This document shows, piece by piece, positions 1-64,000 of a stretch of DNA of 64,000 bases; positions within the stretch are counted from its first letter, which is position 1; every line of letters begins with the position of its first letter. The stretch is from Iphione sp. A-MEVVRFRX5 (Eukaryota), in the NCBI GenBank assembly GCA_976226885.1, contig OZ320321.1:40734001-40798000 (forward strand). Direction: 5' to 3'. Under the pieces are notes generated by a model. That model worked only from the letters and a program-made list of their open reading frames with translations. It did no database searches and was not told the DNA's origin. Made by a program: the position numbers and the translations under genes.

Positions 1-131
1 TTTAGCCCTGTTTGCTTGTCGTTCCTCCCTCATAGACATATATATATATATATATTATATTTGACTATTATGATTACTCTAAAACACAACAACGGCTGTC
101 GAACATGGCTCTCTAGAGCTACAATGTGAAA

Positions 132-148
132 AGGTGGCAAAGGGTTAA
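132..148. mobile_element. Probable right terminus of a piggyBac-type element (…GGCAAAGGG|TTAA); the rest lies off the left edge
   Basis: Reverse complement reads TTAA|CCCTTTGCC, the same end type as the MITE at 41433-42505; the partner end is not in the window. Confidence 0.3.
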
Positions 149-878
149 AATCAGTCTCTGAGCTCCGGTGCAAAGTTCAGCGCTCACTCGGCGGTAAAAA
201 GTAAACAAGTTGGTTAGTTGGTTGCCAAGTTACACATAATTGTTATTTTTTAACAAGGCTGAAACTATGTCCACTAATGGTCTGATTGTAATGAATGTAT
301 ATGATCTAAGCAAGAAAATGAGACAAACCTTGACCGTCTATGACCAGTAATGACCCTTTTACAGCCATGTAAAGTTTCGCCGCCGACTCGCGGTGAAAAT
401 ACCGCGCGTCCGCGTATGTAGCGATAATCGATGTATGCACATTGTTGTTTTCTTTTTTTTCTGGTATAATTTTTACTTTTGATTGAATTTATCAGTTATG
501 TTCAAAAACATGGAATAAAACATGAATAAAATGGAGCACAATTGGATTTAAATATTATAAATGAATATATACTATAATATAGAGAATATATCTTACATTT
601 CTGGAGATGGCTCCTGGCGTCTGGCAGCAACATAATCTTCTACGATGCCATTCTGCGCGTCTCTGTCTGGTGTGGTCCAGCGTTCAAGCGTCGTGAAAGT
701 TTTCCGTAAAGTTCTCTTTTACTTTTGATGTAGCATCAAATTCGACAATATAAAATTAAAATGTAGGTATAAACTTATTGCGAATATGAAATAATAAAAA
801 CTAGATGAAAAAAATCAAATCGCACCCCTGTCGGCAAAGGTCGTGACCCCGAAGAAGCCGGAAAAAACCAGTGCCAAG

Positions 879-1587
879 ATGAACGCGCAAAACGTAAGAC
901 GGAGTTAATGACTGCGCTTAAATTGCAATTATTTTAAGATCAATACGATCGTTCATACTCCATAGACCTACTTTAAAAGTGAAATTGTATAAGACACTAT
1001 TGTTAGATGATCATCTTAGCCACTGACTGAATGGAATACATAAAATAATTCGGTCATAAAGATTACATCGCACTGACTTTGCTATCTCTTCCTTGTAGCG
1101 AAAAAGACAAGCGCCGTGGCCGGCCGGGGGTAAGTTGATTGTTGAATTAGTCCATGGTTACCTTACTTACAATGTTAAACTGTTTGACACACACAAGTTC
1201 CTTAAGACATTTATAGTAACATCGACTTTTCACATTTACAACAAGTGTGATTGGCTTTACAAGTTCTCAGTTCATCTTTTTCGTGTAGGGCCCCCCGCCA
1301 AGCGACCCAGACCCACCGAAATGGTGGTCTGGGTCGTGGCCCCCCGGCCGCGCCCCATGCAAGGGCAACTCGGTATGTGATTCAATTAAAATCGTATTCA
1401 GATAAAAAAAATTCTGTTAAAGTCGCAAATAGACAATAACGCACAGAACAGTAAAGTCCCATCCCCAACCCCCTGTTAGAATACTTTGTCATGATTGTTC
1501 CAGTGCGTAACAATGCTTGCTTGAATGAATTATAAACTTTATTCTTTATCTTACAGCGCCACAACAGCAGCAGCAACAACAACAGCT

Positions 1588-1618
<31 letters not shown>

Positions 1619-1657
1619 GCGGCGGCTGCTGGGCCAGTGCCTATGGAAATAGATTAA
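879..1657 (+). CDS. Predicted 4-exon mini-gene, 76 aa, with basic NLS-like motifs and polyQ: MNAQNRKRQAPWPAGGPPAKRPRPTEMVVWVVAPRPRPMQGQLAP-Q8-L-Q10-AAAAGPVPMEID
   Basis: join(879..893,1099..1129,1289..1372,1557..1657). ATG context is GCCAAGATGA. Donors GTAAGA/GTAAGT/GTATGT and acceptors TCTTCCTTGTAG/TCTTTTTCGTGTAG/CTTTATCTTACAG; phases 0,1,1 join in one frame to TAA. No homologue recognised. Confidence 0.55.
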
Positions 1658-1816
1658 TTCCATAGGCACTGGCCCTGTATTTATCCGAGAAGTATTTACT
1701 CTAGGTATGGTTAAACAGTTTTATTCACAGTATTATCCACAGTATTATTTTTTGTGAAACTCAACAATTTGCCCAGCTTCGTGTTGATTCCAGGCCATGT
1801 GCAGCCACCTAGCGTT

Positions 1817-2937
1817 TGATGATGGGACTAAGAGCCTCACTTTCAATCATGATTTGTTTTGGTTTCACATCGATAAGATGGTTGGCGATATTAAAAGAAG
1901 CTGGTGATACAAGGAAACATGGAAACATTACGTACGTGAATATGAACACACAACAGTTGTGCCGCTGTCATGACCTATTTATAAAGCAGGCAGGATAAAG
2001 TGTGTTTCCAGGGAGGCATTAACGACTGCCCGCCGTGGCATGTCGCATGCATGTCCGCCTTCAGGTTAGGGGACAAGGGTTCGATTCTCTGGTACGGCTT
2101 GATCGGCTGTGTTCCTGTGGTATTTTCAGAACACAACAGATTGTTCATACCTTCCATATCTTCCTCTGTAAAGGGACCTCACACCATAGAGAGTGGGGTG
2201 GGGTCCTTTTATTGTTGTTCTATGGATGTTATTTACATTCACGATACATTAGTATGTGCCTTTTCAGATGATAGGACTTAGAGCCTCACTTTCAATCATG
2301 ATTTGTTTTGGTTTCACATCGATAAGACGGTGGGTGATATTAGAAGAAGCTGGTGATACAAGGATACATGGAAACATTACGTACTATAATGGGTGAGGCA
2401 AGAACCTATATATATATGTATATAAGCATGTATATGCATTTCACTTAATTTGTATCCATTTCATTTTCAGACGCACGTGATTAGCCCCGACGATGGGGCG
2501 GGGGCCCCCATAATTGGGGCCCCGGAAAATCAAATATTTATTCAAGGTAAGTTAAAATTTCACTCAGCCTTTATTTATATTATTCACTTTATTTACATTA
2601 TTGTTCTCATCTGTAATGTGTACACTCAACAACAGGGGGAGACAGCGGGGTCAGAATAAATGTGAACTGTGAAGGAGACACTAACGACTGCCCACCGTGG
2701 CGTGTCGCATGCATGTCCGCCTCTAGGTTAGGGGACACGGGTTCGATTCTCTGGTACGGCTTGATCGGCTGTATTAAACTCTGGTACTTTCACAACACAA
2801 CAAATTGTGCATACTTTCCAAATCTTCCTCTGTAAAGGGACCTCTCACCATAGAGAGTGGGGTGGGGTCCTTTTTTGTGTTGTTCTATGGATGTTATTTA
2901 CATTCACGATACATTAGTATGTGCCTTTTCAGATGTG
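1817..2937 (+). repeat. Local segmental duplication A-B-A'-X-B'
   Basis: A (~1817-1935) recurs at ~2266-2385; B (~2020-2270) recurs at ~2683-2937; both pairs are highly similar by eye. Confidence 0.85.
2031..2097 (+). mobile_element. tRNA-derived SINE-like head, second copy ~2693-2760
   Basis: B-box GGTTCGATTC at 2078-2087 and 2740-2749, preceded by a GC-rich tRNA-like 5' half; no complete cloverleaf. Confidence 0.45.
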
Positions 2938-3086
2938 TAAATTGTCCCATCTCCTATGTTCCATCTACCAACCACCTCTTAAAATGCATTACAATACCAT
3001 TTCCAGAAAAAAAGAAGAAAAAACGAAAAAAAAAAGAAAAAAGAAGAAAAAGAAGAAAAAAAAGAAGAAGTTCAAAAAAGGAACTA

Positions 3087-3266
3087 TTTATCCAAGGTGA
3101 GAGTAACTTTAAATTATTTACCTACTAATGTTATTATCTATTCCAGGTATCCAAGGTGAGTGAGAACTTTAAATTATTTACCTACTAATGATATTATCTA
3201 TTCCAGGTATCCAAGGTGAGTGAGAATGATTAATGATATTATCTATTCCAGGTATTCAAGGTAAGT
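3087..3266 (+). repeat. 60-bp tandem unit containing branch point, acceptor, 9-nt segment and donor (microexon array)
   Basis: TACTAAT…TATCTATTCCAG|GTATCCAAG|GTGAGT at 3147-3155 and 3207-3215; GTATTCAAG|GTAAGT at 3252-3260. Confidence 0.75.
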
Positions 3267-3466
3267 GCCCTGATTTTTGTTGTTACTGGTTAAGTTGTTG
3301 TTGCTGTTAAACGGAATGTTTTTTTTTTTTTTTTTTTTTTTTTTAAGAGGTGTATTCTTAAGAACTTTGTTCGTAGGAACAACATGGGCTCCAATAAGAA
3401 TGTCTTTGTATACAGAATTTGTATTTGTATTCTGACTTCATGTTTCTTCTTTATTGTCGACCACTT

Positions 3467-3875
3467 CGCGTCCTGTGCCACGGATGTCGGCGGAACGCGG
3501 ACCTTAAAAGTGCCTGGCTACTGTTGCCCTGCGAGTTGGTCAAGCTACGACAGAACGTCCTGTGCCCTGCGAGTTGGTCAAGCTACGAAAGAACGTCCTG
3601 TGCCACGGATGTCGGCGGAACGCGGACCTTAAAAGTGCCTGGCTACTGTTGCCCTGCGAGTTGGTCAAGCTACGAAAGAACGTCCTGTGCCCTGCGAGTT
3701 TGTCAAGCTACGAAAGAACGTCCTGTGCCACGGATGTCGGCGCCCTGCGAGTTGGTCAAGCTACGAAAAAACGGCCCTCCTCAGGGCCTCTCTCACGAAA
3801 GTTTGAGATCAGAACTCGCTGCAAAACGGCCCTCCTCAGGGCCACCACTCACTCTCTCACGAAAGTTTGAGATCA
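3467..3875 (+). repeat. GC-rich mosaic tandem repeat
   Basis: Shuffled modules GTCCTGTGCCACGGATGTCGGCG, CCCTGCGAGTTGGTCAAGCTACGA(A/C)AGAAC and CTCTCACGAAAGTTTGAGATCAGAAC, each repeated 2-5 times. Confidence 0.85.
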
Positions 3876-3980
3876 GAACACGCTACAGATTAATGTTGGT
3901 AACTTTGCGTCGTGCACGCACCTATTATCGTCCATCGAGTGTCGCCGGTATGTAACTGTTCCCCGATTAATACAAAACCG

Positions 3981-4091
3981 GCCATTTTGATCGTTGGTCG
4001 TCGGTTGTTGTTGGTTATGGCCGGACTTGGCATTGTATCGAATTAGTCCGGCCATAACCAATAACAACCGACAACCAACGATCAAAATGGC
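3981..4091. repeat. Long inverted repeat 1 (47-bp arms, 17-nt loop)
   Basis: Arms 3981-4027 and 4045-4091, 2 mismatches. Confidence 0.95.
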
Positions 4092-4104
4092 AGCCTACAT
4101 CTCT

Positions 4105-4220
4105 CAGTATGGCCGATGTTCAAAATGGCCGTGTTCCCGCATGGCCGCGAACCCGACCGGGCATATCGAGAGATCAGCTCGGCCATATCGAGACGGCCAC
4201 TTTGAACATCGGCCATACTG
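4105..4220. repeat. Long inverted repeat 2 (28-bp arms, 60-nt partly paired loop)
   Basis: Arms 4105-4132 and 4193-4220, 1 mismatch; further ATGGCCG/CGGCCAT motifs inside the loop. Confidence 0.95.
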
Positions 4221-4229
4221 TCCGTCTAC

Positions 4230-4345
4230 CCCCTGAGGGACACCACAGGTTATAGTCCTAGTTTCAGATCTACATCCATTTGCAACAGCTTTTGACCCCG
4301 ATTGAGACAACAGGCATCACCAGGCGTGAACCGCAGTATGATTAG
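4230..4345 (-). pseudogene. LINE reverse-transcriptase fragment broken at the GVPQG motif
   Basis: Reads …KAVANGCRSETRTITCGVPQG and then runs into hairpin 2; the expected SxLGP continuation is absent. Confidence 0.7.
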
Positions 4346-5211
4346 AGGCATATCTTCGGGTAAGGTGGTATACGTCTAGAAGCATATGTGATGTGTGGAT
4401 GATTTCTGTTTGTTTATTGTTATTCTCTTTATAATAAATTGTTGTCATTATATGATTTTATTGTCTATTAGTATTTACTGTATTTTAAGTCAAATGAGGA
4501 CTAATTTTAGAGATAGTTGGTACCATGGAAACCTATTATAATGTAATGCTCACCTGTCAGAAATACTAAGACCTACTAAGAGTTTCTGGCTGCATATCCC
4601 CGTACAAACAAATGTTAAAAAGTGGAATAATGGCAGATGAAGCTGATTTTTCATCATCAGACGAGGAGCAATACTTCTCAGTACGGTTTGACTTGGGCAG
4701 AATGGAATTGGTGATGGTCATGAAAAGTATGAAAGTGATTTTCAGATGAAGACATGTGTCCCCTAACCAAAATTGATTCATCCAATCATCAAGCAAGCAA
4801 TGATGAGTACAAATGGGTGGATATGAAGACTGGAATGGCCAAAACCCCCCCTCTGTCTGATTTTGGAGGAGAAGAACCAGGAATTCTCTACGACAAGAGT
4901 CAACAAAACCTCAACACTTACTGATTTCTTCCAATTTTTCTGTGGCCTTACATTCATTAGCAAATTGGCAGACTTGACGAACTCATATGCCCATCGACAG
5001 GGAGATTCAACACCTGAGGACCATAAGAAGGCCTGAATAAAAACAACCCCCATGGAACTGTTCAGTTTTCTATCGATTGGTAGAATCATTGCTGTGATCA
5101 GCAAACCAAACATCAAAGATTACTGGAGCTGGATGGAAGCAATCACCATTCCATCCATTGTCCATGTCATGAAGAGGGATCGTTTTACTCAAATATTAAG
5201 ATAAGATATGA

Positions 5212-6812
5212 AACACTTTATTCGCTTCTCTATGAATCAATATGGAGATCTTCCAATGAATATGAGCAATACAGTGAAGAGGAAAACCTGTAACATATAC
5301 AATTCAACAAACTTGATGGTGACACTTTGAAGCGTGAAGAAAGTGTAAAAATCCTTGGGTATGTTCTGGAATCAATGCTAAAACCCAATGGAGCCCTAGT
5401 TAACTTAAAGCAGAAAATGTGGGCTGCTGCTCTCAGCATAGGCAGAAGCAAGTACCTGCTACCCGTTGAAGCAAGGAAATTGGCCTTCTCAGCTTTAGTT
5501 CTAAGCCACCTAAACTATCATGCAATTTCTATATACGCCTTGACCTCTTCCCAGCTGATTTGGCTTCAGACCTTCATCAACAAATGCCCTCGTGTCTGCT
5601 TTCAGAGGGCCCAATTCCTTCCTGCTAGGGTACTGGGAGAGAGGTTTAACATCCCCAGAGTGGATGCTCTTCTGGAGAAGAAGGGATCAGTCTGTGTGAA
5701 CAAGCTGGTCAAGCTCGGTCTTATTGCTTTAGCTGAACGAACCAAAACAAGATTGGGAACAAACTGTCGTGGTGCACTTCCCAAACCCCGTTCTGCCCTG
5801 TTCGAACGATCACTGCGTTATCGAGGAGTGTTAAGGTGGAATACTCGGCAGTGTGTTTTGGGATCTAATGCAAAAGGTTCTTGTCCATGAGCAAGTCAGT
5901 CTTCTTTGGGATGACCCTAGCAACTACTCAAAACCATCCATCTCTTCAGATACCTTATGCTGGTGTGCAGGGTTACACACCCATACAACCCACCATCTGC
6001 CAGGTTGTTACCTATATTACACTATTGGTTCTGGTATGTGTCAATGAGCATGTAAGTCATCCCTGGGATAACCCCTGCAACTACGCAAAACCATCTACTC
6101 TCTCTTATTTTATGCTGATGTGCATGATTTCACACCCATGCAACCCACCATCTGATAAGATGTTACCTGTACTACACCATTGGTTTTGTAAATAATGTAA
6201 GTACATCCTTGTACAGTCCCGGTTCCTATCCAGCTGGCTTTTGTCCTGAGATATTCTGTGATAGCCCATAAAAACATATTCTATTTTTCATTATATCTGC
6301 CTCGTACCCCTGTATCTGTGATAGCATGTTTTCAAACTTGTCTGTAGAGAGCTTATTCACATAACTCTCGCTCAAGCCCCTGACCTGGTTCATGCTTAAT
6401 ATATCTGTGATGTCTATATTTAAAATCAGAGCCTGTGATAATGCATGATCTCATCCTGTGTCCACGAATTGTATTTCCATTGAACTTTGTTATAACCAGA
6501 ACCTACGCCAACCAATAATGTACAATCACAACTGTGGATCCTCTTAGCTTATTCCTACAGCTGAGTTGTTCTTTATTCCTGTACTAGCTGATCAGTACTG
6601 ATGAATCATATCTTCACTCCTTCTACTTAATTTACTTATTCTCTCAACTATGTAGCACTGTTCTTTGTAAACCGCACGTACTTTCATTTACTTATGTAGA
6701 ACTGTTATTTTGTAAAAGCGCACATGTTTCCAAGGGTAGCTCCATACAGCATTGTTGGAGAAGGAAATAAAGAATCTTACAATCTTACAATCTTACAATC
6801 TTAATCAAGTAC
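5212..6812 (+). mobile_element. 5'-truncated CR1/L2-clade LINE: RT C-terminus, 3' UTR and (AATCTTAC)n tail
   Basis: ORF 5327-5890 VKILGYVLESML…LVLSHLNY…RSLRYRGVLRWN; AATAAA 6766-6771; tandem tail 6773-6803; possible 9-bp TSD AAGATATGA at 5203-5211 and 6813-6821. Confidence 0.8.
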
Positions 6813-6879
6813 AAGATATGATTATAGTGTGGCATATACAATGTAACTACTCGATACCTACTCCATACCTTGCCTTACA

Positions 6880-7520
6880 AGGTCCTTTTCAAGTACTGTT
6901 CCTTACAAATCTAAATTAACTGATTCCACTTCATAATTCCTTGGTAGATACATAATTTTTTATACAAAGAAGCTTTTGTTTTGGACATCACCAAGTTGAA
7001 CCCAATGCTTGTTGTGTTACTTATAACTTTTTTGTTAGCAAATACTCCTAATTGATGTAGTCTATGTGTAATAAATCAAGTGGACCTCCCCTTGTCTCTA
7101 GCGATTTGAAGCTGTAGATGCATCGAAGTGAAGTTGCAGATCAGACCTTAGTGTCCCAAAACAACCAGTTTCAAGGCTCTACGTTATCTGTAGTTCGTAG
7201 ATACCTTTCTTACTCACTGCCACAAAAAAATGATAAACCAAATTTAACTAAGGGAGTTATAAAACTCTCGAAAACAGTCAACCTATGTGCATATCCAAAT
7301 ATCTCACAAAATTAGCAAGTCTATACAGGCGTTGATTTACTCTGGTTTTGATCCTTTCAACACATGGTAGCCAGCCCAATTTCTTGTCAATTCTATAGCC
7401 CTGGAAATCATATAGCATGTCAATCTATTGGTTGGTCACCAAGGACAAGGTCATATTGCTTGTCCTGGCCTTACCAAATACAACATAGAAGGTCGTAGTG
7501 ACATTAATTATTAGGCCATT
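6880..7520 (-). pseudogene. Decayed LINE RT C-terminal fragment
   Basis: NGLIINVTTTFYVVFGK-like motif near 7490-7510; KTKASLYKKLCIYQGIMKWNQL near 6915-6990. Confidence 0.55.
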
Positions 7521-8559
7521 GGAACAACACCGGGTGTGATGGTTAATTTGTATTTTTTTGTTGTACACGCTAACAAGATATTCTGAATAACTTGAAAGAA
7601 ATAATCTCAGTACTGAGAAAGAATATTTACTCCGTGTTTTACATATATTTTCATGAATAATATGTTAATACTATTCCACTGGATCCTTTTCTCACAGATA
7701 TCTGTATTTCCAAAATGATTGACAACCAGGCGTGCCCCAGACAAGAGAAATCAACAAAAGTCAGCTGGTTTTTTCAACATTTCAATTTGGTGAACAGACA
7801 GACAGCTGTGTAACCCCGCGAAGAACCTTAATGTAGATGATCGCATTCAAGGGAAGAGTCAGCTTCAAACAATACATGCCAGCGAAACCCACTAAATGGG
7901 ATGTGAAAGTGTGGATCCTTGCAAAGAGCCTTAAATGGTATGTATTACAAGCTAATCCCTATTATGGAAGTAAGGACACATATGGAATCCCCCTGGGCCA
8001 ACCTGCTGTAAGAAAAGTACTTGAAGGTATTGATATCTTGGGTCGATTGCATAACTTATCCTTATAAAGGCAACTGATGCCTTCCGGCATTCCCATGCAA
8101 ACACCTGAGTATGCCTTTGAGCATTAACAGGCAAAGGGCAAATGATACCTTCAGGCATTATGGATCAGGCTATATTTTTTTTGAAGAATTTTGTAATTTT
8201 TGTGAATTTCTACACAAAGGACACTTATTATGCTGCCAAATATATCTCTTTTTATAATTGATATAAAATTATCCTTTTCTACATCTTTAATATAACAGGC
8301 ATGGAATGGCATTATTAAGTAAACATCCCGTCACCTTCTAGGAGGTTGCTTATCTTTGAATTCTTGCCCTGTAGTGAGAGTATCTCGTACCTGGTCCAGT
8401 CATAAGACTATACAAAGTTCATGGGAGACGTAGACCTCAGAGATCGGTATATCCATTTGATCTCAATATTTACTATTTGAATTCCAGAAACAACTCCAAT
8501 TGAATTACCTGTGTGTCTGAGAAAACCTCGCAGGGTGGAAAAGTTTGTTTTTCCTCGTT

Positions 8560-10260
8560 ATTATATTTAGATCTACGTCTACGTCCTTGACAACAGGTTT
8601 TGTACAATATCCAAAAATGGTCATTCATTGTTATCCTGTCTACTTACCCTTACACACTCTGGTGTTTTTCTCCACTAGTTGACTAAATTTATGTGTATTA
8701 ATCATATCCAGCCCAGCAATTCCCTCCTAGATTTCCCTCTTTTCTCTACACTGATATTAAAATTGCCCATAATCAGTTTATTATTCTACCGTGAATATTT
8801 CTGTAGGGTCGTCTCCATTTATCAACGACCTTGATGGGTTTCCATCTGAGGGCCAATAAATCCCTCCCAGAATAGTTTTCACGTCGTGAAAATTACATAG
8901 CTCCAGCCAAATTGAGATTCTGCGTCTCCTTGTATTTTTATCTGATCCTACATTTCTGTCCCTTTTGATCTGGTGATACCCCTTAATTTCGGAAGCACTC
9001 TGTGGTGTATCAACCCTTGGCCAGGTCTCTGTAATTATGGCAATACCTTACGTAACAGATACTCCCCAAGCTCATCTTTGTTTTTGAGAAAACTACGAAT
9101 ATTTAAGGTTATTAACTAACTCACCCATCTGTTCTATAATAGCATTTTATAATCTGTGCATCATAAAGACTTCTTATCAATACACTTTGGGTATAAAACA
9201 GATGATAATGACAATGGAGTAAATTGAAAAATTATATACAATCCTCCTCCATACTAGTAATGGCTCCATAGGACCGCTAAATAAGCAGCGATGGCTACAT
9301 TTTCATGACATACTCATCTATGCAGAATCATTACTCAGCCATGGGGTGACAAAATGTCTACATGTATATCAAAGTCTCATAAACGGAAATATGCCTAAAA
9401 TAAGCTAACTTAAACTTTGTAATAAAACATTCTTTCGGTAGGCACCATACCCTTAGAGGCAAACTGAGTGACTTCGGGTCATGTTGGTTGACCTCTTTAT
9501 AGGGAGCAATCCTACTGATCGCCTTAAGTGCATTTAATTCCAGCAGGTCCCATTTTCAATCTACTGTGTTAACCACTCCATTTTATTAAGCTCTTCAGTT
9601 AAAGCCTGAAATGACTTATTTCTATAAACACGTTTTATCAAAGGCCTTTCAGAAACCCTTACCTTTGCCTTCTTCATTGTCGTGTATACAGGATGGTGGT
9701 CACCACTACCGGTCGTAATAACTCCACTAGAACTGGTTATATTGCTGTTTGTGTAAATGTAGTGGAAGCAAACCTCCTTTTTGTTTATGTGGGTTCCTTA
9801 ATCAGTTAAGTAAGCGACAGTCTATCTGCAAAGTTCTTGCATGCAGTTAGGTTTTCACTGTTACTCCGCCAGCTTACGTTAATATCACCTAGTAACGTTA
9901 CCTGAGAACGACCCTGGTCTGCGATACATAATGGATAGGAAATGTGCTTTATTCATGCCCGGGCAACATCGTACGCATCATACATCACCTAATTTATTAG
10001 AAAAAGATTGTTCGTATAAAAATTCCACTGAATAATTGTTCTGGGAGAAAGTTTTCTATCTGCTGCAGCCCCGTCCATGTCCCACCGCGGACAGTGTATC
10101 CCCCAGTCCTGTAGCAGTACACTGATGCTGCTATGTCTCAGTGATACAAAAAATGTCACTGATTGTACAACAATAATGGGTTAACATCAAGCACCTCAGC
10201 TTATACACTTCTGCTGTTCCACACACCTAATTTCATTACAATCATACCAATTAAGCTTGC
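8560..10260 (-). pseudogene. Several decayed LINE apurinic-endonuclease (APE) fragments
   Basis: IAIITETW…IKGYHQIKRDR and IMGNFNI (~8700-9100); SGVITTGSGDHHPVY (~9680-9740); DIFCITET (~10135-10160). Confidence 0.65.
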
Positions 10261-10959
10261 TCTAGAGTGAACAGGCAATAAGAGCTGGGTAACAAAATAA
10301 TTTTATACGTACTGTTAAACAATACATTTGTCTATTGATACACATGTAGACCCCGAATTCATCATTTTACTGACCTTAGTGTTGAACTCTCAGCATAACT
10401 GCTACTGCAGACATCAGGCTGCGTTCGGCTGCAGTGTCGCTAGTTGGGTGACAACCATCGGATAATTTCTCGTACATCTAAATCAACACTTTCCACATAG
10501 ATGTACCGGGTTCTCTGTGCCCGACAAGTAAGTGAAGTGTTTTTGATGAAAGTGACATTGTTGGAGTATATGTCACAAGAACTAGCCCCGATAGATCTGC
10601 GGTCAACAATAATGTGACATCGGCTTGGAACTTGATACATATGAAATTTCTCTATGGAAAAACCAACCTGAGATGAAGCTCATCTTTGACACACACACAC
10701 ACGCCACAATTTGATAAAGTGTATTCTTTTTAAGTGTTGGATTTCTTTGGGTTGCATTTCTTTTCTCATTAATGATATCGACAGGTTAACTTAGCCAACG
10801 TTCACCGTTGTGACATCGAGGTATGATCTCCTCGTTGAAATATCATGTTCCATCATAGATGGATGTTTCTTTGCTGTAAATATTCGAATGAAGGTTTTTT
10901 TTGTGAATTGCAATACAAATACCTTTCCGACAGGAAGTACTTTCAGAGACCTATCTTAC

Positions 10960-12270
10960 TGAGTCGAACCATCACCAGGGCAGAGACTTTATGAAATACC
11001 ACACCCATACTATCCAATAAGCTAACAAGACAGACGTTACTAGAATATCAAAATGGACAAATAAGCACAAGATACAAAAATATCCAGTAAAGCGTAGTGC
11101 AATTCCCACCGCAAGACCAACCTGAATTGAGATACATGAACGTACCCCTGCAAAATGTTGACAGGTATAAATACTTGGGGGTAACCATTGATAGCAAACT
11201 ATCCTTTGACATCCATACAAATGATACCATCAGGAAGACAAGTCACAAGCTATATTACTTCCATAAAATCAGAAAGCTATTGTCTATTCACAACCGATCA
11301 TTGCTCATAAAAACCTCCATTCTTCCGATAATGGAGCATGGCAGAGTATTATATACAGACAAGTCTAACGGAAACTATGTGTGACTTGAGAAACTTTACA
11401 ACAGGGCAGTAAGGAGTGTACATAGTGTTTAGAAACATTCGCACAAGTGAAGCATGAGCTTTGTGTGGAACATCAATTCCAGAAGCCAGAAGGAACATAC
11501 AGATCTTAACATTGATGTATAGTAGGCACAAGGATAGCGAAACAACAATAGAGGTACATCCCAGGACTAGAAATGATGCCAAATACTGGTATTTGTTGCC
11601 CAGACCTAATTTTGAATCATTTAAATGCAGCACATGTTTTGCTGGGGGCAAGATGTGGAATGAGCTACCCCTGGCCAAATTGGAATTGGACAAAATGGGT
11701 TCTTGAAGTATTGCTAAAGCAACGTTATGGCAAGCCCTAAACATAATCTTTGATTTCTAAGCATGGAAGACATGCATGGCCACTATTATTCTGAGCTATG
11801 TCTGGATAATGAGGGTCTCACAAAACGGTAACACTACCATGCACTTCATAAACTTAATTATTTTCACTATCCTAACTCTCCTGGGCTGTGTCTGGAGAGA
11901 AGTAAATGCATATCCGGGGCTCAGTCTGGATAGCTCACTGATGTAAATGCATGACTTACATAGTGCATGGCAGCAAGAGAAAGTAGTCTAATAGTCCTTA
12001 CCACCAGCGAGAACTACATATGTAAGTGCGAACTTCATGTCACTCCTGAGTAAACTGCCATGTAAATACCTAATGGCTGGCCACCTATAAATAACAACTG
12101 ATGATGCTTAATGGTCACCTCACCCTGTCCACATCATGTATATACTGTAAATAAGCCAAAATGATCATTCTGTACATACTCATACTTTGAAATCCCGAAG
12201 TTGAATGTACCTGAGAAAACATACACAGTTGTATATAAGTATCAGGGAAAAATAAAGATTTAAAAAAAAC
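10960..12270 (+). mobile_element. 5'-truncated LINE 3' end: RT C-terminus, 3' UTR and A-tail
   Basis: DRYKYLGVTIDSKLSFDIH…KLYYFHKIRK; YLLPRPNFESFKCSTCFAGGKMWNELP; AATAAA 12251-12256 and A-run 12262-12269. Confidence 0.8.
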
Positions 12271-12559
12271 AGGGCATACTGTAACTGAACGTCTCTGAAA
12301 TGTTATTTATTGTGAAACGCCACGAGGGTACAAGTAAATAAACTGGACAGAAAATCCAAATAAAGAGGTTCTTGCATTTGCACCAGAACCTAAATGTGAT
12401 AGCTTTGTAGATCTTTCTTCCTGACGAGACCTACTACCTTAGAAGGAAAGCCGACATAGATGATAGACCTACAAACACGCTACATAGAGAGAGCGGTAGG
12501 AAACTAATTGAATCAAACTCTACCTAATCAACTTCTTTTTTAACAGTGAACAACTGCAG

Positions 12560-13060
12560 CCTGTATATCACCTGGTTCCTCATTGATACGCGTCCGCCTT
12601 GGATTGTGATTGCCATCCCTAACAATCCCTTTGTGTATCATTAATGAGAAGTAAGCTAGGATCAGGTATCGACGCCAGAGTCGTAATAAACTCCAATTGT
12701 TAAATAAAGCCTCTTGTTGTTTATGTAAGTCACCTTTCACTTTTTTAACATTTTCTCAGGTTGTGAATACCAGAGGGTCCCTATAGATAAGACTCCTGAA
12801 TCCATACACATGACTATTAATGATGCTCTCGGGATATTTTTACAAGGGTACCTACCATACATCATGCACAGATGATTACCTTTAGTATGAACGTATGCCT
12901 GCATCAGCTTATCCTCCAATAGCATTTGGATAAACAACCTTAATGATATTGAATTATTTCTAAGCATTTTTAAAGTATGATTACATCTATCATCATTCAC
13001 ACTGTTACATGACACACTGGTCATGATTGGCGGAGGACAGAACCTATGATACTCCAGAGA
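12560..13060 (-). pseudogene. Possible SGNH-esterase-type LINE ORF1 remnant
   Basis: EALFNNWSLL…VRDGNHNPRRTR resembles the FxxNW…RDGxHL terminal motif; heavily decayed. Confidence 0.35.
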
Positions 13061-14489
13061 TTCGGGGGGCTGTAAGCTTCCAATAAGACCTGGGGAGTGT
13101 TTATTGCCCTTCAGATATTGGTCACACAACTATGAGTGGAGATTTGACACGTAACAATTATTGATATTAACCATGTAATATCCAGACGTCAAAGAATGGA
13201 GGCTGTCTTTCTGCACTGACAGATGGTCAGTATGTCGGGTGGCTAGAGGCACGAAATAATGAGATATTGGCTCACCTTAGCCAGAGGTCCCTCGAAGCGT
13301 ACCTACAGAATATTGTCGTGTCCACTCCGCAGTAATGACTTGACGGCCGAGTAGATAAATGACGTTTACTTGTTGAGAACAAGATATGAACTTGCCCAAA
13401 TTCCCTTTGCCTTCCTATCTTTATCTAAGAAATCATAAGGCAGGTGGCGTACTTCAATATGACACAAACTCCGGCGGAGGTTTCCACCGTAGCTCTCTTT
13501 AGTAAACAGTATACAGAAAGGATCCAGTCATCGACAGGTTGTCCAACAGACTATTTTAATTTTCAACTTTTCAAATCAATGGAGCACTGGTGTGGTCAAA
13601 ATATTGCCTCCTAAGACAAAGAACTGGTCAGTCCAGTGAATTATTCCTATAGTACAACTCCTTGCGCACTGCACAGGGTGAAAAACGCCGTTTTTGGCGA
13701 AAACTTGGAATAAAAATATCATTATTCCTCTCGTCCCTTTCTTCAGTTTGGTGAGTTCCTACATAGGAGCACCAGTTTATGAGGAAAGGATCCCAACACA
13801 TCAGAGACCATCTCACATATTTTAGTCACATTATTCGTACTTTCTCCTCAGTTGTGGAGCTGTTTACAGTGTGAAGTGGCCACTACTTACTAATTCAAAC
13901 TAAATTCAATGTAATCCCTCATCATAAACTTGCTGCTTTTTTCTAACAAGATCCCTTGGAAATTGTTAGATTCATTTTGTTTATTGCTAGGACATTTCTG
14001 TCCAGAAACAACATCCGTTTTTCCTTGCCATTAAATCGCCTACTCTAGTCCCTATTTTGCTCAACACATCTTATGCTGCCAGTTGCAATGCAGAATCTCA
14101 TAAAAGAGGGGCCAGTTTATTGATTAGGCTCCTAGATGGGACCACCCTTATCCGTATTTGCCTCTATATCCTGGCTACAATGTGGCTCATAGCATATTAA
14201 GCAGATTCCCATCTTTCCATGTTTGAGATTCAGTTCCCCGCTTTAATGATGAAGTCACATATGCCCGCCTTTGATCACATATCAACTTACATCCATCCCT
14301 AACAATTTCACTACAACCTTCCTATTATTTCAAATTTCTGATGTACATACATTATAACACTCACGGCCGAACTGTCTCTATATAAGAGTCTATACCAAAG
14401 TGATGTTTTGGTCGGGGGGACCAAAGTACAGGTGAGAAACATTTAAGGTGTAGGCCTAATATTATTGGCTTCACAATATTCAAAATGGT

Positions 14490-15600
14490 GTACCCATGAC
14501 AACTTTATTCATAATTTGCAGGCATTGGGTCTGCTGCCGGAAGAAAAGCATTCCAGGACAAGGAAAGGGGGGAGTGAGAAGGTTGATGGTCAAAAGGCCA
14601 AGGTCAACCCACTTTGCTAGTTCACTGCGATATAGAGCAGTAACACTGTGGAACTCACTTCCAATTGCAGCAAAAAATGCAGCCAAACTACCTCATGCTG
14701 TTCTCTATACGGTCAGGTAGTACACTAGGCGTTGACTTTGCACAGTGTGTCAGAGCTGCTGAAAACAGTCGGAACAGAAATTCGCTGGGTGAGTGACACT
14801 AATAATGCACACCTTTTTGGTAGAGTATTTGACATCTGTGCTTGGAGAATTGTCGGTTGTCTTCAGAGTTCCGTTGTTGTGGCTGCAAAGAATGGAATAT
14901 ATGTGTGGAGGTTATGTATGTGTATGAAATTGTTTGTTGTGTGAAAGGACTTATGAAGATGTGGTACCTCAGCACAGTCTCCTAGTGTACTGCTAGCTGA
15001 TAGTTCAAAGTGTCCAGTAGACTGTATGATATCGCACAGTAATGCTTGGTGTAAAGTGTATGAATGAGCATGCTAGCAGACCTGAACATGTATGTATAGT
15101 ATGGATGAATGAAGCGTGGCTCCTGGATTGATATGTACCCATATGGCGCAAGGTAGCTTTGTAAAATGCACGGTGGAGCATTTGTGATTTCAAAAACCGA
15201 GACAGCAATGTTGAGTCTCATATTGCCATTGTGTCTGATTGGACGCACTCTGGTTCAATACTGCCACAATATAATTAAAGGCAACTACACTGTGATCATG
15301 CATAATTGTGATCAACAAAGACGTGAAATTTTCTTTCTGTGCAATAGATCACCCGAGCAATAATGTTTTATATCGCAACATTCACCAGTGGTTATACATC
15401 ACCTGCCTGTGAAATAGACTGTTGTATCAATGACGCTTACACCTACTACTTTTATCTCATGCTGCTATACACTGATGTCTTTTCTTTTATAATTATACAA
15501 TTGTTTTTATAAATTAATGCAATATATCTCATATTTATGTGAAAAGCTCTGTACCATTTTATCGGAGACATAAATAAAAGCAATTCAATTCAATTCAATT
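14490..15600 (+). mobile_element. LINE 3'-end remnant with (CAATT)n tail
   Basis: LMVKRPRSTHFASSLRYRAVTLWNSLP (~14580-14670); AATAAA 15573-15578 followed by (CAATT)4 at 15581-15600. Continuity between the two pieces is uncertain. Confidence 0.6.
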
Positions 15601-15784
15601 TTGGCACGTTAATTCAAAGTGCACTTTAAAAACATTCACCAGCTAAACCTAAATACAAATTACGTAGAAATATAGAAATACCAGCATAAATACATATAAA
15701 ATGCAAGTAGAAAACAAATATGGCAACAATATGTCTACAGAGTGGTTCAGTAATATACGTCATTCCAATCAAAAGATTCCCAGA

Positions 15785-16073
15785 TTAGTCCAGAAGGTTT
15801 AACCCTGAGGGAATAGCCATTTTCAGTTAGTGTATTCATCTCCTCCCTGCAAGTTCCCTTAACTTATGGTATTTCATTGTGGGTGGGTTTTTGAGGAACT
15901 TAAATACTGAGATGGAGATTTTGTTCCATTCCTGTTTGTCGGGTGTAGGGCAGTTGTTTACTGTTGTGTCTGCATTGTGCTGAATGTCACGTTTGTGGTT
16001 GCTGAAGTGCTCTTGTATTGTCTGTTGAGTCTGCCCCATGTATTTGATGCCACAGTTTGTGCAAGTTATAATA
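15785..16073 (-). pseudogene. Penelope-like element, C-terminal half of the GIY-YIG endonuclease
   Basis: IITCTNCGIKYMGQTQQTIQEHFSNHKRDIQH … then the terminal WIxxLxxxxPxGLN-type motif (AIPSGLNLLD*). Confidence 0.85.
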
Positions 16074-16269
16074 AATGTGGCAGCTAAGGGGGAGTGACCC
16101 CTTAGATGAGTAGAACTGAGCAGGGTAGCCTAAGGGAGGCGGCACCTCCTAAGGTAGGGGACTTCAGTAGAGCCACCTTGTGAGGTGGGCTGGTACCAGT
16201 GTGAGGGCAGGGGGGGGGGTCTCAGGCCTCCTCAGGCACTAGCAGCTGTGCAGTCAGTAGAGAAGATGA

Positions 16270-16608
16270 GACCCAGGTCTGAGAGGAGATTTTCTCCTGT
16301 GTCTAGTATTGCAGTAATTCTTTTTATGGAGAACAGTAACACCTGCCTCACCAGGCACCTCCCTCCTGTAGACAGAGACTGTGACCCAGGTCTGAGAGGA
16401 GATTTTCTCCCGTGTCTAGTATTGCAGCAATTCTTTTTATGGAGAACAGTAACACCTGCCTCACCAGGCACCTCCCTCCTGTAGACAGAGACTGTGACCC
16501 AGGTCTGAGAGGAGATTTTCTCCCGTGTCTAGTATTGCAGCAATTCTTTTTATGGAGAACTGTAACAGCTGCCTGAACAAACACCTCCCTCCTGTAGACA
16601 GAGACTGT
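16270..16608 (+). repeat. 3 x 113-bp tandem repeat in the leader of the DIRS-like element
   Basis: Units start at 16270, 16383 and 16496; units 1 and 2 are nearly identical. Confidence 0.95.
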
Positions 16609-16620
16609 TAGGCCAGCAGA

Positions 16621-19072
16621 ATGGAGGAAGAGGTCCAGGAAGAGCCCACCGAGGTCTCTACTAGGAGGAAACAAATAGGGGCCAAGGACCCAAGGAGACC
16701 AAAGGCCCAAAGGGCTCGGAGGCAGACTCCAACAACTGCACAAGGAAGCAGAGGAGTTGGCTAGGCAGGAAGAAGGAGAGATTGAGGCCTTGGAGAGGTG
16801 GATACAACAGAAGAAGAAGAAGAAGAAGGAGGGAGAGGAAACACTTTGTTTGAGGGTGGGCAATCCTGCATCCCTGACTATGCACAAGGCATCCCTGACA
16901 AATGGGACTACCCAGCATCAGTTGAACATGACAGGTGTGGCCGAACTAGGTAGCTTCAGTGTAACTGCCAGGAACCAGCTCGGGATAATGGCAGGTACCT
17001 CACTACAAGGCTGAGGCCTCCTCGTGACTGCCAGGAATCAGCTCAGGATGACAGAAGGTACCTGGCTACAAGGCAGCATCCTCAGCATGACCACTGGGAA
17101 CCAGCTCGGTGCAATGGTGGGCACCCCACTACAAGGCAGCAGCCTCGGTGTGACCGCTGGGAACCAACCCAGGATGACAGCAGGTACCTCGCTACTAGGC
17201 AGCAGCCTCTGTGTGAGTGCCAGGAACCAGCCTCAGACAATGGCAGGCACCTACCTGCTAGGCAGCAGCCTTAGGGTGATCACTGGAAACCAGCTTGGGG
17301 GCAACGACGGGTACCATTCTACAAGGCAGTGGCCTCTGGGCAACCATGAACATACAGCAGGCAGCAGTCATCCAGTGTCTTCTCCAGAGCCTGGCAGGAC
17401 AATCCTTAGGGACCCAGGACAGCCAATACCAGCAGGTCCTGCAGGCCGCAGTGGGGGCAATCCAGGCCACAGGTCAGGGCCCATAACTAAGTGCCCTGGC
17501 AGGGGGGGGGGGGGGGGAAGGACCCTGTCCCTATTGCCATGTGTATACCTTGCCAGGAGGAGAAGGACAAAAAGAAGGCTCCCCACTGGATGAGGCTAGA
17601 CAGGTACATTAGGGGTAGGTCCCATGAGGAACTGACTTATAGGGAGCTAATCTATGGGTCAGTGGCAGCTACCCTGGTCAGAGCTAAGAGGGATGTGGGC
17701 CCCTATCTTGAACACCTCAGGTACCTAACCGTCCATAGAAATTTCATTCATATATGACCGATTTTTGAGTAGCAATAATATATTCCTTATGTTTACAGTT
17801 AATTGATTCCTTATTAGTGAAAAATAATGGATATGTCATGTGTTTCTTCTTTCTAACACAAAAGTTGGAAAATACCCCAAGAAATCTATTCAAAACAACA
17901 GTAGGCAGCAACCGCGGGTATTCTGGTCTCTCAATTCTCATCAATAGATGTAGTATGCTACCCCAGGAGGATATGGAACAGCCCTGCCATGTGATTGTGA
18001 ATATCTAGTTCCTGGTTAAAGAGACAATGAAATGAAATGAAAATGACATTGTTTTACCATAGAGAAGCAGTCACATGACCTGTAAGAACCTCAAAATTTA
18101 GTGTCTTTACATATCTTTGTAGACAGAACAAAACAAATATACCCTAAAACTTCAGATAATTGATAAGATAATGTTATTGTCTAAAATTATCTCATGAAAC
18201 ATAGGAGTGTTTATCCCTATAGTGTTCTCCATACAATTATGATTTTTTTTCTATTTTATTTATATCCCATGATGCATCAAATATGCATCAGTGATGCTTA
18301 TGCATTTAGTTTGCACAAAATATGTATACTTACAGGACATGGCAAAATGTGTTTCAACTCACACACTAGGAAAAATTGGGCATCAAAATACTGAAAATCG
18401 CCTGCTGTACACTTTCTTAATTAGACATTTTCTTCTTGGAACAATTTTTGTCAATGTTTACCTTCCAGTTATGTAGATTAGGCTAAATTATATGTAAATT
18501 TTCTAAATTATATCTTACTTTCGGTCCTGTCTTGTTGCCATGGCAACTAAATAAAATGAAAGGATGATATTTCAAAAAAAACATGCAATCCATAATCTTT
18601 CATGTGACATATACCATTCCAGTGCATCTCTTGTATTAAACCCTACAACTAAGTATGATAAAATAAAGTACAGTCACCTATTCAAAACTATCATTTTTGT
18701 CAGTCAGGAAGGGGGAATGACTTCCCCTCAGAACACTTGGCTAAGTATGAGAATTTTGTGACAACAAAGGTTATGTATGGTATCATTCCTAAACATGTGG
18801 CTGCTGATAGGGAAGGGGACTACACCTTCTTGGGTCAAGAGCACACCACAGGGGTGAGGAACCTGTTAAAAAAGAGTAAGCCCCCACAAAAACAGCAGAA
18901 AGGGAATTGGGTAAATGTTCCACAGGATGTGTGTGGTAAATGGAATTTTTTTAAATTTCAGGGACAATGCAGTAGGAAACATGTCTGTGCAGTATGCAAA
19001 GGGACCCACAAAGGGAAATGGTGCAAAGACAGGGGGTCCAAGAAGAAAGATCCAGGGACTCCCAAGGAATAG
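16621..19072 (+). pseudogene. gag-like ORF1 of the DIRS-like element, frameshifted and split by an insertion at ~17731-18742
   Basis: Coiled-coil LQQLHKEAEELARQEEGEIEALERWIQQKKK; six 63-bp (21-aa) repeats at 16961-17340; ELTYRELIYG…GPYLEHLRYLT | AKYENF…; C-terminal CGKWNFFKxQGQCSRKHVCAVCKGTHKGKWC Cys/His finger typical of DIRS/Ngaro ORF1. Confidence 0.7.
17731..18742. mobile_element. AT-rich non-coding insertion (non-autonomous element of unresolved family) inside gag
   Basis: Abrupt composition change; gag reads through when it is removed; contains GTTGCCATGGCAAC and a terminal hairpin GGGGAA-TGAC-TTCCCC; no TIR or TSD identified. Confidence 0.6.
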
Positions 19073-19775
19073 CAACCAATCAATGGGGGCCCTAACAGGG
19101 AGTGGTCCCAGCGTATGGTTGGGGGCGTCCCATCCCCCCCCAAACCCAGAGGCCTGGGAGAAGCTACTGTGCCTGGGGGGCCATAGAGACATAGATGCAG
19201 ATTACCTTCTAGAGGGGGGCTGCTGGGGTTTTAAGGTGATTGATGAGGGAGCCGACCCAGCCACTTACGAATGCAGGAAGTACAGGTCGGCACTGGGGGA
19301 CATTAGAGCAAGGGACGTTGTGTAAGGCACCCTGGTGAAGTGCATTGAGCTAGGAAAGATATCCATGGTGGGCAGGTGCCCATGCAATGTCCATGCCCTG
19401 GGGGTGGTCTCAAACGATGGGGACTCATATAGGATCATATGAGACTGCAGTAGGCCCCTGGCGACTGAACAGCCATATGTCAGAGACCTCACCCCCATTT
19501 AGGTAGAAACAGTGATGGAGTTTATCAGGCAGGGGGATTATATGGTGCTCAATGACCAAGGGAATGCTTACAGGGTGGTCCCCATCAGACCTGAAGACAG
19601 AACCCATATGGGGATGGCTTGGGTGTTTGAGGATGACCAGGTGACCTACATGGTAGACAACTTCCTGTGTTCTGGGACCAAAGTGGCCCCAAGCATATTC
19701 ACTAGGCTGTCGAATGCTGTCATTAGGGTGATGGAGAACCTGGGCTTAAAGAATGTGGTTAACTATTGTTACAGT
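19073..19775 (+). pseudogene. DIRS-type reverse transcriptase N-half, truncated immediately before YLDD
   Basis: NVHALGVV…YRIIxDCSRP…FIRQGDYMVLNDQGNAYRVVPIRPEDRTHMG…YMVDNFLCSGTKVAPSIFTRLSNAVIRVM…NVVNY, then unrelated sequence. Confidence 0.85.
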
Positions 19776-20045
19776 CATTGCAAATACTAATCAGATAAGT
19801 AGAAATAAAATACAGTACAACAGAGAATATGAAATGGCTGCATCTTAATACAACAATTGTTTAGGCATGGAGTTTCCTGAGACTTAAGTAAGCAGTACAA
19901 CATTCATCTCATAAAGTCAGTCTCTAGAGACTAATACAACATGTCAAAGTTGTTAATATAGATAATGTGAGAAATACTCCAATGGAGGCAATTAGGCTAT
20001 TACGCCGAGCCAACATGTTGTTTTAACTTGTCTACAGCCTGCTTG

Positions 20046-21288
20046 CTAGATATGGCCATACTGGTATATATCAAGGCACTGGGAAGGGCCTTCCATGTAC
20101 CCTGAGACATCTGAGACGTCAGCATTCTGGAGTGCCTGGGCTACACCTCTTCTGACGTTATGAAGGGTAAATGTCAGGAGAATATATCCTAGGTGCTTCA
20201 GTATGGACCGGAGGACTTTGGTGATATGGGATACAGGGAATGGGCCATGACGGACAGGATCGTTGAAGAGAGGCTGGTCTTGGTCCTTAGTTGGGATGAG
20301 ATTGAGCATTTTATGCAGAAGAGTGACAGGACAGAAATTGTTGGCAAGGAAAGGGAGGAAAATCGTTCTGGGGGCGTCCTTTTTTAATAGTTTTGGACCA
20401 TTTGATCTGAAAGGAGGCCCCTTCATCATGGAGGTGCAAGTCTTCCCGACTAAGTTACTTTGTCGTGTTGAAAGATATCAGTGAATTGGTGCACACGTTA
20501 CTTTGTCTAACCAGAGAAAAGAAAAGGAAAGAGAAGAGTGATTGTAGACATACACCAAGAGGACCTAGCCTGGCACAGTATTGAATGATTTCTTGTAGGA
20601 TGGTCAGGGTAATGGGCTCTTTGGGGAATGTGTTGTGGTTGGCTGTTAGTCGGACAGCTTTTAATGAAGCTGACACTTGTTTGTCGTTGATGCTGACTGT
20701 GTCGAATTTGCATTGGGTTAGGATGAAGCGGAGTGAAGAAATGTATTGAGATATAACCTGGGGATGTATTCTAATGAGACGAGATATTCAATGTATACGA
20801 GGACGTTTATGAGAGAGAGGTGTCGGATGTCCATATGGAACTTATGGAAGAAGGCTATGGCGAGGGCAGCTTGCATCCGTCTCTCATTGGTTCGGGCCGT
20901 AATGGCTTGAAACTGCCTTCTTACTGCCGCGACGTGCCATGCCTGCAGGGAGGGATCGACAGACTTGAGAGCCTCCGGATACATATTGGTGAGTATCTCC
21001 CCTTGATTTGTGTGGCAGCTTCAGCTTTGAGAGCTGCTAGCTTGGGTGGTAGTGGCGAGGTGGTGTAGCAATCATGGGAGCTGCTTGGTGTGGGCGCCGG
21101 CTGGTCTATGGGCGACTGGTCAGCCATTTTGGCCACTGCGTTGGCGTGGACTGGGTCTTCTTGCCTTTTTTAGGTTGGCCTTGGTCTTGAATTTGGTCCA
21201 GATGAGTCTCAAAGCCTTTAATCTTCTCAATTAGTTGCTTCAGGAGCTCTTCTCTATCTGTTCTAATAGTGGCCTGTGCATTGGTCAT
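20046..21288 (-). pseudogene. Tyrosine recombinase (DIRS/Ngaro type), frameshifted
   Basis: FFSLVRQSN (Arg I), IKWSKT, FCPV, TLHNVRRG (HxxR), QGTWK and a terminal Tyr. An N-terminal core-binding-like region is preceded by its own start region (MTNAQ…), not by RNase H. Confidence 0.85.
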
Positions 21289-21603
21289 ATCGCCGGTCAG
21301 CGGTCAGCAGTTGCACTATGAAAACAACACCATGAGTGGGGAGCGCTACCTGGCAGTGTCTATATATAGACAGTATAGGTACCAGTTGAGCCTGCAGAGA
21401 GGGACACTACCCTTCACAATACCATACGATTCCCCTACGGGAATAGTCAACCTATCTTGACGATTTTCTGGTACATGCGAGGACAGAGGGGACCTGCAGG
21501 AAAGTCCAACTGACCCTACATAGGGTCCTTCGGTGCCTGGGATTCCATATATCCTTCAAGAAGGTTAGGTCCCCAACTAGAGTCATGAGGTATTTGGGCC
21601 TGC

Positions 21604-23200
21604 TTGTGTAAGTTATAATATATATAAGATTTTGCTTCAGCAGGTGATGTTGCAATAAGTGTTTATTTCCTTTTCAGTTGTCTTGCATCTTGTTTTGCCA
21701 CTTTTTAAAAGTTTTGGACAGTATTTGCATGTTATTTTTGACCTGCAATTGTTTCTTTCTTTTTCGGCACATGATTGTGTGATGGCTTTTGTTTCATTGG
21801 GGAGTATGCTCTCACTGGTAAGTCTGACAGATTTTTGTTGCATCAATTGCCAAAGATAATTTGTGTTTCATTGAGGAATTTAACTTCTTAACTTTTTGTT
21901 CTTAACTGTTCTTAACTTTTTGTAGGTCACCCCAATGTTGTTGTACAATTTGTTTCAATGGAGGATTAGCAGGTTTTGATCCACTATAAGATACAGTGGT
22001 TGATCACTCCTGTCAGGCTTTGACTCCTTCAGTGTCTTTGCAGGTTTCGTTTGCAGCAGTGCTTTTCTTTGAGTCACTGTATATTTCTCCATTGTCTGCA
22101 ATGTTGACAGTTTACATGTAGTGTCTAGAAAGTTTATAGATTTGTATGAGTGTTTTAATGTGAACTTGATTTAATGTGAACTGAATTTAGGTGGTGCTTG
22201 AAAGCAAGTAGTTCCTTTTCACCATGTTCCCACAGAACGAACACATCATCTATGTACCTTACCCACAGGAGTGGCTGTTTAGGGTAGGTATAGACATGTT
22301 CTTCTTCAAATTGACTCATGAAGAGGTTGGCACAGGATGGGGCTAGCCTGGTTCCCATAGCTGTGCCTCCTACCTGCAGGTAGTGCTTGCCATTGAACTC
22401 AAAGTTGTTACAGGTTAGGACTATCCCAAGTACTTTTAGGATAGAGATATTAGTGGGGTTTTCTCCTGGGTAAGGATGGTGTGGCAGCATAAGGCTTGTG
22501 TCATCCTTGGGAGGCCTTCCAGTATGTTTATGAAGTGTGCTGTATCTTAGCAGGGGTATCAGAGGGTTTATAATTGTATCTACTAATTGTGAAATTTTCT
22601 TGGTGGGGCAGTCATTGACAGAGATAATTGGTCTGCCTAAGAGTGGGGTCGCATTCTTGTGAATCTTTGGTGGAAGATAGAAGAGTGCTGTGTGGTCAAT
22701 CTTAGTGGTGAAGTATTTGTACCCTTGTTCACTTATTTCCTTCTGGTTTCTCAATGCTGTTACCATTTCTCTGACCGGTTTTGCATGGTTCATGGTCAGG
22801 TCAGATTTGAATTTTTGATAGAATTTCTTGTCACTTAATTGCTAAGACCCTCCTTAACATAGTCAGTTTTGCTTAGGATTACTACTGCTCTGCCTTTATC
22901 TGCTTTCTTGATAATTATGTCTGTTTGTCTTTGCAGTGCATGGATTGTAGCAAATTTTTCCTTTGTTAGGTTTTTCTTAGTTGGGGGGTTATTGTGGAAT
23001 TTGTCTAGGACTGAATCGATGTTAAAGAACACATGTTCTAGGATTCCTGGGCCAGGGGGGCTCCAGTTGTTTGGTATTGTTAGTCTGTGGTCATGGAATT
23101 GTGCTGGGGTTCTGTCAGCCATACTGCTGTTTTGGCCCTTCTTATTGAGTCATTTAAAACAGTTCTGGTCTAAGTGTGGAGTTTTTCTAGTCTGAGTCAT
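21604..23200 (-). mobile_element. Penelope-like element: RT and N-half of GIY-YIG, decayed with internal deletions
   Basis: NLTKEKFATIHALQRQTDIIIKKADKGRAVVIL; FYLPPKIHK…GRPIIS; NNFEFNGKHYLQVGGTAMGTRLAPSCANLFM; WVRYIDD (22256-22245); CKYCPKL…CNITC…QNLIYIIT. Confidence 0.9.
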
Positions 23201-24489
23201 CCACGATCTGGGGCCCCCAGAGTTGGGACAAACTTTAGGGCTGCAATCAAGACAGTTTTATAATCACAAAATATGTTACGACAAAAATAACAGTCAAAGT
23301 CAAATCCATTTGGGTGTTGTGGGGAAGTGCTTATGAAGGAACCACTATCAGTTAAAAGGCTAAGCACTTGGTGATCCAGATCTGTGGACAGAGTGGATAA
23401 TGATCATGTTCAAATCAGAATCTCATCTGACCTCTCGCACCTACAACAGTTCATATTTTTAACCAATGACACAGCCTTACAGTTGTAAACATTGTGTACA
23501 TCCACAATGGTGACCAAAAGATAAATTCTTTAGGAAGTCGAACGAAATGCTCTATATTTGGGTAAATTTCTATATGTTTTCATTGTCATAACAATATGGA
23601 TTTTGTGTGTTTGATGAATCCAACTATCCACTGCCCAAATCTCTTTGGTCATGATGGTTGGTTACACACATTAAACACATTGAAATCCATATCTAAGAAT
23701 TTATCCAACATATTGTAGCATTTTGCTCTAATAAAATAAGCTGGGAACAATTTTTCATTCGTGACAAAGGTCAACACCAGATGAGGAACCAGCAAAATGA
23801 AATACCTGTATTCTACTCAGGTTTCCCTACTCCTTAATACAGACCTTTTTCGCACATTCCACCATTCTAACAGCAGTAAGAGACAAACAACACGAATACG
23901 CAATTACTTCTACATGAAAGATGGAGCACTCCTTTATCTTACTCCGCACGAGCGATAGAATAGCACAATTGTCAAATTAGAGAACAGTGATCCATGCTAA
24001 ATTATGGAAACATTCCTCCTACCTCCAATGACAATATTGTACATATTAGTTATAAGAATAGACTAGAATAAAAAAGGTGTCTTGGATACCATGTGAACAA
24101 GCCACCTTTGATCTAATAAAGGGCCAGTTCCGGGCAGCATTGGCTGAATTGTGGGTCAGACGAACATTGCCACCCTAGATAACAATGTGCCATCAACAAA
24201 TCGATATAGGGTGCCATTGATTGCCTTGGTCACATTTCATTAGAAACTGATATTTGATACATAAATATAAATTCTTATAAATCAAACTAACAGCTTATTT
24301 CGGCAGCTGATGTTGGCTCGGTGGATTACCAGAGTACAGAAAGATATATAGGGATTGCCACAGCTGATACTGGACCAAAAAAGGCTTACTTACATCCTAT
24401 TCTCCAACTTCTTAAATAAAATACAAGAAAAAACACTTTACCGTACTCCTCGCCTTCAGTGCAGAAGAGACCATAAGTCATAGAACCTC

Positions 24490-25110
24490 TAGAACTACAA
24501 TCTCAGCATTTAACGCAACGGCAAAAATATTTGTGAACTGAATGGTGTCATTAACTTTGCGAATGGCGAATCCCCGCCCCCCTCCCTAACTATTTTAGGT
24601 ATGCCGACAGTAAACAATGGTATGTTTCTTACTGGAATATAAGGCATAAACGCGTCAAAAACAGGCAAAATGTATCATGCTACGCAGGATACACGCGCTT
24701 CTGCGCAAAGAAATCCGTTTATCACAATACGGGTGTAAACACATGCCTAGTTTCTTTTTCAAATATTCACAAGTATTTTATGGACAAAAAGAAATAGTTT
24801 TTTTAACAATGATGCGAACATATAGCCATCGATACTGAGAGGCTTCCCGGAGAGGTCTCGTAGCTATGTTAACGAGGGGAAGCAGGTAAAAGTTAAGAAT
24901 CAGTCCGCTTAAGAATCTGACTTGACACTAACAAGCAGGATTTGCTTTACCAATCAGATTAGTTGTCTCTTGGGGATCATTATTGTCGATGGACTTCAGG
25001 TGTGGGCGTAGGATGGTCATGTAGTTCTCCTGACGTGGCGGAATTACTCTGGCATGATTAGTAATACCGGAAGCCGAGGGGTCCATGTGTATATTAGACT
25101 CTTCATTCCC
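24490..25110. promoter_or_regulatory. Promoter-like motif cluster with no recognised downstream coding gene
   Basis: GAACTACAATCTCAGCAT (ZNF143/SBS-like) ~24492; ACCAATCAG CCAAT box ~24950; CCGGAAG ETS site ~25067; TGACGTGG; relative CpG enrichment. Confidence 0.3.
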
Positions 25111-25699
25111 TGCCAACCCACATTTTCAAAATCATGTTTATTTCGTTGGCTTAGTGTAGTCCATCTTATGATCACATGATACACCAATCAATTTGTATTA
25201 GTGTCTTGGAATACGAAACAATACAGAACAGCATCTTAGAAGTCAAAGAACGTCTGAATTCGAATGCAAAGTTGGTTCACTAATGCTTTATCTCCTTTGT
25301 GCACGTTGCTTGTGAAGCTAAAGGCCTCATTACCAACACAGGTAGCATTAAGTATATTCCATTTGACCAGGCCAAGCAATTCGTTTTTGACCTTTAATAC
25401 ATGGCAGTAAGATCAGCATAGTGTGCAGTTTCCCTCTGTTAAGACCTAACATAGATGCAAAGTTGACTGGAAATTCAAGCAGGGATGTCGTATAACTACA
25501 TTACATAAGATAATCTTTATTGGGACAAAAAGGTGATTCATAGCTTTAAGCAGTACGGTAGATCAATTTATACCATAAATGTTTCCACATATAAGCTTCG
25601 TTCTTCCGTTTCCTTGTGGTTCTGGTGAGAAACAGGTTAAGAAACTCTTCTATGCTGCTCAAGCAGTGCTTTAGATGGTGTTTAATAGTCTTACAATGA

Positions 25700-28600
25700 A
25701 TGGGCCTGTTATAATAGTCAAAATGTCATATAATGAATGGAGGTCTGCTGAGAGTGTGGCACGGAGGTTCTAGATTCCATAAATTGTTCCCTTACGAAAA
25801 GTGATTGTTCTACATACTTTATACCTGAATAGCACGTGTGATTTGGTGTATACAATGCACCGGGTGCTTCCCTCTCTGTATCAGATGATAGTGACCCAGT
25901 AGTGGTGAGGAGATGAGTGACTCAATGGACAGTGATGAGGATGATATTGATTCAGATCATAACAACTGAAACAGTGAGTACTGATAACTGACACCTGTCC
26001 ATCAGATAATATATAGCTTTAAATGCAAGGTCGTCAATGATCAAGCATGTACATTATACTGTGTAGGTTATGTAGGTCGGTGCCCCAAAGAATCGTTTTA
26101 TGGCAATGTTCACTGTTTGTTTGATGTCAAATACCCCCCGCTCCTCCATTTGAATGGCCTATCCTATTCTACACTGGTTCGCCTTTAATATTGGATAAGC
26201 ACATCTACATATTGCAACAATATTGCAGTAAGCTACGAGGCCATCGTCATAAGTGCTGAACACATCGTGTGCCAAATGTCGGAGTCAACCAGCCATCCAC
26301 AGTGATTGTTTGGTGAACTATTTAATGAGTTTTTTTTTCAGCGAAACGTTTAATCTTGCAGTTTAAAGTATCTGAAAACATTTCGCTTGGACAGCATTCT
26401 TTCTTCAGCAGGTGCATAATTCATCACTTCAAGGTATCATGCATGTAGCACTGACTGATGCTAACAGTAAATATAAAAACCTAGAATTTGTCATAAAAAT
26501 GTATATGTTCACAATGACCAACAGTGCCTCTCCGTACCAAATAATAAGGCCACTTCGACTCCCCTTGTGGCATTTACATTCAATTGGCTCGGCTATACTT
26601 AAAACTTGTAATGCTCAGAACAACATGGACCAGCGCCAGACCAATTGATTTCTTCATTATTTCTTCCCGCATGTTCATCCATGTCCAAAGAAAATGAGTT
26701 CCCGTTTGGTGGAGGACAATGTCGACTTTGAACTGGATATATGATTCCATATCAATGCTTTGGTAGGAAATACACAAATTACCTTCAACGTAATTGAACC
26801 AATTCAGTGTTTGAGAAGAGGTAGGAAGGTGGTAGGAGCTAGTGAAAGTGTTATTTCAATTTATTCATTTGAGACGTCTTGAAAACGTCTTATTTGAAAT
26901 TACAAGGAGTACATTCCACTGGCTGTTGCCTAATGGCTTGAGCGTTTCTTTACCAAGCAAGTGCTGCCATTTCGGTGTGAAACACATTACAGATAGTCTT
27001 TCAAACGCATTCGGCCTGAATGAGCCAAAAGCATCAAAGAAATTCTGGAAAATCATTACTAAATGGTTTGTCTATGATATTGTCATTGTGCTTGGGAATC
27101 TAAGCTTCTTTGAAAAGGTATTATGCATGTCCTTCTCAAATGAATGCCCAAAATACGCTATGTTGCACCTATTAAATACCCAAGGAAGACCTTTACAAAA
27201 TTTTACCCAGCTACCACTCCTACGAAATCTTATTTTGTAAACGGTATAAAGAAATATATGAATATGTATTGGGACTGGCGTATGTCAGACCAATGTGTCT
27301 GGTTTTAGTCCATTGTGTTCAATCCTTTGGTATCATAGTTTTAATAAGTCTGTGGATCCATCTGCATTCATGCGCTCCCGTTCAGTATCACTATCATAGA
27401 TCAAAGTCATTATAAAACCCTTGAAGACACTCCCGTCTCCATTGTCAATTTCATACTGACACGTCTTGAACTAAGTTTCATACGCCTGATGAGACACTCC
27501 AGTCGTAACCATATCAAACATTTCCAGAAGTACTAAAACCACCTGATGGTTACAGCGATCTTATCACTGACAATCACAGGCACAATATTTACTCTAACCC
27601 CCAAACAATCAAGTACACATCACATCCTTACCGGAGAAAGTTATCAACAATTTGGAGAGATGCCAACACCTATCCTCCAATGAGAGTCCAGCCAGAAAGA
27701 GTCCTTGACAATGTTCCACCACCAACATTGTGATGTCTCTAACTTACCATGGAACACAGGTTAAAGCCTACTGTCCTTACAGGCAGTGTGGTTGTGCTAG
27801 CTCATCGTCCAGTGTCAGATATGAATATGTACACAAAATAACAACCCCTGTCAATTAATCATTTATGTATATTGAAATACATATACCAATAAAATGCCTG
27901 ATCATATCATAATCTCCTTGAACTGAACCATTTTTAAATTGAAAAGGTTCAATATCAACCCTCTGTATAAACCTGTTGTCTATAGATTCATGATTTAAAA
28001 GCCAAGGTATTAGCAATGGCTTCAGTTGGTCCTGAATTTTGTAAGGCTGCTTACCAAAAAAGTGAAAAATCCAAACCATTGCCATCTCCTCTACTGCGAC
28101 TGAGAAACACACTAGAATTTCTTTTTATGTCCTGACTCCCACGAAAGATGACCGCGTGAGGGTGACATACTCTCCATTTTACTAGGCATCATATGACTCA
28201 ATCGGGATAAATTCTTTCTTGTAATAGATAAATCTGGCTATTTCTTAATTATTCATTCAATCATAGTATCTTTTCGGTGCTTCTCTCAGCCCGTCTTCAT
28301 TCTACTCATTTTCACACACTAAATTTGCTTATAAACGTTGATTTTCCTCATTATATAGTTCATCTAGGCTCAACTGTACAATAATAGAATTATATTCAAA
28401 CTTTTTCACTGTGTTCTAGCCTTTTGAAAGATGAAATGATGACATGAAAGGCCGCACAAATGCTTCGACTGTGTAAGTTTTGAACTGTGTAATGTAACGC
28501 AAGTTTTTTTTAAGAATTAGCAGTCAAACTAGACGCCTCACAGAGTAACTCTTGGCCAACAAACAATCGTCATGCATCACTGTAACTGGCATCATAGGCG

Positions 28601-28900
28601 ATATCAAGTCACTCCGGATGATGGCTCATCGGTTAATACAGGCAATTAGATCATGTTTGGCACTGAGCTTACAGTCCCAACTAACACGTACTTTCAATGC
28701 CTGATTGCATGGCCTGATGTTTTTTGTGAGGAAATTGACACTTTCAAGTGACCTCTGACACTTCCTCAAACTAATTCTTCACCATCAGCGTAGGGCAAAC
28801 TCATGGAGTTCTTGGTAAACAAGAGCATTGATCAAGCGCATGGAAAACCTCAGATGGTTTTCGGGGAAGCAAGTTAGTTTCTGCACCAACAAAGTTACAT
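25700..28900 (-). mobile_element. Highly decayed BEL/Pao-like LTR-retrotransposon internal region
   Basis: SRTLSGWTLIG (~27690); SLWMAGxLRHLAHDVFS (~26290); LTTTGSLSSD…YTPNH…NNLWNLE-type integrase C-terminal motifs (~25760-25920); many stops. Confidence 0.45.
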
Positions 28901-29200
28901 TAGTAGTATCTACTTATGGAGGTTTACTCTTCCATTAAGAGGCATTATTACTTAGTCACCATATACATCAGGGTTCTTACAACATTCCACGACATCAACA
29001 TTAGCAGTTGCTGCTTGAAAACATACAAATCTTTGCTGACGTTTTCTCATAGCTGTAGTTCGTGGTCCGTAATACTTGATGGAGTTATCTCATTTTAGGC
29101 CATAGTTCACTTAGGTGTTCCCCAAAGTAGAATCCTGGACAGATTCTGGTCCCTTATTCTGGTCAATAACAAGAATCCATGGCTACACTGTTGCCCGAAA
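28850..29200 (+). pseudogene. Decayed LINE RT core fragment
   Basis: SVILDGVIS…VHLGVPQSRIL, a decayed GVPQGSILGP motif. Confidence 0.5.
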
Positions 29201-29269
29201 GTGTTATCCCACGATATTTATCAATGCGCCAATTTGTAAACAGAGAAAGATGGATATTAGCAAGAGTTG

Positions 29270-29272
<3 letters not shown>

Positions 29273-29315
<43 letters not shown>
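29273..29315. repeat. (GA)n microsatellite
   Basis: Perfect GA run. Confidence 0.95.
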
Positions 29316-29320
<5 letters not shown>

Positions 29321-30454
29321 CCTCCATTCCAGTGCAAGCGCCGAAGGCGTTAGTGCCGGTAATAAGCTGTTGCAAGGTATATCACTTCCAAATGTATGAT
29401 GATGCGACAGGTCTTCAGTTGGCATTTTTAAATATGGTGATATAAAATAGATTTAGATGTTGAGGTGAAGTACGTTGTTGTATGCCTCTTCAATTCCTGT
29501 CTTGATCAATTTGAGCGATCATACAGATGGGAGAAGAGGCCCATTACATGGTATGTATTGTGATCAATTGCTTGTCCGATAAGACAAAACACTACCAGTA
29601 TCAAGCATGGCTGACAGTAACTCGAGCATAACCCCACTAAAACACCAGTCATAGAGAGAAGCGTATTGGAAATGGAACCATGCCCGCAACACTGACTTAC
29701 AAGCTTACGACAATAAAAAAGAAGTGTCCATGACACATTGATTTCCAACCTTACAACAATACCATTTTAACAAAACTATGGCAAACATGTCTGCTGCAAT
29801 CAGTAACATTGACCGATGTATCCGGTCTCTTTGCATTTTTCCACAAGATTCCTTATTCGCCAGCCATTTCACAGTAGGAATCAACACCAAGAGTCAGGGT
29901 AAGGGCTAGGGTTAGCCACAGAAGGGTTAAGGATAGTGTTAGGGTTATGGTGACACACACATCAAATTACACATACCAATATGTACATGCACACATACAC
30001 AGCTTTACACATCCATCTACACAAATGCACCAACATACCTAGAGAGACATCAACACACATCAATAAAGCATTACCGATATATATGTGCTAATGTATTATT
30101 AGGTTGGTAATCGATGTGGTTTTCATGGAGAAAGGACTGTTATTTCCTGACTTTGCATGCCCACCGTTTTCTGAAGAGGGTATTTTTGGTGGTGGTGGGT
30201 GGTAGTGGTCAGTGCTTGGCTACTGTCGCATTTTCACAAAGAACGTGTGAGACAGGCATGAAAAATGTGACAGAGGATTTGTTTCAAGTGGGAGGTCTCT
30301 CCCCGTCTCTCTCACTTTCTTTCCCTTGTGTTTTTTCGCGATACAGGCATTACAAAATGCGACAACTTCTCTTTGGGTGCACAGCCCTAGTGGGGGTCGA
30401 GTCCAAACAGTTCACACAAATTTGACAGGAATTCCCATAAGATTGAATACATAT

Positions 30455-30630
30455 ACAGAGAGAGAAACAGAGATAGGCAAAGAGAGAGGGAGGAATTAAG
30501 AGAGCGACAGAGAGAGAGAGGCAGAGGAAGAGGGAGAGAGAAGGATGGAGGGGAGAGAGAAGGAGAAAGAGAGGCAGAGAGAAGGAGGGAGGGAGAGAGA
30601 GAGGAAGGGGGAGCAAGAGAGGAAGAGAGA
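30455..30630. repeat. GA-rich polypurine low-complexity tract
   Basis: Almost exclusively G and A. Confidence 0.9.
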
Positions 30631-30869
30631 ATTCAGCTCCACACACTTCCCTAGCTTCAAAGGAACAACCTGACTGCATCTCTCAGGGTGATACTCTTTG
30701 ACAATTATAATTTTGTCAAGTTTGGACACCTCTGTGCGTGGAAATAGATCTTTTGGGTTATGTTGGTCTTTCCTACCTTTTTTGTGAGTTTTCTTTTTAA
30801 ATGGGTGTTTAATAATACTATAGTAACTAATGTTAGCAAATGTGCAGAACATTTTATTATCATTTTATC

Positions 30870-32090
30870 AGAATAGGTGCTAGAGTTCTGGAGGAATTAC
30901 CTGAAATAGTTGCGACAAAATTACTTGAGCCAGAACATCACTTATATTGACAACCGATTAGTAAAGCTGAGTATATTAAAGCACTTACTAAGTTATCGGT
31001 GACCAAGGCCAGCTTATTGAATGGCCAACAGTTATAATAAAACAAGCATTTCTAGTTTTAAAACGTGAAATGCTTGACTAGATGAACAAAATGAATACCA
31101 CATTTACCTTCCCTCGTGAATGGACGACAGTTATTGGGACACCACTATATAAATCAGGCACTTTTACAGATGTGAACAATCATCGCCCAATTAGTCAGTT
31201 ACCACTCCCAGTTAAGATCCTTGAGAAAAAAATATATAATCGTCTGATGGGCTACTTAGAGAGAAATATCTTGACTTCACATGATTTGGGGTTTTGGTCT
31301 GATAAGGGTACTGACGCTGCAATTTTTCATTAGTTACTTACATAACAGCAAATCTTAATGATGGTAAGAAGGTTGCTGCATGCTACATTGATTTTTCATA
31401 GGCCTTTCATTCAGAAAGTCATTCTGTGATTTAAGCTAAATTGCATAACATAGGTGCACAAGAATTAATCCCTCCGATGGCGGCCTATCTGGCTAATAGG
31501 TGGCAGAGAACAATTGTGGGAAAGGTAAAATCTTCTGAAGTGAAAATCACCTGTGGAGTTCCACCAGGATCGGTATTGGGTCCCCTTCTATATTTGGTTT
31601 TCATTAATGACCTACCAAATTGTCTAGAGCTATCAAGAAAGGTTTTATATGTAGACAATCTTGCAATAATAGCAACTGGTGAATCAATCAAAGCAATTAT
31701 GCATAACATGCAGCATCACCGAGATAGAGTGTGTAAGTGGACAAATTATAATAGGATATTAATTGATATAAAGAAGGCTTAGGTCAGGTCCTATGAATTT
31801 GGAAATAACAACCCTAGATCTGTGTACGGGAAAGATTCACTTGGATCAAGTAGACACTTTTAAATACTTGGGTGTCATTATTAGTGGCAACCTAAGATGG
31901 GACTTACTAAGACTTACTAAGGAAGGGATATTCTAAGATGGTTCATTTTAGTCATATCAGGAATTGTATTAATTTTCACTATGTACAAATATCTGTTAGG
32001 ACTATGATACTTCCAATAATTGATTATAACTCGTTTCTATTGAAAAATGAAAATACTTTGATCAGTTAATTACCTTAAGACATCGTATAT
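30870..32090 (+). pseudogene. CR1/L2-clade LINE RT fossil
   Basis: PLYKSG…NNHRPISQLPLPVKILEK; AYLANRWQRT…ITCGVPPGSVLGPLLYLVFINDLP…LYVDNL; VDTFKYLGVII. Confidence 0.9.
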
Positions 32091-32889
32091 ATTGAATTTG
32101 TTAGAGGCCTAGACAAGCCCCAGCTAGGCTTGAGGCAAAGTCTGAAGTGACTGCAATTCGTGATTTCACAATCCTTAGGTTACGGTGTCACCACTACGAA
32201 TTGCAGGAACCTGACTTTGAGTATAGGATACCTAACACTAGACAACAATGTAAGACGAATTCCAGATGTAGGCCGAAAAGAGAAGGGGTACGTCTATCAG
32301 TGATATATAGGTTTCAGGAAATATGATCATCCCTAAATGAGGAATAAACTTATTATGATAAATTGAGAATGAGATCTCTGTGGAAAAGAAGAAGTAAGCA
32401 TGTAATATCAAATTACTTTGTACCATGAGTAGTAAGCAACACGATTGTGTTATTTGGAGAGGACATTGTCTGAACAACATTGCAATTATATTTATAAACT
32501 GCTGATGGAAGGGACAGAAGGTAGTCCTGTATACATGGAGCGGGGAGTAAATATACGAGTCATCTACATGTATATAGAACCTATAGGACCGACGTTGTCT
32601 GTGACTTGTGTGGTAGCACGTTGTCTAAACTTCACAATTCAGGAAAGAAAGTGGTCTGTATTATAGATATTTCTGGCTAATATTTCGGTCAGTCTCCTAC
32701 AATCACTTGTTATCTGTAATGACCTTTGCTTCTTTGATGTTAAAGGGGCGTCTATAGACTACAAGTGTTGTACTAACAAATTAGTTTCTATTGTGAATTT
32801 GGATCTGATATGGAATTTAGTCTGGCTGCACATACTATTATGTATGAATATTGGCAGCTAAAATACAGATTTAATAATAATAAGACTCA

Positions 32890-33880
32890 GCCAACTGAGC
32901 CTCTGAAAGGATCACCTTCAGTCACCCACTTTCTCACCTTTTGGTTTACAAGTGCCCCAAGGAAGTACTCCCAGCACAGCATATCCTGTCCTTCCACTGA
33001 CCAGCGGCCTCCGGGTAGACCAAACAAACAAGCTGCTCCACACTATCAACCAGGTCGGCCAGCTTCTCGTCTTTCCCATGGTGATGGTATTTCAGCTACT
33101 GCATGTAAGCATCTGCTTGGTTCAAGGGCTGGAAGCGGTCTTGTGATGCCTTCGGGATCTTCTGCTGTCTTCTTCATCCATGTCGACCTGGCCATTCTGC
33201 AACGCCGTCCAGGCAGCGGTAGGTCACACCCAGTTGCAATTACTTCTCCCTCTCATCCCTGCCTTTCGCTACCACAACTAACTGGTAGTGGTGGAGAATA
33301 TCAGGCGGGGATGTCATACCATCGTAAGTGTCTAATTTAATGTTCGGACGTCTGTCAACGGGGTGCACCACTTGTTGAAATTCGCCTATGAGGCCTCACA
33401 CCGCCAAGTTCTACTCCGAGCCTGTCTGTGGTTCCCCTTTCCCACTGAAGTCTTGCGTCTTCGAGTTCATGTCATGCCTCTGCCTCAGGGTAGTTCATGT
33501 AACTCCTGGGTCCGCCATCTTCACCATGCTCCTTCTTCTGCATACTCTGCACAAATCTGCGTCTCTGCTTGGTCCCTGGCACAAAGGTCCCTGGATTCTC
33601 TGCCTCCAGCATTCTCCCCGCCATTCTCTCTACTGTGGAGTAGGGCACTATATCCCACCACTGCCACCAATATTATAACCCTATCTCAACATAAGAAACT
33701 AGTCCGATATGAATTACTGAGTTGTGCTTTATTCAAGGAGTCCACATGAACTATATTGGTTTCCCCACATGCAACCCTTTACAGAAAATCGTATCGTGTG
33801 GGGTAGGAAAATGGTGTGGAACAACATAATCGGCAGGGTAATTTCTCTAAAAAGCAATATCTTTATTAACAGGTGTTACA
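32890..33880 (-). mobile_element. Gypsy/Ty3-like fragment: 5' LTR (33880-33674), tRNA-Leu PBS (33669-33652) and gag remnant
   Basis: LTR runs TGTAAC…AATAAAGCACAAC…GGGTTATA (decayed TGTAAC/GTTACA ends); PBS TGGTGGCAGTGGTGGGAT; gag IKLDTYDGMTS…, RFQPLNQADAY…KDEKLADLVDSVEQLVCLVYPEA. Confidence 0.8.
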
Positions 33881-34759
33881 GGACGACGCATGCAGGAGAT
33901 ACACCGTGAGCATTTATGGGACCCGGTCGAGAGGCCAATCACGACTGCTGTAAAACGTGTACGGTAAATCTGCATGTTTAAATATATCGAGAAGCCGGTG
34001 TACAGTGTACGCATCTATCTTTAATGGATTCCCTCCGAAAAATGGCTTTTTCCTCGAAAGCACTAAATTTGTCCATCCCCCTACAAATGATGCAAAATGC
34101 CGAGGTACGCATCTACTATTAAATAATCTTTAGTCAGCCTCAACTTTCGATCTACGACAATGTGTCTAAAAGCAACACATGAAAATAACCCGTATATATG
34201 TCCGTTTTCTCTCTTTTTGTCTGTTTTTACATGCCTGCATTGTAACCATCAATAACTTGAGCATTTGTGTTCCTTTTACTGTGGTTGACTGCGACTATAT
34301 ATGTCTGCCCCCGTGAGTTGTTTGTGTTCCCTGCTAATGCCTGATGTCCATGCCTTTGGAATAGTGTATTTTATGGGGTATCTACAACTGTATGTAAATC
34401 GAGTACCTCATATATTAATGTATAAGTGACTATCTCAGTTAGTAATGTGACCTCACATCAAGTTAGCAGTGACCTCATATTATGAGCTCATGCTGAACTC
34501 AATTTATAAGCTCACGAATACCTCACAATGAGCTCAACGCAAGCCAAAAGGACCCCCCTCGCATCAACGCGGCGTTCCAAATGCATCTCAATGCTTGCCA
34601 ATACAACTATGGAAACCCGGCCTTACTGATTAGGCAATACGCTGCTTAGGGAGTGTGGATCCGGACATGGGCGTGCTTTGATTTCTTCAAATGACACTGT
34701 CATCTGTAAGGACGTCCACGGCCGGCTCCAATCCACTGGAGACACTTCCAGTGATTGGG

Positions 34760-35470
34760 AGAGGTGATAGGTATGGTGTGTGCCACCATCTGGTGCAGGA
34801 GATCCGGGAAGACACCGCCTACTTTCAGTGTTTTATCCAACTAAATCGACACCAGTTTAAACACATTCCTTCCAAGATTTTAAGGTGACTTGGATAGATC
34901 AGTCTGATGACACATGCCATGCACTCCCACGTTCCGCAGGTAATGTCAAACTGCATACAATACCTGGAATGGGTGTACTTCAGATCTATGGACCACAAAA
35001 TTAACAAATGTCACAATATATAAAACGGTACCTGGAATGAGTGTATTTCAGTTCTTTAAATTTATAAATATCACAATATAAACTACATCAGCATTGTCAG
35101 GGCAATCCCACAGACAATAACCTACTCATAAGAACTATTTCTACTGAATGCTATAGCAGATTTACCACCGCAGTCCTCGAACTTGTCATGGCCACACATG
35201 CTTCAGGCAGAGAATACCGCCCCGGAACTGAAGCAATTTGTCACCAAAGTAAGTCAACAACACTTACCAATTTGCAAGGGACTGACTTCCTTACAGCCAG
35301 AGGATGTTGCTCTACTTGGGTCCTTGCATAGTTTGGAGACTATTTCCACGCTATCAAACCCTTTGAATGGTAGGCGAGATACCTGCAAGGACGCCGCCTG
35401 CAAGCAACAGTTGCCCAGTGACAATGATGAGGCAGAGAGGCAAGGGACAAATTGCCAGACACTGTTACTA
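34760..35470 (+). pseudogene. PIF/Harbinger transposase fossil with the catalytic core missing
   Basis: RYGVCHHLVQEIREDTAYFQCFIQLNRHQF resembles the Harbinger N-terminus; GREARDKL resembles the C-terminal motif; a Harbinger-like end ATGGAAACCCGGCC|TTA lies at ~34609-34625. Confidence 0.5.
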
Positions 35471-36263
35471 CAATAATATTTTTACCAATTGTGATGTCAC
35501 AATAGAATCTCCACCAATCAGATTGCTGTATTTCCAGAGATTGTCTGAAAAAATGGTGAACATAAGTGATGTAACGGGTTCGCTTTACTAATGGTGAACC
35601 CTCCAGCGGCTGAGCCATAACAAACCAAAGCACATGAATTGACCAATCGCCCGTATCATGGAAACTTTCCGTTTCCAGCGTCATAATGATGTGTTTTTAA
35701 CTGTTTCCTCCAACAGCTCAGTCACTAGTACCCGCAAATGGTTAATAGTGCGTCACCTCTACCCGTTTACTCGATTATTCCCACGTGTTGTGCGATCAGT
35801 AAGTAGTGACGGTGTACTTTGAAGGATATGAGCCTATGACTGCAAGTGACTTTAAATGTTATTAATGCAGTATACTCGCTCATCGGGATTCTTGATAAGT
35901 GTACACTAAAAGTATGTAGCTCTAGGTGTCATCCTCATCCATTGAAAGTGGCCCGCTGTATGTGTGTAGCCCCGCACGGCAGGATAGACCAGAAATGGGT
36001 ATGGGAGGGCTGCACTGAGGTATAACTTCTTCTTCCACTGCATCATAATGGCTGGTGTGCTCTGTCCCATCAAAGGAATCTAGATGATTCCCCACCTTCA
36101 GGTTATCCCCATGGCAGGTGAGGAATACCATGCATGTACAGAATTTCCAATTTGTGAGTCAGTTGGCACTAGAACCACTCTTGGTATTTCCTATGCCAGT
36201 CACTTGGAACGTGGTATCTCATCCCATGGGTTGTGCCATTTCCGCCGGGGCAAATAAGTAAAT

Positions 36264-36870
36264 GTGACCAGCCAAGGAAAAAGGGTATTCCAGTGCAAAC
36301 CTATGGAAACTAAAGAACATTTTTGGCTATCATTTGGTGCAAAGATTGTGTAAATACTCCTTCTAGATCCGGAGATATCTCAATTCGAAGTTGATATAAC
36401 AGAGCGTTCAAAAAGATGAAATTTAATGCTTAATGCATTCCTTGACATTCTATAGTCTAACTATCTATATGTTGTAAAATATATAAATTATTCTTAAATT
36501 TTCATTCTTTCACAGAATCTGTTCTAGAAAAGATATTCTTGAAAGGGTTTCAGTTCTTGATAGGGCATTTCTTATATTTCTGTATCATAAAGGTATTTTA
36601 AATAATCCTCAAATATTGTCACTATGGTAACTTAATGTATTCATTTATGTAAATTAGCTCATTTACATATCTGATCACATGACTGAAAATAACTTAATAA
36701 ATAATAAGAATTTACAAAAACTGACTTTTGCAACAGATTCTACAGGAAAAATTAGCAAGAAGAGTTTTTCATGACTAGATTTCTGTTTCCTTCATTTTTG
36801 GCCTCAAATAATGGTTATTTTACACTTTGACTTTTTTGCGCCGGATACCCCTTTTCCCATGGCTGGTCAC
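36264..36870. mobile_element. 607-bp MITE with ~37-bp imperfect TIRs and 4-bp TSD AAAT
   Basis: GTGACCAGCCAAGGAAAAAGGGTATTCC… / …GGATACCCCTTTTCCCATGGCTGGTCAC; AAAT at 36260-36263 and 36871-36874. Confidence 0.85.
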
Positions 36871-37138
36871 AAATATTAAAAGGTTTTATTTCCAGGGAAC
36901 ATCCTTAAAACAAAGCTCCCGCAAAAGTTCATCATTCCTGCTGTGTTTTGTGAATAGGGACAAAGTCTATGATGTAAATAAATTATAGCTATTGTGTAAA
37001 ATAAATCAAGCAGAAAATAAGTGCAGTATTACATGAGTATTTTTATTTTTATGAGAGCCTGACAGATTGCATATATGTAGGACATAAGTTGTCCATGAAA
37101 TCGTACGATAAAAGAGGCAAACGCAGGAGTGTACTCAC

Positions 37139-39324
37139 CTTGACTTTGGTTGATCTGATGTTAGATGTCCAGCTCACCTGTCTGCTATCCTCCTGGCAAA
37201 ATGACCTCTCACCTATAAAACGTCGATGATTCCACCAAAGTATGCACAGTTCATCAGAAATTACTTGATAATAGGCCTACATGTAGTTGTTCCAGGTTTG
37301 GAGCGTGCGGTCAATATATAAAATGAGTAAAGATTTAGCACGTGTATGCCGAACACCTGAGAGAAGCAAAGAACCAAACATTAATAGTGAGCAAAATATT
37401 AGAGCAAAACCTTAAAATGATGACTAGTCTTCAAACAGGACCATTATAAATGTGTGTGAAATTTGATGCAGTGAAAATTTCTAATTTCCAGATAAATGTT
37501 AGTCCTAGCAGCCAGGTTCAATTTTCAAGATGTGGCACCTTCCACAAATAAGATTTGGAGTCTTTTGGATCAGAGTGCAAAATTTGGCACTTTTGTCCAC
37601 CCTGTAACAGGTTTGTTTTGAGAGCCCCAACTAGCTGTTCCCATTAGTTCTCACCCACTTGAGCACACACTGTATGCGATTTATAACACTATTCTTAGGT
37701 TGTAACAGTCCTTGCTTTGGAACCGCATGTCTGCATAATATAGGCTCTCCCGGGTGCCCTTGTTGACTGTGATGTCATGCTTCAGTTTAACTTTCTGGCT
37801 ATAGTCACCATCTTAATTTAATAATTACCAAACCCCAACAACAATAACAATCCTCCTACAATCTTAGACATTCCCCAGAAATAACAGTACATAACATAGA
37901 GTACCATTGTGTTTTAGCATTTTAAACACTATAGGAAAAGGGAGCAAGGACAGAATTACAGCAGTCCTGTGCACAAACATGGAGGGAAAAGATTGGTGAT
38001 TGGAAGAGCTCCCTCAATTATTCCACCACCCTCGCCATAGTAGGCAAAACCACTCGGAACCAAGCAGTGCTAAATACCGAGGCTTTACTGTACTATTAAT
38101 ACCTGAACTCAAAAATATCACAGTACAGTACCTTTTTTGTCAAACATCTCCGTGTGTAATACAGTCGTGATTTTTAGGCACCTGCCATATTACTGTCAAA
38201 TTATCTCGATTTGAATCCATTTGGGTTTATTGGAGAGATCAACTGGATTTTCCAACACATTCCAACAAATAAACTTCCTCCTGGGTCACTCGCACTCACA
38301 ATGAGCGATGGATTGAAACCATTCAGCTTGCATTTAATGAATAAATTGGCTAGGATTCACTCATACCCGTTCCGGCGAGTTCCGTGTTTCTAAGCACAAA
38401 GGCTTTTGTCAGTGCAATATAATTATTTACAATAGAGGAACAACAACATGGGAACGTGGGGATGGATCGTGAGACAAGCGTGTGGAGAGGGAGGAAATGG
38501 AAAATGTTCTATCTTCCTAGCAAGAGCTTGCTTTCTTCCAAGGTAAAGAAGGGCATGGTAAAACTTCAGCAAGGTTCGAAATTAACGCTCACCCAGTGAC
38601 GATCGGTCAACTCTAGCGTTTTTTGTCCAGATATATATTATATAGTGTACCTCTGAAATACGGTCACCCTCGATTCTGAGCAAAAATGGACGGTATTTAT
38701 CGTGCTAACCGCTACAGTGTGTACCGGGAGTGTGTACCAGATGAGGTGGTAATTTTCAAACTTAAACCAGCAATGTCCCCACCCATTTCCAGTGTGGTCT
38801 TGATTATGTTGCATTGTCTCTGGGGGTGCAATTAGCTGTGTAAGAGGGACTTGCTGACAATGTAGTATGCCAGTAGTAGGTGCCCAGTAGTAGGTAATTT
38901 GAGTCAGTGTTCAACCATTTTTACCACTATAAAGAGATCAAAGTTGTTGACAACTTGGTGTAAATCGGTTTGTCTAGGAAACGAACACAAATGTATCTTA
39001 GATTGATTTAAAAAATTATTTAAAAGTTACACATTCATCTGGTTGGGAAAAACCCTGCCAACCATGTGAGAGAGGGTGAGAGTATATGTCCTGGCCAAAT
39101 AAATGTTGGACCCGAATTAGACAAGACAGGCAGAGTAGAGAGGAGTTTTCTATGCGTTTCTCTTCCTATCCCTAAACTGATTGTTTAGTTTGTGGGGAAA
39201 CCAGTCGAAGTGGTGCCTCGCCGGTCCCCTGTTGGGCGGATTCTCACGCCTTACTCGGAGATGGATGGCATCTCTCGCTTAGGAACTCGTGGAGGTACAG
39301 GTAGACCGCAGCGCCGTCTGCCGT
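37139..39324 (-). other. Candidate first two exons of an unidentified minus-strand transcript (39324..39255, 37212..37139)
   Basis: Donors GTAAGG and GTGAGT, acceptor TTTTATAG; the joined frame is open ([T/M]ADGAAVYLYLHEFLSERCHPSPSERSFCQEDSRQVSWTSNIRSTKVK) but starts at ACG; a CpG-rich stretch lies upstream. Confidence 0.2.
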
Positions 39325-40503
39325 TTCAGAGTTGAATCATTCTTTTTCGCTGCCCTTTAATGTGCTTTTCGCCAATCCATTCAACGCTATCTGCATTCGA
39401 AACGGCCTATTTCCACATAAATGTACATGTATCCCCTGGCGGTACTGAGATACATTATTAGACCGTAAATCATGAACATCGGTGCGCAATCCACATCAAC
39501 TTTCGCCCAACGAGATTGCGCTTCGGTCAGCCGCTGATCTGTACGTTGTGAAATGTTTCTACCTTCCCAATTCATAACACTTATACATGTACAGCGTTTA
39601 GTCTTCTTTGGTTTTACGTCACGAAACCATACTTTGGTCAAACGATCCAAGAGATAAGATTTTCATTTCCTGTTCTATTTGTATTTATCTAAGCATTAAT
39701 CATGCAAAAACTGAGATGAACGGTGCATAGGTTGTATAAATGCTTCAGATAAATTGAATTGGGACATCAAGTCCAACCCAATCCTACCTGAGATGTCAAA
39801 CCACCTTTTATTCCATACTAAACTATCACGCAAATCATATTCAACTCCTTATCGTCCATGTAAATTCAGGGGTTTTTTTTAAGTGAGACTAGAGATAAAA
39901 GCTTAGGGCGGCTTAGCGGTCCTCCTGAGAGTAGTACCTCTAACAGAACTGATATCATACCATGCCTCACTGTAAACCCTAGAAATTGCACTTTGATTTA
40001 GCATTAATTTGTGCTTATTATATAGTTGCCAGGGTAACAGAAGAGTCCTGAATATATACCATTTTTATAAAAATTGAGAAATTTCCACTGATTGACAATA
40101 AATGTCTTTAGAGAGAAACTTACTATTGAACAAATGCAGTGATTTGCAATATTTTGATACCTTGTCATTGTGCATGGATTTAGTACATTTTATCCTAATC
40201 TCCCAGCTCACAGAATTTCATGTTTTTATAAGATCTGTTTCATAAAATGCTATGAAATGTTTTGTTTCAGAATTTTCAATAGATTACCCCAAAAATGTAG
40301 TGCATCAACGGCACCACTGATATTGCATCAGTAATATTTAGAGGTTACCTTGGTAACAAATTAAATGATTCAACAATCATTTTAGAGAGATCTAAATTCT
40401 TACTACTCAGTCTATGTAATTTGTGTAGAAAATATATTTCCAAAGAGAACTGAAATATATGTGTACCTATTGCGAGGCAAGATGAAATACCATTGACCAT
40501 ATA

Positions 40504-40659
40504 CAGTGTCCCCTCGCTAATAAGAACACCATTTGTTCTTACCTCAAGTGGTCTGAATGGGGAGTGGTCTCATCAGAGAGGGGTATTTATATACATGTAT
40601 ATAAATGTTCCTTAAAAGTGGTCGTATTAGGAAGGTGGTCTTAGACCGAGGTGACACTG
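40504..40659. mobile_element. Tc1/mariner-type MITE with TA TSD
   Basis: TA|CAGTGTCCCCTCG … CGAGGTGACACTG|TA. Confidence 0.85.
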
Positions 40660-41262
40660 TATATGCCTATTGCTTGTGGAGATGTAACTGATATTTTGGC
40701 CAGTTATTAAATAAGAGAGAGTACTATGAAAAGCTACCAAAATCCAACATCAAATCGTCTACAGTGACTTCAAAATATATTGCAATCTTGTTATTACTTG
40801 AAATGTGTAGAGCCAAATACAGCACTAGCTGACATTTTTGCAGATGAGGAAGGTCATGGGATCAGTTTGAATCTTCCGTCAGAAAAATAACATTTTTGGT
40901 CACAGCTGAGAACATTGTGACTATGAACAAAAAATGAAGAGAGCAGCTGTAAAATCATGTTCCTGTATGCTTACTAACTTCCATCGTACAGTATTGGACA
41001 GCAAGGGGTTAACCTACTTTCAACTTTAGTCTGAAACATGTGCCGAAATATGGTGGACAATGCACTATTGTTATTTATAACATCATCAGGTCTATCCATA
41101 GCTCTGGGTAATATGGCATGCTGACACAGAGTAAGGCCGATAAACTAGAACGTAACTAGAACGTGTACCTGTACACAGAACAACTTATCGCCAAATACCT
41201 CCGAAAATGGTTTCCTGGAGTAAACAAAAAACACCAACTACTCAATACATTTCACCTATTTC

Positions 41263-41268
41263 TTTATT
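41263..41268 (-). terminator. RPL34 polyadenylation signal
   Basis: AATAAA 18 nt after the RPL34 stop codon. Confidence 0.75.
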
Positions 41269-41285
41269 TTTTACATTACTGATGT

Positions 41286-44200
41286 TCACTTGCTTTTGCC
41301 AGCCACAGCACGCAACACTTTGACGACGATCTTCTGTTCCTCAATGAGGAAGGCGCGGATAATCCTGAAATCAAGAGATACATAACCACGTTACAAACAA
41401 AGCAAGAAGGCAAACCTGTACACTCACTTTAACCCTTTCCTGGCCGACCAATGCTATATCATCCACATATGGATGATGGTTTTCTTGTCTTTCTACAAAT
41501 GTGATTTTTAAATAAGTCTGTGCTTCATTCATTGAAATGTGGTCACCTAGTCTCCTGCTTCTTATTTCTACTGACATATTCATGAAATTATTGTTTCCAT
41601 GGAAACAGGTCACATGACCAGTCGGGATTTCAATCAGTTTCTTTTTCATGCCAATTTACCTAGAGAAAGCATACATTATAACCCATTAACTGTGTCCTAT
41701 AAAATATAAGTCTCCATTAGTTTGTCAGAATGTCTGAATCTGTAATTAAGAATATATAATTTCCTTTCCTAGTAAAAATTTTTGAAAGGTTTCCATCATT
41801 TATACTTAAAGAAAAACATATAGTTAGTATGGAACTCCAAGTCATCCTGATAACAACTTATGGCTTATGGTTTCTGTTAGAATCTGCATATTATGATAAT
41901 TTGTGTGATGAATATGAAAACCATCAATACCAGAAAGGCATATTTTTATACTAAACCTTTTTATAAAATATTTATCTTACTTCATAAGGATGCAAATCAA
42001 ACTAAAATTTTGAATTATTCCTATGTTCTACTGCCATGGCAACATATCAACATTCTTTACTCTTACATCAATGATGTAAGTGATGTCAAAAATGAGCCAT
42101 TTTGACATCGAACATATGACATCACAGATATTCATAAAACATGACTTCCTTCACACATATAAACAATGAATACATGAAAATGTAGCAAAACACTTCCTGA
42201 ACATTTTTGTAATTAGGTATTTTTCTCTAAAGTAAATATTTATTGTTCTTTTATTGGAAATTATGTAAATTTATGCAAATTTTTACAAATTTTACTCGAT
42301 AACACCCAATATTCAACTGTGCGGTGTTACTATAGTAACCAATGAAATGAAATGGTACTATCACAGAAGAAGCTCCATTTCAAATTGTTTAGTTTCCTAT
42401 ATAGAATGATATAGCAAACATCACCACAAGGCTAGTAGTACTAAATCATAACTTATATGACAGCTGTATCTACAGAAAACCCTATTTATGGCGGCCAGGA
42501 AAGAGTTAAACAAACCCTTAAATTCAATCGTCCAAGAGCATAATGTTCGTGACTTACTATTAACGGTCCTAATAGGGACACCAAAGAAAGCATTGAGCCG
42601 TACCTGTCACGGACACACTTGTGACACCGAGAGCCTCCGTATGTCCTGGAAACTGTCTTCAGGCGTTTCGTCATGTTCTTACGCTCAATAGGCCTTGAAG
42701 GAGTGATCTGTCAATTATAGATGTAGCGAGTCAAAATGCGAACTTAAGAATGGGTCACAGTTTAAGTCACTCTCCATTCCAACTAACATTGGCCGGGCTA
42801 GCCCTTTCACTGTCCAACTACACTTTAGAATATTCACACTCGATGTATCCTTCTATTCTATAACGTACGGGCTTAGTTACACGTAAATATCTTTAGAAAT
42901 TCATGCAACACGTTTGTCTGATATATTCTAGCACGGGATGGGTTTAAGTATGAGTGCTTGCACAATCACCTGTATGTCGACTTTTAATACCGGATCGTAA
43001 TTTTGCTCAAATAAGCCATAACACAAATAAAGTGACCAGAAACGTTGTTAAGTCCGCATTTTTGGCATCTAGCAAACTTCATTGTAACAGGCCACGAAAT
43101 ACACTAATTCACACAACTTTTCATGAAATCTAACTATACCCATTTGTCGGTGTCATGCCTTTATAAAGGTTTAATATCTACTGCACTGCATACGATTAAT
43201 ACTTTTGGAGCAATTTTTCAAGGGGCAAATGCTACTGCTTCGATTTTCCCTTCCTTAGTTTAAGAAGATGACTGGAAGAGTCTTTTTCCGCCTGCCAGAT
43301 AACAGACCGCAAATCAATGAGCCATGTACACTGCAGCGCGGACAGTCCTTTACATCTATGACTAAACTGAACCTTGAGTTATGGTGCAATCTGATGGAAC
43401 CTATCAGGATTTGCATTTTCTCAAACATCAGTTTCCACATGGTCCTACTTTTGTGACTCGTAATACTACAAAGGGGACCTAAATCAATAAAAAACTCATT
43501 CAACATACTCCTCACTCAATACACAGTCCTCATGTGTACATATAACTCATGTGATATACTAAAAAAGCAAATGAACGACAAATCTTCCGGACATAAGGAG
43601 AAGATACTCTGCAGTTACATCAACAATGTCTGTACAAATACGAAGTGCATGTACAGTAAAATTAAATGCACCTGTCTTTTGACAGTACCGATGTATTTGT
43701 TTTGGAATGAACGTATATGATTATATCTATATCAAGATAGAGTCGTCTACGTTGCATTCCTTGTGACCATTGCCTCCGGTCTTGTTAGAAGTGTGTTCTT
43801 AAATGAAAATTTAATAAATATATAGTGTTTGTCCTTCTTTGCCAATATGCTTTCTACCACTTTGGAATATCACATCACAATGTCTACTAATTGGAACAAA
43901 TACTGGGAGGGTGGTTTGTTGATGTCGAAGAAGGAACATCAATTTAACAAGAAGATACATGCAGCGGACACTGCATAGGGAGGTCGCATTCTCTAAAGAG
44001 AAAAACTGTGATAACTCTAAAACTATTGCAGTTAGAAGGACATGACTTCAACCAAAATACTGTGGGATGAATTACAGAGGTGATAAGGGTAGGTAGAGTG
44101 ATGTAGAGAAACAGGTAGAGAAAAACACTGATAACTTGAAAACTATTGAACATACAAGGATGGGACCTGAACCAAAATACTGTGGGCCGAATAATAAAAG

Positions 44201-47200
44201 TGACAGGGACAGGTTAGAGTAACACAGTTGAGGGGCAGGTGAAGAGAAAAACTGTGATAACTCAGAAACTATTGCATATACAAGGACGGGACGAACCAAA
44301 ATACTCTAGGCCAAATGATGGAGGTGATACGGGCAGGTTAGGGTAATGGAGTGGAAGGGCAAGTAAAGAGAAAAACTGTTATGGAGATGGAGCAGGTAAA
44401 GGAAAAGAATTATGCCCAATTTCATATGTGAGACAAAAAACTATGATAATGTAATGTGATAAGGTTACCTGTGGCACCACAGCCACTCGTATTGTACTTG
44501 GCGAACTCTAAGACTTAGTAGTAACGTTGCCTGCGGCACCACAGTTGTGTAGATTGTAGTAGTAATGTTGCCTGTGGCACCACAGCCACTCGTGTTGTAC
44601 TCTAAGACGTAATAGTAATACTGCCTGTGGTTCCACAGTCATTTATGTTGTACTTGATGAACTCTAGGGCTTAGGAGTAACGTTGCCTGTGGTTCCACAG
44701 CCACTTGTGTTGCACTTGATGAACTCTAAGACTTAGTAGTGACGTTGCCTGCGGCACCACAGTTGTATAGATTGTAATAGTAACGTTGCCTGTGGCACCG
44801 CAGCCACTTGTGTTGTACTTGATGAACTCTAAGACTTAGTAGTGACGTTGCCTGCGGCACCACAGTTGTATAGAGTGTAATAGTAACGTTGCCTGTGGCA
44901 CCACAGCCACTTGTGTTGTACTTGATGAACTCTAGGACTCAGTAGTAACGTTGCCTGTGGCACCACAGTCACTTGTGTTGTACTTGGTGAACTCTAAGAC
45001 TTTAGTGCATGTGTACTGGAGAGTAAGCTTAGGGCCGCCTGTGGCACCACAGTCATTTATGCTAAATGGCCTGTGGTACCACAGGCATATAGGATGTTTA
45101 AGGTCACCTTGGACCCTGGATGACAAGGCACCTGCAATATGATTGGTAGACAAAAAAAAGTCTTTGGAATGTTGTAGCCTTTTTATTCCATGACTGATAC
45201 ATTGTATTGATCACATGGCCAGGAGTTTGACTATAAATATGGGCCCTGTGTGGCCAATAAAACAGTTTGCACTTGGACCTCACTAGTGGACCTTGTTGAT
45301 TTGGGGATGTAACAAACCCACTTGGATTACCTAGGGTTGGCACTTGGATGTAACCGCACTGGGACTACAGTGAAGTAACTGAGACAGGATAGCACTAGAC
45401 ATAGCTGGATCTACCAAGTGGGAGATTTAACAGAGAATTATCCTGGAGTTAGGACTCGGATAAAATATCACTGGAATTATAGTGGAGTAACTAAGCGAGT
45501 TGGACTTAGTTGGATTACACCAAGTGAGGAAGTCAGCCATTAAATTACAATAACTTGAGAACTATTCTTGCAATAAAGATAGGACCAAAATACTTTCTTA
45601 TACTTTCTTCTGCTCTCCAGTGCTTCTCACACTACTTTCACGCAGAACACCAAATTCTACACTTCTAGGAAGACCCTGGCCACTATCCAGTGCTTCTCAC
45701 AATAAATTCGTGCAGAACGCCAACTTTTACATTTCTATGCATGTCCTGGTCATTTATCCAGTGCTTCTCATGCTAATTTCGCACTGAGCGCGGACTTTTA
45801 CACTTCTAGCTTCTGGGAAGGCCCTGGCTGCTCCCCATTGGTTCTCACACTAATTTCGCGTGGACCGCCAACAAGGCACCTCGGCAGCCAAGGCAGGGTG
45901 ACTGGTGCTCCGACCTGTTTCCCTCCTGCTCTGAGCCCCCTCCAGCAACGGTACTTGAACCAAAATACTCCTAGCCCCCACACGGCTGTCACCCGGCCTC
46001 TTACAGTCTCTGCCACAGTGGAGGCACCCCGGTGGCCGCTTGCTGGACTGACTGATGCACCCACCTTCCCTCCCACTCTGGGCCATGATCAAGGCACACC
46101 GGCAGGCACCTGCTGACTGATCTCGGGTAGAGAGTGGTTGAGGGAGGAAGGACCACGACCAAGGGACCCCAGCAGGTGCCTGCTGACCAATCTTAGGTGG
46201 AGAGTGGTGGCAGAGGACTGCTTCCCTCCTACTCTTGCCTACTCCCCCTTGGGCAATCCCAGTCAGGGCAGGCTGACAAAGGATGGGGAGTAGTTGGAGG
46301 TACAGCACCCACCTGAGCGGTGTCCCACCCTTCCTCTAGCTCTGGAGGAGCTGTCTATCAATTCAGACCCTGACTAAGGTGACATAACACCCACTCAACT
46401 TCAAAGAAAACCAAACCAGAGTTTTACCATTGGTTTTCCAATAGACAGAAAAGACAAGCAAATGTGATGTAACAGCACTGATGCCTATTCAGACAAAGGC
46501 TAAGCCCCTCCCACCCTCCACCGAGTTGGCATATGCATATAATGGAAGTCATGACTATCTGCTGACTGAGAAGCACTTATAGACAAAGATATGCCCTCCA
46601 CTGAATATACATGTACTTGAAAACCTGGAAATGGAAATTCATGGTTGTGAACTGTGCTTGATTCATTTCTGGGACCCAGGTAATGATCTTAAGTTACAAA
46701 GTACTTACTCCATGCAGTTTGACTTTGCAGTCGCCGCATTTTGGGATGGTTCCAAGTTTCTTTGTGTAGTGGTACACCAATTTACCGCCTGCAATACAGT
46801 AAGAATTATTCATTTTTGAAACTGGGCAAATATATACAATCATACGTACTCTGTGTTACAGATATTACATCATAGGACTTTACCACTGACCAGGTAGACG
46901 GAATTTTTTTTAAATTTAGGAATAGTGCCCAAATACAAAGTTAGCTTGCAACTTGAGTTTAGAATTAATATGGTATATGTATATCAATAATTACGTAAAG
47001 CCATAGAATTTTAGTCTATTTTACCATATTTGTTGTTTGCTGTTTGGGTAATTCCAGTGAACATTTTCCAGATATGATTTAGGACACGCTTTACCAATAT
47101 AAACCATTATCTGTTAATCTGCATGTTTTCAGTGAAGGGTACCAAAATATCATGACATACATTAATAATGTATTCTCAGTAATATATTCTTAACTCAAAA

Positions 47201-48624
47201 ACGATTCCATTACTACAATAGAAAAAAATAATTAATACTGTGTTACCGGCTTACCTGGAGTCTTTGTGCTGTATGATAGACAGTCATCAGATTAACATGA
47301 AAATAAAAAGAAGCAATCATTGTTTAGTATTTACTGACTAAGTTCAAACAAAATGCACTAGGAATATTGTAATGGTTAGGTATAGGGACAGCCTAGAGGT
47401 ACTGGACTAAAAACACTTTGTGTGCAATGCCGGTCTATGTAAAATCAGTTTTGACAAGTGTGCACTGATTCTAAGCACCTGTATGTCACATCACAGTGGT
47501 AACCAATCAATCCCTCTACATCCTTAGTTGGCATATTCATTTACAATACATGTACACTATTTAACTGTATACTATATATACAAGAACCTACGAGGTCTAT
47601 TGTCCCCTGCCTGTTGTTCAACCAAGTGGAACTAATTGTTACTGCTTGGGTGAGCAGACTATTTTTTTACACACATGTACATACTTTTTCCCTTGTTTTT
47701 ATTTAAAATGTTCTAAATTATTATCAAAGTAAGCTGGTAGGAAGCGTCCAAATGGGTAGGCATCATAGCAAATAAATCGGCTTATCAGACACAACACGTT
47801 TGCAGTTAAAATAAACACAAGACTGACAGATGCTCAGACTGTAGCATTCCTAGGTCCTTCCCTCTCTTAGGCAGAGGACAATAATTTATAGTTTTGATAG
47901 AGGTGTACACCTTTGGCATTAAATAAATACCATTCTACAAAAATTCACAAGCAAATGTTAAGAGATGCAACTGTCCCCAAAGAAAGTTGCCTGGGTTTTA
48001 TAATGATAAATTATGCTTCAGTTTATGGAGCACGTTTCTACCAGCGCACGCATCAGTTTTCGATGAGCTGAGAAACGGGGGGGGGGGAGATCAACAATGA
48101 TGTACTAGATTCTAGTACAATCTCACTACTTACTCCTTAACGAAAAACAGATTAAGGAATCATTTTCTTATTTCTTTCCTTTTCTCATATTTTCTAGTGA
48201 TTGATGGAGGAAAGTTACAGTTAGGTGCAGCAGTGAGGATGAACTATTTTCGACGATAACAAGCACTATCAGTAATACTAAACCTACATGCAGTTTTCGT
48301 ACATTTATGAAAGGTGTTCATGAGGACTGGATTGTCGATCTGGTAGCGCAGGCAACAAAACGTATGTATTCCGATTCACATCACATCATTTGTTTTGAAT
48401 CAGATCAGGTGTATGAGCGATAATAAGTTTGAATCGAACTTCGTAGGTTTACCATGCATGGATCTTCCATATAAAATGATATAATACAACGATTAATATT
48501 ACTTCTGAAGCTACACATTTCCCTGTTATGTATCAAGCAACAAAAAATGTACTTACATCCTTTTGCGGTTCGACTTGGTGTTGTATGACAGGCGACGCCT
48601 GTATGTTAACCTCTGGCTAGGCAT
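41286..48624 (-). CDS. RPL34: 60S ribosomal protein L34 (eL34), complete, 114 aa
   Basis: complement(join(41286..41364,42604..42707,46709..46788,47255..47268,48557..48624)) gives [114 protein letters not shown]. All introns are GT-AG with consistent phases, and the CxxC…CxxC zinc motif is present. Confidence 0.97.
41433..42505. mobile_element. piggyBac-type MITE (TTAA TSD) filling most of the last RPL34 intron
   Basis: TTAA|CCCTTTCCTGGCCG … CGGCCAGGAAAGAG|TTAA, 13/14 TIR match. Confidence 0.9.
43997..44385 (+). repeat. ~120-126-bp diverged tandem repeat, 3+ copies
   Basis: AGAGAAAAAC(T)GTGATAAC…AACCAAAATACT units start at 43997, 44117, 44243 and 44367. Confidence 0.85.
44469..45084. repeat. 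Minisatellite built on the palindromic core CTG(T/C)GG-N2-CC(A/G)CAG, 12 copies
   Basis: Cores at 44469, 44531, 44572, 44625, 44687, 44749, 44790, 44852, 44893, 44955, 45039 and 45071; spacings are mostly 62 or 41 bp. Confidence 0.9.
45617..45865 (+). repeat. ~70-bp diverged tandem repeat, 3-4 copies
   Basis: CCAGTGCTTCTCA at 45617, 45687 and 45758, with a degenerate copy ~45835. Confidence 0.75.
47255..47268 (-). CDS. RPL34: 14-nt RPL34 coding microexon (CACAAAGACTCCAG)
   Basis: CATACAG|CACAAAGACTCCAG|GTAAGC; it supplies the conserved (I)TKTP(G) and is needed to keep frame (phase 2 to phase 1). Confidence 0.93.
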
Positions 48625-48829
48625 GGCGAACCTGTCACGTTAATAAAAGGCATTTAGACACTTAACATGTAAATATGAGGTACAACACCAAAGAGTATCA
48701 TCTTAATTATTTATCGGCAGAAAATGGGCTGTCTGCTTCTTATCTTTTCACATGATGGCCTAGGATTTAATTTTCATATGTATCACGTAGCCATTACCTT
48801 CAGTATACAGGATTGGAAAGGAGGCTTAC

Positions 48830-48852
48830 CGGAAGAGGAAACAGATTGCTGC
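48830..48852. promoter_or_regulatory. Shared RPL34/VTI1A start region: TCT/5'TOP initiator on - and back-to-back splice donors
   Basis: Minus strand reads TTCCTCTTCCG|GTAAGC (TCT motif, donor at 48829, acceptor CAG before 48631). Plus strand reads …TTGCTGC|GTAAGT (donor 48853) with acceptor TTTTTTGTTTCAG at 49017. CCGGAAG ETS site overlaps. Confidence 0.7.
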
Positions 48853-49072
48853 GTAAGTGTCAGTGCGTTGTGTATTCAGTATAGATGTTTTGAACCACAT
48901 GTAAAAGTGCTGTTCTGAGAATTGTATGAGAATTTCAGACACTAGAGTATTAATATAAATATTCCAATATATTTGTATTTTTTTGTTTACTTTCATTGGT
49001 GTTCTTTTTTGTTTCAGAAGATATGCTTATCTCATATTACCTACATTGAGTAGTTACCAAACAACTGTCAAG

Positions 49073-52000
49073 ATGGCCACGCTCATGGACTCGTATGAGC
49101 AACAATATTCTACTTTAACTGCTGAAATAACTACGAAGACTGGGAAAATCCCTAATCTTACAGGAAGTGAGTGAATGCACAATTTTTTATCATCATTCCG
49201 TTCAAGCATCCTATTCTATCAATGCAAAGCTGGTTTTTGTTCACATTTTCCTAGTCCAGCTGCTGAGATTGTTTTGATTGTCCGATGTGACATGTTGACG
49301 TCGAATGACTATGTGTCAATCGATCATCTGACTGCAAAAAAAAAAATGAAGCCTATTTCATGGTACGCAGAGCAGTCTTTTCATCTGTAAATTTAGTTTA
49401 ATATACTATGAGGAACATGACATGGGATAAACACATTTAAGGGGGGATCGGAACAGATAAATTTCATCAATTCGATAATTATGTACCAGTGTACCAGGCT
49501 CCAATGCATGCATACATGTACCGCTCAACTCTCATAACAAAACCTCTAAGAAAAGCTCCTTTCTAATGAAGTTGACCTCCGCCAATGACAGACATCTGTC
49601 TTATAAAAAAAAATAGGCATGAAATATAGTCATCTGTCAAAATCCACTGAACATAGGCTTAGTTTGTCATTGTTGATAATATGGTAATGACAAAACCCTT
49701 CGCTAGATACTTGTGATACGGTACCGGGTACACGTTTTTTCGGCGTTATCCACATTTCATCGGTAGAAGTTAACATGTAAGTGAAATAATGATGTGATAC
49801 TACTTACATATATTGACATGACGAAGTGGCACAGTAAGACAAATCTACCCCACTACGAGAGGTAAAGCTAAACTGATACATTTAGTACAGCACAATAAAA
49901 TGTACAAGGCACAATAAGACAATAAATACTTCACCTTGGCTCTGGACTGATAACATTTTTCATTAGCTGCAATAAATACTACAGGGGATGCCAAATATAA
50001 GCAAAGCTTTCTGCCAAAGGTCAGTGTTACCTTCGGGAGGGGGTGGAACTTTATTATGTCATTCAGCATCATCAGTGTTACAAATAGCTGGTGTTTTTTT
50101 TTTGGAGCTGGAATTGACCAATCGCACGTATCTTAGCAATGATAAGAAAAACGGCTAATACAGCGCCACACCTTTTACTGTTTGCAGGGATAGATCATTG
50201 TCTACTTAAGGTCACATGATCAAAACATATTCATTTTGATGCTAAGTACAGAATATTTCCATGATATACATGATAAGTCAATTGACCGATCACACATAAC
50301 TTAAAAACATTTGGTTTCCAGTATCATAATGGTGTGTTTAACTACTTCCTCTGACAGCTGAATCATTTGTACCTACAAATGGTTGAAAGTACGTCATCTC
50401 TACCTATCTATTCATTTGTTGTCATGTTTTATGCAGTTGTCATGTTGATATGCAGGATGCTTATAGTTGAATGCCACTGTACAACCAACCAACAACTCCA
50501 TTCTTTGCCAAAGTGGGTTCATTACTGGTATTGGTCACATTGTGATAACTGGCGAATTTGATGAGTAAACATCCTAAAAGTGGTGAATTCAATGAAAAAA
50601 TGCTCTAAAAGTGGCACATTGGATGAGTAAACATCCTTGAAGTGGCAAAGTGGATGAGTAGACATCCGAAGAGCAGTGAATTTATCTCCCTAAAAATTTA
50701 AGGAGTAAATATCCTATAAGAAGCAAAGTTGACGAGTTTTACTTAATCTAACATAGGTATACACATGTTCTTGCCCTGTGGTAACAGGGTTATTGTCATC
50801 ATGTGAAGTGGATATCTACATGGTCGAAGGAGATCTATAAGATGTGAGGTAACAGGGCGGTTGCAACAGTTTTATGGTACAGTACTGAAATAATGTGGAT
50901 ATTACCCTAAGACATGTGGTCGCACACCGGAATGGTTGCATTACAGTCTGGTCACATTGTGGTATTATGACACATAGGTTAACATAAGCCAAAATTTCAG
51001 TTCCGAGGTTATTTGGCGATACTAAAAGTTTGCTCACTTTATGATATGGTCACGTAGCATCAATCAAATGTACTGGATAACAAGTGTTTTGGGGATTGTG
51101 CTATATAATAACATAGTGAATTTATATAGGAAGGTAGGTTGTATGAAAACCTTTGAAAAATCAATCTAAGCGTCAGATTATTACACTAGGAGGGATGAAC
51201 CCATCAACATAAGAATTGCAGAAGATCCTGTTAAGGGCTTCTACTAACAACAATTATAGAGATATGCCAAATTTAATACAGTGGATATCTAATACGTCAA
51301 ATGTATGAGAGAATGCAGTGGTCCACTGCAACAACACTGAACTTTGAAACATATGCGACCACACTACCACCTGCTTTGTGTTGTGCAGATGGTCACGACA
51401 ATGCATCTGCCCACTTCATGGTAACGAAATTCTATGGATATGAACCTAAAATGTGTTGTCGCAGGGTAATATGGTTGTATTATGGTCTCGCACCATTTTG
51501 GTATTGTGATATACGGGTTAATATAAGGGAAAATTGGGCTCTGAGCTTATTTAGCAAGTATAAGGGCTTTTGTTACTTTACAGTCTGGTTACATAGTGGC
51601 ATTTAATAGTATCTTCCCTGCTTTAACACAGACATCTCTCCTTGATGCACATACAATTGGCAGACCACCGTATTTCAATTTTTTTTCATAGTAATACTCT
51701 TTCTCCCAAGTTGTTCAGTGAGAAATCGAAGCTGTAACTTTGATCTGAATATTGTATTTGTGATCAAGCGCTCTGCATTTTCATCACAAGGTTTCTATTC
51801 ACACAAGTTTTACTGGCAAAATTGATGTACATGTGGTCATTTTAGGTGAGAAACAACAAGCTATCAGTAATGTCGAGCGGCTTATTGAAGAGACGCGAGA
51901 ACTGGTGAGTAGTATATTGGAATATTTTAAAATTCATTTAGTTGTGATGTGCTGACTTGAAAATGTTGTGTAGAATTTTCATCAAGAAAAGTGAATTTCA

Positions 52001-55000
52001 ACTTTAAAGAAGGTGGGTTTTTAGCAATAGGGATTTATTTGTATATGGAAAGTAAGACACATTTGAGCAGATGGATTCGACTGTGAAAGTGTCATTCAAG
52101 AGGGGGCTTTGTAAACATCTTGAATAGGATGAGGGAAATGTTTTAGGCAAACCGGTCCAAGATCTAAGTAAGCTCTGTACCGGTTGTCATATAAATATTT
52201 TAAGAAAGGCGGAGACTGATCATCGACGTTTGCTTTAACCACTCAACGCGTAGTCACGCTTAAATTGACTTGTGGGATGACCTGTCTGTTATCACAACCA
52301 ACAGTGATGGCTGCTTGATTGTGCCATCAAAAATCCAGGTAGATTTCTCCCTGACTTTTGGCCTCTCAGGGAAGGCTTAAGTTGAACCGCCAAACTTCTG
52401 CATGGCACTGAACATCGCGATCAATCACCCAAACGGAGTTTATCTGTTACCAGACCGATGGAAGTTTGCAAAGTTGATGCCTTGACATTAGATAGTAACT
52501 GTCAACTGGATGCTCTTTTCAAAATGATTGCATGTTGCTATTTTTACGTCGTGTACTAAGTCGTAAGGTGCTTTACATGAGAGAAATTGCTATTTAAATT
52601 GGAGACTTAATGAATTTTCTGCTGTTGGGTTTACCAATCATGGGGGAGGGGAACGACATGTCAACTAGGGCCAAAGAACCAGGTCCCTATGTTTTTGATG
52701 TTTTGCAGGGAAAATGTTCTGAAACAGATTTTGGTTTATGTGTTGTAAATTTAACACCATAATAAGTAGAATCTTTATATAAATAAAGACCGCAACATAC
52801 ATTCAAAGAATTTGGCTGTATTGTGTTCTTCTTAAAAATTGATTACAAGCTTTCAACCCTCCTGGGTCTTCGTCACTGACATGCCCCAACCCAGGTTCCA
52901 GTAGGATTTCTCTACCATTGTCTGGACACACAATAGCTGCTGAGGTGAGAACCCATGGTAGCGGGCAGCATCCCTCAACCTTGAATAGGCCCCACGAAGG
53001 TTACAGGCTAGTCAAGACCTTTGGCCCAGCCTACACCACAGTAATACACATAGCCACTTTAGGCTGGATTCCCTTGTTCTGAGGAGGGTGAAGGGGGAGG
53101 GGTGTCCAACAGGGTTGAATGGGGGGGGGGGTTCCAGCAGGGAAGAGGGGAAGGGGGAGGCACAGTCACATACTCTTCTGGTCCTGCCAAGTCCTCAGTA
53201 GGTAGTTGCTCATCTAGCCTGCTCAGTGCTGTGATTTATCCCCCTCGTCTCACCGTCCGGAGGCCTGGAGTCATGGGGGAAGGGCGCTTCACCGATTAGG
53301 CAGTGCCAGGTTGCCCTATAAGGGTGACCCTTTTGTATGCTTTCCCTGCTCTTAATGGGTGCTGGCAGGCTTCTGTCCTGGATGAAATGTCTTTTAATGT
53401 GTGCCTGTCAGGGGGCACTGGCGGGCTTCTGTCCTGGTTGTGATGATGAGCTGGGAGCGTTAGTGCCACAGTGTGCTGCCAGTTCTGGGTGGTATTTTTG
53501 GTGCCAAGCATTGATGTTGTATTGGTGGGAGGATCTCAAACAAGTGGCCCTGATGAGGGTCCCACCCCATCTGTGTGTGAGGGGGGGGATCATGAGGAGC
53601 ATACAGCTGTTGCTTCGGGGAATCAGTTTCAGTGTTGTGCCAACTTTTGTGCTGTATCTTGGTTGTTGTTACCTTGCCTATTAGTCTCAGGCTTATAGGT
53701 TTGATGCAGGCTCTGACTCGTACAGTCAGACCTTGTTAACTGAACATGCCCTGTTTCACATTTTTATGTACGGATAACAAATTTTTCATTTAATGAGGCA
53801 GAAAAGCATTGAAAATGATATGTTGGCTCCTGAAATTTACTTCGGTTAATGCAGCATTTCGGATAACAAGGGTTCGGATAGCAAGGTTTGACTGTATTTA
53901 TAGTCCTTGAGTGAAGCAGTACTGCAGTAAATAGTTTCGAGTCTCTGATTGGTAGATCATGGGTATTTTGAAATGACAAATTAAAAGATTAAATATAATT
54001 ACTAGAAATAGTTAAATGACTAATCAATATGAATCAGAGTTGTAATGTCCAGATAAAGCCTGAGGAAGCCCTCGAAGGAGGATGAAACGTTGCTGCTCCT
54101 GTACATGTTTCAAATCAACAAAGTACCAAAACACCTTGTACTTCTGTTGGTTGGATGTCCTTTGTTCTTTGATTTTGTCCAGATTTAAGTATTTGAGTGA
54201 AAAACAGTCCTTTTATAACTGGAAAATATGAAGTCTGAAATATCCATCAAGGATCCAGTCTTTAGTAAGGGTCTGTCTCTTGTGTCAAGAGAAGTGTTCA
54301 TATGTATAGGCAAAATGGCAACGTAAAAGTCAAATAAGTCATACCCCTCTATTAACTAAACCTCTAAGAACGAAGCTCCTTTATAACAAAACTGGTATTC
54401 TGTACAGAATCTGAGGCACAAGACCACTTTCATAATATATATTTAAAAAGAATTAAATGAAAAGGAACGTACATATACAGACCTGTTCTTTTGCAAAGCC
54501 AAATGTTTTTTTAAAATAAATATCCAAGTCAAAGGACTTCTTTTATTGTTGCTTGGTGTGCCTGTGATGATAAAGTTCCTCACAAGATATGATTAAAAAT
54601 ATGTCATTTGTTACCCAGCTAATGATACATTAAAAGTGTTGTTAGGATAAGTCAGCTGATTTACTTTGATGAGATAAACCTTACTGGATCTAGACCTCTA
54701 AGCAACTGTTTTTGTCTCACTGTATGGCAGTTTAAACGGCATTGCCTTTCAATTATGAAAAGAAGGTGGTTAATATTTTCTAGAAACAACCATGTGGGGT
54801 TCAAAGTTGTATCATTTTATGTTTGAGAAGCACTTATTTTTTCAGTTTCGTTTCATCGCTAAGTGTTATTTGTTTTGATACGTATTATTATGTTGCCCAC
54901 ATACTTTCAGCTGGAGCAGATGGATCTGGAGGCCAGGGACTTTCCAGTGAAGGAGCGACAAAAATATAGCACCCGACTGGCCAGCTATAAAACAGAATTC

Positions 55001-55021
55001 ACGAAATTAGAACGTGATCTG
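49073..55021 (+). CDS. VTI1A: Vesicle transport through interaction with t-SNAREs 1A, first three coding exons (partial; continues beyond the window)
   Basis: join(49073..49166,51846..51904,54911..55021) gives MATLMDSYEQQYSTLTAEITTKTGKIPNLTGSEKQQAISNVERLIEETRELLEQMDLEARDFPVKERQKYSTRLASYKTEFTKLERDL, the Habc domain with close similarity to vertebrate VTI1A (LTAEIT, ELLEQMDLE, SYKxE..KLE). Confidence 0.95.
52849..54088. mobile_element. Repeat remnant flanked by two decayed hammerhead-ribozyme-like cores (possible PLE pseudo-LTR derivative)
   Basis: Plus strand 54060-54088: CTGAGGAAG-c-CCTC-gaag-GAGG-at-GAAAC. Minus strand 52877-52849: aGTGACGAAG-ACCC-agga-GGGT-t-GAAAGC. The intervening sequence is GC-rich with no recognisable domain. 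Confidence 0.35.
53723..53894. mobile_element. Tc1/mariner-type MITE with TA TSD
   Basis: TA|CAGTCAGACCTTG … CAAGGTTTGACTG|TA. Confidence 0.85.
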
Positions 55022-55877
55022 GCAAGTAATATTTTTGTTGTCTTTATTGTGTAGCATTCTGCATGACCTCCATTACGGTAGAGAACCTAATGGCTGACAT
55101 TGCGAGTTAATTTGCCACCGGAAAAAATTTAAATAACGAATTAATGGCTTACTCTTACTGTCTAGCACTTGCAGCTAGTCCTGCTGAGGACAAATTGCTG
55201 TTTGGCCCCAGGCTGTCCGAACAAGACGTGATGTTGGCTGTTTCTTGGTGGACCTGTAAATCCCAAAATCCTCCCTCTGGTGGGAAGTTTGGGAGGGGGG
55301 CTCTGCTGTATATAACCAGTTATCCCAGCATAACATCCGTACGTTTACCATATATTTGTTGATATATATATAGACAAGTCGCAGGGTTTGGATCTCACGT
55401 TCAGTTTAATCTACCTTCTACATAGATATAATATAAAAATGCATATAAACATATACACTTGCACATATAAACTCCTTCAAACACACATAAAGGAAACCAC
55501 TTTGGTTAGGCAGAGTTGTCTGGTGTGAGTATCACAGGATATATAAAGGACCTATCGATTCACACTAGGTGGTGAATGCAAAGATGACCTAGTTATAAGG
55601 ACCCTCAACATTAGTGTGGCAGTCTGCATCGAGACCTACCTAAAACACCCCAACTGCTGTATTTTTTTTCAATTCTGCACAGAAATCTCATGATTTTAGC
55701 AAATGATCTTTGATAATCTAGCTATACATATGCCAAACCTTTTTCTCCTTCCTTTTAAAGTTGATTAAAAGTGACATGAGAAAGCTCACCCGCTATCTTC
55801 AAGTCTGTCAGCTAAGTCATGTGGATGGTGTTTGTTGAGGTAGGCCCATCAGTGTACATGCCTGATCCAGCACTTCC

Positions 55878-57799
55878 TTTTTTTTTTTTTTTTTTTTGAA
55901 CGGGTGCCAGCCCAGTTTATTTCTGATTTGCAATATACACAAGTATGAATCCTGGCGCTTTTAAATTTTAACAAACAAAAAAAACTAAGAAATCTAAGAA
56001 ACAGGTGGCCTTAGCCTATGGAATCCAGCACATAATCCCATACTTTAGATTTACATTTACCATTAAGTTTGAACTTCCAAGCCATTTTTTCAGTGGTTAA
56101 TATGGAACGAAATTCTTTTAACCAAGAGTATAAATCAAAGTGACCTTCTGCATAGCAGCGTTGTCTATAAATGTAGTAACGAGTCCAAAGAAGTAAATAA
56201 GTTGTAAGGGGTTTTTAAATCCTCTTTGTATACCAAAAAGAAATTTGCGGATCGTTAAATCTTCTAGAGATTCATTAGTAATGCACTTCCACCATTTAAT
56301 AATTGTTGACCAAACATTTTGAGACCATGGGCAATCTAATAAACAATGAAAAATATCGTCTTCAGCGTTACAAAAGTTACATCTTGGAGAATCTATTATT
56401 TTCTTCTTGAACAACCAAGCATTACATGGAAGAGTGTTATGAATAATTTTGTACTGGAAAGATTGCCATCTCGTATTCATTGTACAACTAAAAGCGACTA
56501 AGTAGATTTTGGACCACAAAAAATCATCATAATTAATATTTGACATATAGTTTGACCAATAAACTTGGCCTGCTGGAACTGAGTATTGATTCTTAATTAA
56601 AAATTTATAAACTGTCTTAACAGTAGAGCTAAGAACTTTCAAAGACAATTCCTTACCAAATATACATAAGGCAGGTTCAGCAAAGTGAACAGCAGGGTCC
56701 TTACGAATAGTTTGAACATATTGCCAGGCAGGAAGGCATTGTAAAATATTATACTCTTGTGAGGAAAGAGAACACTTATATCTGTCTTCCAATATTACTT
56801 TGGCAATTAGTTGACCCTGTTCATAAAGATGACCAAGAACTGTAATGCCCACCTCCATGCATTTACGAGATAAAGCAGAACATCTAAGGCGATTATTATA
56901 CTTGTTAAACCAAAGTGGTTCACTTAAAACATCAGAAGTCGTAATCGCTTGAGGCAAATGGTACTTCTTCCAACAGGCACAGACCTCTTGGCCAAATGGC
57001 CATGTAATTCTAGCATAAGAATGAGACAATTTACTTTGGAAAAAGGCAAAAACATCTGAGGTAAATAGTAACGCTTGTACTAAGGCGTAATACACACATT
57101 TAAGATGGTCACACCAGAAGGTGACTTTCATAATACGATTGGCAGAATATCTGCCATATAAGAAAAGGAGTCAGACAAGGATGTCCAATCTCACCTTTAT
57201 TATTCATTTTGGTCGTTGAAGTATTATCCTTGTCCATTCAGCAATCTACCGTTATGAAGGGCATTAAAATCAATAATCAATATTACAAGTTAATTCAATA
57301 CACAGATGATGTGACATTACTACCTACGTCAAATGAGGAAATTGTGGAAATTTGGAATATTTTGGATACTTTTGCCTTGATTTCGGGACTGAAGGTTAAT
57401 CCGGGTAAATCACAAGCGCTACTGATCCAACAACCCAGATTTCCTAGGTTACAAAGTTTAGCTATTCAACAAGTGTCTGAAATGAAAGTACTTGGTGTAT
57501 GGTTCTTGCATAAATATGACTCTACCAAACATTATGCACTTAACTATGCTCCCAAGTTGACAAAGGTTAGGAATATTTGCAATCGTTGGAAACACCGTAA
57601 GCTTACCCTCAAAGGGTATATTACTATTGCCAACTCCCTCCTCCTATCACAATTACAATACATTATGTCTGTTACGGTAGTTCCACCACAAGTTTTTAAA
57701 GAGTTCAATTCTATAATATCTACCTTTATATGGAATGACTCACAACCTAAAGTTAGAAAAGACGTGCTCATCCAAGATACGTCGGTAGGAGGGTTAAAA
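55878..57799 (-). mobile_element. L1/Tx1-clade non-LTR retrotransposon, 5'-truncated with a 5' inversion, poly(A) tail and 11-12-bp TSD
   Basis: Minus segment 57157-55878: zf-RVT region WQSFQYKIIH…CNFCNAEDDIFHCLLDC, AATAAA 55921-55916, A20. Plus segment 57158-57799: RKGVRQGCPISPLLF…YTDD…GLKVNPGKS…GGLK. TSD CCAGCACTTCC at 55867-55877 and 57800-57810. Confidence 0.93.
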
Positions 57800-60700
57800 C
57801 CAGCACTTCCTCAGACGCTCATGCGACTTCAGTCAAGTATGCCATCTGGCGGGTCTTACGACAACTGCAACGCCCTCTTGTGGAAACTGCTAAAAATTAA
57901 AGCGCTGTAGTGAGAGCCATCCTATCCAAGAATGCGCCACCTATACCGAATTGAAAAAAAACTGCACGCGTGATAAAATTTTCTAGTCTTAAGTTGTTTT
58001 TTGCCGACGTAATTTACTCTGCGTAGATGCATTTGAAATTATCGATAATCTAGTCTCATCAGAAATATGAACATCTCAGCAGTACAGTTAGACCTCCTTA
58101 CTTGGAATATCTATAGTTGCAAGAATTCTGTCTAAAGGACTGAATAATCTTAAGTAAAGCCACAGTCGCTTCACATGTTAGAAATCCGGACGCCTTCTTA
58201 TCAAAAAATCTCACATAAGGGAAAGCCGAGAGAAGGAAAGTCTGTGTCAGACATTTCACTTTATGGACAGTTTGTTGGTCAATTCCTTTGCTATCCATGG
58301 TAGGGAGATTCTATTGTAATTATGAATTCAAGGTTATGAGCACTTGACGTATGGAGGTTGGACTGTAAATGTCATAACAGATTATGTTGTGACATACCAG
58401 AGATATAAAAAAAATCGCGAGTATCGCTTCTTTTAGAGTGCTCAGCTGGTGTAAGGGACATCCTTTTTGCTGAATGACACGTTCCATCAATAACTAGAGA
58501 AATAGAATCTGTATTTCTTTTATTTTACTGTCAGTAAAGAGCAGTGTAGTGTTATAGAGGTTCACAAGACGAACACTGTACGAAGTTCATATCCCCCTTC
58601 TAAGTTTCTACCTAGGGTCGGTACAGGAGTCCTATTATATAAAAGGTGTGCAATAAAATAGAATATGTTGTGGCCAGACTATATTTATCATAATTATAAT
58701 CGGCGCATTTTAAGTACAAAGTTTTTTTTCTGAGTAAAGTATAGAATATATAGTATGTACTTGGCTAGTCGAAGCCTGAAGATGATGTGTATGTATATGG
58801 TCGTTCAATGGCGCTTTAATATTGGATCATCTGTTTTTACATGTACAAGACTTTTATTACAAACCTGCAAATCCTGGCAAAGGTAAAATAACTTCTCTAA
58901 TGATTATTGAATGGCTTTTCCATTGAATCACTATAATATCCAAAAAGGAAAAATGACCCCGACTGGGAGACGATTACATCTCAAAGACATAATACACAAG
59001 AGAATAGAAGAAATGTCCCTATGTTAAACATGTCTAAAAGTCAATCGTATTAGGTTGACATCATGACTACATCTTAAACAGTGATGCCTGATGACGTACA
59101 GTTCGAAACCATGCAATGAGAGTCAATATATTTGATATCATGCTGGAAACATGCCAAGTATCAAGGGAGATAACTGTGTGTCAGGGACAAACAACATTTT
59201 GTCTGTTATCAAAAATCGTCGTGGTATGCTTCTTTCTCCTCCTCCCCCTGTCTGTATCTGTCTATCATTCTCTCTCGCTTTCCCGTCGTACACGAACACA
59301 CATGCATGTTAACGCATACGTGCGCGTGTAGGTACATGTATAAGTATTTACTCATTTTGAAAGGATTTTTTCTTTCTCGGGCAGCGCTTTAGAAAAGGGC
59401 TTTGACTCTGCTTTAGTACCTTCATCGTATCCCAGGTCCCACTTTAAGGACCAAATAAGGCCAGATCTTCACCATTGCCTTATCATAGAACCTCAGACAC
59501 TCACTGTCAGTCAAGTGCATGGCCGTCATCTCGTAGTACGATACAACCGTATTTGTAGCACCATGTGCGCAGCGCCATGTGTTTCCTTGCATGACAAACA
59601 GGTGCCCTAATGGACACTTTAAGCTAAATACACGTGTAGTCTTACCTCACAGATGCGTATTCTACAATCTTAGATTTTTCTGTATTTTTAGGACCACCGG
59701 CTGTTTCCAATGTCATTATTATATATTAGAAGTTACTGTCATTCTATAAAGGCTCACGTTTAACATTAGAAACTTATAACCAGATAACTTCTGTTTTTTA
59801 GGCTGGTTTCCTCGCCTATAATATAATATAATTGCGGTTTTCAATGGTCTGACAACTGTCCCGGTCGCACGTGATTAACTGCCTCGATAATAGAGACCAT
59901 TCTAACCTTCATAACGCGAGGTTTCAATACCATAACAGTTGTTGATATTCGCTTGATCACTTTGTGTGGTTTACCCATGTGTATTGGTATCTATTATCAG
60001 TCATTCAGCTTATAATTGAGGTATTATAGTCAAAGATAAGTAGTAGATTTTAGTCTGTGTTGGGGATGCAGTTAAAAATGCAGTTAAGTAGATAAGGTAT
60101 GAAAAGAATATTGATGCCTACCATGTCAAAAGGGAACTATTACCAGTAGGTAATGGCACCGGTTTTACGGAAGGTTCGACAACGGTACACGGGGTATTCT
60201 TAAGTTAAGATGAGCGTTCTAATGCACGGAGGAAGACAAAATGTTATGTATTATATGGCAGTTATAAAAGGGAATTTTACTCCATCGTTGCGTTTTTTTT
60301 ACACTGGAAGACATTATTTTGCTAATGACTTCTTATCTTTTACTCGTTCATGCAAAGTGTTCATTCTCCCAGCACCCACACAGTTCGTAGTTTGCCTGTG
60401 CGATATGTCCGTTTTGTTGCTCCTTTCCTTAACCATTCATATAACCAAACCATCCTCAATAGATCGTGTTCATGCGAGTGAAATCTGGATGGTTGGGGGG
60501 GGCTGCTCATGTTCTTTCCGTCAGGTACGGTAAGTAAGCTCGGCTAGTTTTAAGTATGGGGCGCCTGGGCTCCGTGCGTCGTCGGCTGCGTTCATTGCAC
60601 CACCTCCCTGGCCACGGGGCCCCCCTCTGCCGTCCGACGCCCTGGGCGACCCGTCGTCCCCTGAAATCATCGGCCTCTCGCAATGAGCATTAAAGCCATG

Positions 60701-60942
60701 CTCTTCCGCCTCTAACTACCGTCTGTTATAACTCCCCCTCAGTCTGGTGAGGTGACACGAGCCGGGCAGTAACTCCTCGATGGGAAAGTCTCTGCGACTT
60801 GCTACACAGCGTGCTGCGGGGATTAGAGTTAAGTCGTCCAGTTGACAGCCCGAGGGAATGCGGCTGGGAGGGGGGGGGGGGACACACGGCATAATGACAT
60901 GTGGGTTATCAATAAGGGAAAAAGTTTTCAAAAGATTTTTGT

Positions 60943-61156
60943 NNNNNNNNNNNNNNNNNNNNNNNNNNNNNNNNNNNNNNNNNNNNNNNNNNNNNNNNNN
61001 NNNNNNNNNNNNNNNNNNNNNNNNNNNNNNNNNNNNNNNNNNNNNNNNNNNNNNNNNNNNNNNNNNNNNNNNNNNNNNNNNNNNNNNNNNNNNNNNNNNN
61101 NNNNNNNNNNNNNNNNNNNNNNNNNNNNNNNNNNNNNNNNNNNNNNNNNNNNNNNN
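60943..61156. other. Assembly gap (N run)
   Basis: 214 consecutive N. Confidence 1.
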
Positions 61157-62534
61157 TATATCTCAGCATTTTGGTGGTGTCTGCCAAAGATACAGTACTA
61201 GGTGGCGATACTCATACCATCGGTGGTTTGCTTATCACTGTTCCCACTAGATGGCGTGTGCGATGCCAAATAACTACTAAAAGCATTGCCTGTGAATCTT
61301 TGTGTAATATCTCATTGGTTAGTTTTGAAGTTGTTTCGAGAAAAAAAAAACACGGTGAACTATTTACTTATAGGAAACAAATGCTGTCTCAATCACGGAA
61401 ACCACTTTCAAGGTGATCACATCAAACTCCTCATCACTTTTTTAACCATTCACCATTTTGTTAATTTTTATATCTATCACATGTTGGAGTGGTGTTGCTT
61501 TGATCAAAAGTAAAGAAAACGCAATATATGACCTGTAGCCTTTCCTGTCCTTAACCGGCGTGTGCCTTTTTAAGGTCAGCTGTACGCTTGCCCGAAGTAA
61601 ATCTCTGGTAGGTAAAAGCCTTGTTGTGCGAACGAGGAAATGTCGAATAACTCAGAATGTTTCTAGGCAGACTACACAGGAAGATAAGGGAAGGTGAAAG
61701 TGTTTCGGCTGGTGACAGCGTTTTGAAATTACATGTACATGTACCGCATGCTCTGTGGGAATAGCGGTTGTGCATTATGGAGAAAGAACAAGATATGTCT
61801 CTCTCCAGAACGTAATATAATCTGAAACTTTAGCTTTGGATTATAGTAAAGGATCCGTCTCCCCTGAGTAAATCCCCCATGGATAAACTCTCGCGCCATG
61901 CATCTCTGTCGACCTTAGAAACAAAGGTTCCTCCCTGCTGCGCGGTCGCACTGAAGAACAGCGAACTTTCTCAGGCGGCCTAATATACGTGAACGTTTAC
62001 TGCCTTTTCCTACTTAAAAGCCAATTTGTTTATTACGTTTCAAAGTACTGTTGGCCGGTGGTCAGGCGTAGGTAGATGCAACCTGTCAGGAATGTACTGT
62101 GAAATAAAAACCAGGGTCTTTGCCAACTCACTGCCGCTTCCCCCGTACCTCATTAAGAAATGCACATATTTATTACTTGTTTGTCCTCATTTATGCTAAA
62201 CTCAACCTAGCTCGCGTCATATTCCACGGTGTGGCTTGGGAACTCGGTTCCCAGTTACTGAAATTCCCTACTAAAGCGCCGTCTCCAACCAGGATTATCC
62301 TAGGAATTTGGCGCTCATCCAATCTTAATGATTGTAAAGTCATGTACAGTAGGTACTAACGGTGTGGGTAGCTCAGCTAAGAGTGCAACTCAGCACTAAG
62401 GGCAATTTTTCCAATTCAAATACCATATAACAAATTTTGAAAATCCTTAAGGGCAAAATTGGCTGGTCCCTTCAGTGATCTCAGAAGGTTTCTAATGTAC
62501 GTGTTCAAATAGAAACATCAGACTTGCGCGGGGT

Positions 62535-63470
62535 TTATGTGCGCGTGTGTGTGTGTGTCTGTATGTGTGTCTGTGTGTGTGTGTGGTGGGGGGGATGGAT
62601 AGGATGGCACGTGGGATTTTTTTTTCATCAGTGGCAGCTTCATTTGCGTTGCGTCGCTCTCGTCCTGTGTTCTCCGTTGAGAATTTTTGAATGCACAGGT
62701 CGAGGTTCATTGTCGAGGTCAGCGAGAGCGGCTTCTGATGACCTGTGGAACCCTCTCGGCATTGCAGCAGTCCCCGACTTTCCCACCGTCTCAAACGCGG
62801 GCAGGCGACGGCAGACCTTGGTGTTTGGGTGGTGGGAGGTGGGGAGGGGTGTTAGAGAGAAGAAGGGCACGGAATGGGGGGGCTGGCTAGTTGGGGAGGC
62901 ATTAAGGAGGAAGAAGAGAAGAGATCAATGCGGTAACACGCGGGCCATGCGCGGGGTGCGGGATAGAGTTCAGAGGTGCGGAAGGAGAGGTGGGGTGGGT
63001 GGGAGGATATTGGGGGGGGGGGATGAGGCTGGGGAGGGCGGTCCGCCTTAATGGAGGTCTATGGATTGGGGCCCGACTCCCGGGGAAAGAGATGAGGGGG
63101 CTGGATCGACCCTTCTCTCCAGAGCCCCCCCCCCCCCAGTATGCACTTTACCCCCACCCCCCATGGAACCCAGCGACGAAAGACCCTCATGAAGGATCCA
63201 CTTAAGGTTACGGGGTGGAATGAGCACCTTAGCCGGATAGCAGCCACCTCGGCCCCCACGCCCTCATATGCCATGCGGGGCAGACACGAGTAGGGCAGTC
63301 AGACCTTGTGCGCGTCGGCCCCAGTACGTGTGGAGGTTACGTGAAGGTCAAGGGTATGACCTGCAAGGCTTTGACCTTCAGCTTAGTTGCCCAGCGGAAA
63401 TATAGTGGCGTCGTGTGTGTGCGTGTGTCTGTATGTGTGTCTGTATGTCTCTCTTTATAGTGTGTGTCCA
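62535..63470. repeat. Two (TG)-rich microsatellite-like tracts (~62535-62585, ~63413-63470) flanking a G/C-skewed low-complexity stretch
   Basis: Both tracts contain GTGTGTCTGTATGTGTGTCTGT; G-runs and C-runs lie between them. Confidence 0.7.
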
Positions 63471-64000
63471 TGTCTTCCTGGCATGTAACTTTATAACTCC
63501 TGGCATGATGGCGAGGCCGGCCGTGAGGGCAACAGCCGTGAGATAACAGGGGCACGTCGATTGCAGGACTCAGGTAACCGAAGAACAAAAAGATGTGTGA
63601 GATTGTTACCGTTTTGTCCCGTTAGTGTCATTTTCATCGCCATTAGTCAGTTAGCCATTGGGCAAAAGATTTTTATTCTACATTCGTCAGAACGAGGAAA
63701 TACTTGAGATCATTAAAAATCAAACTCAGCTTAAAGCCAGCCACTACTATGGGCATTTTGATTTTTTTTTTCATCCAGTAAGCAGACTGCAGTAGAAAAT
63801 GATTGGCACATCTGTTATTGTCAGTAGTCATTACATTAGGACCGTACAAAACATACCATTGTTATATAACCATAATAGTAACGCCATCTTTATATGGATC
63901 TGTGTACCTTCTCCTGCCATCTTCTCAAAACATGTAAAATACAACTGTACATGTTTCTTGAGGTTTTGACAGAATGGGACACAGACGCGGACATCACACA

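What the first reader, a model, noticed from the sequence alone, without database searches (positions are those of the whole stretch)
41286..55021. RPL34 head-to-head with VTI1A: predicted pre-duplication state of the vertebrate LEF1 and TCF7L2 loci
Seen: RPL34 (-) and VTI1A (+) diverge from one start region. Known, recalled and not looked up: in human, VTI1A lies just upstream of TCF7L2 on the same strand, while RPL34 lies upstream of and divergent from the paralogue LEF1, with the lncRNA RPL34-DT transcribed from the RPL34 promoter toward LEF1. Inference: the ancestral block was RPL34<->VTI1A->TCF and was reciprocally pruned after whole-genome duplication. RPL34-DT could then be the remnant of a lost VTI1A ohnologue, and a TCF/pangolin gene should lie to the right of this window on +.
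Basis: partly seen in the sequence, partly recalled or inferred. Interest (0 to 1): 0.72.

Follow-up and report, generated by a model that had tools for sequence, protein, structure and literature searches.

The report
Ancient RPL34–Vti1a head-to-head gene pair
An invertebrate genome keeps ribosomal protein gene RPL34 and the SNARE gene Vti1a back to back on one short start region; the same pair occurs in six other invertebrate lineages, once with the Wnt factor TCF just downstream, so it very likely shows how the vertebrate LEF1 and TCF7L2 neighbourhoods looked before genome duplication.

Summary
RPL34 (minus strand, 114 aa, five coding exons, 41286-48624) and the first three coding exons of Vti1a (plus strand, from 49073) diverge from a 448-bp spacer. 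Vti1a runs off the right end of the window.

The pair is not a local accident. RPL34(-)/Vti1a(+) is head-to-head in all seven non-vertebrate bilaterians examined:
- the window species
- Ridgeia (annelid)
- Liolophura (mollusc)
- Lingula (brachiopod)
- Lineus (nemertean)
- Strongylocentrotus (sea urchin)
- Branchiostoma (amphioxus)

It is absent in two cnidarians and in the fish Polypterus.

In Lingula a TCF gene lies 5.8 kb downstream of Vti1a on the same strand.

Papers state that human VTI1A and TCF7L2 lie in this order on one strand. They also state that a mouse Rpl34 copy is adjacent to Lef1, and that LEF1 and TCF7L2 are 2R ohnologues. Reciprocal loss after duplication is therefore well supported.

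Three points are not shown:
- a TCF gene to the right of this window
- the exact human RPL34/LEF1 orientation, which is recalled only
- RPL34-DT as a Vti1a relic

This is a clean new instance of a known kind of event: ancient microsynteny followed by loss after genome duplication. I found it in none of the texts I could search.

The parts
41263..41268 (-). AATAAA polyadenylation signal about 20 nt after the RPL34 stop codon
   Evidence: Read directly from the sequence.
41286..41364 (-). RPL34 last coding exon (..IIRAFLIEEQKIVVKVLRAVAGKSK, stop)
   Evidence: Splice model. Aligns at DNA level with the RPL34 exons of five other species.
42604..42707 (-). RPL34 coding exon 4 (ITPSRPIERKNMTKRLKTVSRTYGGSRCHKCVRDR)
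   Evidence: Pfam PF01199, 31.8 bits. AG/GT borders.
46709..46788 (-). RPL34 coding exon 3 (GKLVYHYTKKLGTIPKCGDCKVKLHG)
   Evidence: Pfam PF01199, 37.7 bits. Borders.
47255..47268 (-). RPL34 14-nt coding micro-exon; it restores the frame and supplies ..ITKTPG..
   Evidence: Found by motif scan with AG and GTAAGC flanks. Needed for an open frame. The same peptide is contiguous in the transcript-derived P0172.
48557..48631 (-). RPL34 exon carrying the ATG (48624) and MPSQRLTYRRRLSYNTKSNRKR, with 7 nt of 5' UTR after a probable acceptor
   Evidence: DNA match to the Lingula, Liolophura and Branchiostoma exons.
48798..48824 (-). Inferred non-coding first exon of RPL34. It begins with the oligopyrimidine tract CCTCCTTTCC (TOP-like) and ends at a GT donor.
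   Evidence: The same tract, a 26-28-nt exon and a donor lie 170-200 nt before the RPL34 ATG in five species. There are no RNA data, so this is inferred.
48625..49072 (.). Shared 448-bp start region between the two ATGs; a putative bidirectional promoter
   Evidence: ATG-to-ATG gaps in other species (gene coordinates; shown to be ATG-based): 209 bp in Lineus, 234 in Lingula, 449 in Ridgeia, 464 in Branchiostoma.
48829..48835 (+). CCGGAAG (ETS-type core) directly 5' of the inferred RPL34 start site and between the two inferred start sites
   Evidence: TCTTCCGG occupies the same place in Ridgeia and CTTCCGC in Lineus. A motif match only.
48854..49017 (+). Possible 5'-UTR intron of Vti1a (donor GCTGCG|GTAAGT, acceptor TTTTTTGTTTCAG|)
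   Evidence: Splice consensus only. Branchiostoma has a similar donor and acceptor pair. Inferred.
49073..49166 (+). Vti1a coding exon 1 (MATLMDSYEQQYSTLTAEITTKTGKIPNLTG..)
   Evidence: Pfam V-SNARE, 21.9 bits. 79 % identity to Owenia Vti1a.
51846..51904 (+). Vti1a coding exon 2 (SEKQQAISNVERLIEETREL)
   Evidence: AG/GT borders with phase fitting exons 1 and 3.
54911..55025 (+). Vti1a coding exon 3 (LEQMDLEARDFPVKERQKYSTRLASYKTEFTKLERDLA)
   Evidence: Pfam V-SNARE, 39.8 bits. phmmer hits to Vti1a proteins. Borders.
55026..64000 (+). Vti1a intron 3, which runs off the window. It holds retroelement pieces (56118-57131 minus, 57134-57907 plus) and an N gap at 60943-61156.
   Evidence: No Vti1a exon found. 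Pfam zf-RVT and RVT_1. N run.

Best explanation
The window comes from a non-vertebrate, probably lophotrochozoan, animal. It holds an intact ribosomal protein gene RPL34 and the 5' third of the endosome/TGN SNARE gene Vti1a. They are transcribed away from each other, with 448 bp between their start codons.

Shown: this divergent pair is shared by annelid, mollusc, brachiopod, nemertean, echinoderm and cephalochordate genomes. It therefore dates at least to the last common ancestor of protostomes and deuterostomes.

Inferred mechanism: the two housekeeping genes use one bidirectional promoter. On the RPL34 side there is an ETS-type site, an oligopyrimidine (TOP) start site and a 27-nt non-coding first exon. 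The Vti1a start site lies a few tens of bases away on the other strand. A break between the genes would damage both, which would explain why the pair persists.

Shown in Lingula only: the single invertebrate TCF gene lies directly downstream of Vti1a on the same strand.

Inferred for vertebrates: the block RPL34<->Vti1a->TCF was multiplied by the two rounds of genome duplication and then pruned in complementary ways. The LEF1 copy kept RPL34 and lost Vti1a, leaving the gene-poor interval between RPL34 and LEF1. The TCF7L2 copy kept VTI1A and lost RPL34.
For: Gene models:
- Pfam hits.
- Intact spliced RPL34, 95.6 % identical to a transcript-derived eL34.
- Vti1a exons 64-79 % identical to named orthologues.

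Pair conservation with the same orientation:
- Branchiostoma, ATG-to-ATG gap 464 bp
- S. purpuratus, 4.5 kb
- Lingula, 234 bp
- Lineus, 209 bp
- Liolophura, 2.7 kb
- Ridgeia, 449 bp
- The listed gene coordinates are ATG-based.

Absence elsewhere: Rhopilema, Porites and Polypterus, which has a DHHC gene as neighbour.

TCF: the Lingula gene starts 5.8 kb downstream of Vti1a on the plus strand and carries CTNNB1_binding and HMG_box. Its exon 1 reads MPHVSSSGGDDLASSDEVKVYKDEGEE.

Promoter architecture: shared by five species.

Vertebrate halves:
- PMC3946716: VTI1A, a lncRNA and TCF7L2 lie on one strand in that order.
- PMC5570277: an Rpl34 copy is adjacent to Lef1.
- PMC9303524: the four TCF/LEF genes are treated as 2R ohnologues of one invertebrate gene.

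General model:
- PMC3514665 discusses reciprocal loss of co-regulated pairs after duplication.
- PMC7530604 describes bystander loss creating gene deserts.
Against: - TCF is seen next to Vti1a in only one invertebrate.
- In Lineus a WD40 gene and an ABC transporter follow Vti1a. In Liolophura a JmjC gene follows it.
- In Branchiostoma, sea urchin and Ridgeia the 10 kb downstream are empty, so the position of TCF there is unknown.
- Whether TCF follows Vti1a in this genome could not be seen.
- The strands of human RPL34, RPL34-DT and LEF1 are recalled, not checked.
- No RNA data exist for this species, so the start sites, the non-coding exons and co-expression are all inferred.
- No non-exonic sequence is conserved between the loci, so there is no direct sign of TCF enhancers inside Vti1a.
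- Ecdysozoans were not sampled.
Confidence: 0.78

Rival explanations
1. The RPL34<->Vti1a pair is ancient, but vertebrate RPL34 came to lie beside LEF1 by a later rearrangement or by chance. It was not inherited from a triple block, and the Lingula Vti1a->TCF adjacency is a lineage-specific coincidence.
For: TCF is adjacent in only 1 of 7 invertebrate loci within the 10-kb reach. Lineus and Liolophura have other genes after Vti1a. The RPL34-LEF1 interval in mammals is recalled as hundreds of kb.
Against: - Vti1a->TCF on one strand, with no protein-coding gene named between them, occurs independently in Lingula and in human (PMC3946716).
- RPL34 beside one TCF/LEF paralogue and VTI1A beside another is what reciprocal loss predicts.
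- By chance this is of the order of 1 in thousands of genes for each adjacency.
Confidence: 0.1
2. The pair persists by neutral inertia in slowly rearranging genomes, not because of a shared promoter. The two genes have separate promoters that merely lie close together.
For: - In sea urchin and Liolophura the ATGs are 4.5 and 2.7 kb apart, so a very short spacer is not obligatory.
- Other ancient microsynteny was noted elsewhere in this genome, which suggests a generally conservative genome.
- There are no expression data.
Against: - The pair and its orientation are kept in 7 of 7 lineages spanning both bilaterian branches, while the genes on the outer side of RPL34 differ in every species.
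- Five species share a spacer of 209-464 bp and the same TOP/mini-exon layout.
Confidence: 0.12
3. One reading: the human lncRNA RPL34-DT is the transcriptional remnant of the lost Vti1a ohnologue.
For: The RPL34 promoter was bidirectional with Vti1a on the other side in the bilaterian ancestor. A divergent transcript at that promoter therefore sits where Vti1a once started. PMC5577775 shows that some lncRNAs are relics of coding genes, and notes that bidirectional promoters can seed lncRNAs.
Against: - Divergent transcripts arise at most strong mammalian promoters (general knowledge), so no ancestry is needed.
- Neither RPL34 nor VTI1A is named in the two relic-lncRNA papers I checked.
- Coding similarity is not expected to survive since the vertebrate duplications.
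Confidence: 0.12

Closest known systems
Conserved ancient microsyntenic pairs of the co-regulated 5'-5' class (Irimia et al. 2012, PMC3514665)
   Same: The orientation is divergent, the spacer is under 1 kb, and pair and orientation are kept across phyla. Both genes are housekeeping. That paper's discussion foresees reciprocal loss of the two genes from duplicated regions.
   Different: The RPL34/VTI1A pair is not named in the main text, and the supplements were not available. The pair no longer exists in the vertebrates checked (absent in Polypterus; absent in human from recall), so a screen anchored on human pairs would miss it. Co-expression was not tested here.
Genomic regulatory blocks and their dismantling after vertebrate genome duplication (Touceda-Suarez et al. 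2020, PMC7530604)
   Same: A developmental regulator (TCF) lies next to an unrelated, intron-rich bystander (Vti1a). After 2R one copy keeps the bystander (VTI1A-TCF7L2). Another loses its exons and is left with a gene-poor interval (RPL34 to LEF1), as in their model.
   Different: None of these genes is named in their main text. No enhancer or conserved non-coding element inside Vti1a was shown here. The block also has a third member (RPL34) that marks the far edge of the lost gene.
Macro-synteny study of TCF/LEF genes (Torres-Aguila et al. 2022, PMC9303524)
   Same: It asks the same question: how the four vertebrate TCF/LEF loci derive from one pre-duplication locus. It treats them as 2R ohnologues.
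   Different: It works at the level of chordate linkage group Q and whole-chromosome neighbourhoods. RPL34 and VTI1A are not mentioned. The present block gives immediate flanking markers instead.
TOP-type ribosomal protein gene promoters
   Same: There is an oligopyrimidine tract at the inferred start site, a very short non-coding first exon, and an ETS-type site next to it (general knowledge of ribosomal protein genes).
   Different: Here the layout is inferred from sequence in five species, without mapping of RNA 5' ends.

Membership tests
eL34 / RPL34 gene (functional, not a processed copy) | Ribosomal_L34e domain and a full-length open frame | tested here: met
   PF01199 on two exons. 114-aa spliced ORF. 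95.6 % identity to the transcript-derived P0172.
eL34 / RPL34 gene (functional, not a processed copy) | Introns with canonical borders at positions shared with orthologues | tested here: met
   All internal borders are AG/GT. Exons align one-to-one with five species. There is one extra intron, which makes a 14-nt micro-exon.
Vti1a-type SNARE | N-terminal V-SNARE (Habc) domain, with closest relatives annotated Vti1a | tested here: met
   PF05008 on exons 1 and 3. 64-79 % identity to Vti1a of Owenia, Lineus, Lingula and Branchiostoma.
Vti1a-type SNARE | C-terminal SNARE motif and membrane anchor | not testable with these tools
   Residues after about 89 are encoded beyond the right end of the window.
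Co-regulated ancient microsyntenic pair | 5'-5' orientation with a spacer under 1 kb | tested here: met
   448 bp between the ATGs. 209-464 bp in four other species (gene coordinates; ATG-based).
Co-regulated ancient microsyntenic pair | Pair and orientation conserved across distant phyla | tested here: met
   7 of 7 non-vertebrate bilaterians (plus the window). 0 of 2 cnidarians.
Co-regulated ancient microsyntenic pair | Correlated expression from shared elements | not testable with these tools
   No sequencing run was listed for this DNA.
Genomic regulatory block (bystander plus developmental regulator) | A developmental transcription factor adjacent to the bystander | tested here: inconclusive
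   Met in Lingula, where TCF lies 5.8 kb downstream. Not visible in this window. Other genes follow Vti1a in Lineus and Liolophura.
Genomic regulatory block (bystander plus developmental regulator) | Conserved non-coding elements or enhancers of the regulator inside bystander introns | tested here: inconclusive
   blastn of 41-64 kb against all loci matched exons only. Cross-phylum non-coding conservation is rarely detectable, so this says little.
Reciprocal ohnologue loss after the vertebrate 2R duplications | A single undivided block in outgroups | tested here: met
   Full triple in Lingula. RPL34<->Vti1a in amphioxus, an invertebrate chordate outgroup.
Reciprocal ohnologue loss after the vertebrate 2R duplications | Complementary retention in paralogous vertebrate regions | tested here: inconclusive
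   Polypterus VTI1A has no RPL34 neighbour. Papers give VTI1A->TCF7L2 on one strand and Rpl34 adjacent to Lef1. The strands at the LEF1 locus rest on recall, and no vertebrate RPL34 locus could be fetched.
Reciprocal ohnologue loss after the vertebrate 2R duplications | The flanked genes (LEF1, TCF7L2) are 2R ohnologues | not tested
   Taken from PMC9303524. No tree was built here.

The most novel reading that the evidence does not exclude
The gene-poor interval between RPL34 and LEF1 in vertebrates is the emptied body of a lost Vti1a ohnologue. It would still carry TCF-type enhancers that were once intronic to Vti1a, detectable as duplicated conserved non-coding elements shared with the VTI1A/TCF7L2 region. 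RPL34-DT would be what is left of that gene's promoter activity. RPL34 and VTI1A would then serve as immediate flanking markers to settle which lamprey and hagfish TCF genes correspond to LEF1 and to TCF7L2.
Probability: 0.25. Interest if true: 0.6.

Novelty: new member of a known kind. Interest (0 to 1): 0.5.

Why it matters
TCF/LEF factors are the nuclear end of Wnt signalling. TCF7L2 is a major diabetes and cancer locus, and VTI1A-TCF7L2 fusions recur in colorectal cancer.

Knowing that RPL34<->Vti1a->TCF was one block before the vertebrate duplications does three things:
- It explains why VTI1A sits beside TCF7L2 and RPL34 beside LEF1.
- It offers a concrete origin for the gene-poor region upstream of LEF1.
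- It gives two tightly linked markers for assigning the disputed cyclostome TCF genes, which linkage-group-level synteny left unresolved (PMC9303524).

It also adds a well-documented case of a ribosomal protein gene sharing one promoter region with an unrelated gene in lineages on both main branches of bilaterians. The principle itself (conserved head-to-head pairs, regulatory blocks, reciprocal loss after duplication) is already established, so this is an instructive example rather than a new rule.

Tried and rejected
- RNA evidence: no sequencing run was listed for 46500-52000. Read laying was therefore not used, and the start sites remain inferred.
- The scan's earlier notes: no TCF, LEF, SNARE or Wnt note exists in this genome, and places beyond 64000 cannot be asked for.
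- Papers: no relevant paper combines VTI1A, TCF7L2 and synteny or microsynteny terms, nor RPL34 and VTI1A. The supplements of the two microsynteny papers are not held.
- TCF position in amphioxus, sea urchin and Ridgeia: only 10-kb flanks can be fetched, and these are empty. TCF exon 1 of Lingula finds nothing in them or in the window. No full-length TCF protein id could be obtained. The length rule of the protein search excludes exon-sized queries, and I did not type a long sequence or read through stops.
- Three look-ups gave no usable locus: two were non-longest isoforms and the Owenia locus was withheld.
- My first guess for the RPL34 non-coding exon (CCTCTTCCG|GTAAGC at about 48830-48845) was dropped. 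The neighbouring CCTCCTTTCC..AAG|GTAATG has the same layout in four other species.
- Rfam found no snoRNA or other RNA family in the window. The bacterial-type promoter scan is irrelevant for this organism.

Full report
**What is in the window.** The window looks like an animal genome rich in retroelements.

On the minus strand, Pfam Ribosomal_L34e hits two exons. A motif scan found the exon with the start codon at 48624. The frames of that exon and the next did not fit. A 14-nt micro-exon at 47255-47268, flanked by AG and GTAAGC, restores the frame.

Spliced, the five coding exons give an intact 114-aa eL34 with AG/GT at every internal border. This protein is 95.6 % identical over its whole length to a transcript-derived eL34 (P0172). 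The match includes the unusual MPSQ start and the ITKTPGG stretch made by the micro-exon. So this is a working, intron-containing RPL34 and not a processed copy.

On the plus strand, Pfam V-SNARE hits exons 1 and 3 of a Vti1-type gene. The three coding exons are 49073-49166, 51846-51904 and 54911-55025. They match residues 1-88 of named Vti1a orthologues at 64-79 % identity. No later exon lies before 64000, so the gene runs off the window.

The two start codons are 448 bp apart.

**Which organism.** The closest named eL34 proteins are from annelids (Arenicola, Ridgeia), a bivalve and a phoronid. The closest Vti1a exons are from Owenia, Lineus, Lingula and Branchiostoma, and vertebrates are more distant. 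The window is therefore from a non-vertebrate, probably a marine lophotrochozoan. The phylum is not settled. No sequencing run was listed.

**Is the pair more than chance?** I fetched the genomic place of Vti1a in other animals with 10-kb flanks.

| Species (group) | Arrangement | ATG-to-ATG gap |
|---|---|---|
| Window species | RPL34(-) / Vti1a(+) | 448 bp |
| Branchiostoma, two assemblies (cephalochordate) | RPL34(-) / Vti1a(+) | 464 bp |
| Strongylocentrotus (echinoderm) | RPL34(-) / Vti1a(+) | 4.5 kb |
| Lingula (brachiopod) | RPL34(-) / Vti1a(+) | 234 bp |
| Lineus (nemertean) | RPL34(-) / Vti1a(+) | 209 bp |
| Liolophura (mollusc) | RPL34(-) / Vti1a(+) | 2.7 kb |
| Ridgeia (annelid) | RPL34(-) / Vti1a(+) | 449 bp |
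| Rhopilema (cnidarian) | no neighbour within 10 kb | n/a |
| Porites (cnidarian) | hydrolase gene head-to-head | n/a |
| Polypterus (vertebrate) | DHHC gene beside VTI1A, no RPL34 | n/a |

The listed gene coordinates are ATG-based. Counting the window, that is seven of seven non-vertebrate bilaterians, from both great branches.

The genes on the far side of RPL34 differ in every species: a SAP-domain gene, a sugar transporter, a sialyltransferase and a DHDPS-type gene. What is kept is this pair, not a larger inert block.

The pair therefore dates at least to the ancestor of protostomes and deuterostomes. Ecdysozoans were not sampled.

**How the pair probably works.** In the five species with short spacers, the RPL34 strand carries an oligopyrimidine tract (CCTCCTTTCC here). 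It lies 170-200 nt before the RPL34 ATG. A GT donor follows 26-28 nt later, and a probable acceptor lies a few bases before the ATG. This is the usual layout of a TOP-type ribosomal protein promoter with a tiny non-coding first exon (general knowledge).

The pattern occurs in 0.07-0.3 % of shuffled spacers per species. It was defined after I had seen the data, so that figure overstates the significance.

An ETS-type core (CCGGAAG, 48829-48835) sits directly upstream of the tract here. The same site occurs in Ridgeia and a near-identical one in Lineus.

On the other strand a good donor (48853|48854) and acceptor (49017|49018) suggest a short non-coding Vti1a exon that begins within about 30 bp of the RPL34 start. 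Branchiostoma shows the same arrangement. In Lingula and Lineus the tract begins only about 40 nt from the Vti1a ATG.

I therefore read the spacer as one bidirectional housekeeping promoter. All of this is inferred from sequence, since no 5' ends were mapped.

**The TCF link.** In Lingula a 509-aa gene starts 5.8 kb downstream of Vti1a on the same strand. It has precomputed CTNNB1_binding and HMG_box hits. Its first exon reads MPHVSSSGGDDLASSDEVKVYKDEGEE, the typical beta-catenin-binding start of TCF/LEF proteins. Pfam scores it 22.3 bits against a cut-off of 22.4.

Elsewhere the picture is mixed:
- Lineus has a WD40 gene and an ABC transporter after Vti1a.
- Liolophura has a JmjC gene 8.8 kb downstream.
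- In Branchiostoma, sea urchin and Ridgeia the 10 kb downstream hold no called gene and no TCF exon 1.

I could not reach further. The look-ups are limited to 10-kb flanks, and I could not obtain a full-length TCF protein id within the rules.

**The vertebrate side.**
- PMC5570277 states that one mouse Rpl34 copy is adjacent to Lef1.
- PMC9303524 treats TCF7, LEF1, TCF7L1 and TCF7L2 as 2R ohnologues of a single invertebrate gene. It analyses synteny only at linkage-group level and never mentions RPL34 or VTI1A.
Human LEF1 is on the minus strand and RPL34 on the plus strand, several hundred kb away, with no protein-coding gene between them. RPL34-DT starts at the RPL34 promoter and points towards LEF1. 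This was not checked with a tool.

A protostome has the triple. Amphioxus has the RPL34<->Vti1a half. Vertebrates have the two complementary halves beside two ohnologues. The simplest history is therefore one ancestral block pruned reciprocally after duplication.

This matches two published general models. PMC3514665 discusses reciprocal loss of co-regulated pairs after duplication. PMC7530604 describes loss of a bystander's exons leaving a gene desert next to the regulator.

**What remains open.**
- Whether TCF lies to the right of this window. I put it at roughly even odds, given one yes, two no and three unknown among the sampled invertebrates.
- Whether Vti1a introns hold TCF enhancers. 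Only exons align between the loci, which is uninformative at this evolutionary distance.
- Whether RPL34-DT is anything more than ordinary divergent promoter transcription. I consider the relic reading unlikely to be demonstrable and did not test it. The two relic-lncRNA papers I checked do not name these genes.

**Novelty and score.** No main text I could search reports this block. The supplementary pair lists of the microsynteny surveys could not be read, so it may already sit in such a table.

It is a new, well-supported member of a known kind of phenomenon. It is useful for TCF/LEF ohnologue assignment and for the origin of the region upstream of LEF1. A specialist would not find it surprising in principle. 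Interest 0.5.

Noticed in passing
window 47255-47268 (minus): RPL34 has a 14-nt coding micro-exon. In Lineus and Branchiostoma the same residues (about 24-56) lie in one exon, so this lineage has an extra intron. A transcript-derived eL34 from a close relative (P0172) has the same peptide, which supports the splicing.
   Followed up: partly
window 48798-48835; L009 about 9190-9230; L006 about 9950-9975; L004 about 9930-9960; L002 about 9705-9735: A conserved promoter layout in five species: an ETS-type site, a TOP-like tract, a 26-28-nt non-coding exon and a donor, always 170-200 nt before the RPL34 ATG.
   Followed up: partly
window 56118-57131 (minus) and 57134-57907 (plus): Two abutting pieces of non-LTR retroelements in opposite orientation (zf-RVT and RVT_1) lie inside Vti1a intron 3. 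Further reverse-transcriptase pieces lie at 22155-22793 and 31441-31782.
   Followed up: partly
window 43994-44379 and 44599-45001: Satellite-like tandem arrays (124-bp unit; 62/103-bp unit, up to 94 % matches) lie inside RPL34 intron 3. A G+C-rich stretch follows at about 45.8-46.3 kb.
   Followed up: no
window 60943-61156: A run of 214 N (assembly gap or masked) inside Vti1a intron 3. It was left as it is.
   Followed up: no
P0001 (Centruroides Vti1a model): The predicted protein repeats the exon-3 peptide three times. This is either an annotation or assembly artefact, or tandem copies of that exon.
   Followed up: no
Polypterus VTI1A locus; Porites L008:1-9700: Where RPL34 is absent, another gene sits head-to-head with Vti1a: a DHHC gene in Polypterus and an alpha/beta hydrolase gene 300 bp away in Porites. 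The Vti1a promoter seems to be paired with a divergent partner in most animals.
   Followed up: no
Owenia fusiformis Vti1a locus: The locus of the closest named Vti1a relative was returned as withheld, without DNA or a gene list, so the nearest comparison could not be made.
   Followed up: no
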